Assembly (NCBI GenBank): GCA_001897305.1
Contig: MKSO01000001.1
Coordinates: 720,001-752,000 of the forward strand
Source of the DNA: Candidatus Saccharimonadota bacterium
GTDB taxonomy: Bacteria; Patescibacteriota; Saccharimonadia; Saccharimonadales; Saccharimonadaceae
Direction of reading: 5' to 3'
Length of the DNA: 32,000 nucleotides
Shown: positions 1 to 32,000 of the stretch, one piece after another
Layout of the letters: every line of letters starts with the position of its first letter
Numbering within the stretch: position 1 is the first letter of the stretch
Notes under the pieces: model-generated
What the model saw: the letters and a program-made list of their open reading frames with translations, nothing else
Told to the model about the DNA's origin: nothing
Databases searched by the model: none
Made by a program: the position numbers and the translations under genes

Positions 1-68
1 ATGATGATAACGAGCTCAACAATCGTAAATCCACCACGCGCCAATACTCTGCTATACTTCACGTTCAT
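1..68 (-). CDS. type IV pilin-like protein, N-terminal fragment (continues off the left edge)
   Basis: A reverse-strand ATG at 68 opens MNVKYSRVLARGGFTIVELVIII. This is a prepilin leader with a G|FTxxE cleavage/methylation motif followed by a hydrophobic helix. Confidence 0.6.
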   Translation of the reverse strand, partial: MNVKYSRVLARGGFTIVELVII

Positions 69-105
69 TCCTGTCGTTAGTATACCATTTAGGTTATGCT
101 TTTCG

Positions 106-1332
106 TTAAATGCCATCAGCCTTTGACCAGTCAGTTGCGAGGTCGAAACCGTCTGGATAACGCGTAACAAACCCACCGGTATCGTAAACACGACCTAAAC
201 CGGCGCTTGTCTCAACAATTGAACATCGAGGGTAGCGTGCATAATTGGCGGCAATGATAATATACCCCTCAGAATCTATCTTCATACCATCAAATCGAAC
301 TGTATAGCGGCCGCCTTGGCCACAAGCGTACATAACAACGGACATATTTAAATCGTAGTATGTCTCGCGGTGTGTTATGCCATTACTATCAGTAAAGAAG
401 CCTGCACCCTTAGACTGTGTTAAGCCTGCACTGAGGTCTTTAATACCAATGACGATTGTTTGCGGTGTCGGTTCTTTTGTCACGAGCTGATTAATTTCTT
501 TACGCGAAACTTCTTCGCCATCTTTAATCTCGACCTGGTAGGTGATTGTACGCACACCTTCAGCACCTTTTGTACCCGCTGCGCGATAACGAACCGGTCG
601 GTCGGCATCATACACAATTTGTGTACCATACCCGATAGGCTCCTCGACCGTTGTCGTCTGGATACCCTCACGCCAGACACGAACTGCTAGGTTAGCAGTA
701 ACAGGCGTCGTTAACGGCAAGGATACTCGGTCATTTGCCGCTAACGTAATACCCTTTTCACTAAGCATGCCTTTTACTGTATCGGCCCGGGTTTTAATAG
801 TGGTTTTCTTACCGTATAGGTCGAGCTGTACATCAATAGCTCGACTAATCGTTAGTACTAGCCCTGCTCCATCACCGACAAAATCAGTTGAAGCAGCAAC
901 GGTTGCAGTGTCCTCGCTAGCAAGTGGAAGGCCTACATCTTTGGCAATGCGCTCCGGTGTTTGGTACGGTGTAATACTTTTTTTACGAATCGCCCCATCA
1001 ACTACAACAACAGGCCTCGCCCTATAAATACTCACCCTGTATTCCGGAGCAACAAGCTCTTCAGTTAGAGCGGGCTCGACCGCATCATGAGTATCAAAGG
1101 GTATATTCGCCTCTTTAAGAGCATCCTGGATGGTATTTGCTTGCGTTAGAAAAGAGGCCCACTGGCCACGATCATATACAGAGATCAGGTGACTTGTACC
1201 GTCCTGGGCCTTAGCAGGAGAAAGTAGCAAGAGGGAGGTCGCCGCAAAACCAACTACACCAATAATTATCCCTACTGCCGCGAAGATATTTAATCTGGCT
1301 CGTTTGTATGTCTGTTTTATTCCACCGCTCAT
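106..1332 (-). CDS. YabE/RpfB-like cell-wall protein: DUF348 repeats, G5 domain and a C-terminal 3D/RlpA-like lytic domain
   Basis: 408-aa ORF with an N-terminal TM/signal helix (IFAAVGIIIGVVGFAATSLLLL) and repeated DUF348-like modules. It has a G5-like stretch (GVRTITYQVEIKDGEEVSRKEI). The C-terminus (RVYDTGGFVTRYPDGFDLATDW) resembles 3D/double-psi-barrel lytic domains. Motif-level call only. Confidence 0.75.
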   Translation of the reverse strand: MSGGIKQTYKRARLNIFAAVGIIIGVVGFAATSLLLLSPAKAQDGTSHLISVYDRGQWASFLTQANTIQDALKEANIPFDTHDAVEPALTEELVAPEYRVSIYRARPVVVVDGAIRKKSITPYQTPERIAKDVGLPLASEDTATVAASTDFVGDGAGLVLTISRAIDVQLDLYGKKTTIKTRADTVKGMLSEKGITLAANDRVSLPLTTPVTANLAVRVWREGIQTTTVEEPIGYGTQIVYDADRPVRYRAAGTKGAEGVRTITYQVEIKDGEEVSRKEINQLVTKEPTPQTIVIGIKDLSAGLTQSKGAGFFTDSNGITHRETYYDLNMSVVMYACGQGGRYTVRFDGMKIDSEGYIIIAANYARYPRCSIVETSAGLGRVYDTGGFVTRYPDGFDLATDWSKADGI

Positions 1333-1362
1333 ACGTTAATGGATCTATTATACCACTAGCGC

Positions 1363-2136
1363 TTAGTTGAGTTCTTTCGAGATATCAATCCAGTCCTGCA
1401 ACGAGAGATCCTCAGCACGATCATCTGGTGAGATGCCATATTTACGCAAAAGCTCCTCAATACTTGGCTTGGGAAGACGTAACCCATTAGACAGACTCGT
1501 CTTCAGCTTCTTACGCTTCGCAATAAAGCCAGCTTTCACAACTCGGAAAAAAGGCTTCTCGTCTTCAGGCCGAATGAGCGGTTGGTTACGCATTTCTAAA
1601 ATAACTACTTGACTGTCGACTTTTGGTGGTGGGGTAAAAAGCTCGGCTGGGACTATATCACCAAGGCGGACCGTCGCATAAATTTGCGCACTGACTGCAA
1701 GAATACTCATACCCCCAGGTCCAGCAGCAAGTCGCTCGGCAACCTCTTTTTGGATAAGTAATACGATAGTACGAGGACGATTTGAGGCGGTGGTAAGGAG
1801 CTGAATAATTTTTGAAGTTATGTAATATGGTACGTTTGCAACAACAACATACTTTTCTGGTAATGTAGTGAGATCGTAAGTAAGGATATCTTGATTCACA
1901 ACCTCTAAACTCGTTCCGGGAAATTGACCTGGCAATTTACGGGCCAAATCGGGGTCGAGCTCTACCGCTATAACTCTTTTGGCTCTTCGCAGTAATTGGC
2001 TGGTTAACGTACCTAAGCCTGGGCCAATCTCCAATACAGTATCGTTCTCTTGTATGCCGGCCTCGTCAGCGATTCGAGCCAGTACATCTCGATCTTTGAG
2101 CCAGTGTTGTCCAAGTGATTTTTTAGGGGCTACCAT
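1363..2136 (-). CDS. rsmA: 16S rRNA (adenine1518/1519-N6)-dimethyltransferase
   Basis: 257 aa. It starts SLGQHWLKD and carries the SAM motif VLEIGPGLGTLT and the NVPYYITS motif typical of KsgA/RsmA. Confidence 0.93.
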   Translation of the reverse strand: MVAPKKSLGQHWLKDRDVLARIADEAGIQENDTVLEIGPGLGTLTSQLLRRAKRVIAVELDPDLARKLPGQFPGTSLEVVNQDILTYDLTTLPEKYVVVANVPYYITSKIIQLLTTASNRPRTIVLLIQKEVAERLAAGPGGMSILAVSAQIYATVRLGDIVPAELFTPPPKVDSQVVILEMRNQPLIRPEDEKPFFRVVKAGFIAKRKKLKTSLSNGLRLPKPSIEELLRKYGISPDDRAEDLSLQDWIDISKELN

Positions 2137-2141
2137 GCGTG

Positions 2142-3341
2142 TTAATACCAGTGATTTGCCGTCCAGAAGTTATAGGCTTTTTGCCACCCGCCGTATCTAC
2201 CGGTCACATACCCGTTCATCCAGTTGAGTGAGTCGATTGGGTTATAAGGGTTACCAGGAACTTTAGTACAAGGTAGTGCCTGTGCCAGCCCACACGCCCC
2301 CGAGGAAGCATTGACCGCATTAGGATTCCAGCCGCTCTCTCGTGACACTAAATAGTCGGCATAGCCCCAGTCGGCCTCAGCAATATTAGATGCACTTAGC
2401 CAGTCTGTCTTCGTCCCACCACCAGTATATGGAAGGGTATTCGGCTTGCTTCCCACTACCTCGACTTGCACCACTGGCTCCTGCAACGTAACACTCGCTA
2501 TTTCAGTTCTGGCAACTTCAACACCATTCTGAACCTCAACTTCATATGTCACGGTACGTTTACCGTTTTGGCCAGGCGTTTGAACAGCCTTGTATCCTAC
2601 CGTACGATCGGCATCTTTAATTTGCTCAACACCAAAGGCGACATCTTCATCAACAGTAATCGTTTGCTTCCCTTCACGCCAAACACGGAGGCTCATATCG
2701 CTCGTAATTTTCGTATCAAGAGGTGCTGAAACGCGGCCGTCATTTCCTAATACAATACCCTTTTCTTTCAATAAGCCGTCGACCGTCGTAGCCTGAGTTC
2801 GTAGTTGGGTAAGTTTGCCGTATAGGTCGATAGTAAGAGGAATAGCCCGTCGTATAGTAAGCTCAAGACCCGCACCATCACTTACAAGGTCGGTCGAACG
2901 GCTCAGCGTTGTTTTATCTTCTGGGTATAGTGTAATGCCGGCATCTTTGACAATTTTCTCCGCCGATTGATACGGACTTACTACTTTTTGGCGGGTCGCC
3001 CCGTCCACAATAGTAACCGGACGAGCCCGATAAATATTTACCTGGTAATCTGGCGCGACAAGCTTTTCGTCAAGTCCAGGTTCAACGGCATCTTTGGTAT
3101 CGAGGGCTATACCTTGGTGGGTAAGAGCGGCTTTTAGGGTATCTTCGGTAGTAACAAAGGTTGTTTCAGTGCCACGATCGTGAACTGTAATAAGCCTGCC
3201 GCCTTCAACCTGTGCTTCGGCTGTGCGCGGGAAAAATGCCAACAATGACAAAACAACACCCAGCACAATGGCTAAGGCGGTTGCACTAATAATCGTGGTG
3301 GATTTCCGTACTCGCAGTTTCATAATTGATAGAGGATACAC
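2142..3341 (-). CDS. RpfB-like cell-wall protein: DUF348 repeats, G5 domain and a C-terminal lysozyme-like transglycosylase domain
   Basis: 399-aa ORF that is a paralogue of 106-1332 over its DUF348/G5 part. The C-terminus (YLVSRESGWNPNAVNASSGACGLAQ) carries the catalytic-Glu ESG motif of IsaA/SceD/Rpf-type transglycosylases. The ORF opens with GTG at 3341; ATG at 3323 (MKLRVRK...) is an alternative start. Confidence 0.8.
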   Translation of the reverse strand: MYPLSIMKLRVRKSTTIISATALAIVLGVVLSLLAFFPRTAEAQVEGGRLITVHDRGTETTFVTTEDTLKAALTHQGIALDTKDAVEPGLDEKLVAPDYQVNIYRARPVTIVDGATRQKVVSPYQSAEKIVKDAGITLYPEDKTTLSRSTDLVSDGAGLELTIRRAIPLTIDLYGKLTQLRTQATTVDGLLKEKGIVLGNDGRVSAPLDTKITSDMSLRVWREGKQTITVDEDVAFGVEQIKDADRTVGYKAVQTPGQNGKRTVTYEVEVQNGVEVARTEIASVTLQEPVVQVEVVGSKPNTLPYTGGGTKTDWLSASNIAEADWGYADYLVSRESGWNPNAVNASSGACGLAQALPCTKVPGNPYNPIDSLNWMNGYVTGRYGGWQKAYNFWTANHWY

Positions 3342-3378
3342 CTCTCACTTCGTATCGTAATAATTATAGCACATCATG

Positions 3379-5490
3379 CTAAAGCTTTTGAAGATGTGCG
3401 TACTCGGCGTTTAGTTTTTTAGTTTGGCCATTAATAAAAGCGACCGTCACCGCCAAACCGTCTATCTCTATAATTTCACCGTCTCCAAAAGCTGCCGATC
3501 GAACTTTATCACCTTCCTCAAAACCAACTTCATCCGTATAGAATGGTTCGTCTTGGCGCGCACCCATAATGGCAGGTTCGGCATTGACCATTGCTACCTG
3601 ATTGCCCATATCAGAGACAAACCGAGAGACAGGATTATAACCTCGAGTACCAAATTGTAGACGACTATACGCATAGCTTAGGTGGAGCTCCTCGCGTGCC
3701 CGCGTCATACCCACATAACACAATCGACGTTCTTCTTCGAGTTCGGCCGGGCCAGCCTCAAACACGCGCGAGTGGGGCAAGATACCTTCTTCCATGCCCA
3801 CCATGAACACAACTGGAAATTCCAAGCCTTTGGCTGCGTGGAGCGTCATAAGTGTTACTTTATTACTACTATCACCCGTGTCGACGCTCGACATCAGGGC
3901 TACTTCTTCAAGAAAGTCTGATAGGCTGGTAAAATTTTGCGCGTCAGACAACAGCGAACCGAGGTTTTCCTCGCGGTCTTCCGCCTGGGGCGTACCATCA
4001 AGTATGTAGTCACGATACCCGACTGCGCGAATAACTTCTTCAATTAGTTCCGCCGGGTGAAGCTCGTCAATACGCTGCTGAAGATAACGGAGCTTCTCAC
4101 CTAATGACTGCAAAGCCTGTTTAGCTTTGCCAGTTACTATTTTTTCAGATTCAATCCGACACAGCGCATCAATTATGGTATCGCCGCTATCTGGTTGCCA
4201 GTTCAAAAAGCGCTCCAAGCTTGTCGCACCTACGCCTCGGGTGGGCGTATTAGCGATGCGGCTAAAACTCATTCGATCATTTGGCTGGTACAGCAGTTTT
4301 AAATACGCAATGACGTCTTTGATTTCTTTTCGATCATAAAAACGCACCCCACCAATAATTTGATATGGCACGCGTAGCTGCAAGAAAGCACGCTCGAGCG
4401 TGTAGCTTAAAGCATTGGTTCGATACAGTACCGCAAACTCATCGTAGCGACGCGCACCAATTGCTACCTGAGACGAAATGCGATCCGCTACTTGTCGAGC
4501 TTCTTCGGCTTCATCGTAGGCGCCATGGGCTTGTACAGGCGCTCCTGCCCCGCTCGCCGTCCAAAGTTTCTTATCTGTTCGCTGGGTATTCTTGGTAATA
4601 ACAGCGTTAGCCGCATCTAAAATATTACCCGTGCTCCGGTAGTTTTGCTCTAATTTAACCACTTTCGCACCCGGAAAATCCCGCTCAAAGTTTAATATAT
4701 TGGTAAAATCGGCCCCCCGCCAGCTATAAATTGATTGCCAATCGTCACCGACTACACATATGTTTTGTTGGTCGTTTACGAGCAGCTTTACAAGTTGATA
4801 CTGGGCAGCATTAGTGTCCTGGTACTCGTCTATTAAAATGTATTCGAATTGCGCCCGCCACTTAGCCCGAAGTTCTGAGTTGTCACGAAGCAGGCGAACG
4901 GCTTCGATGAGAAGATCGTCAAAATCAAGCGCCTGTGCAGTGCGACGACGCTTTTCGTATTCGCGGTATACCTTCGCAACGTTTTTCTGAAAAGGATAGT
5001 GTGCCGAGGCCTCATATTCATTTGGGTCTTGAAGGGCATTTTTAGCCGATGAAATTGCACCGCTCACCGCCGACGGTTTCATGTCCTTATCAGAGATAGA
5101 AAGGTTTTTCATTACCTGCTTAACCAAGCCTTGTCGATCGTCCTCATCGTAAATAACGAAGTTTCGCGGAATCGACAACGCCGCGCCGTCCATTCGAAGT
5201 AAACGGACGCAAATACTGTGGAATGTGCCCATCCATGGCATAAATGACCGATCATTTGGTTGTTGTAGTAGGCCTGAAAGCCGTTCACGCATTTCCTTGG
5301 CCGCTTTATTCGTAAAAGTAACCGCTAAAATATGGCTTGGCCACACTTTTTGCTCGGCAACCAGTAGCGCAATACGATGCGTTAATGTCTTCGTCTTACC
5401 ACTTCCGGCGCCAGCTAAGATTAACAACGGACCGCTTGTTGTGAGAGCCGCTTCTGTTTGCGCCTCATTTAAACCCTCAAGTAAATTCAT
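3379..5490 (-). CDS. pcrA: ATP-dependent DNA helicase PcrA/UvrD family
   Basis: 703 aa with a Walker A motif (AGAGSGKTKTLTHR), the DEYQDTN motif, YRS and VTLMTLHAAKGLEFP, all characteristic SF1 UvrD/PcrA motifs. Confidence 0.93.
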   Translation of the reverse strand: MNLLEGLNEAQTEAALTTSGPLLILAGAGSGKTKTLTHRIALLVAEQKVWPSHILAVTFTNKAAKEMRERLSGLLQQPNDRSFMPWMGTFHSICVRLLRMDGAALSIPRNFVIYDEDDRQGLVKQVMKNLSISDKDMKPSAVSGAISSAKNALQDPNEYEASAHYPFQKNVAKVYREYEKRRRTAQALDFDDLLIEAVRLLRDNSELRAKWRAQFEYILIDEYQDTNAAQYQLVKLLVNDQQNICVVGDDWQSIYSWRGADFTNILNFERDFPGAKVVKLEQNYRSTGNILDAANAVITKNTQRTDKKLWTASGAGAPVQAHGAYDEAEEARQVADRISSQVAIGARRYDEFAVLYRTNALSYTLERAFLQLRVPYQIIGGVRFYDRKEIKDVIAYLKLLYQPNDRMSFSRIANTPTRGVGATSLERFLNWQPDSGDTIIDALCRIESEKIVTGKAKQALQSLGEKLRYLQQRIDELHPAELIEEVIRAVGYRDYILDGTPQAEDREENLGSLLSDAQNFTSLSDFLEEVALMSSVDTGDSSNKVTLMTLHAAKGLEFPVVFMVGMEEGILPHSRVFEAGPAELEEERRLCYVGMTRAREELHLSYAYSRLQFGTRGYNPVSRFVSDMGNQVAMVNAEPAIMGARQDEPFYTDEVGFEEGDKVRSAAFGDGEIIEIDGLAVTVAFINGQTKKLNAEYAHLQKL

Positions 5491-5531
5491 TACCTTCTAT
5501 TATAGCCGAGATGATAGCTTACGGATAGGCT

Positions 5532-6509
5532 CTATAAAGCAGGCAGAATAAAGAAATAGAACGCCAAGCCAGCACCCGCACCAATCAAGGCAAGGACAAC
5601 TATCCAAACAACAAGCCAGACACCACTTGATTTCTTCTTAGCATCCACCAAAGGCTGATGATAGGCTTCAGTATCATAAATTGCACCGCTATCGGCTTCC
5701 TCTCTTGGTTGCTCGGTATATTGCTGGGTAATTGAAGCTGACGGCGTCGGTTCAATAACAGGTTCAATATCGACATGTTCTACTTCACTTACCGACAGGG
5801 TTGCAGTCTTTTCAATAGAGGGCCCTTCGGCAGGTGATTCAAGCACAACATCCTCTACGTGCTCTTCTAGTAACGGCTCGTCGGGGGCTTCAATGAGCGT
5901 ATTCTCAGGTTGGTCAAACATCGATAAATGAAGCAAAGAAGCTGAAGTCGGGCTACCACCAAGCGGTCGCTTCTCGACTTTCGCGTCTGGAAGGAATGGG
6001 GTTTCTAGCGCAGATGTCGTGTCAATTGGACGGACGGGACTCAGTTCAAAATCCGGCTCGAGTTCATAATCAGAGAGTAAAGAACCTTTTAATGGTTGGG
6101 GTAAAGGCTGCGATGGTTTAGGTACAACAGGTGCAGGCGTGGATGGTTTACTAAAAGGAGTTGGTGTACTACGCATATCTGAAGATGGATGAACAACATC
6201 CATGAAACGCCCCGTCGCCCGACGAGCAGCCGGAGCAGTCGTGGTGTGCAATGCAGTGCTATGTACACTTGGGTTCGGGGTGGCAGTTGCCTGGGCTGGT
6301 TGTGTCTCTGTTGGTTTCTCTGGAGTAGCTACTGGTTCGTCAACAGGCCTCTCGCTAAGCTCGACAGCAGGTTCGTCTACTGGTGTTGGCGTAAATGCAG
6401 GCGTTTCTTCTTTTGGCTGTGCATCGGTAGCGGTTGGAGTAGTTTTAACAGGGTTTGCTAACGCACCCGTTACTGCTTTATCCAGCTCTTCAAAATCAAA
6501 ATCGGACAT
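5532..6509 (-). CDS. Pro/Thr/Glu-rich low-complexity protein with a single C-terminal TM anchor
   Basis: 325-aa ORF with an acidic N-terminus and long P/T/E/A-rich tracts. Its only hydrophobic helix is at the extreme C-terminus (VWLVVWIVVLALIGAGAGLAFYFFILPAL). I recognise no catalytic motif. Confidence 0.65.
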   Translation of the reverse strand: MSDFDFEELDKAVTGALANPVKTTPTATDAQPKEETPAFTPTPVDEPAVELSERPVDEPVATPEKPTETQPAQATATPNPSVHSTALHTTTAPAARRATGRFMDVVHPSSDMRSTPTPFSKPSTPAPVVPKPSQPLPQPLKGSLLSDYELEPDFELSPVRPIDTTSALETPFLPDAKVEKRPLGGSPTSASLLHLSMFDQPENTLIEAPDEPLLEEHVEDVVLESPAEGPSIEKTATLSVSEVEHVDIEPVIEPTPSASITQQYTEQPREEADSGAIYDTEAYHQPLVDAKKKSSGVWLVVWIVVLALIGAGAGLAFYFFILPAL

Positions 6510-6518
6510 GTCCCCTCC

Positions 6519-7298
6519 CTATGCGCCCTTCTTGGTACTGTTGTAAGCTTTTTCTACAATTGTCGCAAATGACTGAGCGTCGAGGCTTGCGCCACCTACT
6601 AATAGTCCATCTACTTCCGCTAACGTAAGGTAGTCTGCAGCACTGTCAGCTGTAACACTTCCACCATACAGTACTTGAATTTCGTTTGACGCTTTAGCGC
6701 CGTACAGATGCTTAATCTGGCTTCTAATAGAGACGATAGCCTCGGTAACATCGTTTGGCAATGCATTGTTACCCGTACCGATAGCCCAGACTGGTTCATA
6801 GGCAATAATCACTTGGTCAAGCTCGTCACTCGTTATATTAGCAAGGCCACCAAGTAACTGGTCGTGGATAATATCCTTTGTCTCACCAGCCGCACGCTCG
6901 CTGGCCGTCTCACCTACACACAAAACGGGACGAATACCGTTGCGAATAGCCGCTTGAACCTTCGCACGGGTATCTTTATCTGTTTCGTGAAAAACGTGGC
7001 GGCGCTCCGAGTGCCCAACTAAAGCGTAAGATACAATACCCCGCAACTGTGTCGCAGATACCTCACCAGTGAAGGCACCGTGATCACGCCAATAAAAATT
7101 TTGTGCCGCTAGTTTGAATTGACGATGATTCACTTGAAGGCTGAGGGTTTGCAATGCAAGCATTGTTGGCGCTAGTACAAGTTGCACATCGCGGTGAATT
7201 TTTACCTTTTCGGCCAATTTATGGAGGTACAGACTTGACTCATGAACTCCGAGGTTCATCTTCCAGTTGGCAATAATTAATTTCTTGTCTTGAGCCAT
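6519..7298 (-). CDS. tpiA: triose-phosphate isomerase
   Basis: 259 aa with the TIM signatures IIANWKMN, VGHSERR and AYEPVWAIGTG. Confidence 0.95.
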   Translation of the reverse strand: MAQDKKLIIANWKMNLGVHESSLYLHKLAEKVKIHRDVQLVLAPTMLALQTLSLQVNHRQFKLAAQNFYWRDHGAFTGEVSATQLRGIVSYALVGHSERRHVFHETDKDTRAKVQAAIRNGIRPVLCVGETASERAAGETKDIIHDQLLGGLANITSDELDQVIIAYEPVWAIGTGNNALPNDVTEAIVSIRSQIKHLYGAKASNEIQVLYGGSVTADSAADYLTLAEVDGLLVGGASLDAQSFATIVEKAYNSTKKGA

Positions 7299-7332
7299 TA
7301 TTCTTATGCTTTTTCTTGATCTTTAGTGTAGC

Positions 7333-8556
7333 TTATCTTGGAGCATCTAGCAAACTCTCAACCCCTGGAAGTTTTTTACCGGCCATAAGTTCAAGCGAAG
7401 CTCCTCCACCCGTTGACACGTGCGTAAAGCTTTCGCCACCATGACCGTCCCACTTGAGTACAAAATCAGCCGTATCGCCGCCACCTATAATAGAGGTGGT
7501 TTCAGGGCGGGCAGCCAATTCAAGCGCGAGCCGGGCTGAACCATGGGCAAATTCTGGTAATTCAGCGTAGCCAAGGGTACCGTTCCAAATAACGGTTTCC
7601 GCCTGGGCTACTTCTTCGGCAACACGCTCGATAGAATCATCGCCAATGTCGAGTGCTTTGTCATCCTTAGCAAGGTTGCCCAGCTTTACGTTACGGCGTT
7701 TTTGACCCTCGACAGCTTCATGGGCAACGGCGACATCGGTAGGTAATACTATGAAATCTTCTATGCTCGTATCGAGCTTTTTGTGGGCTGCTGTATATAT
7801 ACCGTCCAACACTTTTTCCTGGCCCTCTTCGACCATACTTGCACCCATGTGATGACCCTTGTACTGAAGGAATGTATTGGCCATAGCACCGCCAATAATA
7901 ATTTTGTCGGCAATATCGACAAAGCGTTCGATAACGGTAATTTTGTCACTTACCTTTGCCCCACCCATAACAGCAACCAGCGGCCGTTTTGGTTTTCCCA
8001 TGGCATTAGTAATAGTGACATACTCTTTTTCAAGCAATAGACCAGCAACACTAGGAATGTAGTGAGTGATAGCATCGGTACTAGCATGTGCGCGGTGAAC
8101 GACGCCAAAACCATCCTGCACAAAATAACGCGCAGCTGTACTTGTGGCTATATTTTTAGCAAAGTCCTCATCGTTCGCTTCTTCTTCGCTGTAAAAACGG
8201 AGGTTTTCTAGCAAGATAACGGAACCTTGAGGGGCCTTTTTGACTGCTCGCGCAACCTTATCACCAATGCAATCGTCGACAAAATCAACTTTATGATCAA
8301 GTAGTTCGCCTAGGCGCTTTGCGATCGGCTTAAGACTCAAACTCGCATCGCGGCCTTCGGGCCGGCCAAGGTGGCTCATAATAACCACTTTGCAGTGGTG
8401 TTTCAGCAAATATTCGATAGTGGGCACACTTGCCCTAATGCGTAGATCATCACTTATTGCCCCTGTCTTGCTAAGAGGCACGTTGTAGTCTGCGCGCACT
8501 AAGACCGTTTTTCGATCTAATGGAACGTCTTTGATCGTTCGTTTAAAGAAAGCCAT
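7333..8556 (-). CDS. pgk: phosphoglycerate kinase
   Basis: 407 aa with RADYNVP, the MSHLGRP hinge motif and a C-terminal STGGGASLE motif. Confidence 0.95.
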   Translation of the reverse strand: MAFFKRTIKDVPLDRKTVLVRADYNVPLSKTGAISDDLRIRASVPTIEYLLKHHCKVVIMSHLGRPEGRDASLSLKPIAKRLGELLDHKVDFVDDCIGDKVARAVKKAPQGSVILLENLRFYSEEEANDEDFAKNIATSTAARYFVQDGFGVVHRAHASTDAITHYIPSVAGLLLEKEYVTITNAMGKPKRPLVAVMGGAKVSDKITVIERFVDIADKIIIGGAMANTFLQYKGHHMGASMVEEGQEKVLDGIYTAAHKKLDTSIEDFIVLPTDVAVAHEAVEGQKRRNVKLGNLAKDDKALDIGDDSIERVAEEVAQAETVIWNGTLGYAELPEFAHGSARLALELAARPETTSIIGGGDTADFVLKWDGHGGESFTHVSTGGGASLELMAGKKLPGVESLLDAPR

Positions 8557-8581
8557 ACCCCACCCTATATGTTATTTGCTT

Positions 8582-10003
8582 CTATTCTAGCACGCGAACC
8601 TTGATTGTGTCAGTAGTTCCGATAACACCTGGTTGTTGACCACTGACGATAATAACTTTTGCCCGGCCTTCACCAAAGAAGCCTTCGGCTTTTAGTTCTT
8701 TGAACAAATCAAAACCAGCCTCTGGGGCGTCTGGACGAACGTAATTGCGGTTTGCATAGCTTAGTGCTAATTGCTGAGCAGCTTGTTGTTCACTAGTTAC
8801 GCTGATAATTGGCAAGTTAGGACGGTGCGCAGCAATAGTTGCGGCAGTTGCACCAGATTTTGTCTCGGCAATAATAGCATCAACCTTAAGTTGTTCCGCA
8901 AGAGATACGGCAGCCGTACCAATAGCGTCAAGCTGTACATTTTTAGCAATCACATCGTGCATTGGCGCAACAGCAGCGTTGTCTTGGGTATAAAGAATAA
9001 CCCGCTTCATAGCAGCAACTGTTTCGAGTGGGTAGTTACCGTTGGCAGTTTCATCAGATAACATAACCGTGTCGGCACCTTGGATGACCGCGTTGGCAAC
9101 GTCGCTTACCTCAGCACGGGTTGGCTCTGGGTTGTCAACCATGCTCGCCATCATTTGGGTTGCAACGATGCTTAGTTTTGCGTGCTTACGGCATAGTGCT
9201 AATAATTTACGCTGTACGATTGGCACTACTTCAGCACCAGCTTCGACGGCCAAGTCACCACGGGCAACCATAATACCGTCGGTAGCCTTGACGATTTCTT
9301 CCATGACATCATCTTTGATGGCTGCTTTGGTCTCAATCTTGGCAATAATTTGCGCGTTTGACCCACCAGCTACGAGAATCTGGCGCAGGTTGTTAATGTC
9401 ATCAGGACTTTGTACGAAGCTGAGCGCAACATAGTCGATATCTTGCGTTAAACCATATTCGATGTCTTGAAGGTCTTTAGGGGTAAGAATATCACCACCA
9501 AAGTCCGTATCAGGCAGGTTGATACCTTTTTTACTCATAAGAATGCCGTCGTTTTCGATACGCACCTTAATGGCAGTTTCAGAAGTAATTTCGATAACAG
9601 TCGTGCGTACTTTACCGTCAAAAATGTAGATAGGCTCGCCTACTTTTACTTTTTCAGCCAAGTTGTATTGGATAGGTAGGTTTGCCGAACCATCGTGTTC
9701 TTCAACAGCGTGGTCAAGAATAATTTCATCACCCTTACGCACTTCAAAACGATTGTCTTTTAGGGCGCCGAGGCGAATTTTAGGACCCTGAAGGTCTTGA
9801 AGAATAGCAACCGGCTTGCCAATACGACGGCTCGCGTCACGGATAGCAGGAATTTGAATGTCACGCTCTTCGTGTGAACCGTGACTAAAGTTAAGACGAA
9901 TACCGTTAACACCGGTAGCAATAAGTTGCTCGATCATTTCTGGGGTTGAGGTTGCTGGCCCGAGAGTTGCAAGAATTTTAGTTCGTTTGAAAATGATTGC
10001 CAT
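8582..10003 (-). CDS. pyk: pyruvate kinase
   Basis: 473 aa with TKILATLGPA, NGIRLNFSHG, the MVARGDL motif and TQMMASM. Confidence 0.95.
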   Translation of the reverse strand: MAIIFKRTKILATLGPATSTPEMIEQLIATGVNGIRLNFSHGSHEERDIQIPAIRDASRRIGKPVAILQDLQGPKIRLGALKDNRFEVRKGDEIILDHAVEEHDGSANLPIQYNLAEKVKVGEPIYIFDGKVRTTVIEITSETAIKVRIENDGILMSKKGINLPDTDFGGDILTPKDLQDIEYGLTQDIDYVALSFVQSPDDINNLRQILVAGGSNAQIIAKIETKAAIKDDVMEEIVKATDGIMVARGDLAVEAGAEVVPIVQRKLLALCRKHAKLSIVATQMMASMVDNPEPTRAEVSDVANAVIQGADTVMLSDETANGNYPLETVAAMKRVILYTQDNAAVAPMHDVIAKNVQLDAIGTAAVSLAEQLKVDAIIAETKSGATAATIAAHRPNLPIISVTSEQQAAQQLALSYANRNYVRPDAPEAGFDLFKELKAEGFFGEGRAKVIIVSGQQPGVIGTTDTIKVRVLE

Positions 10004-10056
10004 AATAAGAAAAGCCCTTTTTGAATGTTATATTAGTCACCTTTGGTCGGTTCTAT

Positions 10057-10131
10057 TGGTGATCTCACGGAGAATCGAACTCCGATTGCCAGGATGAAAA
10101 CCTGGTGTCCTAACCGTTAGACGATGAGACC
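10057..10131 (-). tRNA. tRNA-Glu (anticodon UUC), CCA encoded
   Basis: The reverse complement reads GGTCTCA TC GTCT AACGGTTA GGAC A CCAGG TTTTCAT CCTGG CAAT CGGAG TTCGATT CTCCG TGAGATC A CCA. It folds by hand into a cloverleaf with anticodon TTC. Confidence 0.9.
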
Positions 10132-10143
10132 ATCAAAAGAACT

Positions 10144-10222
10144 GATCAAAAGCGCATGCACGTTTTTACCCGAAGTATTGTAACAAAAAATACCCCGTAT
10201 TACTAGAGGTATAGGACATTTT
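10144..10222 (+). repeat. possible degenerate third copy of the island-flanking repeat family
   Basis: It has the same block order as the copy at 11421-11535: GATCA (10144-10148), GCATG (10154-10158), TTGTAA (10178-10183), ATACC (10190-10194), TAGAGGTATAGG (10204-10215) and TTTT (10219-10222). The alignment was made by eye and includes indels. Confidence 0.35.
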
Positions 10223-10238
10223 ATGCTATTTTGCTCTT

Positions 10239-10278
10239 CCGTCGGAGCCTCGGCAGTTTCCTGCCGAGACCCCGACGG
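10239..10278 (-). terminator. GC-rich nested hairpin 8 nt after the stop of the minus-strand island operon (no U-tract)
   Basis: CCGTCGG agc CTCGGCAG tttc CTGCCGAG acc CCGACGG. The inner stem is a perfect 8 bp and the outer stem 7 bp. It coincides with the left composition boundary. Confidence 0.5.
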
Positions 10279-10285
10279 CGAGAGC

Positions 10286-10729
10286 CTACAGACGGCGCTG
10301 AGCTCGATAGCGCCGCGCACCCCCTGCCTTGGTGACGTACACACAGACATGATTGCGATCACCCGGACGCTGCATCTCGAGCGCTTGCGCAAGCCACGAC
10401 AAGGGCTTGAAGGTAAGCCCGAGCCGATAGGCGGCGAACGCAGCCAGCTGGAGGCCAGCGTCAGAGTCTCGATCCAAGCGCCTGAAGGCTTCCTCGATGA
10501 TCTCGACTTTACGAGCCACCTCCTGCTTCTCCTCGAGGTCCGACAGCTTGTCCCCCAGGCGAACCTCACGAACAAGTGGAGGCAACTCCCCTGCCACCTC
10601 CATCAGAACTTGCATAACCTCCTCGGATACGACGACGTTACAGCGCAGCTCGTCCGAAGTAGCTTCGGTGGGCATCTCGATCTGGTATTCGATCGTCTCA
10701 GCCCCCTGCGAAGGCAGCATGAGGCTCAT
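10286..10729 (-). CDS. hypothetical protein (147 aa), translationally coupled to the upstream gene
   Basis: The start MSLMLPSQGAETIEYQ... overlaps the upstream stop as ATGA (plus strand tcat at 10726-10729). Third codon positions are mostly G/C on this strand, and the composition is acidic and helical. The longer 192-aa ORF (to 10864) overlaps the upstream gene and is unlikely. No family recognised. Confidence 0.55.
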   Translation of the reverse strand: MSLMLPSQGAETIEYQIEMPTEATSDELRCNVVVSEEVMQVLMEVAGELPPLVREVRLGDKLSDLEEKQEVARKVEIIEEAFRRLDRDSDAGLQLAAFAAYRLGLTFKPLSWLAQALEMQRPGDRNHVCVYVTKAGGARRYRAQRRL

Positions 10730-11184
10730 GCCATCACCTCCATTCGGCGAAGCGTTCGAACTGTGCCCGTAATCGGTGCGTCTCGAGAGACGAGGTCTCG
10801 GAGATACTGCTCGCCCGCAGGCGTCACCTGAAACGACAGCCCTCCACCAGAACTGGCGGAGCACTGCACGCTCTTCACGAACTTGTTCGCGAGCATGTGA
10901 TCAACAACCCTGAAGGCAGCCGACCTCCTCCTGCGCACATTGCGCAAGCGATTCTTGTGGATGACCTTGTCGAGCACCCACCGCCTGAGCATCTTGATCG
11001 ATGGAAGCCGCAGCGGCTTCTCTCGATCGAGAAGCAAAGCAAGCGCTTGATCATGAATGGCTTTCGTCACCAGATCCAACTCCTTCACGGAATTGGATCG
11101 TGCGGTGGCTGCAGCATTCTGATTCCCCATTGGTACCATACTTCCTGTAGGTTCTCGTACACTCCTGAAGGAGCTGCGTCTCAT
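10726..11184 (-). CDS. hypothetical small basic protein with a winged-helix-like C-terminal half
   Basis: Maximal ORF of 152 aa. An internal ATG at 11130 (MGNQNAA...) lies 10 nt after AGGAAG and may be the true start. The segment VVDHMLANKFVKSVQ...LSFQVTPAGEQYLRDL resembles the recognition helix plus wing of MarR-type wHTH proteins. This is a weak, motif-level call. Confidence 0.55.
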   Translation of the reverse strand: MRRSSFRSVREPTGSMVPMGNQNAAATARSNSVKELDLVTKAIHDQALALLLDREKPLRLPSIKMLRRWVLDKVIHKNRLRNVRRRRSAAFRVVDHMLANKFVKSVQCSASSGGGLSFQVTPAGEQYLRDLVSRDAPITGTVRTLRRMEVMA

Positions 11185-11207
11185 GGGACGAAATTAAGTA
11201 CTCGTTG

Positions 11208-11236
11208 GTTATAGCATTATTGACAATTTAATTCAA
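11208..11236 (-). promoter_or_regulatory. candidate sigma70-type promoter for the minus-strand island operon
   Basis: On the minus strand it reads TTGAAT (plus 11231-11236), a 17-nt spacer, then TATAAC (plus 11208-11213). It lies about 20 nt upstream of the first ATG at 11184. Confidence 0.35.
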
Positions 11237-11239
11237 TAA
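11217..11239. promoter_or_regulatory. near-palindrome overlapping the divergent -35 elements (candidate operator)
   Basis: TTATTGA(C)AATT T AATTCAATAA has arms complementary except for one extra base. It overlaps TTGACA (11220-11225, plus strand) and the minus-strand -35. Confidence 0.3.
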
Positions 11240-11272
11240 TTATATTGTATTATTAACTAGATAAGCTCACGT

Positions 11273-11288
11273 ACGCTATATATAGCGT
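11273..11288. promoter_or_regulatory. perfect 16-bp palindrome in the AT-rich hub (candidate operator)
   Basis: ACGCTATATATAGCGT is identical to its own reverse complement. Confidence 0.3.
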
Positions 11289-11356
11289 CATTCATAAGTA
11301 TTTTAGGCAAAGTGACCATAAAGCTTGTGCTTTTGTTGTATATATTGTATAGAATA

Positions 11357-11385
11357 TTGACATTTTAAGCATTTTGTGATAAATT
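11357..11385 (+). promoter_or_regulatory. candidate strong promoter with an extended -10, driving the leader and the membrane-protein/lipoprotein operon
   Basis: TTGACA (11357-11362), a 17-nt spacer ending in TGa, then TAAATT (11380-11385). This matches the TGn extended -10 arrangement. Confidence 0.45.
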
Positions 11386-11391
11386 AAGAAC

Positions 11392-11656
11392 ATCATTCAC
11401 GGGTGCGGTGTGAGAGACCACGCCAGGGTGAGGAGGTCGTTAACAAGTCAGATCATTACAGTGCATGTCTGGATGCGCTTTATTTGCTTTTTGTAAATAC
11501 CGCGAAATCCGCGCACTGTAGAAGCTATAGATTTTCCTTACTCCTTTCACGGGACGGAAGGGCAGCCCACTATTATTGATAGTAAGCTGTCGTTCCGTCC
11601 CGACCGTCGGGACCTCGCCAAACCGGCGATTGTCCCTTCGGGGAAAGGAGCAAGAC
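11392..11656 (+). promoter_or_regulatory. long structured 5' leader with mutually exclusive hairpins
   Basis: Hairpin A pairs CGGGACGGAA (11550-11559) with TTCCGTCCCG (11593-11602). Hairpin B is GTCCCGA ccg TCGGGAC (11597-11613) and reuses the 3' arm of A. Further hairpins are TCGCC/GGCGA (11615-11629) and TCCC ttcg GGGA (11633-11644), the latter abutting the SD AAGGAG (11645-11650). Confidence 0.4.
11421..11535 (+). repeat. left copy of the diverged inverted repeat bracketing the plus-strand island operon
   Basis: Blocks are GCCAGGGT, GTTAAC (11439-11444), TCAGATCATTACA (11448-11460), TGCATGTC (11462-11469), TGGATGCGCT, AAATACC and GAAGCTATAGATTTT (11521-11535). They recur in the same order in the reverse complement of 13627-13785. 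Confidence 0.7.
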
Positions 11657-12070
11657 ATGTCCACCAGCGACACCACCATCAGCGCCGAAGAGCGAGAAAT
11701 CGCGAATCTGCTAAAGGCAGAACCGAGCAATGAAGTCCACACGGAGCCCTCTCACAAGGAGGCCCGCAAGGAGATGTGGCGGAACTACTTCCGCACGTTG
11801 TTCATCGTCTGGTTCGCCCAGTTCGTCACCGCCGTCATCTTCTTCATGATCGCTTACGCGAACGGATGGACGGACGGCTTCAACTACGGCTACAAGGATC
11901 CCAACGGACACATCGAGCCCTTCAACGGGGCAAAGATGTGGGAGGCGATCGGCATCATGACCCAGTGGGGAGTGGTAATCATCTTCGTACTGGCGTTCGG
12001 AGCGCTCGTCGCGCTCGCCATCCGGTGGGTCCCCAAGACGCACAAGCCCAAGACCGACAAGAAGCACTGA
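11657..12070 (+). CDS. hypothetical 2-TM membrane protein (137 aa) with a basic C-terminal tail
   Basis: ATG at 11657 lies 6 nt after AAGGAG. The tracked 164-aa ORF opens with TTG inside the leader and is unlikely. TM helices are FRTLFIVWFAQFVTAVIFFMIAY and WGVVIIFVLAFGALVALAI, and the tail is KTHKPKTDKKH. Third codon positions are G/C-rich. Confidence 0.7.
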   Translation: MSTSDTTISAEEREIANLLKAEPSNEVHTEPSHKEARKEMWRNYFRTLFIVWFAQFVTAVIFFMIAYANGWTDGFNYGYKDPNGHIEPFNGAKMWEAIGIMTQWGVVIIFVLAFGALVALAIRWVPKTHKPKTDKKH

Positions 12071-12089
12071 CACCGAGAGGAGGTGCGTC

Positions 12090-13577
12090 ATGCGACGCAT
12101 CAAAACCCTCAGCCTCGCCATCGTTCTTCTGATGTTCGGTGCTGTGTCCCTCGCGGGATGCAGTGCCTTCATCGGAGGGAGTGCGCAGGCTGACGACAGT
12201 GACACCGTCACTGTCACGCCCATCAACCTGTCCGACCAGACCGTTATCGACGGCCTGTGCGGCTCCGACCCGAACTCCTCGAACGAGGAGCTCCGCAACA
12301 AGAGCGCCACGCGCTACCTGGACGCGTTCCAGGCGGTCGTGGAAGATCTCAAGCGGTACGAAGACGGCGGCGCCCGACACGACAAGGTCGCGGAAATCCA
12401 GGCGTCCTGGGGGGTCAACCCCGAGGATCAGCCTGCTGTTGACACCGCCGTCGCCGCCCTCAAGGCGCGCGCCGGTGAGGTCTGTGGCAACACGCAGGAC
12501 GGCGCTACGACGCAGCTCTGGAACCAGGATGGTACCCGTACCTTCCTGGCGTCCGTCAACTCCACGGAGGTGACGGGTGTCGACTCCACCGCTGACGCCA
12601 GTGCACCGCCCGTGCTGGTTCTGGACGCGTCCAACAAGGGCGTCGAGGTGTTCAAGTCGTTCACCCAACTGCTGAACACGGCCGAACAGGCCGGGCACGC
12701 AGGACAGGTGTACATCGACTACATCAACGCCCACAAGGCCGACTTCGGTCCGAACTGGACGAACGGTTGGGAAGACGTCAAGAAGTTCGCCAAGACCGAG
12801 CAGGAGCAGAAGGTCGACACGCGTGCCGTGCAGGTATTGAACTGCCCGGCCGATGTGACCGAAGCAACCGCTCGTTCGATGGCGGCAGAGATCAAGGGAA
12901 TCGGCGAGTACGATGCCCAGCACATGGCTTTCCAGCGTGTGTCGGGCAACTTCGTCAACTCCCGCGATGTCGGCGTCTACGGCCAGCCGAACATCCAGCC
13001 GTTCACGCAGTCCAACTGCCAGATCCGTGTCAGCCTCGTCCCGATCGTCTACGACGCCTCGGGCAAGGCCATCGGGCTCGACAGCTCGGGCGTCGGCATC
13101 TTCGTCGACTGCGGCAACCCTCACTGGTGGATCCCTCCGACAGTGATCGTCTGGCAGTGCGCCACTTCCGAGTGCGCACCGCCGGCCGAGCAGGTCTGCC
13201 CGTGGAACCCCGCCCTGCCGGTGGGTTCACCGAACTGCAAGCCGCCGACACCGTCGGACGCCAAGGACAACAGGCTCACCCCGGACAACCCGGGATGGAC
13301 CCCCCGCGGCACCGACAACGGCGTGACCGACGGCCGTGAGTCGGTGCGTCAGCAAGAGTCGGGTGATACCCGAGGCAATGGTGGTCAACACCAGGTCGGT
13401 GGCAACACCGGTTCCGGTGACAACACCAGCAGTACGGGCACTGACGTCACCGTCGGAGGGTCCACCCCCGGCGGAGACAGCCCCACGGGCACCGTACAGG
13501 ACCCGGGCCTGGTGAAGGACGACAAGGGAGGAACGGAAGGCGCAACCTGCGTCCCCACTCCCCTCGTCAGCTGCTGA
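12090..13577 (+). CDS. secreted lipoprotein of unknown function (495 aa), Cys-rich with a Gly/Thr/Ser-rich C-terminal region
   Basis: The SD GGAGG is 6 nt upstream. The signal peptide carries a lipobox (MRRIKTLSLAIVLLMFGAVSLAG|C). Third-position G/C is strong in this frame only. There are many Cys residues (for example WQCATSECAPPAEQVCPWNP...NCKPP) and a low-complexity tail (GNTGSGDNTSSTGT...). No known domain recognised. Confidence 0.8.
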   Translation: MRRIKTLSLAIVLLMFGAVSLAGCSAFIGGSAQADDSDTVTVTPINLSDQTVIDGLCGSDPNSSNEELRNKSATRYLDAFQAVVEDLKRYEDGGARHDKVAEIQASWGVNPEDQPAVDTAVAALKARAGEVCGNTQDGATTQLWNQDGTRTFLASVNSTEVTGVDSTADASAPPVLVLDASNKGVEVFKSFTQLLNTAEQAGHAGQVYIDYINAHKADFGPNWTNGWEDVKKFAKTEQEQKVDTRAVQVLNCPADVTEATARSMAAEIKGIGEYDAQHMAFQRVSGNFVNSRDVGVYGQPNIQPFTQSNCQIRVSLVPIVYDASGKAIGLDSSGVGIFVDCGNPHWWIPPTVIVWQCATSECAPPAEQVCPWNPALPVGSPNCKPPTPSDAKDNRLTPDNPGWTPRGTDNGVTDGRESVRQQESGDTRGNGGQHQVGGNTGSGDNTSSTGTDVTVGGSTPGGDSPTGTVQDPGLVKDDKGGTEGATCVPTPLVSC

Positions 13578-13584
13578 ACCTCAA

Positions 13585-13615
13585 GTGGGCGGGTCGCTTC
13601 GCGCGACCCGCCCAC
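13585..13615 (+). terminator. 13-bp GC-rich hairpin after the lipoprotein gene (no U-tract)
   Basis: GTGGGCGGGTCGC ttcgc GCGACCCGCCCAC begins 8 nt after the stop. It marks the right composition boundary. Confidence 0.6.
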
Positions 13616-13626
13616 TCCGGCACAAC

Positions 13627-13785
13627 AAAATCTATAGCTTCATTACCTATGGAGCAGTATTCCGTATTTGAGTCCGCCTCACGGCAGATTCGTATGTTGA
13701 GTAGCGCTCCATAGGCTACTCCAAGTTTTATTGAGATGCACATAATTGTAATGATCTGATTTGATAATCGTTAACAACCCGGCAA
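13627..13785 (-). repeat. right (inverted) copy of the repeat bracketing the island operon
   Basis: The reverse complement contains GCCGGGTT, GTTAAC (13770-13775), TCAGATCATTACA (13747-13759), TGCATCTC (13733-13740), TGGAGCGCT, AAATACGG and GAAGCTATAGATTTT (13627-13641). It is about 45 nt longer than the left copy in the central part. Confidence 0.7.
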
Positions 13786-13850
13786 CAATGTTTTATATTT
13801 TATTAATTTTGATTTTTTCTGCGAGATAAATCAAGAAAAGGAGCAAGTAT

Positions 13851-15503
13851 ATGAGTAAACTTATGTCTCTCATTCGTCGTTCTCCAAAGCGCGTTTTCGC
13901 TCTTGTAGCAGTAGCTGCAGCTGCACTTATCGTGCCAGTTGCCGCTCTTGCATGGGGACCAGACCGACCAACATTTACTATGGAAAATCCTGCACCATAT
14001 GTAACATTTAACTCAATAACTAATAACGGTAAGGTTGGTGATGAGCGTAACTTCCTGCGCATTCGCGAATCAGGAACCGGTGAATACATTAACCAAGTTA
14101 ATTTCGAACCAGGCAAGGTGTACGACGTTTCTGTGTACTACCACAATAATGCTGCAACTCGCTTGAACGCAAGCGGCGAAGGTATTGCAAAAGATGCAAC
14201 TCTTAAGATTGAAATGCCTTACGTCATTAAAGCAGGTGTTAATGCCGCTTTAACAAGTACTATTTCTGCTAGCAATGCTAAGCCAACCTCAGTATGGGAT
14301 GAAGCATACGGTAAGAACAATACTAACGCTGAAATTGCTTTGCGATATGTCGCTGGCTCAGCTAAGTTTGTAAGTAACGGCGCTATTAACGGCCAAACAC
14401 TTCCAGACAGCCTATTCACTACTGGCGCAAAACTAGGTTTTGATAGCCAAAATGGTACCGTACCTGGTTGTAACGAATATTCAGGTTTTGTAAACTTCAA
14501 AATCCGTATCGACCAGCCTAACTACGAGGTTAAAAAGGTAGTGAGTACCGATGACGGTAAAACTTGGGTTGATAGTGTAAAAGCACAACCAGGTAGCACG
14601 GTAACATACGGTATTTCTTACCAAAACACCGGTACTAACCAGCAGGATGACGTTGTTGTACGTGACATGTTACCAGCTGGCGTAGCATATGTACCTGACT
14701 CAACTTACTTAATGAACTCTGTAACAAAAGGTAAATTCGAAAAAGCTTCCGATGGCATTACTACCGTAGGATACAATGCTGGTTCGTACCAATCAAAGGG
14801 TAATGTGTTCTTTAAGTTCAATGCTAAACTACCAAGCAAAGACCAACTAAAGTGTGGTACCAACACACTTGTAAACACTGCTCGCGTAAGCGTTAATGGT
14901 GGCTACAAAGAAGACACCGCTACTGTAACTATCGATAACGAATGTAAGCCAGTCGTAAAATACACCTGTGATGCCCTCGGCGTAACCGTTGTAGACCGTA
15001 CTCACTTTACATTTAACACTAAGTACACCGTACAGAACGCAACCTTTAAAAGTGTTACTTACGTTATTAAGAACGCAAACGGCAAGGTTGTTGACACCAA
15101 AACTTCTAACGGTACGTCTTTGAACTACACTCAAACAACTGTTGGCAAGTACACCGTACAAGCAACAGTTACCGTTACTGTTGATGGTACAACTAAGACA
15201 GTTACCAGCGACGCATGTAAGGCTTCATTCGAAGTACCTGCACAACCTGGAAACATTACTGTTTGTGAACTCTCAACTAAGAAAATCGTAACCATTAAGG
15301 AAAACCAGTTCGATGCTGCGAAGTACTCGAAGGACCTTAGCAAGTGTGCGGAGACACCAGTTCCACCGGTAACTCCACCTACCACACCACCTGAGCTTCC
15401 TCACACCGGTATGACCGAAAACATTGTTGCCATTACTGGTCTTGGTGCCCTGATTGCAAGCATCGCTTACTACGTTGCAAGCCGTCGCGCACTAAACCAA
15501 TAG
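13851..15503 (+). CDS. LPXTG-anchored surface protein with repeated beta-rich (DUF11/Ig-like) modules
   Basis: 550 aa with the SD AAGGAG upstream and a signal peptide (...VAALA|WG). The C-terminal sorting signal is LPHTG, a hydrophobic helix (IVAITGLGALIASIAYYVA) and SRR. There are repeated T/V/K-rich beta-strand segments with paired Cys. Confidence 0.85.
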   Translation: MSKLMSLIRRSPKRVFALVAVAAAALIVPVAALAWGPDRPTFTMENPAPYVTFNSITNNGKVGDERNFLRIRESGTGEYINQVNFEPGKVYDVSVYYHNNAATRLNASGEGIAKDATLKIEMPYVIKAGVNAALTSTISASNAKPTSVWDEAYGKNNTNAEIALRYVAGSAKFVSNGAINGQTLPDSLFTTGAKLGFDSQNGTVPGCNEYSGFVNFKIRIDQPNYEVKKVVSTDDGKTWVDSVKAQPGSTVTYGISYQNTGTNQQDDVVVRDMLPAGVAYVPDSTYLMNSVTKGKFEKASDGITTVGYNAGSYQSKGNVFFKFNAKLPSKDQLKCGTNTLVNTARVSVNGGYKEDTATVTIDNECKPVVKYTCDALGVTVVDRTHFTFNTKYTVQNATFKSVTYVIKNANGKVVDTKTSNGTSLNYTQTTVGKYTVQATVTVTVDGTTKTVTSDACKASFEVPAQPGNITVCELSTKKIVTIKENQFDAAKYSKDLSKCAETPVPPVTPPTTPPELPHTGMTENIVAITGLGALIASIAYYVASRRALNQ

Positions 15504-15550
15504 TCCGAGTCTGACCGCTCTTTCTAGAAGCGATCCGGCTTCCACCATAA

Positions 15551-15578
15551 CCCCACTCCCCTAACGAGTGGGGTTTTT
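15551..15578 (+). terminator. rho-independent terminator after the LPXTG gene
   Basis: CCCCACT cccctaacg AGTGGGG followed by TTTTT. Confidence 0.7.
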
Positions 15579-15596
15579 GGTATACTAGTAAAAGAT

Positions 15597-15818
15597 ATGG
15601 CAAATAAAGTAAAGAAGAAACGAACCAAACAGTACCGCGGCGCCGATGCCGCCCTTACAAAACCTGTCGTAACGCGTATTAGCGCCGCTAATCGCTCAAA
15701 ACTGGGGCAATGGTGGTTCGAACGCAAGCGAGTCCTGAAGCCGGTTCTTATCACATCCGGTATTGTCGTGTTGGTAGCGTGGCTCGTATACGAACTGATT
15801 CGTATTACCACCCAATAA
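15597..15818 (+). CDS. small basic protein with one C-terminal TM helix (73 aa)
   Basis: MANKVKKKRTKQYRG... followed by the TM segment PVLITSGIVVLVAWLVYELI. It looks more protein-like than the antisense 95-aa ORF. There is no clear SD. Confidence 0.5.
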   Translation: MANKVKKKRTKQYRGADAALTKPVVTRISAANRSKLGQWWFERKRVLKPVLITSGIVVLVAWLVYELIRITTQ

Positions 15819-15828
15819 GTACATCTAT

Positions 15829-17973
15829 TTAAGAAATAGGTATCCGGAAGCCGAAGGTACTACCCTTGCCTTCGGTAGATTCAAATAGCACTTCGCCGCC
15901 GTGCGCATCAACAACTTTTTTTGCTAAATAGAGGCCAACCCCCGTACCGTCGGGTCGGGCTTTGCGGGCGTTTGGTGCCCTGTAGAATTTTTTGAACAAG
16001 TGCGATTGCTCCGCCTGAGGCACGCCAATCCCTGAATCTACTACTGTAAATTCAATAGCATTTTTTACTTTCTTTAAACTGACAAGCACCTTGCTTCCGT
16101 CGGGCGAATAATAGATAGCATTATCTGCAAAGTTCATCACCACCTGCTGGAGTTTATTTTCGTCTACTTCAATCATCGGCAGGCCTTTGGGGGCTTTATA
16201 AATAAACCGTATTCCTCTTGCAGAAGCATTTGCTTCCAGTGCATCCACTTCGTGCTGCACCATACGCGCTAGGTCGACTGGACGTTTTTCAATCACAAAT
16301 TTACCTGTCTGTAAGCGCGATACGTTTAAAAAGTCTCCGATTAAACGTACCATGCGCTCACTACTGATGAACGCTTCATTAAGCACGTGCTTCTGTTCTT
16401 TCGTGACCTCACCCATATCGCCTTCTAGTAACATAGAGATATACCCCTTAATACTAGTAAGCGGGGTGCGCAATTGATGGCTGGCCATACTAATAAATTC
16501 GTCTTTAACTTCATCAAGTCGTTGTAGCTGTGCATTACTTGAGCGGAGCTCTTTAGTCGCGGCATCAATGCGCTGTTCGAGGTGGCTATTTATATCCTTC
16601 ACTTCCTGCAAAGAGAGAGCATTTTGAATGGCAATACCTAGCTCATCCGCAATCGCTCGCAACGTCCTGACATCGCGCGAAATATACCGTGATACTTTGT
16701 GATATCCAAGATTCAAGAAGCCCAGAAAAACATCATCACGCACAAGTGGCAACACAATAGCAAGCTTATGACTCGCCATGGCACGACGAACTTCACTATT
16801 TTCATCTAGTAAATCGGCTACTAAAATATGTGATGGCTGAGGGTACGCATGTCGAAAGAGCAGTACGTCCTCCGGTGGCAATGAACCGTGGTATTGAGTC
16901 CCGACAGTAAAAATCTGGTTGTCGGCATTTATAGCCGTGAAGAATACCTGTTCGCTTTTCATGGTATCTGCAATTTCATGGGAAACTCTTTTTAAGAGCG
17001 AGTGAAGATCGCTCGAAGAAGATACAATACGATTTAGTCGACCAAAGAACTCGTCTAGATTGTAATAATCTCTGTAAAATAGCTTATTGGTTACTTTATC
17101 AAAAAAGCGCTTTACCGGCTGGAATAATAATACTAATACGATTGTAATGATGACATTCAACGGGCTAAAAGCCTTAAGTGATTGCTCTTCTGGGAAAATA
17201 TACACAACCAATAGCACAATCAAGTAATACAACCCAAGTAGTAGCGCAATACTAAATACATAGGCAGTACTGCGCACCGCTGCCAACCTAACGCTAAACA
17301 TACGATGCCGAGCAATCCCGTAGGTTGTTAAGCCGAGGAAAGCGATCGACATTAAAGGCCCCACCCATATGTAATCGTAGGTACCAAAGTACGGTAAATA
17401 AAGATTGGTAATAAAGCCAGGGATACTATTGATAAGAATGCCGATCGAATATAAACCTGCCTGCATGCGCGCATGTCCTTTAAAGGTTGCCAGCTTATAA
17501 AGCGCTACACCAATTGCAAAAGCAAAAAAAGTTACAAAGTAAGCGGTATATAGAATATAAGTTGGTGAATTAATCGTGACAGTTCGGTGCCCATCCTCAA
17601 TCGCAACAGCCGTAATAATAAAATCGGGGTAAAACAAGACGAGGGCGGCAATACTAACACCAGCCAACCCAACCAAGCCAATTGTAAACTTTGAGGGCTT
17701 CTTTGTAGAGGTGATCGTGGGATATATCAGGCTAAAAATGAGGAGCAATGCTGGAAAGAAACCGGCCGCTAGGTAATAGGCTTTTGCCGTTATTAACGCC
17801 GTTAAAGCATTGTCTGTTTGCAAGAAAAGCATCACACCAAACGACCATAACGAAAAACAAAGGCATATACCTACAAACAGAAGGTTAGCAAGGCGTTTTG
17901 CATCCTGAAACCCCACTAGTACGGCAAGTATTAAGCTGGCCACCCCACAGATCGTTAATACAGCGGTAATCAC
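15829..17973 (-). CDS. membrane sensor histidine kinase (multi-TM N-terminus, GAF-like domain, HisKA, HATPase_c)
   Basis: 714 aa with about 7 or more N-terminal TM helices. It has the H-box FISMASHQLRTPLTSIKGY, the N-box NFADNAIYYSP, G1 VVDSGIGVP and G2 GTGVGLYLAKKVV. Confidence 0.9.
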   Translation of the reverse strand: MITAVLTICGVASLILAVLVGFQDAKRLANLLFVGICLCFSLWSFGVMLFLQTDNALTALITAKAYYLAAGFFPALLLIFSLIYPTITSTKKPSKFTIGLVGLAGVSIAALVLFYPDFIITAVAIEDGHRTVTINSPTYILYTAYFVTFFAFAIGVALYKLATFKGHARMQAGLYSIGILINSIPGFITNLYLPYFGTYDYIWVGPLMSIAFLGLTTYGIARHRMFSVRLAAVRSTAYVFSIALLLGLYYLIVLLVVYIFPEEQSLKAFSPLNVIITIVLVLLFQPVKRFFDKVTNKLFYRDYYNLDEFFGRLNRIVSSSSDLHSLLKRVSHEIADTMKSEQVFFTAINADNQIFTVGTQYHGSLPPEDVLLFRHAYPQPSHILVADLLDENSEVRRAMASHKLAIVLPLVRDDVFLGFLNLGYHKVSRYISRDVRTLRAIADELGIAIQNALSLQEVKDINSHLEQRIDAATKELRSSNAQLQRLDEVKDEFISMASHQLRTPLTSIKGYISMLLEGDMGEVTKEQKHVLNEAFISSERMVRLIGDFLNVSRLQTGKFVIEKRPVDLARMVQHEVDALEANASARGIRFIYKAPKGLPMIEVDENKLQQVVMNFADNAIYYSPDGSKVLVSLKKVKNAIEFTVVDSGIGVPQAEQSHLFKKFYRAPNARKARPDGTGVGLYLAKKVVDAHGGEVLFESTEGKGSTFGFRIPIS

Positions 17974-18019
17974 ACCCGTATTTTAGCATTAGCATCATGA
18001 GCGCGCTACTACAAGATAG

Positions 18020-19393
18020 CTACTTAGTCGAAAAGCATAGTGTATACACACCATCTTGTGTAACGCGAAGACGTGATTTTTCAGCAGGCACACCAGCTTT
18101 GGCATGCAGGCGCGTCACATCACGAATGTTACGCATCCTGACTTTAATAGGCCAACCCATAAGCCCATGAAGGAAGTCGGCCTGGGGTCGATTTTTGTTC
18201 ATATTTCCTGTTGTCATCAAGCCCCCGTCGGCAAGCGCACTCCAGGCCTGGCGCGTAAGGTCTTCATACATAGCATCGGGGAAATATTCACGCAAGCCAG
18301 AATCTTCACAGACATCAAGCTCTCGGCCTTGAAGAACTTCTTGCAAATCCATCATGCGTGTTTTATTGCCATCTCGTACAAAGAGCTGATTACAATGAAT
18401 CTCGATTGAATCTTCGAGACCCAGTTGGCGAGCAAGCTCCGCGGCGGCAGCTAAAGCAATTGGATCCTGGTCAACAAGAATCATTTTGGCTGTTTTACCC
18501 TTAGTCTTTAAATCATGCATCACCTCAAGCATCGGGAGGGCCGTGCCGCATCCTACACTCATCATCAAGAACGAATCTTCACCCGAAGCATCAACATGAC
18601 GATTAATCTCTTTATGCACCTCTTCCTTGCGACTTCGTATACCAAGCGAATCAGTACAATACTGGACAATATCTTTAAAGCCAGGTTGAATATGCGCCTC
18701 ATTAAATAGCTCAAGTTTATCAAGCTCAGCTGCGGCATATTTTTGAGCACTCACTGCACTTTTATTACCCCTAAAGTCCTCCGCTACATCATACGCAGCT
18801 TCCCATAAATATTTCCCGGTCAAATTCGGCGAAACGCCCGTCTCAGGAAATTCATAATCGCCCGTAATAGCTCCTCCAAAACGGCCCGACATAGTTTCAT
18901 ATAAACCATGTGACTCTCCGTATACTCGCAGATCATGAGCATCAATAATCGTACCTAATGCAAGTGCTTTTCCACCCTGTTCATGCCAAGGCATTGCCTG
19001 AACATCAGCTCGGTTAAACAAATGACGAGCCCTCGAATCTTCACGCACCATTCGTATGCGTCGTCGGACTTTCTTAGCCATAGCAGATTGGAGCGGTAAG
19101 TGTTCGGCGGCCAATGCAAGGGCACTACTCCCAAATGCAGCTCTGCGTGAATCCTCTTCGAATAAATAGCTACTCAACTCTAATTGGTCACGGACCCTAA
19201 AGATACCCTCCGGCGTATCATAGGCCTTGTCATAGGTATCGCCGATAGTAATGTCATATCCGGCCGAATCAACCTCGGCAATCTCATTAAGAAGCGTCTT
19301 TGGAAACAAAAATGCAAGTGTACTTTCTTTTTCTGGCTGTTCGGGGAATTGGTCGAATGAAGGCTCGGCTTTATCAATTGGGGAATAGGTCAT
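18020..19393 (-). CDS. class I SAM-dependent methyltransferase with an uncharacterised N-terminal domain of about 270 aa
   Basis: 457 aa. The C-terminal half has SAM motif I (FLMMSVGCGTALPML) and an acidic post-I residue (MILVDQDP). The N-terminal half matches nothing I recognise. Confidence 0.7.
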   Translation of the reverse strand: MTYSPIDKAEPSFDQFPEQPEKESTLAFLFPKTLLNEIAEVDSAGYDITIGDTYDKAYDTPEGIFRVRDQLELSSYLFEEDSRRAAFGSSALALAAEHLPLQSAMAKKVRRRIRMVREDSRARHLFNRADVQAMPWHEQGGKALALGTIIDAHDLRVYGESHGLYETMSGRFGGAITGDYEFPETGVSPNLTGKYLWEAAYDVAEDFRGNKSAVSAQKYAAAELDKLELFNEAHIQPGFKDIVQYCTDSLGIRSRKEEVHKEINRHVDASGEDSFLMMSVGCGTALPMLEVMHDLKTKGKTAKMILVDQDPIALAAAAELARQLGLEDSIEIHCNQLFVRDGNKTRMMDLQEVLQGRELDVCEDSGLREYFPDAMYEDLTRQAWSALADGGLMTTGNMNKNRPQADFLHGLMGWPIKVRMRNIRDVTRLHAKAGVPAEKSRLRVTQDGVYTLCFSTK

Positions 19394-19488
19394 AACACCA
19401 GTACTATATAACCTTTAGTACTGCACCACAAGCCGCGACCCCTATTTGGTATTGTGATCGTGCTTACCCTTAGAGTATACTTGCTTAT

Positions 19489-19860
19489 ATGACCAAAATT
19501 GCCATCATAGAAGACGACCCAGCAATTAACCAAATGTACCGCATGAAATTCGAGGCGGACGGATTTGATGTCCAACTGGCAGATAATGGCAAGAAGGGCG
19601 TTGCTCTGGTTGAGGATTTCGTCCCCGATCTTATTCTTCTCGACCTTCAAATGCCCGAGATGAGCGGTGATGAAGCCCTTGCCGAAATCCGTAAACACGA
19701 CTGGGGTAAAGACATCCCGGTTATTATTTTGACCAACCTAGGTGAAGAAGAAGCGCCAAAAGGTATTCGCTCGCTTGGTATTGAAGGCTACATTGTAAAA
19801 GCCGAACTCACCCCCCGCCAAGTCGTACAACGCGTCAAAGAAGCGCTCGGTACGAACTAA
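19489..19860 (+). CDS. stand-alone response regulator receiver domain (CheY-like)
   Basis: 123 aa with an IAIIEDD acidic pocket, the phospho-acceptor context LILLDLQMPEMSG and a conserved K (GYIVKAE). There is no output domain. Confidence 0.9.
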   Translation: MTKIAIIEDDPAINQMYRMKFEADGFDVQLADNGKKGVALVEDFVPDLILLDLQMPEMSGDEALAEIRKHDWGKDIPVIILTNLGEEEAPKGIRSLGIEGYIVKAELTPRQVVQRVKEALGTN

Positions 19861-20672
19861 TCTTCAGTTGCAACCGTTTTACGAGCGGCAGTAATAACAT
19901 TGTCAAATAACGCAGTAATCGTCAACGGGCCAACACCACCACGATGTGGTGTTATTTTTAAGTCTTGACGCTCCCTCACATCATCGGCAATATCGCCAAC
20001 AATCACACCATCTTCCGATGCGGTGCCAGCGTCGACAACCGTAGCACTCGGTGCGATCATAGTCGAGCGAATCAAGCCGGGTACACCAGTGGCCGTTACG
20101 ATGATATCGGCATTACGAAGCTGTGCTTGTAAATCAACTGTTGTGCTATCGTACACCGTCACCTGAAGGCCAGCCTTCAACCACAATTTTGCAAGTGGTG
20201 CGCCAACTAAACGACCATTCCCTACAATCGCAATCTGTCGGTCACGCAGGGTTACATTATACCCAGCCAACAGCCAGTCAATGGCCGTTGCTGTTGCCGA
20301 AACATACTCAGCATTAGGTCCTAGACCATCAACATCCTTAGCAGGATCAATTAAGGCAATAAGCGCATCCGTTTCCGACGTATCAGCCAGTGGAAGTTGC
20401 AGAACAATTCCATGCACCGAAGCATCTTGGTTTAACTGCGAAATCAGATCAGCAACTTTAGCTTGGTCAACTTTATGTATGACTACATCAATTAAGATAT
20501 CCGCACCATATGCCTCTTTTAGACGAACGTAGGTATCAATGACAGGGTTATCGTTGGCGACAATAATTGCCAATCGAGGAAAGGTGTCCCAACTTTGCCG
20601 TAAGTTGCGCACTTGTTTTGCCTGGCGTTCTTTTACGAAGCCAGCTAATTCGCTGCCATCAAGTAATTTCAT
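19857..20672 (-). CDS. folD: bifunctional methylenetetrahydrofolate dehydrogenase/cyclohydrolase
   Basis: 271 aa with the FolD signatures VLQLPLP-like (IVLQLPLADTS), the GNGRLVG NADP fold and PHRGGVGPLT. Confidence 0.93.
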   Translation of the reverse strand: MKLLDGSELAGFVKERQAKQVRNLRQSWDTFPRLAIIVANDNPVIDTYVRLKEAYGADILIDVVIHKVDQAKVADLISQLNQDASVHGIVLQLPLADTSETDALIALIDPAKDVDGLGPNAEYVSATATAIDWLLAGYNVTLRDRQIAIVGNGRLVGAPLAKLWLKAGLQVTVYDSTTVDLQAQLRNADIIVTATGVPGLIRSTMIAPSATVVDAGTASEDGVIVGDIADDVRERQDLKITPHRGGVGPLTITALFDNVITAARKTVATED

Positions 20673-20733
20673 ATCTTATATAGCGTACCAAATACAGAGG
20701 TAAACGACAACCAGGGTTATACTCATGCCGTGG

Positions 20734-22422
20734 TTAGTTATAGCGCTCGATATCATAGTCCGATTCGCTGCCAATAATAGTCTCGCCACATTGGCCCGAC
20801 ATAGTTTTGGCCGCAACCTGCTTGTCGTTATACATCATCGACTCACTCACAACAGCTTGGACAACCAGGCGGTTGCTTTGAGAACCTTCTTTGTTTGCTG
20901 GGCAAATATCCGACTGCACAACACTTAGGTTACGAACCACTCCGGCTGCAATATATCCACCATTCAGTTTTGCATTTAATGTCTCGACGGTCGCATTATT
21001 AAAGGTAATTAAACCAGCCTGCTGGGTTGAAGCGTTAACCGCACCAAACGAGCCAGTTGCATCGAAGCTGCCGCTCACTACATCCGCATAACCTTCTACT
21101 GCGCGGGCTTGACCGCTTGGGATAATCACGGATATATCCTGCTTTTCTTTATTGTAGTAGTGCAATGACCCACTTTTTACCGTCACAGTATTTAATGCGG
21201 GACCATAAATGGTCAACTTAGACTGCACATAACGGTTTCTTTTATCGCCTTTACCCGCCATAGTAAGTTCTACTGTGTCGCCATTAATAACAAATTTGGG
21301 CGTATAACTACCGCGTATGGTGTCAATTTCATAACGAGGAGTATCCGATACGATATATTCGGTGTACATTATTGATCCATCGCCAAAGTCACTATCGACA
21401 GCTCCTACGGATACATTCAGATTCTTAATGGCCTTAAACTCATCACCAAGATTAACCCGTGTGGTAGTACGCGCATTATATGCAGCCTGACTGTCAATGA
21501 AATTACCATATAATACCGTGCTAAGCCCGGCACCAAATGTGATCACGCCACTAATACAGACGACGACAACTGTAGTAGTAAGGCGTTTTGTCCATTTCTT
21601 TTTGAATAGCGCATACGAAAGAGTCGTAAAAAGCGCTGTCAGAAGCAAGCCAGCTAGTATAAAGCCGCCATACCCTACCCACGTTGTCCATGAGCCCCAT
21701 GAGACAAAGTCTTGAAGCCTTGAAACGGAATCACCACCAAATAGCAACCAACTTCCCGCCCAAACAGTTACAACCAACGAGATCACCGCTGCTACCGCCA
21801 GCAAGGTCGCAGAGCCGTACACAAGAATCCCCTGGAATATTTTTGCGGCATTATTAGGCAAGTCTACTCGCTCGCTCACTTCTCGAATTGAGGCAAGCGT
21901 CACTGGCTTACCGGCAAGTTCAAGTTTCTCTGCCGCTGTTTTGGCAGGTGGTACGACAATCCATAGCACCAGATAGACAACAATTACCGTTCCCCAAGAA
22001 AGAAGAAGCAATACCACAAATCCCAAACGAGTCCACAACGGATTAACACCAAAGTATTTAGCAATACCACTCAGTACACCACCTAAAAGTGGCGAATCGG
22101 TGTCACGATACAAACGATGTGGCGGCTTATTATCATCGTCAAACGTTTCAGGGCCGACCGCAATATCGCCTTCACCCATGAACTCTTTTGGATCACCGAG
22201 TTGTTCACGAATTGCCGTAACATCCTCGGCTGTTATGACGCCATCTTTTTCAATGCCACGATCCGACAGAATCTCTGTAAGACGAATTTCGATATCTTCC
22301 AATAAATTTGGATCATCCGCGTAGAGCTCAAGCTTTGTTATATATTTCTCGAGTTCCTTTTTTGCCCCAATCTCTATGTCGTAAGAGGTTTTGGCAATGT
22401 GTATTCTGGTAATCTCTTTCAT
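20734..22422 (-). CDS. PspC domain-containing membrane protein with a large C-terminal extracytoplasmic domain
   Basis: 562 aa. The PspC motif is LYRDTDSPLLGGVLSGIAKYFGVNPLWTRLGFVVLLLL. It has several TM helices followed by a beta-rich C-terminal domain of about 270 aa. Confidence 0.85.
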   Translation of the reverse strand: MKEITRIHIAKTSYDIEIGAKKELEKYITKLELYADDPNLLEDIEIRLTEILSDRGIEKDGVITAEDVTAIREQLGDPKEFMGEGDIAVGPETFDDDNKPPHRLYRDTDSPLLGGVLSGIAKYFGVNPLWTRLGFVVLLLLSWGTVIVVYLVLWIVVPPAKTAAEKLELAGKPVTLASIREVSERVDLPNNAAKIFQGILVYGSATLLAVAAVISLVVTVWAGSWLLFGGDSVSRLQDFVSWGSWTTWVGYGGFILAGLLLTALFTTLSYALFKKKWTKRLTTTVVVVCISGVITFGAGLSTVLYGNFIDSQAAYNARTTTRVNLGDEFKAIKNLNVSVGAVDSDFGDGSIMYTEYIVSDTPRYEIDTIRGSYTPKFVINGDTVELTMAGKGDKRNRYVQSKLTIYGPALNTVTVKSGSLHYYNKEKQDISVIIPSGQARAVEGYADVVSGSFDATGSFGAVNASTQQAGLITFNNATVETLNAKLNGGYIAAGVVRNLSVVQSDICPANKEGSQSNRLVVQAVVSESMMYNDKQVAAKTMSGQCGETIIGSESDYDIERYN

Positions 22423-22432
22423 ACGTTCTCCT

Positions 22433-22771
22433 TTATAACTTCTTGAGGGTGGTATTAAGTGCTGTAATGCTAGTGGAAACTTTTTCTAATACTTCTTTGC
22501 CATAATCGGTGGTTTTGTAGTATTTACGCGGAGCCCCAAGCTTACTTTCGCGCCACTCATGCTGCAAAAGCCCGTCTTTTTGCAATTTACTAAGAAGCGG
22601 ATAAATGGTTCCCTCTACCACCACCAATTCGGCGTCACGAAGCTTACCAATAACGTCGCTGGTGTACATTGCCTCTCGACAGATTTTAAGCACGCAGTAG
22701 GCGAGAAAGCCTTTTCGCATTTGTGTAGCGATATTACGCGCATATTCATCACTAGTTGTTTGTTGTGTCAT
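22433..22771 (-). CDS. PadR family transcriptional regulator
   Basis: 112 aa with the PadR wHTH signature (GTIYPLLSKLQKDGLLQHEWRESKLGAPRKYYKTTDYGKE). It lies 10 nt upstream of the PspC-domain gene. Confidence 0.9.
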   Translation of the reverse strand: MTQQTTSDEYARNIATQMRKGFLAYCVLKICREAMYTSDVIGKLRDAELVVVEGTIYPLLSKLQKDGLLQHEWRESKLGAPRKYYKTTDYGKEVLEKVSTSITALNTTLKKL

Positions 22772-22820
22772 AGTTCTATGTTAAGCATAGTAGTATGCAA
22801 TGTCAACAACCTAATTATAG

Positions 22821-22855
22821 AAAAACGCCGTTCTCTAACGAAACGGCGTTTTTCT
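22821..22855. terminator. bidirectional-type hairpin terminator downstream of the tRNA pair
   Basis: AAAAACGCCGTT ctctaacga AACGGCGTTTTT, with an A-run before and a T-run after. It starts 2 nt beyond the tRNA-Lys 3' end. Confidence 0.7.
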
Positions 22856-22856
22856 A

Positions 22857-22933
22857 TGGAGGGTCAGGAGGGACTTGAACCCTCGACATTCTGCTTAAGA
22901 GGCAGACGCTCTAACCAGCTGAGCTACTGACCC
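22857..22933 (-). tRNA. tRNA-Lys (anticodon CUU), CCA encoded
   Basis: The reverse complement reads GGGTCAG TA GCTC AGCTGGTTA GAGC G TCTGC CTCTTAA GCAGA ATGTC GAGGG TTCAAGT CCCTC CTGACCC T CCA. Confidence 0.9.
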
Positions 22934-22940
22934 ACTCTCG

Positions 22941-23017
22941 TGGTACACCCGGCAAGATTCGAACTTGCGACACCTGGTTCCGAAGACCAGTGCTCTAATC
23001 CGCTGAGCTACGGGTGC
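22941..23017 (-). tRNA. tRNA-Arg (anticodon UCG), CCA encoded
   Basis: The reverse complement reads GCACCCG TA GCTC AGCGGATTA GAGC A CTGGT CTTCGGA ACCAG GTGTC GCAAG TTCGAAT CTTGC CGGGTGT A CCA. Confidence 0.9.
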
Positions 23018-23099
23018 TCATCTTGCACAAAAGTACAGAGGTCATTGTAGCATAAAAGTTTCAAAAAAGCCATAGCTTTGCGGTATACTTTAAGTAACT

Positions 23100-24125
23100 A
23101 TGGATATACACACCAACATTTCGCTGAAAAACCTTACAACCATGAAGCTGGGCGGACCGGCGCAATTCTTCTCGGACGTACATACCGTACAAGAGTTAGC
23201 AGAACTCTACCAAGATGCTCAGACTAAAAATGTACCAGTGTTTATTGTTGGCGGCGGGAGCAATATTATTGCACGTGACGAGGGGTTTCATGGTCTCGTA
23301 CTGCGTATAAAAATTCCCGGCTTTGAGGTTGTCGCCGATGACATTTATTCAACAACCGTAAAGGTTGGTGCTGGTGAAAGCTGGGACGCAACAGTTGCAC
23401 GAACCGTCGACATGCACTTGAGTGGCATTGAAGCCATGTCAGCCATCCCCGGAACCACCGGTGCGGCACCAGTACAAAATATTGGTGCGTATGGCCAGGA
23501 AATCGCCGATACGCTTGTTTCGCTAGAAGCATACGACACGCAAACACACGCGATAGTGTCACTTACCAATGCCGAATGTGAATTTGGCTACCGCCATAGT
23601 ATTTTTAGAGGCAGCGAGCAGGGGCGATACGTCATCACCAGCGTCACCCTTAAGCTATCCAAATCAAACCCCGCGCCGCCCTTCTACGATTCACTCCAAA
23701 GCTATTTCGACAGCCATGCTATTTCACTCTTTACGCAAAAAGTTGTCCGCGACGCAGTCATTGCCATACGCTCTGAAAAACTACCCGACCCCGCCGTTAC
23801 ACCAAGCGCCGGTTCATTCTTTAAAAACGCTATCATAGACGATTGGCTTTATGACGAACTTCATCAGAAATTTCCCGATATAAAAGCCTACGTTATGGCC
23901 GATGGCAGTTATAAAGTTTCTTCTGGCTGGCTGATAGAGAAAGCCGGCTTAAAAGGCCAGTTACTGCACGGCATGCGCGTACACGACAAAAACTGCTTGG
24001 TGCTTATTAACGAGTCGGCTAAAAACTATGAAGACCTGGCCGCAGCACGCGATGAAATTATCGCCCGTGTTCGCGACATGTTCCGTATCGTCATCGAGCA
24101 AGAACCCCTAGAATTGCCATTGTAG
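23100..24125 (+). CDS. murB: UDP-N-acetylenolpyruvoylglucosamine reductase
   Basis: 341 aa with the FAD-binding region LTTMKLGGPAQFF...VFIVGGGSNII, the AIPGTTGAAPVQNIGAYG motif and the C-terminal MurB domain (GSFFKNA, SSGWLIEKAGLKG). Confidence 0.93.
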   Translation: MDIHTNISLKNLTTMKLGGPAQFFSDVHTVQELAELYQDAQTKNVPVFIVGGGSNIIARDEGFHGLVLRIKIPGFEVVADDIYSTTVKVGAGESWDATVARTVDMHLSGIEAMSAIPGTTGAAPVQNIGAYGQEIADTLVSLEAYDTQTHAIVSLTNAECEFGYRHSIFRGSEQGRYVITSVTLKLSKSNPAPPFYDSLQSYFDSHAISLFTQKVVRDAVIAIRSEKLPDPAVTPSAGSFFKNAIIDDWLYDELHQKFPDIKAYVMADGSYKVSSGWLIEKAGLKGQLLHGMRVHDKNCLVLINESAKNYEDLAAARDEIIARVRDMFRIVIEQEPLELPL

Positions 24126-24165
24126 CTTGCTTGCGGTTTTACCATAAAGCCCTTATGCTTAGTAC

Positions 24166-24699
24166 ATGACCCGCCGCGGCTTTACTATTGTCGAGCTTAT
24201 TATCACCATCACTATCATGGGCATTCTGTTAACATTGGCGGTTGTAAACCTTAACGCAACCCAAATTAGTTCACGTGATGTTGAGCGAAAGACTGATATT
24301 GAAACGATCGCAACAGCATTAGAAGCTTACTACAATAGCAACGATACGTCGCACTCTGGTGCTGCCGATTTGGCGGGGGGCTCATATCCGGCTACTATCA
24401 ATATCAGCAGTGATACGAATTTGAAAACCGCCCTGCCCGGCATTGACCCGCGAGCAATACGTGCTCCTGGGGTGGAAACAACCGACCCTAAAAGCCTTAC
24501 AGTGGCTACCAATAACGTCCAGACGACCGCCGGCGTATTACCCCAACCAACAATCAGCACGTACGTATACCAACCAATCAAAAAAGATAACAGCCTATGC
24601 ACGCAAATCGTAAACCAGGGTGATTGTCGCAAGTTTAATTTGTACTACAAACTCGAAGCAGATGGCGCTGTGTACAAAGTTATAAGCAAACACCAATAA
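24166..24699 (+). CDS. type IV pilin-like protein
   Basis: MTRRG|FTIVELIITITIMGILLTLAVV shows a prepilin cleavage/methylation motif. The globular part is variable and has a Cys pair near the C-terminus. Confidence 0.85.
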   Translation: MTRRGFTIVELIITITIMGILLTLAVVNLNATQISSRDVERKTDIETIATALEAYYNSNDTSHSGAADLAGGSYPATINISSDTNLKTALPGIDPRAIRAPGVETTDPKSLTVATNNVQTTAGVLPQPTISTYVYQPIKKDNSLCTQIVNQGDCRKFNLYYKLEADGAVYKVISKHQ

Positions 24700-24717
24700 G
24701 CAGGAACTGGCAGTAAT

Positions 24718-25212
24718 ATGACCACAACTAGTAGTATTCATTACAACAGAAAAAAGAGCGGCTTCACCATAGTTGAGCTTCTGGTTGTCATCGTTGTTAT
24801 TGCTATTCTGGCAACTATTACGATCGTGTCTTTTAGTAGTATCACAACGAAAGGCAATGACTCTTCCACAGAAGCGGCCGTAAATGCATTTAAGAAAAAA
24901 GCCGACTTATACACCAAAGACGGCCCTACCGGTGCGTATCCCATCGCAGCAACTGATCTTACTTCGGACACCACTAAAAGCTACTACCTAAGCGACTACA
25001 CCGTAACCTACGTTACGACTAATGCTTCACGTACCGTCAGTGCAAGTAATGGCACAAAAACTATTAATGTCCGTAAATGCTCGGGGTCGCTCACAAGCCA
25101 AGCTTCTATTACGGCTACAAACATTACTGGGTTGCAGATTATTTCTTGGGATTTTTCCGACAAAAACTACAACACAACAACCATCGGCACTGGCAACTGC
25201 CCAGCCGCCTAA
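24718..25212 (+). CDS. type IV pilin-like protein
   Basis: ...NRKKSG|FTIVELLVVIVVIAILATITIV, with C-terminal Cys residues (RKCSG...GNCPAA). Confidence 0.85.
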   Translation: MTTTSSIHYNRKKSGFTIVELLVVIVVIAILATITIVSFSSITTKGNDSSTEAAVNAFKKKADLYTKDGPTGAYPIAATDLTSDTTKSYYLSDYTVTYVTTNASRTVSASNGTKTINVRKCSGSLTSQASITATNITGLQIISWDFSDKNYNTTTIGTGNCPAA

Positions 25213-25326
25213 CCTACCCCTTTAGTTACCCTGTGGAAAAATGAGCATTTTGTTATTGCGCGGACAAAATTTATATAGTAGAGTAACAACATAAAGCATA
25301 ACCAATTATATAGGGGGCAACTCACA

Positions 25327-25896
25327 ATGAGTTTACAAAATATTAAAGCAAGTAACCGCGGTTTCACCATCGTCGAACTCTTGATCGTCGTTGTGGTTAT
25401 CGCAATCTTGGCTGCAATTACGATTATTTCGTATAACGGTATTACTAACCGCGCAAACTCAAGTTCTGCAGCTTCCAATGCAGAAACAGCACAAAAGGTC
25501 GCAGAGGGCTTTAATGCCGACTGTAGTCGATACCCAGCAAGCGTTACCGAATTCCGCAGTGGATGTACACCAGCACTGTCCGGCGTCGCTGGGCAAACAC
25601 CAGCTACTACATTGCCAACCGCTGTTACTGTGTTCCGTCCAGCCGCAGGAACAGGTACAGGCACTGCGCCTGCAACTGTTTCGACGGCAACTATTGCCGG
25701 TACAGGCACTGCGGGGCTTAACGCTGGAAACGGCACAAACGCCGTAGCCATCTTCATTACAGGTACGGCCGCTGCCCCAACTGGTGGCGTCGTAGTTACT
25801 TGGGACTACTCAACGGGTGCAGTACAAGCTCCTGCTAAATACACTTACTATGGTGCAGCGTCATCTGCATCGACGTTCATTCAAATTGGTTCATAA
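25327..25896 (+). CDS. type IV pilin-like protein with a Thr/Gly/Ala-rich low-complexity insert
   Basis: MSLQNIKASNRG|FTIVELLIVVVVIAILAAITII, followed by a repetitive AGTGTGTAPATVSTATIAGTGTAG tract. Confidence 0.85.
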   Translation: MSLQNIKASNRGFTIVELLIVVVVIAILAAITIISYNGITNRANSSSAASNAETAQKVAEGFNADCSRYPASVTEFRSGCTPALSGVAGQTPATTLPTAVTVFRPAAGTGTGTAPATVSTATIAGTGTAGLNAGNGTNAVAIFITGTAAAPTGGVVVTWDYSTGAVQAPAKYTYYGAASSASTFIQIGS

Positions 25897-25910
25897 AAGT
25901 ATATTAGTCT

Positions 25911-25943
25911 AAAAAATAAACTCCCAACTGGGAGTTTATTTTT
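25911..25943. terminator. bidirectional hairpin terminator between the convergent pilin and glyA genes
   Basis: AAAAAATAAACTCCC aact GGGAGTTTATTTTT, with an A-run and a T-run on either side. Confidence 0.75.
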
Positions 25944-25956
25944 ATCCTTACCAGGA

Positions 25957-27177
25957 TTAGCCCTTAAGTACTGCTAAAATCTTCTCGGCAATCTCCACCA
26001 TATCCTTCTCCTTCAACCCAACCGTCGTCATAGCTGGGGTACCTAGGCGAATACCGCTAGGGCGGTAAGGTGGCAGCGGATCACTTGGGATAGAATTAGC
26101 ATTGACAATAATACCAGCAGCCTCAAGTCGCTCTTGGGCTTCTTTGCCATCAATACCAAAACTGCCATAGACATCGGCAAGCATAAGGTGGTTTTTCGTA
26201 CCTCCACCTACAAGCTTTAAACCGCCTTTTTGCAGTTCATCCGCCAACACACGCGCATTCGCGAGCACCTGCTTGGCATAGTCTTTAAACTCCGGCTGCA
26301 TAGCTTCATGCAAAGCCACGGCTTTGGCGGCCACAACGTGCATATGCGGACCACCCTGCATACCAGGGAAGACTGCGCGGTCGATGAGGGTTGGGATATT
26401 TTCAATCGTTTTCTCAGGTGCCTGCAGCGGGTTACCAACCTTACCCTTAGATAAGATCATGCCACCACGGGGACCACGCAATGTTTTATGCGTCGTTGTA
26501 GTCATAACGTGGAAGCCGTAATCCAATGGGTTTTTTAGCTCACCAGCAGCAATCAGGCCAGCTATGTGTGCCATATCAGCCATCAACAAAGCACCCACTT
26601 CATTACCAATCGCTGCAAACTTTTCATAGTCGAGCTCACCCGGGTAAGCGCTGAAGCCAGCCAAAAGAATTTTTGGTTTGTGCTCGAGCGCTAATTCACG
26701 TAGATGATCGTAATCAATCTCGGCGGTTTCGACATCTTTTAAGCCGTACCGTACGAAATTATACAACTTTGCACTACGGGTTACTGGTGCACCGTGGGTA
26801 AGGTGGCCACCATGACTTAAGTCCATCGCTAGTACGGTATCACCCGGTTCAAGCCAAGCACTATATACAGCCTCGTTAGCTGGCGCACCCGAGTGTGGTT
26901 GAACGTTAGCGTGGTCGGCGCGGAATAACTCTTTCGCACGATCAATAGCCAGCTGCTCTAGTTGGTCGGTGTAGGTTTGTCCGCCGTAATAGCGTCGGCC
27001 CGGGTAGCCTTCAGAGTACTTATTTGTAAACACACTCCCCAATGCGGTCAGTACATCTTCACTGACATAGTTTTCACTTGGGATCAACTCGATCACCTCG
27101 TGTTGGCGCTGCTCTTCACCCGCAATAAGTCGGGCGACTTCTTTGTCATGTTTCACTTTTGGCCGTGTATCTGCCAT
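25957..27177 (-). CDS. glyA: serine hydroxymethyltransferase
   Basis: SHMT motifs are [17 protein letters not shown] and the PLP-lysine region [14 protein letters not shown]. The longest ORF reaches 27213, but ATG at 27177 (MADTRPK) sits 8 nt after GGAGG, so I prefer it. Confidence 0.92.
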
Positions 27178-27258
27178 GGTCTTCCCCTCCTGTTTGCTTT
27201 TATTATACAGCATAGTTGTTCTTTACTTTATATCAGTTGTGATATATAATATGCGTAT

Positions 27259-28791
27259 ATGGAAACGAAGAATTACGCTGCAAAAATCGGTACACTTATT
27301 CAGGAAACACGCCAATCTAGAGGTATGACCCAGCAAGAACTGGCAACCGCCTTGGGCACTAGCCAAAGTGCTATTAACCGCATCGAGAAGGGTGGTCAAA
27401 ATATCAGCCTTGATATGTTGGCTCGTATCAGCGATGTTTTGTCAAGCCCCATTGTCAGTCTTAATCAGCCCGGTTCAATTACCTTTCGCGTGGAAGGTGG
27501 ACACAAGCTATCTGGTCATATTGTAACCAAAACCAGTAAAAATGCCGCCGTTGCCCTGCTATGTGCCTCTCTCTTAAATCGCGGCACCACAACCCTACGA
27601 AGCGTTGCGCGCATTGAAGAAGTAAATCGTATTATTGAAGTGCTCAATAGCATTGGTGTTAAAACCCGTTGGTTCAACGAAAGCGACCTGGAAATTACAC
27701 CACCAGCTCGCCTTAAGCTCGAAGCTATGGATATCGAGGCCGCTAAAAAAACCCGCAGCATTATTATGTTCCTCGGTCCGCTTTTGCATCAATATCGTCA
27801 GTTTGAACTTCCTTTTGCCGGTGGTTGTAGCTTAGGTGAACGCACCGTTGAGCCACACCTTGACGGCCTTAAACCCTTCGGCCTTGCCGTCGAAACAGTA
27901 ACAGGTAAGTACAAAGCCTCTACTAGCCCCCTAAAACCCGAGCGCACAATCGTTCTCTCTGAACGCGGTGACACAGTAACCGAAAACGTCCTTATGGCGG
28001 CAGCCCTCAATGACGGCACAACTATTATTCGCAACGCCAGCCCAAACTACATGGTGCAAGATTTGTGTTTCTACCTCGAAAAACTCGGCGTTCATATTGA
28101 AGGCATCGGCACAACCACCCTTACTGTTAAGGGCTTGCGCGATATCAATAAAAATGTTGAATACGCTCCTGCCGAAGACCCTATCGAAGTAATGAGTTTT
28201 ATTGCCGCGGCCATTGTAACGAAGTCAGAAATCACCATTGAGCGCGCGCCAATCGAGTTCCTCGAAATCGACCTTAAATTCCTCGAGAACATGGGCTTTG
28301 TGTATGAAGTCTCCGACGAATACACCGCCCGCAACGGCCGAACTCGCCTCGTGGACATTACCACCAAGCCAAGTACATTAACTGCTTCAGTCGATAAGAT
28401 CCACCCGATGCCATTCCCAGGCCTTAACATCGACAATCTCCCCTTCTTTGCGCTCATCGCAGCCACCGCTAAGGGCCGCACCCTCATTCACGACTGGGTA
28501 TATGAAAACCGTGCCATTTACTTAACCGAGCTGACAAAACTCAATGCCAAAGTTGAGCTTGTTGACCCGCACCGTATTTATGTGGAAGGTCCTACCAACT
28601 GGAAGCCAGCTGAAATAGTCACCCCACCAGCCCTACGCCCAGCCGTGGTCATTCTATTAGCCATGCTGGCCGCACCGGGCATTTCAACCCTTCGCAATGT
28701 CTATTCTATTAACCGTGGGTACGAGGACCTCGCCCGCCGCTTAAATAGCTTAGGCGCGAAAATTAGTGTGATTCGCGATATCACTGCCTAA
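27259..28791 (+). CDS. murA: XRE-type HTH domain fused to a MurA-like UDP-N-acetylglucosamine 1-carboxyvinyltransferase
   Basis: 510 aa. Residues about 5-65 form a Cro/C1 HTH (RGMTQQELATALGTSQSAINRIEKG). The remainder aligns by eye with E. coli MurA: FRVEGGHKLSGHI...SKNAA, the active-site loop FAGGCSLGERTVEPH with Cys retained, and C-terminal SINRGYEDLARRLNSLGAKI. Confidence 0.85.
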   Translation: METKNYAAKIGTLIQETRQSRGMTQQELATALGTSQSAINRIEKGGQNISLDMLARISDVLSSPIVSLNQPGSITFRVEGGHKLSGHIVTKTSKNAAVALLCASLLNRGTTTLRSVARIEEVNRIIEVLNSIGVKTRWFNESDLEITPPARLKLEAMDIEAAKKTRSIIMFLGPLLHQYRQFELPFAGGCSLGERTVEPHLDGLKPFGLAVETVTGKYKASTSPLKPERTIVLSERGDTVTENVLMAAALNDGTTIIRNASPNYMVQDLCFYLEKLGVHIEGIGTTTLTVKGLRDINKNVEYAPAEDPIEVMSFIAAAIVTKSEITIERAPIEFLEIDLKFLENMGFVYEVSDEYTARNGRTRLVDITTKPSTLTASVDKIHPMPFPGLNIDNLPFFALIAATAKGRTLIHDWVYENRAIYLTELTKLNAKVELVDPHRIYVEGPTNWKPAEIVTPPALRPAVVILLAMLAAPGISTLRNVYSINRGYEDLARRLNSLGAKISVIRDITA

Positions 28792-28814
28792 ACTATTTTT
28801 GCTACACTACATAC

Positions 28815-29435
28815 ATGACCGTTATAAACAAAGGCTTCGTCGGCAAAGGCGGCGACAGTCACAAACGTCTACCCCCAGGACAAACGGAAGTTATCCAATG
28901 GCCAGTATTAACCTACGGGCCAACCCCTAAAATAGACACCGAGGATTGGACGCTCATTATTGATGGCGCCGTCAACACGCCGCTTACTTTAAATTGGGAA
29001 GACTTTAACAAACTAGCCAAAACCCAATTAACTACAGATATTCACTGCGTGACTCGCTGGAGCCGTCTCGGCATGGTATGGGATGGAGTTAGCCTTGACG
29101 ATCTTATTGGCCTAGCTGGCGGCCTCACCCCTAAGGCAAAGTTTGTTATTGCCACGACCTTCGAGGGCTACACAACAAACCTACCCGTCCAGGACGTGCT
29201 TAATAACCAAGCTCTGGTAGCGACGCACGCCCATAACGAGCCGCTGAGCGCTGAGCACGGTGGCCCAGCTCGGCTATTTGTGCCACACCTTTATTTTTGG
29301 AAAAGTGCTAAATGGATTCACAGGCTGACGTTTGTAGAGCACGACCAACCAGGCTTTTGGGAAGTGAACGGCTATCATAACTACGGTGACCCATGGAAAG
29401 AAGAACGCTACAGCGACTATGCACATTACTACTAA
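28815..29435 (+). CDS. sulfite-oxidase-family molybdopterin-binding oxidoreductase domain protein
   Basis: 206 aa. Motifs are TTDIHCVTRWS (Mo-ligand Cys context), HGGPARL and WKSAKW, typical of the Oxidored_molyb/YedY-like family. Confidence 0.75.
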   Translation: MTVINKGFVGKGGDSHKRLPPGQTEVIQWPVLTYGPTPKIDTEDWTLIIDGAVNTPLTLNWEDFNKLAKTQLTTDIHCVTRWSRLGMVWDGVSLDDLIGLAGGLTPKAKFVIATTFEGYTTNLPVQDVLNNQALVATHAHNEPLSAEHGGPARLFVPHLYFWKSAKWIHRLTFVEHDQPGFWEVNGYHNYGDPWKEERYSDYAHYY

Positions 29436-30135
29436 TAACGAATGGTTCGAGGCAACCGTCAGTGCAATAAACATTGAATCACCCACTGTTAAGACACTTA
29501 CTTTCACCGCCCCCTACCCTATACACAACAAGGCTGGACAGCATTTTGAGCTACGCCTGACGGCCGAAAATGGCTACCAGGCCGCCCGGCTATACTCAGC
29601 GGTGCGCGCAGGCTCAGGCGAAAAGACGCTACAACTTACTATCATGGATACGCTCAATGGCGAGGTATCACCATATGTAACAGAAAGCCTACGCATTGGA
29701 GATAAGGTTGAGATACGAGGCCCTTTTGGGAATTTCTTCGTGTGGACCCCCGATGAAAAGCGACCAGTACTCCTCATTGGCGGTGGAAGCGGTGTCGTAC
29801 CTATGCATGCTATTTTTAGCGCCCACCAAGACAGCGCCTCTACTGCAAAAATGCATTTGCTGTATAGTTCTCGCACCTTCGATGACATTTTATACAAAGA
29901 CGAATTCTTGGACAACAAAGACGTCACCATTACCCTTACAAAAGATGCCCCGTCCGACTGGCAAGGGAAGAGTGGGCGTATTAACCAAGCCATGGTCGAA
30001 GAGATCGTCACGGAGTTCCCGGAAAAACCGCTCTGCTACGTTTGCGGCATGACCAAGTTCGTTGATGCAATGACAGAGGCACTACAGGCTAACGGCATTA
30101 CGCCGGATCTTATCAAGACAGAACGGTTTGGATAA
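29419..30135 (+). CDS. FNR-family ferredoxin reductase-like FAD/NAD(P)-binding oxidoreductase
   Basis: It has an RLYSAV (RxYS) FAD motif, a GGGSGVVP NAD(P) motif and a C-terminal YVCGMTKFV motif. ATG at 29419 overlaps the upstream gene by 17 nt. The tracked ORF opens with GTG at 29386. Confidence 0.8.
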   Translation: MHITTNNEWFEATVSAINIESPTVKTLTFTAPYPIHNKAGQHFELRLTAENGYQAARLYSAVRAGSGEKTLQLTIMDTLNGEVSPYVTESLRIGDKVEIRGPFGNFFVWTPDEKRPVLLIGGGSGVVPMHAIFSAHQDSASTAKMHLLYSSRTFDDILYKDEFLDNKDVTITLTKDAPSDWQGKSGRINQAMVEEIVTEFPEKPLCYVCGMTKFVDAMTEALQANGITPDLIKTERFG

Positions 30136-30179
30136 ATAGCTTAAAAGTAATATCAAGCCACTACTGAAGCTGAAGCAAA

Positions 30180-30728
30180 TTACATACTCAAGAAGGTACG
30201 TAATCCTTCGCTATCACGCAGCTTGTTATATGTTTCAATATCAGCCTCGGGGGATAGCTCTGACCTTGTCAGCCCACCATACCCTAATGGTTCGAAAATC
30301 TTATCCCAGCCGTAGCCTCCATCACCTTTTGGATGCAAGGCTATCTTGCCATCGAGTCTTCCCTCAAAAAAACGCAGCTCGTTACCATCGTAATACCCAT
30401 ATATCACAGATCCGTAAGCAGTTCGATCACTAAAACCATCGAGCATACGGCACATTTTCTCAAGTCCATCATGTGCATCTACAAAAAATTTTACAAATGG
30501 GCCAGGCAGGCCGTTCAATGCCGTAAAGCTAAGGGACGTGTCCTCGACGAGGACAGGTTTGCCAATAATTTCATACGCTTGCTTTACTTTATGCTCAATT
30601 ACAACTTTTGGGTCTGCCGATTGAATTTCATCAAGGTCTATTTTTTGATGAGGCAGGTTAAGTCCAAGAGTTTTTGATAAATAATCAATTTTATTCTGGT
30701 TTCCAGAAATGAAGATGGGCGTTTTCAT
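30180..30728 (-). CDS. non-canonical purine NTP pyrophosphatase (Ham1/RdgB family)
   Basis: 182 aa with SGNQNK, VEDTSLSFTALNGLPGPFVKFF and YGWDKIFEP motifs. Confidence 0.85.
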   Translation of the reverse strand: MKTPIFISGNQNKIDYLSKTLGLNLPHQKIDLDEIQSADPKVVIEHKVKQAYEIIGKPVLVEDTSLSFTALNGLPGPFVKFFVDAHDGLEKMCRMLDGFSDRTAYGSVIYGYYDGNELRFFEGRLDGKIALHPKGDGGYGWDKIFEPLGYGGLTRSELSPEADIETYNKLRDSEGLRTFLSM

Positions 30729-30758
30729 CTTTTTACTATACCAGCTTAGCTCGGTCTT

Positions 30759-31631
30759 TTACTTTTTCGTACCTTGCAAGGCTTTCACCTGGTACGTCCA
30801 ATAAAGTATCCAACCAGCTATGGCAACACTGAAGGCGACCCAATCACCAATCGTCTGAACGTCCGTCGAAGGCTGCCACAAATAGCCCATGACTGCCGAT
30901 TCAAATAAATTCATTACATAAACAGCCACGAACAATACCGAAAGTGATACCGCAGACCACGCACTTTTCTGAAGGCTCGACAATTTCGATGTATTAAGCG
31001 TGACATACGATATTAAACCAAACAGTAATGCAGTAAAAGGCGTAAAGAACGTGAAAACAGTGACACTATTAGTGACGATATTATTTATAACGCCAAGTAA
31101 AGGCATAGCAATAATACTCGCCACAAAGACGAGGACGAACGGCCTATATTCAAGTACATCAAGCGTAGCCTGCTTACTTCGCACATGCATACCAGCAATA
31201 ACAGAAGCTACAATCGCCACAAATATACCAGGAAGTACGTTTACAAGCACTAAGCGTGCATTAGTATCTGGGAAAAGCTGCGTAGGAACGGTAATAAATA
31301 CCGTAGTTAAGACCATACACCAATAAGCAAATAGCCCAAAGAGCATGCCATTAAAATGATGGCTCAATTTGCTCTTCGACTTCGCTGAATGATCACCGAT
31401 AATGTACCCAACTACAACAGGTAACAGGGCGCCGATCGTGAGCGAAATCATCGCAACAGCAGCATGTATCTTAATTGAATTCGGATGACTAAGAATAGAA
31501 GTCCACGGTAATGTAGTTGAGAAAAAAACTGAAACTAATAACAGTACAAATAAACTATACCCCGTAACGACAAGTGGTGCATGTATTTTATTGCTTTTTG
31601 TTTTTGCCATATTTATTTTCATTATAAGCAA
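30759..31631 (-). CDS. polytopic membrane protein of unknown function
   Basis: 290-aa ORF with about 8 hydrophobic helices. It opens with TTG; ATG options lie 3 and 7 codons in (MKINMAKTK...). Confidence 0.7.
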   Translation of the reverse strand: MLIMKINMAKTKSNKIHAPLVVTGYSLFVLLLVSVFFSTTLPWTSILSHPNSIKIHAAVAMISLTIGALLPVVVGYIIGDHSAKSKSKLSHHFNGMLFGLFAYWCMVLTTVFITVPTQLFPDTNARLVLVNVLPGIFVAIVASVIAGMHVRSKQATLDVLEYRPFVLVFVASIIAMPLLGVINNIVTNSVTVFTFFTPFTALLFGLISYVTLNTSKLSSLQKSAWSAVSLSVLFVAVYVMNLFESAVMGYLWQPSTDVQTIGDWVAFSVAIAGWILYWTYQVKALQGTKK

Positions 31632-31713
31632 AACATAAGCGAATGCAAATTAAGTCGAATAATTAGATGCGTGACAAAATTGGTACAGCATTTTGGGTGA
31701 AGTTAGAACCGAG

Positions 31714-32000
31714 TTACTGCTTAACTAAAGAGATCGCAGGCGTGACATCGGCAACTTGACCAAGCTCATTTGCAGTTGGGCACACCCCACTTACTTCAAT
31801 ATATCCGTCGACACCTTCAATCCAACCGTAGCTCATACCTTTCATTGAATTTTCAGAACCAGCGCCACTCAATTCATAGTTATTCATTATTATCGTCTTG
31901 CTACCGCCAAAAATAGTCAGGCTTGCTTCAGACTGCCCAACTTCATTCATACTCAAATCACCTGATGGCATACCCGCATCCTTTTCGGCCTTCAGCTTTG
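31714..32000 (-). CDS. hypothetical protein, C-terminal part (frame stays open to the right edge)
   Basis: The reading frame upstream of the tracked Met (31971) remains open to position 32000 (...KLKAEKDAGMPSGD...). No recognisable motif. Confidence 0.45.
   Translation of the reverse strand, partial: KLKAEKDAGMPSGDLSMNEVGQSEASLTIFGGSKTIIMNNYELSGAGSENSMKGMSYGWIEGVDGYIEVSGVCPTANELGQVADVTPAISLVKQ

Follow-up and report, generated by a model that had tools for sequence, protein, structure and literature searches.

Conserved inverted arms flank a replaceable gene cassette in Saccharibacteria and may pair as leader and trailer of its transcript

A pair of inverted repeats encloses a two-gene segment in the 32,000-nucleotide stretch of Saccharibacteria DNA analysed here (the window), and comparison of related loci indicates that these repeats are real, that they are conserved across Saccharibacteria and that they flank fast-changing genes. 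We put at about even the chance that the two arms, left (L) and right (R), are the leader and trailer strands of a long-range RNA helix within one sense transcript, which would close the cassette mRNA; this reading is drawn from comparative sequence analysis. The Saccharibacteria are ultra-small and live attached to other bacteria, with few known regulators and a surface variation that is poorly understood. The literature searched held no relevant prior description of such an arrangement in Saccharibacteria. The features of the locus, in order of position, are:

10057..10131, minus strand: tRNA-Glu (UUC), the conserved left anchor of the variable region (ARAGORN and Rfam)
10232..11271, minus strand: variable block on the left, GC-rich (55-60%) and holding two unassigned ORFs, 10286-10729 and 10726-11139
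11357..11385, plus strand: promoter P_L, TTGACA-17-TAAATT with TG before the -10, just outside the left arm
11396..11432, plus strand: leader hairpin P1, loop GUGAGAG, from the RNAalifold consensus, with pairs changed on both sides
11435..11446, plus strand: boxA-like 12-mer GGTCGTTAACAA, conserved in L copies
11445..11469, plus strand: left arm, strand of the proposed outer helix, core AAGTCAGATCATTACA and tail GTGCATGTC
11470..11520, plus strand: hairpin region particular to the left arm and absent from R; 11460-11479 was flagged as terminator-like by program
11521..11535, plus strand: left arm, strand of the proposed inner helix, GAAGCTATAGATTTT, a perfect 15-mer
11536..11656, plus strand: cassette 5′ UTR, GC-rich, with a long hairpin at 11550-11602
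11657..12070, plus strand: cassette gene 1, a predicted membrane protein of 137 aa with no family match
12090..13577, plus strand: cassette gene 2, a lipoprotein of 495 aa with a LAGC lipobox and a low-complexity C-terminal tail, GC3 0.82
13584..13616, plus strand: GC hairpin with a perfect 14-bp stem, which follows the stop codon and lacks a U tract
13627..13641, plus strand: right arm, strand of the proposed inner helix, AAAATCTATAGCTTC
13642..13732, plus strand: R-specific structured insert, CCTATGGAGC...GCTCCATAGG stem with an internal hairpin
13733..13762, plus strand: right arm, strand of the proposed outer helix, tail GAGATGCAC, 5-nt bulge ATAAT and core TGTAATGATCTGATTT
13768..13777, plus strand: second sense-strand TCGTTAACAA, overlapping the -35 of the downstream promoter
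13771..13799, plus strand: promoter-like site for the DUF11/LPXTG gene, TTAACA-17-TATATT
13851..15503, plus strand: DUF11-repeat LPXTG surface protein, conserved as the neighbour on the right; a canonical terminator (15549-15575) comes after it

The original prediction described 11421-11535 and 13627-13785 as diverged inverted copies that share an ordered series of blocks, and every block it listed is present in its place, among them a perfect 13-mer (11448-11460 and 13747-13759) and a perfect 15-mer (11521-11535 and 13627-13641). A shuffled-sequence control bore out the match: L scored 45.5 in local alignment against the reverse complement of R, far above chance, compared with 17.3 ± 2.6 (maximum 32.5) for 1000 dinucleotide shuffles and 32 for the best of 522 other sequence windows. 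The hexamer CTATAG occurs at just two sites in the 32 kb, 11525 and 13632, and these are the two edges of the cassette. The right copy, predicted to be about 45 nt the longer, exceeds the left by 44 nt because of the R-specific insert at 13642-13732. Common to both arms are the core (AARTCAGATYATTACA and GTGCATGTC) and the inner GCTATAG block; the stretches that are not shared form hairpins particular to each arm, and in both arms the hairpins show compensatory changes. One of the predicted blocks, GTTAAC, has to be withdrawn as an inverted match. The block is palindromic, and its flanks give TCGTTAACAA on the plus strand at 11437 as well as at 13768, which makes it a direct repeat; the pairs expected of it do not hold, column 4/113 being never paired.

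As predicted, the promoter stands outside L, and what the repeats enclose is a leader, two genes and a hairpin. The locus is syntenic across the genus: the tRNA-Glu gene adjoins pyruvate kinase and holds the same position in most relatives, P_L is kept in relatives together with its spacer, and the stretch 11317-11469 is 83-92% identical to relatives, compared with 75-79% for housekeeping genes. Homology to relatives then ends at 11469-11488 and restarts at 13727-13745. Between these points gene content varies among species whose pyruvate kinases are 85-90% identical, and mosaic tracts distinguish near-identical strains, while the right cassette is occupied in all relatives. The enclosed genes differ from species to species, are anomalously GC-rich and match no family. 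These comparisons indicate that the segment really is a discrete, replaceable cassette; its exact edges are marked by the conserved arms, and from one species to another the genes inside are replaced or diverge very quickly.

The left variable block also has the foreign-looking GC of the cassette and carries no L/R motif. It is absent from a related strain (L097), in which the tRNA flank is joined to the promoter region via about 25 nt, and its ORFs gave no family matches. Searches of the island and array proteins against Pfam, NCBIfam, PHROGs and PADLOC gave nothing significant. Relatives of the lipoprotein numbered eight among 5.8 billion proteins, all of them unnamed; no donor lineage for it was found in the homologue search, and an AlphaFold model built from the eight sequences (pLDDT 46.5) was unusable. 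A GGAAG-CAGC...GCUG-UCC element of the cassette 5′ UTR is also found in cassettes of other genomes. Rfam, at gathering and at permissive thresholds, detected tRNAs only in the window and four related loci, and rRNA genes were absent from the window and the loci; 16S probing of every locus and walks of 10 kb outward from each end of the window gave none. The prediction that no recombinase is encoded in the window was correct, and neither recombinase nor transposase genes were found there or within 10 kb on either side.

Copies in other genomes, proposed earlier as a check, proved to be widespread, and their patterns of change carry the argument for pairing. In 39 of the 80 related Saccharibacteria loci, one plus copy and one minus copy lie around a segment of 1.3-3 kb, and about 95 arm-bracketed units were classified overall. 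Matched changes are seen in both arms at seven core positions. An L core agrees with its own R at 14.68 of 16 positions on average, compared with 13.75 ± 0.09 for the R arms of other genomes, and none of 2000 shuffles was as high. Across 20 genomes 88.5% of cells were paired, as against about 35% with partners slid, and 18 pairs were altered on both sides; compensatory inner-helix pairs were seen in 12 of 16 cases, in the flanks of CTATAG, although here pairing is inflated because the inner blocks were chosen beforehand as the best-matching CTATAG-like pairs. In the window itself, co-folding of L with plus-strand R gained -30 kcal/mol, compared with -6.7 ± 2.5 kcal/mol for shuffled R.

The most direct comparison comes from an array of eight units in one genome (L199), where L arms scored a mean of 40.8 against their own R and 28.1 against non-cognate R. 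The variants TTAAA, TTATG and a tail ATATCG are each private to both arms of a single unit, and the partner of R_n is L_n rather than the adjoining L_n+1. Such unit-specific matching speaks against both a local palindrome and a protein-binding site common to the units. Between successive array units just 24-25 nt lie from the end of one R core to the next L core, a gap too small for a promoter, so that R, lying between co-transcribed genes, is probably transcribed in the sense direction.

Mismatches within the paired arms lean towards wobble when read on the sense strand: 71 were G-U-type and 26 A-C-type in 50 unique pairs, and 34 and 4, respectively, in 20 array units. This bias comes mostly from a few positions, core position 3 and tail position 6; core position 11 has a recurrent A-C mismatch in nine unique pairs, and in the inner helix the counts (9 G-U, 14 A-C) reveal no bias. 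Assignment of the R internal hairpins by MFE and hand-counted wobbles favoured neither strand. A bulge of 1-8 nt separates core and tail of R in all genomes, and such arm-specific differences (position 3 G in one arm and A in the other; bulges in R only) persist across the phylum. The L tail is also able to pair locally inside L, and is thus a competitor for the long-range helix.

Some further observations concern how the arms are read. A C-to-T and A-to-G bias on the coding strand could mimic a wobble signal, and co-variation of inverted repeats is also expected from DNA-level constraints. Neither arm has a sharply defined outer end. A minus-strand promoter in R (TTAACG-18-TACAAT) was considered and dropped as not conserved, the sequences of relatives having spacers of 16-20 nt and variable -10 boxes, and so was a small ORF in R or L, which is not conserved either.

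L lies in the transcribed leader, which is conserved and follows a conserved promoter. From MAFFT alignments, whose 3′ part was misaligned, the RNAalifold consensus recovered the 5′ hairpin alone, and the leader RNA folded better in the plus sense in 35 of 41 genomes. The position of P1 is that of boxB in rrn leaders. In the boxA-like 12-mer that follows, position frequencies over 108 unique L copies are G96, C86, TT100, A92, A100, C92 and AA100. The sequence GGTCGTTAACAA agrees with GYTCTTTAANA at 8 of 10 specified positions, this consensus being gamma-proteobacterial (PMC5725501). By analogy, the element could hold the leader to the polymerase and suppress termination, and it is a candidate site for NusB/NusE. 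In 67 of 126 R copies a related TTAAYAA follows the core at a distance of 6-10 nt. At the other end of the operon, the structure at 13584-13616 that the original prediction called a terminator is a hairpin without a U tract, in contrast to the canonical hairpin-plus-U terminators found elsewhere in the genome, for example at 15549-15575. For this reason we infer read-through past 13616, and the hairpin is probably a 3′ stabiliser and not a terminator.

Under the leader–trailer reading, transcription would begin at P_L (11357-11385) and the polymerase would cross a leader made up of the hairpin, the boxA-like element and an invariant unpaired stretch of about 35 nt, before passing through the GC-rich 5′ UTR, both genes and the U-less hairpin into R. 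There R would pair with L, forming from core and tail an outer helix of about 25 bp, bulged on the R strand; a second pairing, the inner helix, would comprise the 12-15 bp of the GCTATAG block, and the hairpins belonging to each arm would be kept between the two helices. By analogy with the leader–trailer helices of rRNA operons, the structure would set the mRNA ends or protect them. It would be long enough to serve as a substrate for RNase III, which may process it if the helix forms in vivo, perhaps with a part for Nus factors, and it would insulate the cassette from its neighbours.

Three mechanisms had been offered by the original prediction: a cassette mobilised in trans, an invertible segment, and opposed copies of one structured RNA or MITE-like family. 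None of these is the best fit, and the comparative data favour pairing of the arms within the transcript, which was not among them. Mobilisation in trans sits badly with a locus that is syntenic across the genus, and nothing indicates a transposase. A wider form of the idea, which we think unlikely, takes the arms as borders of the cassette at the DNA level, either recombination anchors or the TIRs of a non-autonomous element, with cassettes swapped via transformation and homologous recombination or by an unlinked enzyme; the inverted symmetry would then be an enzyme requirement or a historical accident. Homology among relatives breaks exactly at core and tail on both sides, and the turnover of cassette genes despite 85-90% pyruvate kinase identity, the mosaic tracts and the foreign-looking GC of both variable blocks all speak for it. 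However, no transposase or recombinase lies within the window or 10 kb of it, there is one syntenic locus per genome, homologous exchange does not need inverted symmetry, and the co-variation of L_n with R_n, the freely co-varying inner helix and the G-U bias are left unexplained. Borders of this kind are compatible with the RNA model. For inversion, a recombinase encoded elsewhere would flip 11461-13746 and cut the operon off from P_L. The geometry suits, with inverted repeats around the genes and a promoter outside, but we regard this as very improbable: the assemblies compared, about 47 of this strain from many samples, show a single orientation, and 126 L-type copies in other genomes combine the promoter with L-outer and L-inner features as against one odd copy. 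This sole promoter-linked copy with an R-type inner side (L042) looks like an insertion rather than an inversion. Moreover, the arm-specific differences are kept across the phylum, the perfect cores are just 13-16 bp with variable spacers, and no recombinase is found nearby.

A single structured small RNA or MITE-like family, present as two opposed copies, would explain why both arms contain hairpins with compensatory changes, yet this is extremely improbable. R has neither the promoter nor the 5′ hairpin of L, the minus-strand promoter leading into R is not conserved, the internal structures of the arms differ, and there is neither an Rfam match nor a dispersed family: only two copies occur in 52 kb around the window, near-complete contigs of 0.5-0.7 Mb hold one locus each in the part of the collection scanned, and the motif was absent from viral contigs. 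It is also very unlikely that the arms are paired operators, a site of about 27 bp set in opposite orientations at both ends for one DNA-binding regulator that would control the cassette together with the DUF11 gene. In favour are the strong sequence conservation of the core and the place of R just upstream of the DUF11 promoter, but units of one genome differ in the variants that they carry and match in cis, core and tail are separated by anything from 0 to 8 nt, the inner helix is free to vary with compensating changes, and the site is not palindromic. A role in trans seems improbable, though less so: the R-containing 3′ RNA would pair with the leaders of other transcripts, from its own or sister units, and open or close the leader hairpin to give expression feedback. 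The L tail lies within a local hairpin that is followed by AUUUUG in short-form leaders, R is complementary to exactly that strand, and the arms of different array units are alike. Within one genome, arms nevertheless fit their cognate partners better than non-cognate ones, which indicates pairing in cis, and long-form leaders do not conserve the U tract that follows the leader hairpin.

The closest likeness of the proposed leader–trailer pairing is to rRNA operons, for which a leader–trailer helix, a boxB-boxA-boxC leader and a model of the rrn antitermination complex have been described (PMC10250234, PMC5725501). Both have co-varying complementary sequences about 2 kb apart around a gene, in both the leader strand is highly conserved and yet pairing is what is maintained, and leader-specific helices interrupt the long helix. 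The order of hairpin, boxA-like element and leader strand is the same, and a second boxA-like element lies past the trailer, as in the 16S–23S spacer. The cassette differs in enclosing two protein-coding ORFs without a family and no rRNA, in its partial boxA match, its putative NusB/NusE site and putative RNase III cleavage, and in the occurrence of its units in tandem arrays with changing gene content; no core sequence was found beside a 16S gene among the loci retrieved. In the icaR mRNA of Staphylococcus aureus the 3′ UTR pairs with the 5′ leader and masks the ribosome-binding site (PMC3868564). There too the complementarity is between the leader and a 3′ untranslated sequence of one mRNA, over a length sufficient for RNase III. 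In the window, however, about 190 nt separate the paired leader segment (11445-11535) from the start codon downstream, the ribosome-binding site (Shine-Dalgarno and start codon at about 11645-11659) is not masked, and the bracket is modular and reused on many unrelated genes across the phylum.

Similarities to DNA-level systems are more superficial. Invertons of the hin, fimS and cwpV type likewise have inverted repeats around a segment beside a fixed promoter, but here no second orientation was seen and no invertase is near, and the repeats are long, interrupted, arm-specific and co-varying within each unit. Integron attC cassettes form arrays of short, mostly promoterless genes of no known function, with imperfect palindromic junctions downstream of a promoter, much as seen here. 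The repeats described here bracket each gene rather than come after it, R_n is the partner of L_n across the gene, there is no R′/R″ core organisation, and no IntI-type integrase was found in the window or the array loci inspected. An attC-like local palindrome is not supported, as R_n co-varies with L_n and not with L_n+1. MITEs and composite transposons share the inverted terminal sequences around cargo that has no transposase gene, but differ in that each genome here has a single locus, fixed in its syntenic position, with a promoter and leader outside the repeat on one side only.

A broader proposal, possible but doubtful, is that the arms form a phylum-wide modular expression bracket with the logic of an rRNA operon (promoter, hairpin, boxA-like antitermination signal and gene-specific helix) around fast-changing surface proteins and other uncharacterised proteins, singly or in co-transcribed arrays. 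The same arms would mark off the unit of exchange between genomes, and the bracketed DNA of Microsaccharimonas would have been driven to 60-70% GC. If this is true, a bracket acting at the RNA level and fitting any gene would be a new organising principle for the expression of hypervariable genes, and a rare use of rRNA-style leader–trailer pairing for mRNAs; if the boxA-like element is functional, Nus-type antitermination would extend to such cassettes. The arms could be tried as a portable element to stabilise or insulate mRNAs. The motif itself is a simple genomic marker for variable loci of this kind in metagenomes. The GC excess of the bracketed genes is sharp and persistent, and points either to a private pool of GC-rich genes or to a local bias of mutation or conversion.

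The paired copies that bracket the cassette, the left arm L (11421-11535) and the right arm R (13627-13785), are real, conserved and co-evolving. The perfect 13-mer and 15-mer cores of the original prediction are both exact, and the full-arm inverted alignment scores 45.5, compared with 17.3 ± 2.6 (maximum 32.5) in 1000 shuffles and at most 32 for any other window in this control. CTATAG occurs at two sites in the 32 kb, both at the cassette edges. A promoter does lie just outside the left copy, directly 5′ of L (TTGACA-17-TAAATT). Two details of the prediction had to be revised: GTTAAC, taken for an inverted block, is a palindrome that in context belongs to TCGTTAACAA, which is repeated in direct orientation on the plus strand, and the terminator placed after the lipoprotein gene is a hairpin without a U tract, canonical terminators being used elsewhere in the genome.

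The same DNA was found on 0.9 Mb contigs of GCA_017307155.1 and in several metagenomes. The host is a Microsaccharimonas-like member of Candidatus Saccharibacteria, and the nearest relatives of its pyruvate kinase are in Saccharimonadales genome bins. With pyruvate kinase as anchor we collected 80 related loci, nearly all of which keep the layout from tRNA-Glu to the DUF11 gene listed here.

Features of the region, from left to right
Leftmost, minus strand: pyruvate kinase gene
10057-10131, minus strand: tRNA-Glu
10232-11271: left GC-rich block, two ORFs on the minus strand
Between the two GC-rich blocks: AT-rich stretch of ~330 nt
Next: GC-rich block of 2.1 kb, 58-68% GC against ~46% for the genome
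Between the 2.1 kb block and the DUF11 gene: AT-rich stretch
Right end: DUF11/LPXTG surface-protein gene

In 22 of 23 loci examined, the AT-rich stretch between the two GC-rich blocks and the sequence preceding the DUF11 gene showed a significant inverted match to each other (z 4-12). The common core is AARTCRGATYRTYAYA followed by GTGCATGTC, which 39 of the 80 loci contain exactly once on each strand. Further copies exist in other genomes, an exact-pattern scan recovering >119 additional stretches in metagenome contigs and a scan of viral contigs none. Each near-complete contig of 0.5-0.7 Mb carries one locus, and the 52 kb around the window hold only the two arms, so that a MITE-like or otherwise dispersed family is unlikely. 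Neither Rfam nor the literature searched gave a description of the module.

The housekeeping genes of the window are 75-79% identical to those of relatives at the DNA level, and the promoter with L (11317-11469/88) is 83-92% identical. From ~11490 to 13727 there is no alignment at all, and it restarts at 13727-13745, the tail and core of R. Homology thus stops at L and resumes at the R tail and core, so that the arms precisely delimit a stretch which is replaced or diverges beyond recognition. The bracketed gene pair varies by species (for example membrane protein with lipoprotein, or coiled-coil-like with membrane-anchored protein) and has a GC3 of 0.7-0.89. Family libraries gave no matches to the cassette proteins, and a search of 5.8 billion proteins gave no more than eight relatives of the lipoprotein. 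L094, a strain 98-99% identical elsewhere, carries a 1.7 kb tract (window 13238-14906) that is ~70% identical or unalignable and extends from the C-terminal end of the lipoprotein across R into the N-terminus of DUF11, with the paired blocks of R still kept; this tract is a recombination mosaic. The left GC-rich block (10232-11271), whose two minus-strand ORFs are likewise family-less, is absent from the related strain L097, where ~25 nt (131-155) lie between the flank of tRNA-Glu and the promoter region; the right edge of the block adjoins a perfect 16-nt palindrome, ACGCTATATATAGCGT (11273-11288). Many independent Logan assemblies break at 10101-10103, within tRNA-Glu, and one Logan contig family breaks at 11372, within the promoter (contigs concerned: L004, L007, L008, L009, L010 and L094-L099), which points to alternative versions of these borders among the strains in the samples.

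The two arms differ in composition. The conserved promoter accompanies L in every case, and L runs from a 5′ hairpin through G-R-W-C-R-TTAACAA, the core, a directly abutting tail and an arm-specific hairpin to the GCTATAG block, after which the GC-rich cassette 5′ UTR begins. R has neither promoter nor 5′ hairpin; it has its own internal hairpins, a core and tail set 1-8 extra bases apart in all copies, its GCTATAG block toward the cassette and, in about half of copies, a second TTAACAA on its 3′ side.

Core variants such as GATT, TCGG, TTATA, TTTCA, TCACA and GATTG appear in both arms within a given genome. Across the paired blocks of a 20-genome alignment, standard pairs occupy 88.5% of cells compared with ~35% when partners are slid, and 18 pairs have both partners changed. 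Of the 16 inner-helix pairs, 12 are compensatory, and variants such as GAAGCTATAGATTTT, TTTGCTATAGGT and TTTGTATAGATTA each have their partner in their own genome, with the caveat that the inner blocks were selected as the best-matching CTATAG-like pair. The strongest evidence for co-evolution is the matching within tandem units of low-GC relatives, of which L144 has three, between rpsI and a tRNA-synthetase gene, and L199 has eight. For every L of the L199 array its own R is the best match in that genome (mean score 40.8, against 28.1 for non-cognate pairs), and private variants (TTAAA, TTATG, tail ATATCG) are each found in L and R alike of one unit. A shared protein-binding site or operator is thus unlikely, and an attC-like local palindrome can be set aside, since each R matches the L across its gene rather than with the adjacent L of the next unit. 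Easy gene conversion is disfavoured, the blocks being too short and interrupted. Selection for L:R complementarity within the single unit is the simplest explanation.

The best-supported reading, to which we give an even chance, is that a leader-trailer RNA helix brackets each variable cassette. L and R would pair within the sense transcript, and the joint fold is predicted to contain two helices between the arms, separated by arm-specific hairpins. Co-folding of the window arms gains -30 kcal/mol compared with -6.7 ± 2.5 for shuffled R; the L tail is also capable of local pairing. Bulges in R vary in length, and segments not common to both arms fold alone. The leader folds are more stable in the sense (plus) strand in 35 of 41 genomes, and L is probably part of the transcribed leader. 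In L199 only 24-25 nt, with no promoter, separate the R core end from the next L core, which argues that R is transcribed in the sense direction within a polycistronic RNA. L:R mismatches are mostly of G-U rather than A-C type in the sense strand (71 vs 26 in 50 unique pairs; 34 vs 4 in 20 array units), a bias that rests on few positions, is countered by a recurrent A-C mismatch at core position 11, is absent in the inner helix and could owe something to strand-specific mutation. A DNA-level role for the arms as cassette borders, as a rival or as a compatible second function, seems to us much less probable. The proposal that the segment is invertible, connecting or disconnecting the operon from the outside promoter, is unlikely, at least for frequent inversion: ~47 assemblies of the window strain (99.97-100% identity across the region) have one orientation, 126 retrieved copies combine the promoter with L-outer and L-inner features, the single promoter-linked copy with an R-like inner side resembles an insertion, and arm-specific differences persist phylum-wide. 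The window lacks a recombinase gene, as first noted, and so does the DNA within 10 kb on either side.

The conserved 12-mer of L, GGTCGTTAACAA, fits 10 of 12 positions of the E. coli rrn boxA. It matches 8 of the 10 specified positions of boxA GYTCTTTAANA, a gamma-proteobacterial consensus that may not be the host's (PMC5725501). The rRNA operon is the closest analogue, a resemblance by which we claim no membership: its 16S and 23S flanks form co-varying leader-trailer helices, the conserved strand boxC lies shortly downstream of boxA and the hairpin boxB, and in the current model boxA tethers the leader to the polymerase until the trailer has emerged (PMC10250234). In L, hairpin, 12-mer and leader strand follow one another in the same way, although the bracketed genes here code for proteins. 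Pairing of 5′ and 3′ UTRs is known in single mRNAs such as icaR, where it masks the ribosome-binding site (PMC3868564); the predicted L:R pairing in the window does not.

Both variable blocks (10132-11300 and 11536-13620) have 55-70% GC and a GC3 of 0.7-0.89 in every Microsaccharimonas relative (L012-L089), compared with 42-51% GC for the genomes, and between species their proteins can hardly be aligned. The same module is AT-rich where it occurs in other lineages of Saccharibacteria (L144, L199). A conserved 5′ UTR hairpin inside the cassettes is itself GC-enriched in the Microsaccharimonas lineage, a hint that the enrichment arose in situ or that the cassettes come from a private GC-rich pool. 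This hairpin (11550-11602; form CUCCuuuc-GGRRG-CAGC...GCUG-YYUCC-GA) is kept across GC-rich and AT-rich cassettes with unrelated genes (leaders of L144 and L014) and has no match in Rfam. Just past the right end of the window (L220, 5092-9970), eight small clustered ORFs of ~40% GC, with neither Pfam matches nor an L/R motif, form a second family-less block.

Directly 5′ of the Shine-Dalgarno sequence of the DUF11/LPXTG gene lies another 5′ UTR hairpin (13809-13834), TTGATTn-TCTGCGAGA-nAATCAA, whose loop is invariant and whose stem co-varies in relatives (e.g., TTGATGTA...TGACATCAA and TTGATCCG...CAGGATCAA); we regard it as a candidate cis-regulatory RNA. DATMTU010000174.1, a contig assigned to Dongiaceae (Alphaproteobacteria), carries the Saccharibacteria module of pyruvate kinase, tRNA-Glu and L with 89% protein identity and is probably mis-binned. 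Elsewhere in the window, 27259-28791 encodes a 510-aa protein with an N-terminal Cro/C1-type HTH and an EPSP-synthase-fold (MurA/AroA-like) enzyme domain, and three consecutive genes at 24166-25896 have N-terminal methylation (type IV pilin-like) motifs and may be tied to the pili or competence machinery known in Saccharibacteria.

Follow-up and report, generated by a model that had tools for sequence, protein, structure and literature searches.

What kind of genetic element is the GC-rich gene pair that lies directly upstream of a cell-wall-anchored surface protein in a Saccharibacterium whose closest genomes bear the label Ca. Microsaccharimonas? Within the window, that is, the whole stretch of 32,000 nucleotides analysed and numbered here, the pair encodes a 137-aa membrane protein and a 495-aa lipoprotein. 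A first-pass annotation had described a candidate two-gene cell-surface module, set in a foreign island next to an LPXTG surface protein, in an organism of the type that lives attached to actinobacterial hosts; the module and its LPXTG link were borne out, and the foreign-island premise was not. The locus is ordered as a promoter and structured leader RNA, a membrane-protein gene, a gene for a lipid- or TM-anchored secreted protein, a trailer, a gene encoding a CLIPPER protein, and a gene for a small TM protein.

The left edge of the variable, GC-rich stretch is formed by a tRNA-Glu(UUC) gene (10057–10131, minus strand; ARAGORN, and Rfam tRNA at 60.7 bits), right past which GC rises from ~0.41 to ~0.6. 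The GC content of the variable stretch is 57–68% against 46%, with GC3 values of 0.86 for the 137-aa gene and 0.82 for the 495-aa gene, compared with 0.37–0.53 in all 26 window genes outside the GC-rich stretch. Two overlapping GC-rich genes (10286–11130, minus strand; GC3 0.63–0.68) encode proteins of 147 aa (10286–10729) and 134 aa (10726–11130) and point divergently away from the cassette promoter. These gene calls were taken from the near-identical contig L001; the proteins had no family match in Pfam, NCBIfam, PHROGs or PADLOC, and homologues were found in close relatives only (L001-3, L038, L017 and L120).

The first cassette gene (11657–12070, plus strand; ORF call) encodes a two-TM protein with an N-terminal tail of ~43 residues, hydrophobic segments at residues 44–69 and 94–127, and a Lys-rich C-terminus (AIRWVPKTHKPKTDKKH). 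Coordinates and topology agree exactly with the first-pass description, as does the 19-nt gap between the end of this gene at 12070 and the start of the lipoprotein gene at 12090; both genes have good Shine–Dalgarno sequences (AAGGAG, GGAGG). The 137-aa protein matched nothing in Pfam, NCBIfam, PHROGs or PADLOC and has only three relatives among 5.8 billion proteins.

The second gene (12090–13577, plus strand; ORF call) encodes a protein that begins with MRRIK and carries a hydrophobic stretch at residues 3–31 and the lipobox L-A-G-C at residues 21–24. This charged N-terminus, hydrophobic stretch and lipobox mark it as a predicted bacterial lipoprotein (Lgt/Lsp substrate), and most of its relatives likewise carry lipoboxes. 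The lipobox is followed by a Cys-stapled helical region, an alpha/beta core (residues ~130–345), a Cys/Pro knot and a conserved tail. Five of the 12 cysteines are clustered within residues 341–383, Pro makes up 22% of residues 346–400, and G, S, T, D and N together account for 61% of residues 401–495; the cysteine cluster near a Pro-rich segment and the Gly/Ser/Thr-rich tail originally noted are all present in the sequence. The tail is Gly/Asp/Thr-rich and closes with C-x7-C. The protein varies in its centre and is conserved over its C-terminal ~100 aa.

No match above threshold was found for the 495-aa protein in Pfam, NCBIfam, PHROGs or PADLOC, and a PDB sequence profile search gave E values of at least 0.48 throughout. 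A profile word-index protein search added one protein only; the family was reached by searching exhaustively with HMMER and comprises 124 representatives at 50% identity, all metagenomic. Across 61 diverse members of the core domain, an Arg, a Cys and an Asn (Arg313, Cys341 and Asn343) are invariant and an Asp, a Trp and a Tyr near-invariant, with the conserved Arg, Cys, Asn and Asp falling in VRVSL.P and FVDC.N.WW. An AF2 model of the full-length lipoprotein built from 8 sequences was poor (pLDDT 46) and was set aside for a core-domain model built from 61 sequences (pLDDT 83.6, pTM 0.81). Foldseek searches with the latter returned best E values of 0.39 (PDB) and 0.24 (BFVD), with TM-scores mostly ≤0.2. 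The lipoprotein belongs to a new family of proteins, and the fold predicted with confidence for its core has no match in the PDB or BFVD. The initial impression that neither protein contains a recognisable catalytic or binding domain holds across these profile and fold searches, and no solute-binding or other characterised family matches the lipoprotein.

Downstream of the cassette, the gene at 13851–15503 (plus strand; Pfam PF01345, TIGR01451/TIGR01167) encodes a 550-aa CLIPPER(DUF11) protein with an LPHTG sortase anchor, confirming the LPXTG surface protein reported directly downstream. It is preceded by a promoter-like site, TTAACA-17-TATATT (13771–13799, plus strand; promoter scan), and the TTAACAA box adjoining the trailer site is conserved across loci. 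The CLIPPER gene has a GC3 of 0.37 and a dN/dS of 0.07–0.10 and follows the cassette in all loci whose sequence extends far enough; its product is the apparent constant partner of the cassette. Conserved 3' of it is a gene (15597–15818, plus strand) for a 73-aa basic protein with a C-terminal TM helix, which is 45–80% identical to versions in L011, L015, L016, L018, L019, L021 and L025; genes of 72–84 aa occupy the matching position in L005, L011, L147 and L148. As far as the accessible part of the source goes, fibrillar adhesins carry CLIPPER as a stalk domain stabilised by isopeptide bonds, and accessory genes like this pair are not described for CLIPPER proteins (PMC12617251). The constant neighbour shares the CLIPPER domain, signal peptide and LPXTG anchor with these adhesins, whereas the two proteins of the pair both lack a CLIPPER domain and an LPXTG sorting signal, the latter being present only in the downstream CLIPPER protein. 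No sortase domain was found among the window ORFs scanned or the Pfam labels of L001, and a sortase-dependent pilus or surface-protein operon was rejected on these grounds.

The composition of the pair invites the reading that it is a recently acquired foreign island, derived from a high-GC actinobacterial host, a phage or an ICE. The GC-rich stretch combines atypical composition with a neighbouring tRNA gene, as genomic islands do: its third codon positions (GC3 0.82–0.86) are Actinomycetota-like, tRNA-Glu stands at its left edge, and the upstream minus-strand genes are likewise GC-rich and lineage-restricted. We nevertheless consider a recent foreign origin highly improbable. A membrane-protein and secreted-protein pair lies directly upstream of the CLIPPER/LPXTG gene in every relative examined (~40 Saccharibacteria loci), and this synteny persists where the neighbourhood is rearranged and where adhesin identity falls as low as 39%. 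The foreign-island premise fails on this point, with the pair or a variant of it at the same CLIPPER-upstream position in all related loci examined; each carries a GC-rich cassette here, with no empty site among them, and the genes are intact rather than decaying in these relatives. Raised cassette GC3 was also found in L001, L005, L010, L013, L015, L017, L018, L022-24, L026 and L027, and 19 further loci have a mean GC3 of 0.61 in the cassette vs 0.38, the cassette being higher in each.

Searches for a donor point the same way. The window contains no integrase, transposase or att-type direct repeat, direct repeats across 9900–14000 being at chance level only. Using tblastn, no match was obtained in 50,697 phage and 72,556 plasmid records, and a C-tail motif scan confirmed nothing in 185,579 species genomes or IMG/VR. 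The tail motif is too variable for exact patterns, since such scans confirmed nothing though tblastn found relatives in L015, L017, L018, L021 and L022. All lipoprotein family members checked come from metagenomes and from Saccharibacteria-type contexts. No homologue was found in the phages, plasmids or named genomes searched, and host mimicry is without support because no actinobacterial relatives were found. Recent transfer into the locus is largely refuted.

The cassette is set apart from its surroundings by its rate and mode of change. Its dN/dS is about 0.5–0.6 (0.62 for the 137-aa gene vs L005; 0.50–0.62 for the 495-aa gene), compared with 0.06–0.10 for neighbouring genes; this value could reflect relaxed constraint, not diversifying selection. 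Cassette alleles are mosaic, with break-points, and whole domains are replaced between close strains; in the comparison with L005, both genes are variable blocks. Divergence is shared between the two genes, the type of membrane partner following the type of secreted protein. At this same position, some cassettes encode secreted proteins without the core domain (P0005–P0008 types), and in P0079, P0064 and P0085 the core domain is fused to TM or coiled-coil parts. The fusion of a membrane part to the core domain in relatives indicates that membrane protein and lipoprotein work together. As a separate observation, one core match in L045 sits upstream of its leader. The coiled-coil partner in L015 gave PHROG/PADLOC matches to hemolysin, LmuB and LeoA, which were discarded as weak matches to a low-complexity coiled coil. 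Mosaic alleles together with a dN/dS of 0.5–0.6 fit a specificity or recognition role.

Two other functional readings bear on the same data. The near-invariant core residues could mark an enzyme instead of a binding module. On this view the lipoprotein core, anchored or partnered by the membrane protein, may act enzymatically or as a chaperone in maturing or attaching the CLIPPER protein or the nearby wall, for which thiol/disulfide chemistry, isopeptide formation and wall tailoring are candidate activities. Strict linkage to the CLIPPER gene, the conserved residues themselves, the compact and confidently folded domain of the model, and a predicted membrane-proximal position behind the lipid anchor all favour such a role. 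It is unlikely, however, in that a dN/dS 5–10 times that of the neighbours and the replacement of whole domains are unusual for an enzyme with a conserved substrate, some secreted proteins at the same position dispense with the core domain, and the PDB profile and Foldseek searches revealed no likeness to any known enzyme fold.

The second reading is a polymorphic effector/immunity or exclusion pair in kin discrimination, in which the lipoprotein would be the effector or ligand and the membrane protein would protect or recognise self. In polymorphic toxins, a conserved N-terminal region for delivery is joined to a variable C-terminal toxin, and an immunity gene follows. Here, by contrast, variation is central, conservation lies in the C-tail and the small gene precedes the large one, a layout at odds with that of toxin and immunity genes; the repeated fusion of a membrane part to the domain is hard to square with a toxin and its immunity protein, and no toxin-like family or fold was matched. 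The joint divergence of the two genes, with partner type tracking secreted-protein type, the variability of both genes vs L005, the mosaic alleles and the high dN/dS speak for this reading, which we judge improbable. The concept has a parallel in Thermococcales, where, in the accessible part of the source, hypervariable modules beside Ig-domain proteins were proposed to serve self/non-self recognition or conflict (PMC8416519). Both systems combine a relatively conserved Ig-type surface protein with adjacent, fast-changing genes for membrane or secreted proteins; they differ in the domain of life and the protein families involved, the gene for the Ig-type protein here follows the variable genes, and an RNA bracket is not described in that part of the source.

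Such a bracket surrounds the present cassette. A sigma-70-type promoter (TTGACA, a 17-nt spacer with TG extension, TAAATT; 11357–11385, plus strand; scan 10/12 with TG), conserved across loci (alignments A5 and A6), precedes a leader that opens with a 5' hairpin of three stacked helices and a GUGAGA apical loop (11395–11438, plus strand; covariance model R1, 97.9 bits). Among 120 distinct sequences of this hairpin, 88% of cells are paired vs 60.6% in shuffles, the covariation score is 0.498 vs 0.162 shuffled (none of 500 reached 0.498; slid controls ≤0.10), and both sides change in all 12 of 12 pairs. This support is comparative, not thermodynamic: folded singly, the window leader does not beat shuffles (z = -0.8). 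The variable hairpin is misaligned in MAFFT alignments, from which RNAalifold recovered at most part of the structure, and it was resolved by a hand-specified structure and covariance-model realignment. The hairpin is followed by an invariant 27-nt core (TTAACAAGTCAGATCATTACAGTGCAT; 11440–11466, plus strand) that is present in at least 118 metagenome contigs and has 22 invariant columns in 99 sequences; the leader is 87–92% conserved between genomes with genes 70–77% identical. Overlapping the end of the core is a hairpin with a U-rich run (11460–11489, plus strand; a 7-bp stem, then TTATTTGCTT), a counterpart of which was found in most loci; it may act as a terminator-like element or as an alternative structure to long-range pairing. 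Further hairpins include one in the 5' UTR of the two-TM gene (11550–11602, plus strand; repeat I1), GC-rich with 24-nt arms, 83% complementarity and a 5-nt loop.

On the far side of the cassette, the trailer site (ATGCAC-ATAAT-TGTAATGATCTGATTTGATAA; 13736–13767, plus strand) is the reverse complement of the leader core, with 19 of 21 positions complementary in the window (repeat I3; 11440–11460 with 13747–13767). In ~63 loci the trailer site lies 0.5–2.8 kb 3' of the leader, with 2–4 mismatches vs 5–8 in shuffles. Leader–trailer positions 5–21 are paired in 64 loci; position 15 covaries (45 C-G and 18 U-A pairs), with compensatory changes in L017 and L020, and position 8 is G.U in 84%. The duplex energy is -34.6 kcal/mol vs -8.9 kcal/mol shuffled. 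Local alignment of the two flanks yielded the 21-nt box only, by itself barely above shuffles, and long inverted repeats as transposon-like ends were rejected for this reason; we give weight to the box because it is conserved across loci, not from the single-window alignment. A second box (GAAGCTATAGATTTT; 11521–11535, plus strand) is complementary at 15 of 15 positions to box 2' (AAAATCTATAGCTTC; 13627–13641, plus strand; repeat I5). A second helix at a like relative position beats shuffles in about one third of loci by an exact-complement test; RNAduplex on the long flanks gave z ~0 for further helices.

Transcription of the trailer would depend on the cassette promoter. A perfect 14-bp GC-rich hairpin (13584–13616, plus strand; repeat I8) stands 3' of the lipoprotein stop codon and is not scored as a terminator by the terminator scan; because it lacks a U-run, read-through past it is predicted to be plausible. 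Because the -35-like box of the adhesin gene is located 3' of the trailer, the latter is predicted to be transcribed only by cassette read-through. In Rfam 15, only tRNAs reach the gathering score and nothing credible at E ≤10 falls in 11150–11700; a literature search did not turn up the sequence strings. The leader and its matching trailer are previously undescribed RNA elements, absent from Rfam. The same units bracket unrelated small genes in low-GC genomes lacking the CLIPPER gene, which shows that the RNA elements are not confined to this pair; tandem arrays of units occur in L059, L099 and L140.

Inverted boxes of 21–27 bp could instead act on DNA, through inversion (phase variation) or cassette exchange, as in invertons, shufflons and Xer-dif systems. 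The boxes at 11440–11460/13747–13767 and 11521–11535/13627–13641, conserved across loci, resemble the flanking inverted repeats of an invertible segment, inverted copies bracket each cassette and alternate along the tandem arrays (L059, L099), cassettes have clearly been swapped between lineages, and within-genome covariation of copies is also expected from gene conversion between recombination sites. Against this, all of the ~40 core, tail and two-TM matches between leader and CLIPPER gene are co-oriented with the leader, the two orientations expected of an invertible segment were not seen in assembled loci, and no recombinase gene was found in the window. The covarying leader hairpin argues for an RNA function, the commonest non-Watson–Crick pair is a plus-strand G.U, and the plus-strand RNA duplex is predicted to be the stronger (-34.6 vs -30.2 kcal/mol). 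A DNA-level role of the boxes is quite improbable, and the evidence leans towards RNA over DNA function. A likeness of the leader core (27–28 nt) to Xer/dif sites was dismissed as a weak match, GC skew having no switch here.

Read as RNA, the leader and trailer would fit an RNase III-type stem, with at least 20 bp of flanking complement conserved with covariation. Long-range processing stems enclose 16S and 23S rRNA, and RNase III sites occur in phage polycistronic mRNAs. Shared with the rRNA stems are complementary flanks of at least 20 bp, 1.4–2.8 kb apart, that enclose an RNA loop, in many loci with an inner helix; here, in contrast, the enclosed RNA is a predicted mRNA for variable surface proteins, and the cassette leader additionally forms a hairpin and a terminator-like hairpin of its own. 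Integron attC arrays and the pdif modules of Acinetobacter are known gene-cassette arrays with short repeats at their boundaries. With these the present units share short, oppositely oriented sites around single variable genes and tandem arrays (L059, L099, L140), but no integrase or recombinase lies nearby, each unit has its own promoter and structured leader, and orientation is uniform. In polysaccharide loci, a JUMPstart/ops leader precedes the genes, a position comparable to that of the cassette leader; the latter is a structured RNA with a complementary trailer, however, and not an ops/RfaH site. Flexible surface islands that are exchanged through their conserved flanks, such as O-antigen and capsule loci and the cell-wall 'metagenomic island' of Haloquadratum walsbyi (PMC4535781), likewise present a fixed-position hypervariable envelope locus with conserved flanks, atypical composition and mosaic alleles in a naturally transformable organism. 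Unlike these, the cassette comprises two protein genes rather than a glycan pathway, and its composition is shifted upward, to an extreme at third codon positions.

Taken with about even confidence, and judged from sequence comparisons, our preferred reading is that the pair, a diversifying envelope specificity module working with the CLIPPER protein, forms the variable cassette within a cell-surface locus conserved in Saccharibacteria. The membrane protein and lipoprotein would form one envelope complex, as a single fused polypeptide in several relatives, with the lipoprotein anchored in the membrane and extending its Pro-rich linker and a small Cys-loop tail through the wall. Together with the CLIPPER protein, the complex may act as a diversifying specificity determinant in cell–cell contact, either in epibiont–host recognition or attachment or else in surface variation for phage escape. 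Homologous recombination in the conserved flanks would be the route by which new alleles spread; natural competence is a trait of Saccharibacteria, whose epibiotic growth requires several adhesins (PMC10633639). The leader would pair with the trailer on the plus-strand RNA: either this pairing would enclose the cassette mRNA in a long-range stem that serves its processing or stabilisation, in the manner of rRNA operons, or the leader may act as a short RNA. Tentatively, as a wider possibility that is probably too strong, we suggest that an RNA-defined cassette system of Saccharibacteria, with a conserved promoter and a structured leader the 27-nt core of which pairs with a distal trailer, frames interchangeable envelope-protein genes, singly beside the CLIPPER adhesin or in tandem arrays of up to nine or more units, and that the cassette in the window is a determinant of host or partner specificity of the epibiont, swapped between lineages by transformation through its flanks, with its extreme synonymous GC as a consequence or requirement of such expression or exchange.

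Genetic work on how such epibionts choose and hold their hosts has so far implicated several adhesins along with type IV pili and a type IV secretion system (PMC10633639, PMC11623550). Independently of protein function, the leader/trailer RNA adds a structured element that is new, abundant and clearly covarying, and the persistent 30–45-point GC3 excess of one gene pair across the radiation bears on recombination, selection and composition in reduced genomes. For the organisms themselves, the locus is a concrete candidate, found across the phylum, for a rapidly evolving module of specificity in ultrasmall epibionts, in which a constant wall-anchored stalk protein would be combined with an exchangeable membrane protein and lipoprotein pair of undescribed fold.

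The cassette comprises a 2-TM protein gene (11657–12070, +; 137 residues) and a lipoprotein gene (12090–13577, +; 495 amino acids), with 19 nt between the stop codon of the first and the start of the second, and strong ribosome-binding sites for both. The 2-TM protein has an acidic, mixed-charge N-terminal tail of ~43 residues, hydrophobic segments at residues 44–69 and 94–127, and a Lys-rich C-terminus. The second protein opens with a classic lipoprotein signal (MRRIK, then a hydrophobic run, then LAGC at residues 21–24) and is, by sequence, a predicted lipoprotein; five of its 12 cysteines fall within residues 341–383, a segment with 22% proline, and its final 95 residues are 61% Gly/Ser/Thr/Asp/Asn, with a C-x7-C at the end. 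The first-pass annotation had described this pair with the same coordinates, topology, lipobox, and Cys/Pro features, all of which were reproduced; it had recognized no catalytic or binding domain, and Pfam, NCBIfam, PHROGs, and PADLOC likewise gave no above-threshold match to either protein. The LPXTG surface protein that it placed downstream is, by Pfam and NCBIfam, an LPHTG-anchored DUF11 protein (13851–15503, +). DUF11 was recently renamed CLIPPER and is described as a CnaA-like, isopeptide-stabilized Ig domain typical of fibrillar-adhesin stalks (PMC12617251). Around the locus lie standard core genes (PGK, TIM, pyruvate kinase, KsgA, MurB, SHMT, and a histidine kinase), and the nearest genomes are Saccharibacteria labeled Ca. 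Microsaccharimonas. Elsewhere in the window, paralogous DUF348 plus G5 domain proteins, an architecture that occurs in Rpf-type wall proteins, lie on either side of the KsgA gene (106–1332 and 2142–3341, both −), and an EPSP-synthase-fold (MurA/AroA-type) enzyme is unusually fused to an N-terminal HTH_3 domain (27259–28791, +).

GC content rises from ~46% to 57–68% across about 10200–13620, with a tRNA-Glu gene at the left edge and an AT-rich gap at 11190–11400. The shift is located at synonymous sites: GC3 is 0.86 in the 2-TM gene and 0.82 in the lipoprotein gene, and 0.37–0.53 in every one of the 26 genes beyond the GC-rich stretch, glycolytic enzymes included. Between tRNA-Glu and the promoter of the leader, an RNA element 5′ of the cassette, lie two overlapping GC-rich minus-strand genes (10286–11130, as ORFs 10286–11184; 147 and 134 amino acids, GC3 0.63–0.68) with no family match and homologues in close relatives only; they make up a further variable block, across the promoter region from the cassette.

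The earlier reading had placed the pair in a foreign island, a premise that the relatives do not bear out. In species-representative genomes retrieved with the CLIPPER protein as query (L015, L017, L018, L020, L022, L023, and L024), the 2 kb 5′ of the CLIPPER gene is GC-rich (59–70%) and the cassette has a GC3 of 0.7–0.9, with CLIPPER identity to that of the window only 39–71%. Two distant family members, in L026 and L027, sit in rearranged neighborhoods, still adjoining a CLIPPER gene, with cassette GC3 of 0.70–0.80 against 0.33–0.55. For lipoprotein relatives close and distant, a small membrane-protein gene lies before and a CLIPPER gene directly after in every case, usually followed by a 72–84-residue gene and a convergent histidine kinase. 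No integrase or att-like direct repeats were found at the window locus, and tblastn of phage and plasmid collections gave no match. Recent horizontal transfer of the cassette is thus, alone among the alternatives, clearly disfavored, and the locus did not classify as an HGT-acquired genomic island. The cassette of the window is therefore a single allele of a locus that is old and shared across the lineage. The loci are mostly metagenomic contigs with taxonomic labels taken from record titles, the species-genome scans used exact patterns, and none of the family members checked came from a named genome. Two Saccharibacteria-type CLIPPER/small protein/kinase loci are filed as a Dongiaceae MAG (L016, DATMTU010000056.1) and a Parcubacteria MAG (L019, JAEWBQ010000022.1), probably through binning or labeling error. 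Directly 3′ of the CLIPPER gene in most loci is a conserved gene, in the window encoding a 73-residue basic protein with a C-terminal TM helix (15597–15818, +), which may be part of the module.

In 19 further loci found via the leader, cassette GC3 exceeds CLIPPER-gene GC3 in every one (means 0.61 vs 0.38), by 0.03–0.36 and least in low-GC lineages; the size of the excess thus varies among loci. It is not tied to expression level, because glycolytic genes have a GC3 of 0.39–0.43, and no donor accounting for it was detectable. Possible sources are a recombination hot spot with biased gene conversion, inheritance from a GC-rich cassette pool common to several lineages, and selection on mRNA.

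Turning to the protein family, a word-index search of 5.8 billion clusters yielded only eight relatives of the lipoprotein and three of the 2-TM protein; searching 1.84 billion representatives exhaustively with a profile recovered 124 family members at E ≤ 1e-3, 58 of them at E ≤ 1e-10. Two modules are separable: a core domain (about residues 130–390 in the window protein) and a C-terminal tail (consensus GW.PRGTDNGVTDG.ES..Q.ESGDTRGN...GGD...GT.GDTCVPDP..G.TC), the latter also found behind unrelated N-terminal domains (P0005–P0008). Across 61 diverse members of the core, Arg, Cys, and Asn are invariant and Asp, Trp, Tyr, Pro, and Gly near-invariant, within the motifs WYIDGVN, VNTR, VRVSL.P, and G.FVDC.N.WW; Cys/Pro-rich spacers and long Pro/Thr linkers follow, and the chains end in a C-x6-9-C loop or a GDPG..F motif. 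The remote-homology search proposed at first pass found no characterized family, as none of the 61 members matched Pfam and a profile search of PDB sequences was empty. The proposed structure prediction gave a poor full-length model from eight sequences (pLDDT 46) and, for residues 125–400 modeled from the 61-sequence alignment, a confident alpha/beta core (pLDDT 83.6, pTM 0.81). Foldseek found no credible match to this core among 350,542 PDB chains (best E 0.39, TM-scores ≤ ~0.2) or BFVD viral models (best E 0.24); the predicted core has no known counterpart among solved or viral folds, a claim short of a new fold. The lipoprotein family is undescribed. An accessory enzyme for CLIPPER is an unlikely role for the pair.

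The upstream partner belongs to several families rather than one: a 2-TM protein in the window, a 4-TM protein in L017/L018, a 108-residue multi-TM protein in L027, and a coiled-coil 2-TM protein in L010, L013, L015, L023, and L024. P0079 joins a coiled-coil-plus-TM part to the core domain, and P0064 and P0085 carry multi-TM N-termini fused to it; all three still lie upstream of CLIPPER. Fusion of this kind is a classical indication that two proteins work as a single unit. Set against these fused forms, an effector/immunity pair is unlikely, and the cassette did not classify as a polymorphic toxin or a pilus operon.

Comparison with L001, an otherwise 98–100% identical strain, revealed ~100% identity from 11290 to about 13220, 45–70% through the lipoprotein tail, the spacer, and the CLIPPER gene over its first two thirds, and 98% after 14906. 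A recombination tract (window 13238–14906, L001 3136–4768) replaces this whole divergent stretch, and the tail of P0002 is in consequence unrelated and Lys/Gln/Ala-rich. Against L005, identity is patchy: 96% in the leader, 55–64% in the 2-TM gene, 94% in the signal peptide, 53–63% in the core, and 89–100% everywhere from 13190 onward. Values of dN/dS are 0.62 for the 2-TM gene, 0.50–0.62 for the lipoprotein, 0.07–0.10 for CLIPPER, and 0.06 for pyruvate kinase, and synonymous divergence is higher in the variable blocks than in their flanks. The cassette alleles are old and recombining, with open and intact reading frames; the decay in relatives that the first-pass annotation had raised as a counter-indication was not seen. 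This is the pattern expected when diversifying or frequency-dependent selection acts on surface or recognition proteins, with relaxed constraint as a possible alternative. Beside the histidine kinase is another variable spot, where a 457-residue protein without a Pfam match (18020–19393, −) is replaced in L005 (6945–8620) by ThiF-like and weakly autoinducer-synthase-like genes.

The non-coding block at 11318–11488 keeps 87–92% identity between genomes that share only 70–77% DNA identity in their protein genes. On the plus strand it contains a strong promoter (TTGACA-17-TAAATT with TG), a ~44-nt hairpin of three helices, an invariant 27-nt core (TTAACAAGTCAGATCATTACAGTGCAT, 11440–11466), and a terminator-like hairpin with a U-rich run (11318–11489 for the structured leader with its promoter). 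At least 118 metagenome contigs carry the core, and the leader covariance model has 123 matches (11395–11469 in the window). In the alignment of these matches, 88% of hairpin cells are paired vs 61% in shuffles, and the covariation score is 0.498 vs 0.162, a value reached by none of 500 shuffles (slid controls ≤ 0.10), with changes on both sides at all 12 pairs; fitting the alignment to the model favors structure, but the margin is still large and compensatory variants are visible by eye. Rfam 15 contains nothing resembling the leader, which could be assigned to no Rfam family, and a search of the literature gave no hit to its sequence strings; it is an undescribed structured RNA element. The 5′ UTR of the 2-TM gene carries, between leader and start codon, a GC-rich hairpin with 24-nt arms (11550–11602), and other loci have GC-rich hairpins of different sequence at the equivalent place.

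Downstream of the cassette, a trailer (13736–13767, +) forms the reverse complement of the leader core. A conserved TTAACA box, which a promoter scan reads as the −35 of the CLIPPER gene, follows it directly. Where the sequence extends far enough, essentially all loci have the trailer, showing 2–4 mismatches in 21 vs 5–8 in shuffles. Leader–trailer positions 5–21 are paired in 64 loci and position 15 covaries (45 C-G, 18 U-A), with compensatory changes in L017 and L020. Among non-Watson–Crick pairs, plus-strand G.U is the most frequent (84% at position 8), and the duplex is predicted at −34.6 kcal/mol in plus-strand RNA, against −30.2 in minus-strand RNA and −8.9 after shuffling. An inverted-repeat search of the window found a perfect 15-nt inner pair (11521–11535 with 13627–13641), and a comparable second helix rises above shuffles in roughly one third of the loci. 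Most loci with enough downstream sequence have leader, GC-rich cassette, and CLIPPER in that order, and all cassette ORFs recognized between a leader and its CLIPPER gene are co-oriented with the leader. Beside this plus-strand pairing and fixed orientation, it is unlikely that the inverted boxes are DNA-level recombination sites, and the locus did not classify as an inverton. In low-GC Saccharibacteria genomes, leader/trailer units surround unrelated small genes, many for membrane proteins, in tandem leader/small ORF/trailer arrays without a CLIPPER gene or GC excess (three units in L059, oriented 1466–4580; at least nine leaders in L099, 2042–9573; several units in L140).

Building on the topology signals, strict CLIPPER linkage, fusions, allele dynamics, and RNA elements, which are directly supported, we propose that expression begins at the conserved promoter and that the leader core pairs with the trailer in the read-through transcript as an rRNA-like processing or stabilizing stem; alternatively, the leader could act as a short RNA. 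The membrane protein and lipoprotein would form one envelope complex, in which the lipoprotein stays at the membrane while a proline-rich linker extends its small disulfide-looped tail outward. Together with the CLIPPER protein on its sortase anchor, this complex may mediate contact of a kind that is pushed to change its specificity: the epibiont could use it to recognize or attach to its host, or the changes could help it escape phages that use the structure. Alleles could be exchanged through the leader flank on the left and the tail/trailer/CLIPPER flank on the right, together with the natural competence of Saccharibacteria (PMC10633639). In concept, the locus is close to flexible cell-surface islands exchanged through conserved flanks, to CLIPPER adhesins, and to Thermococcales hypervariable modules beside Ig-domain proteins (PMC8416519); the leader/trailer RNA is close to long-range processing stems. 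The variable surface cassette is thus a known concept, and what would be new here are its protein family and its RNA element, both undescribed.
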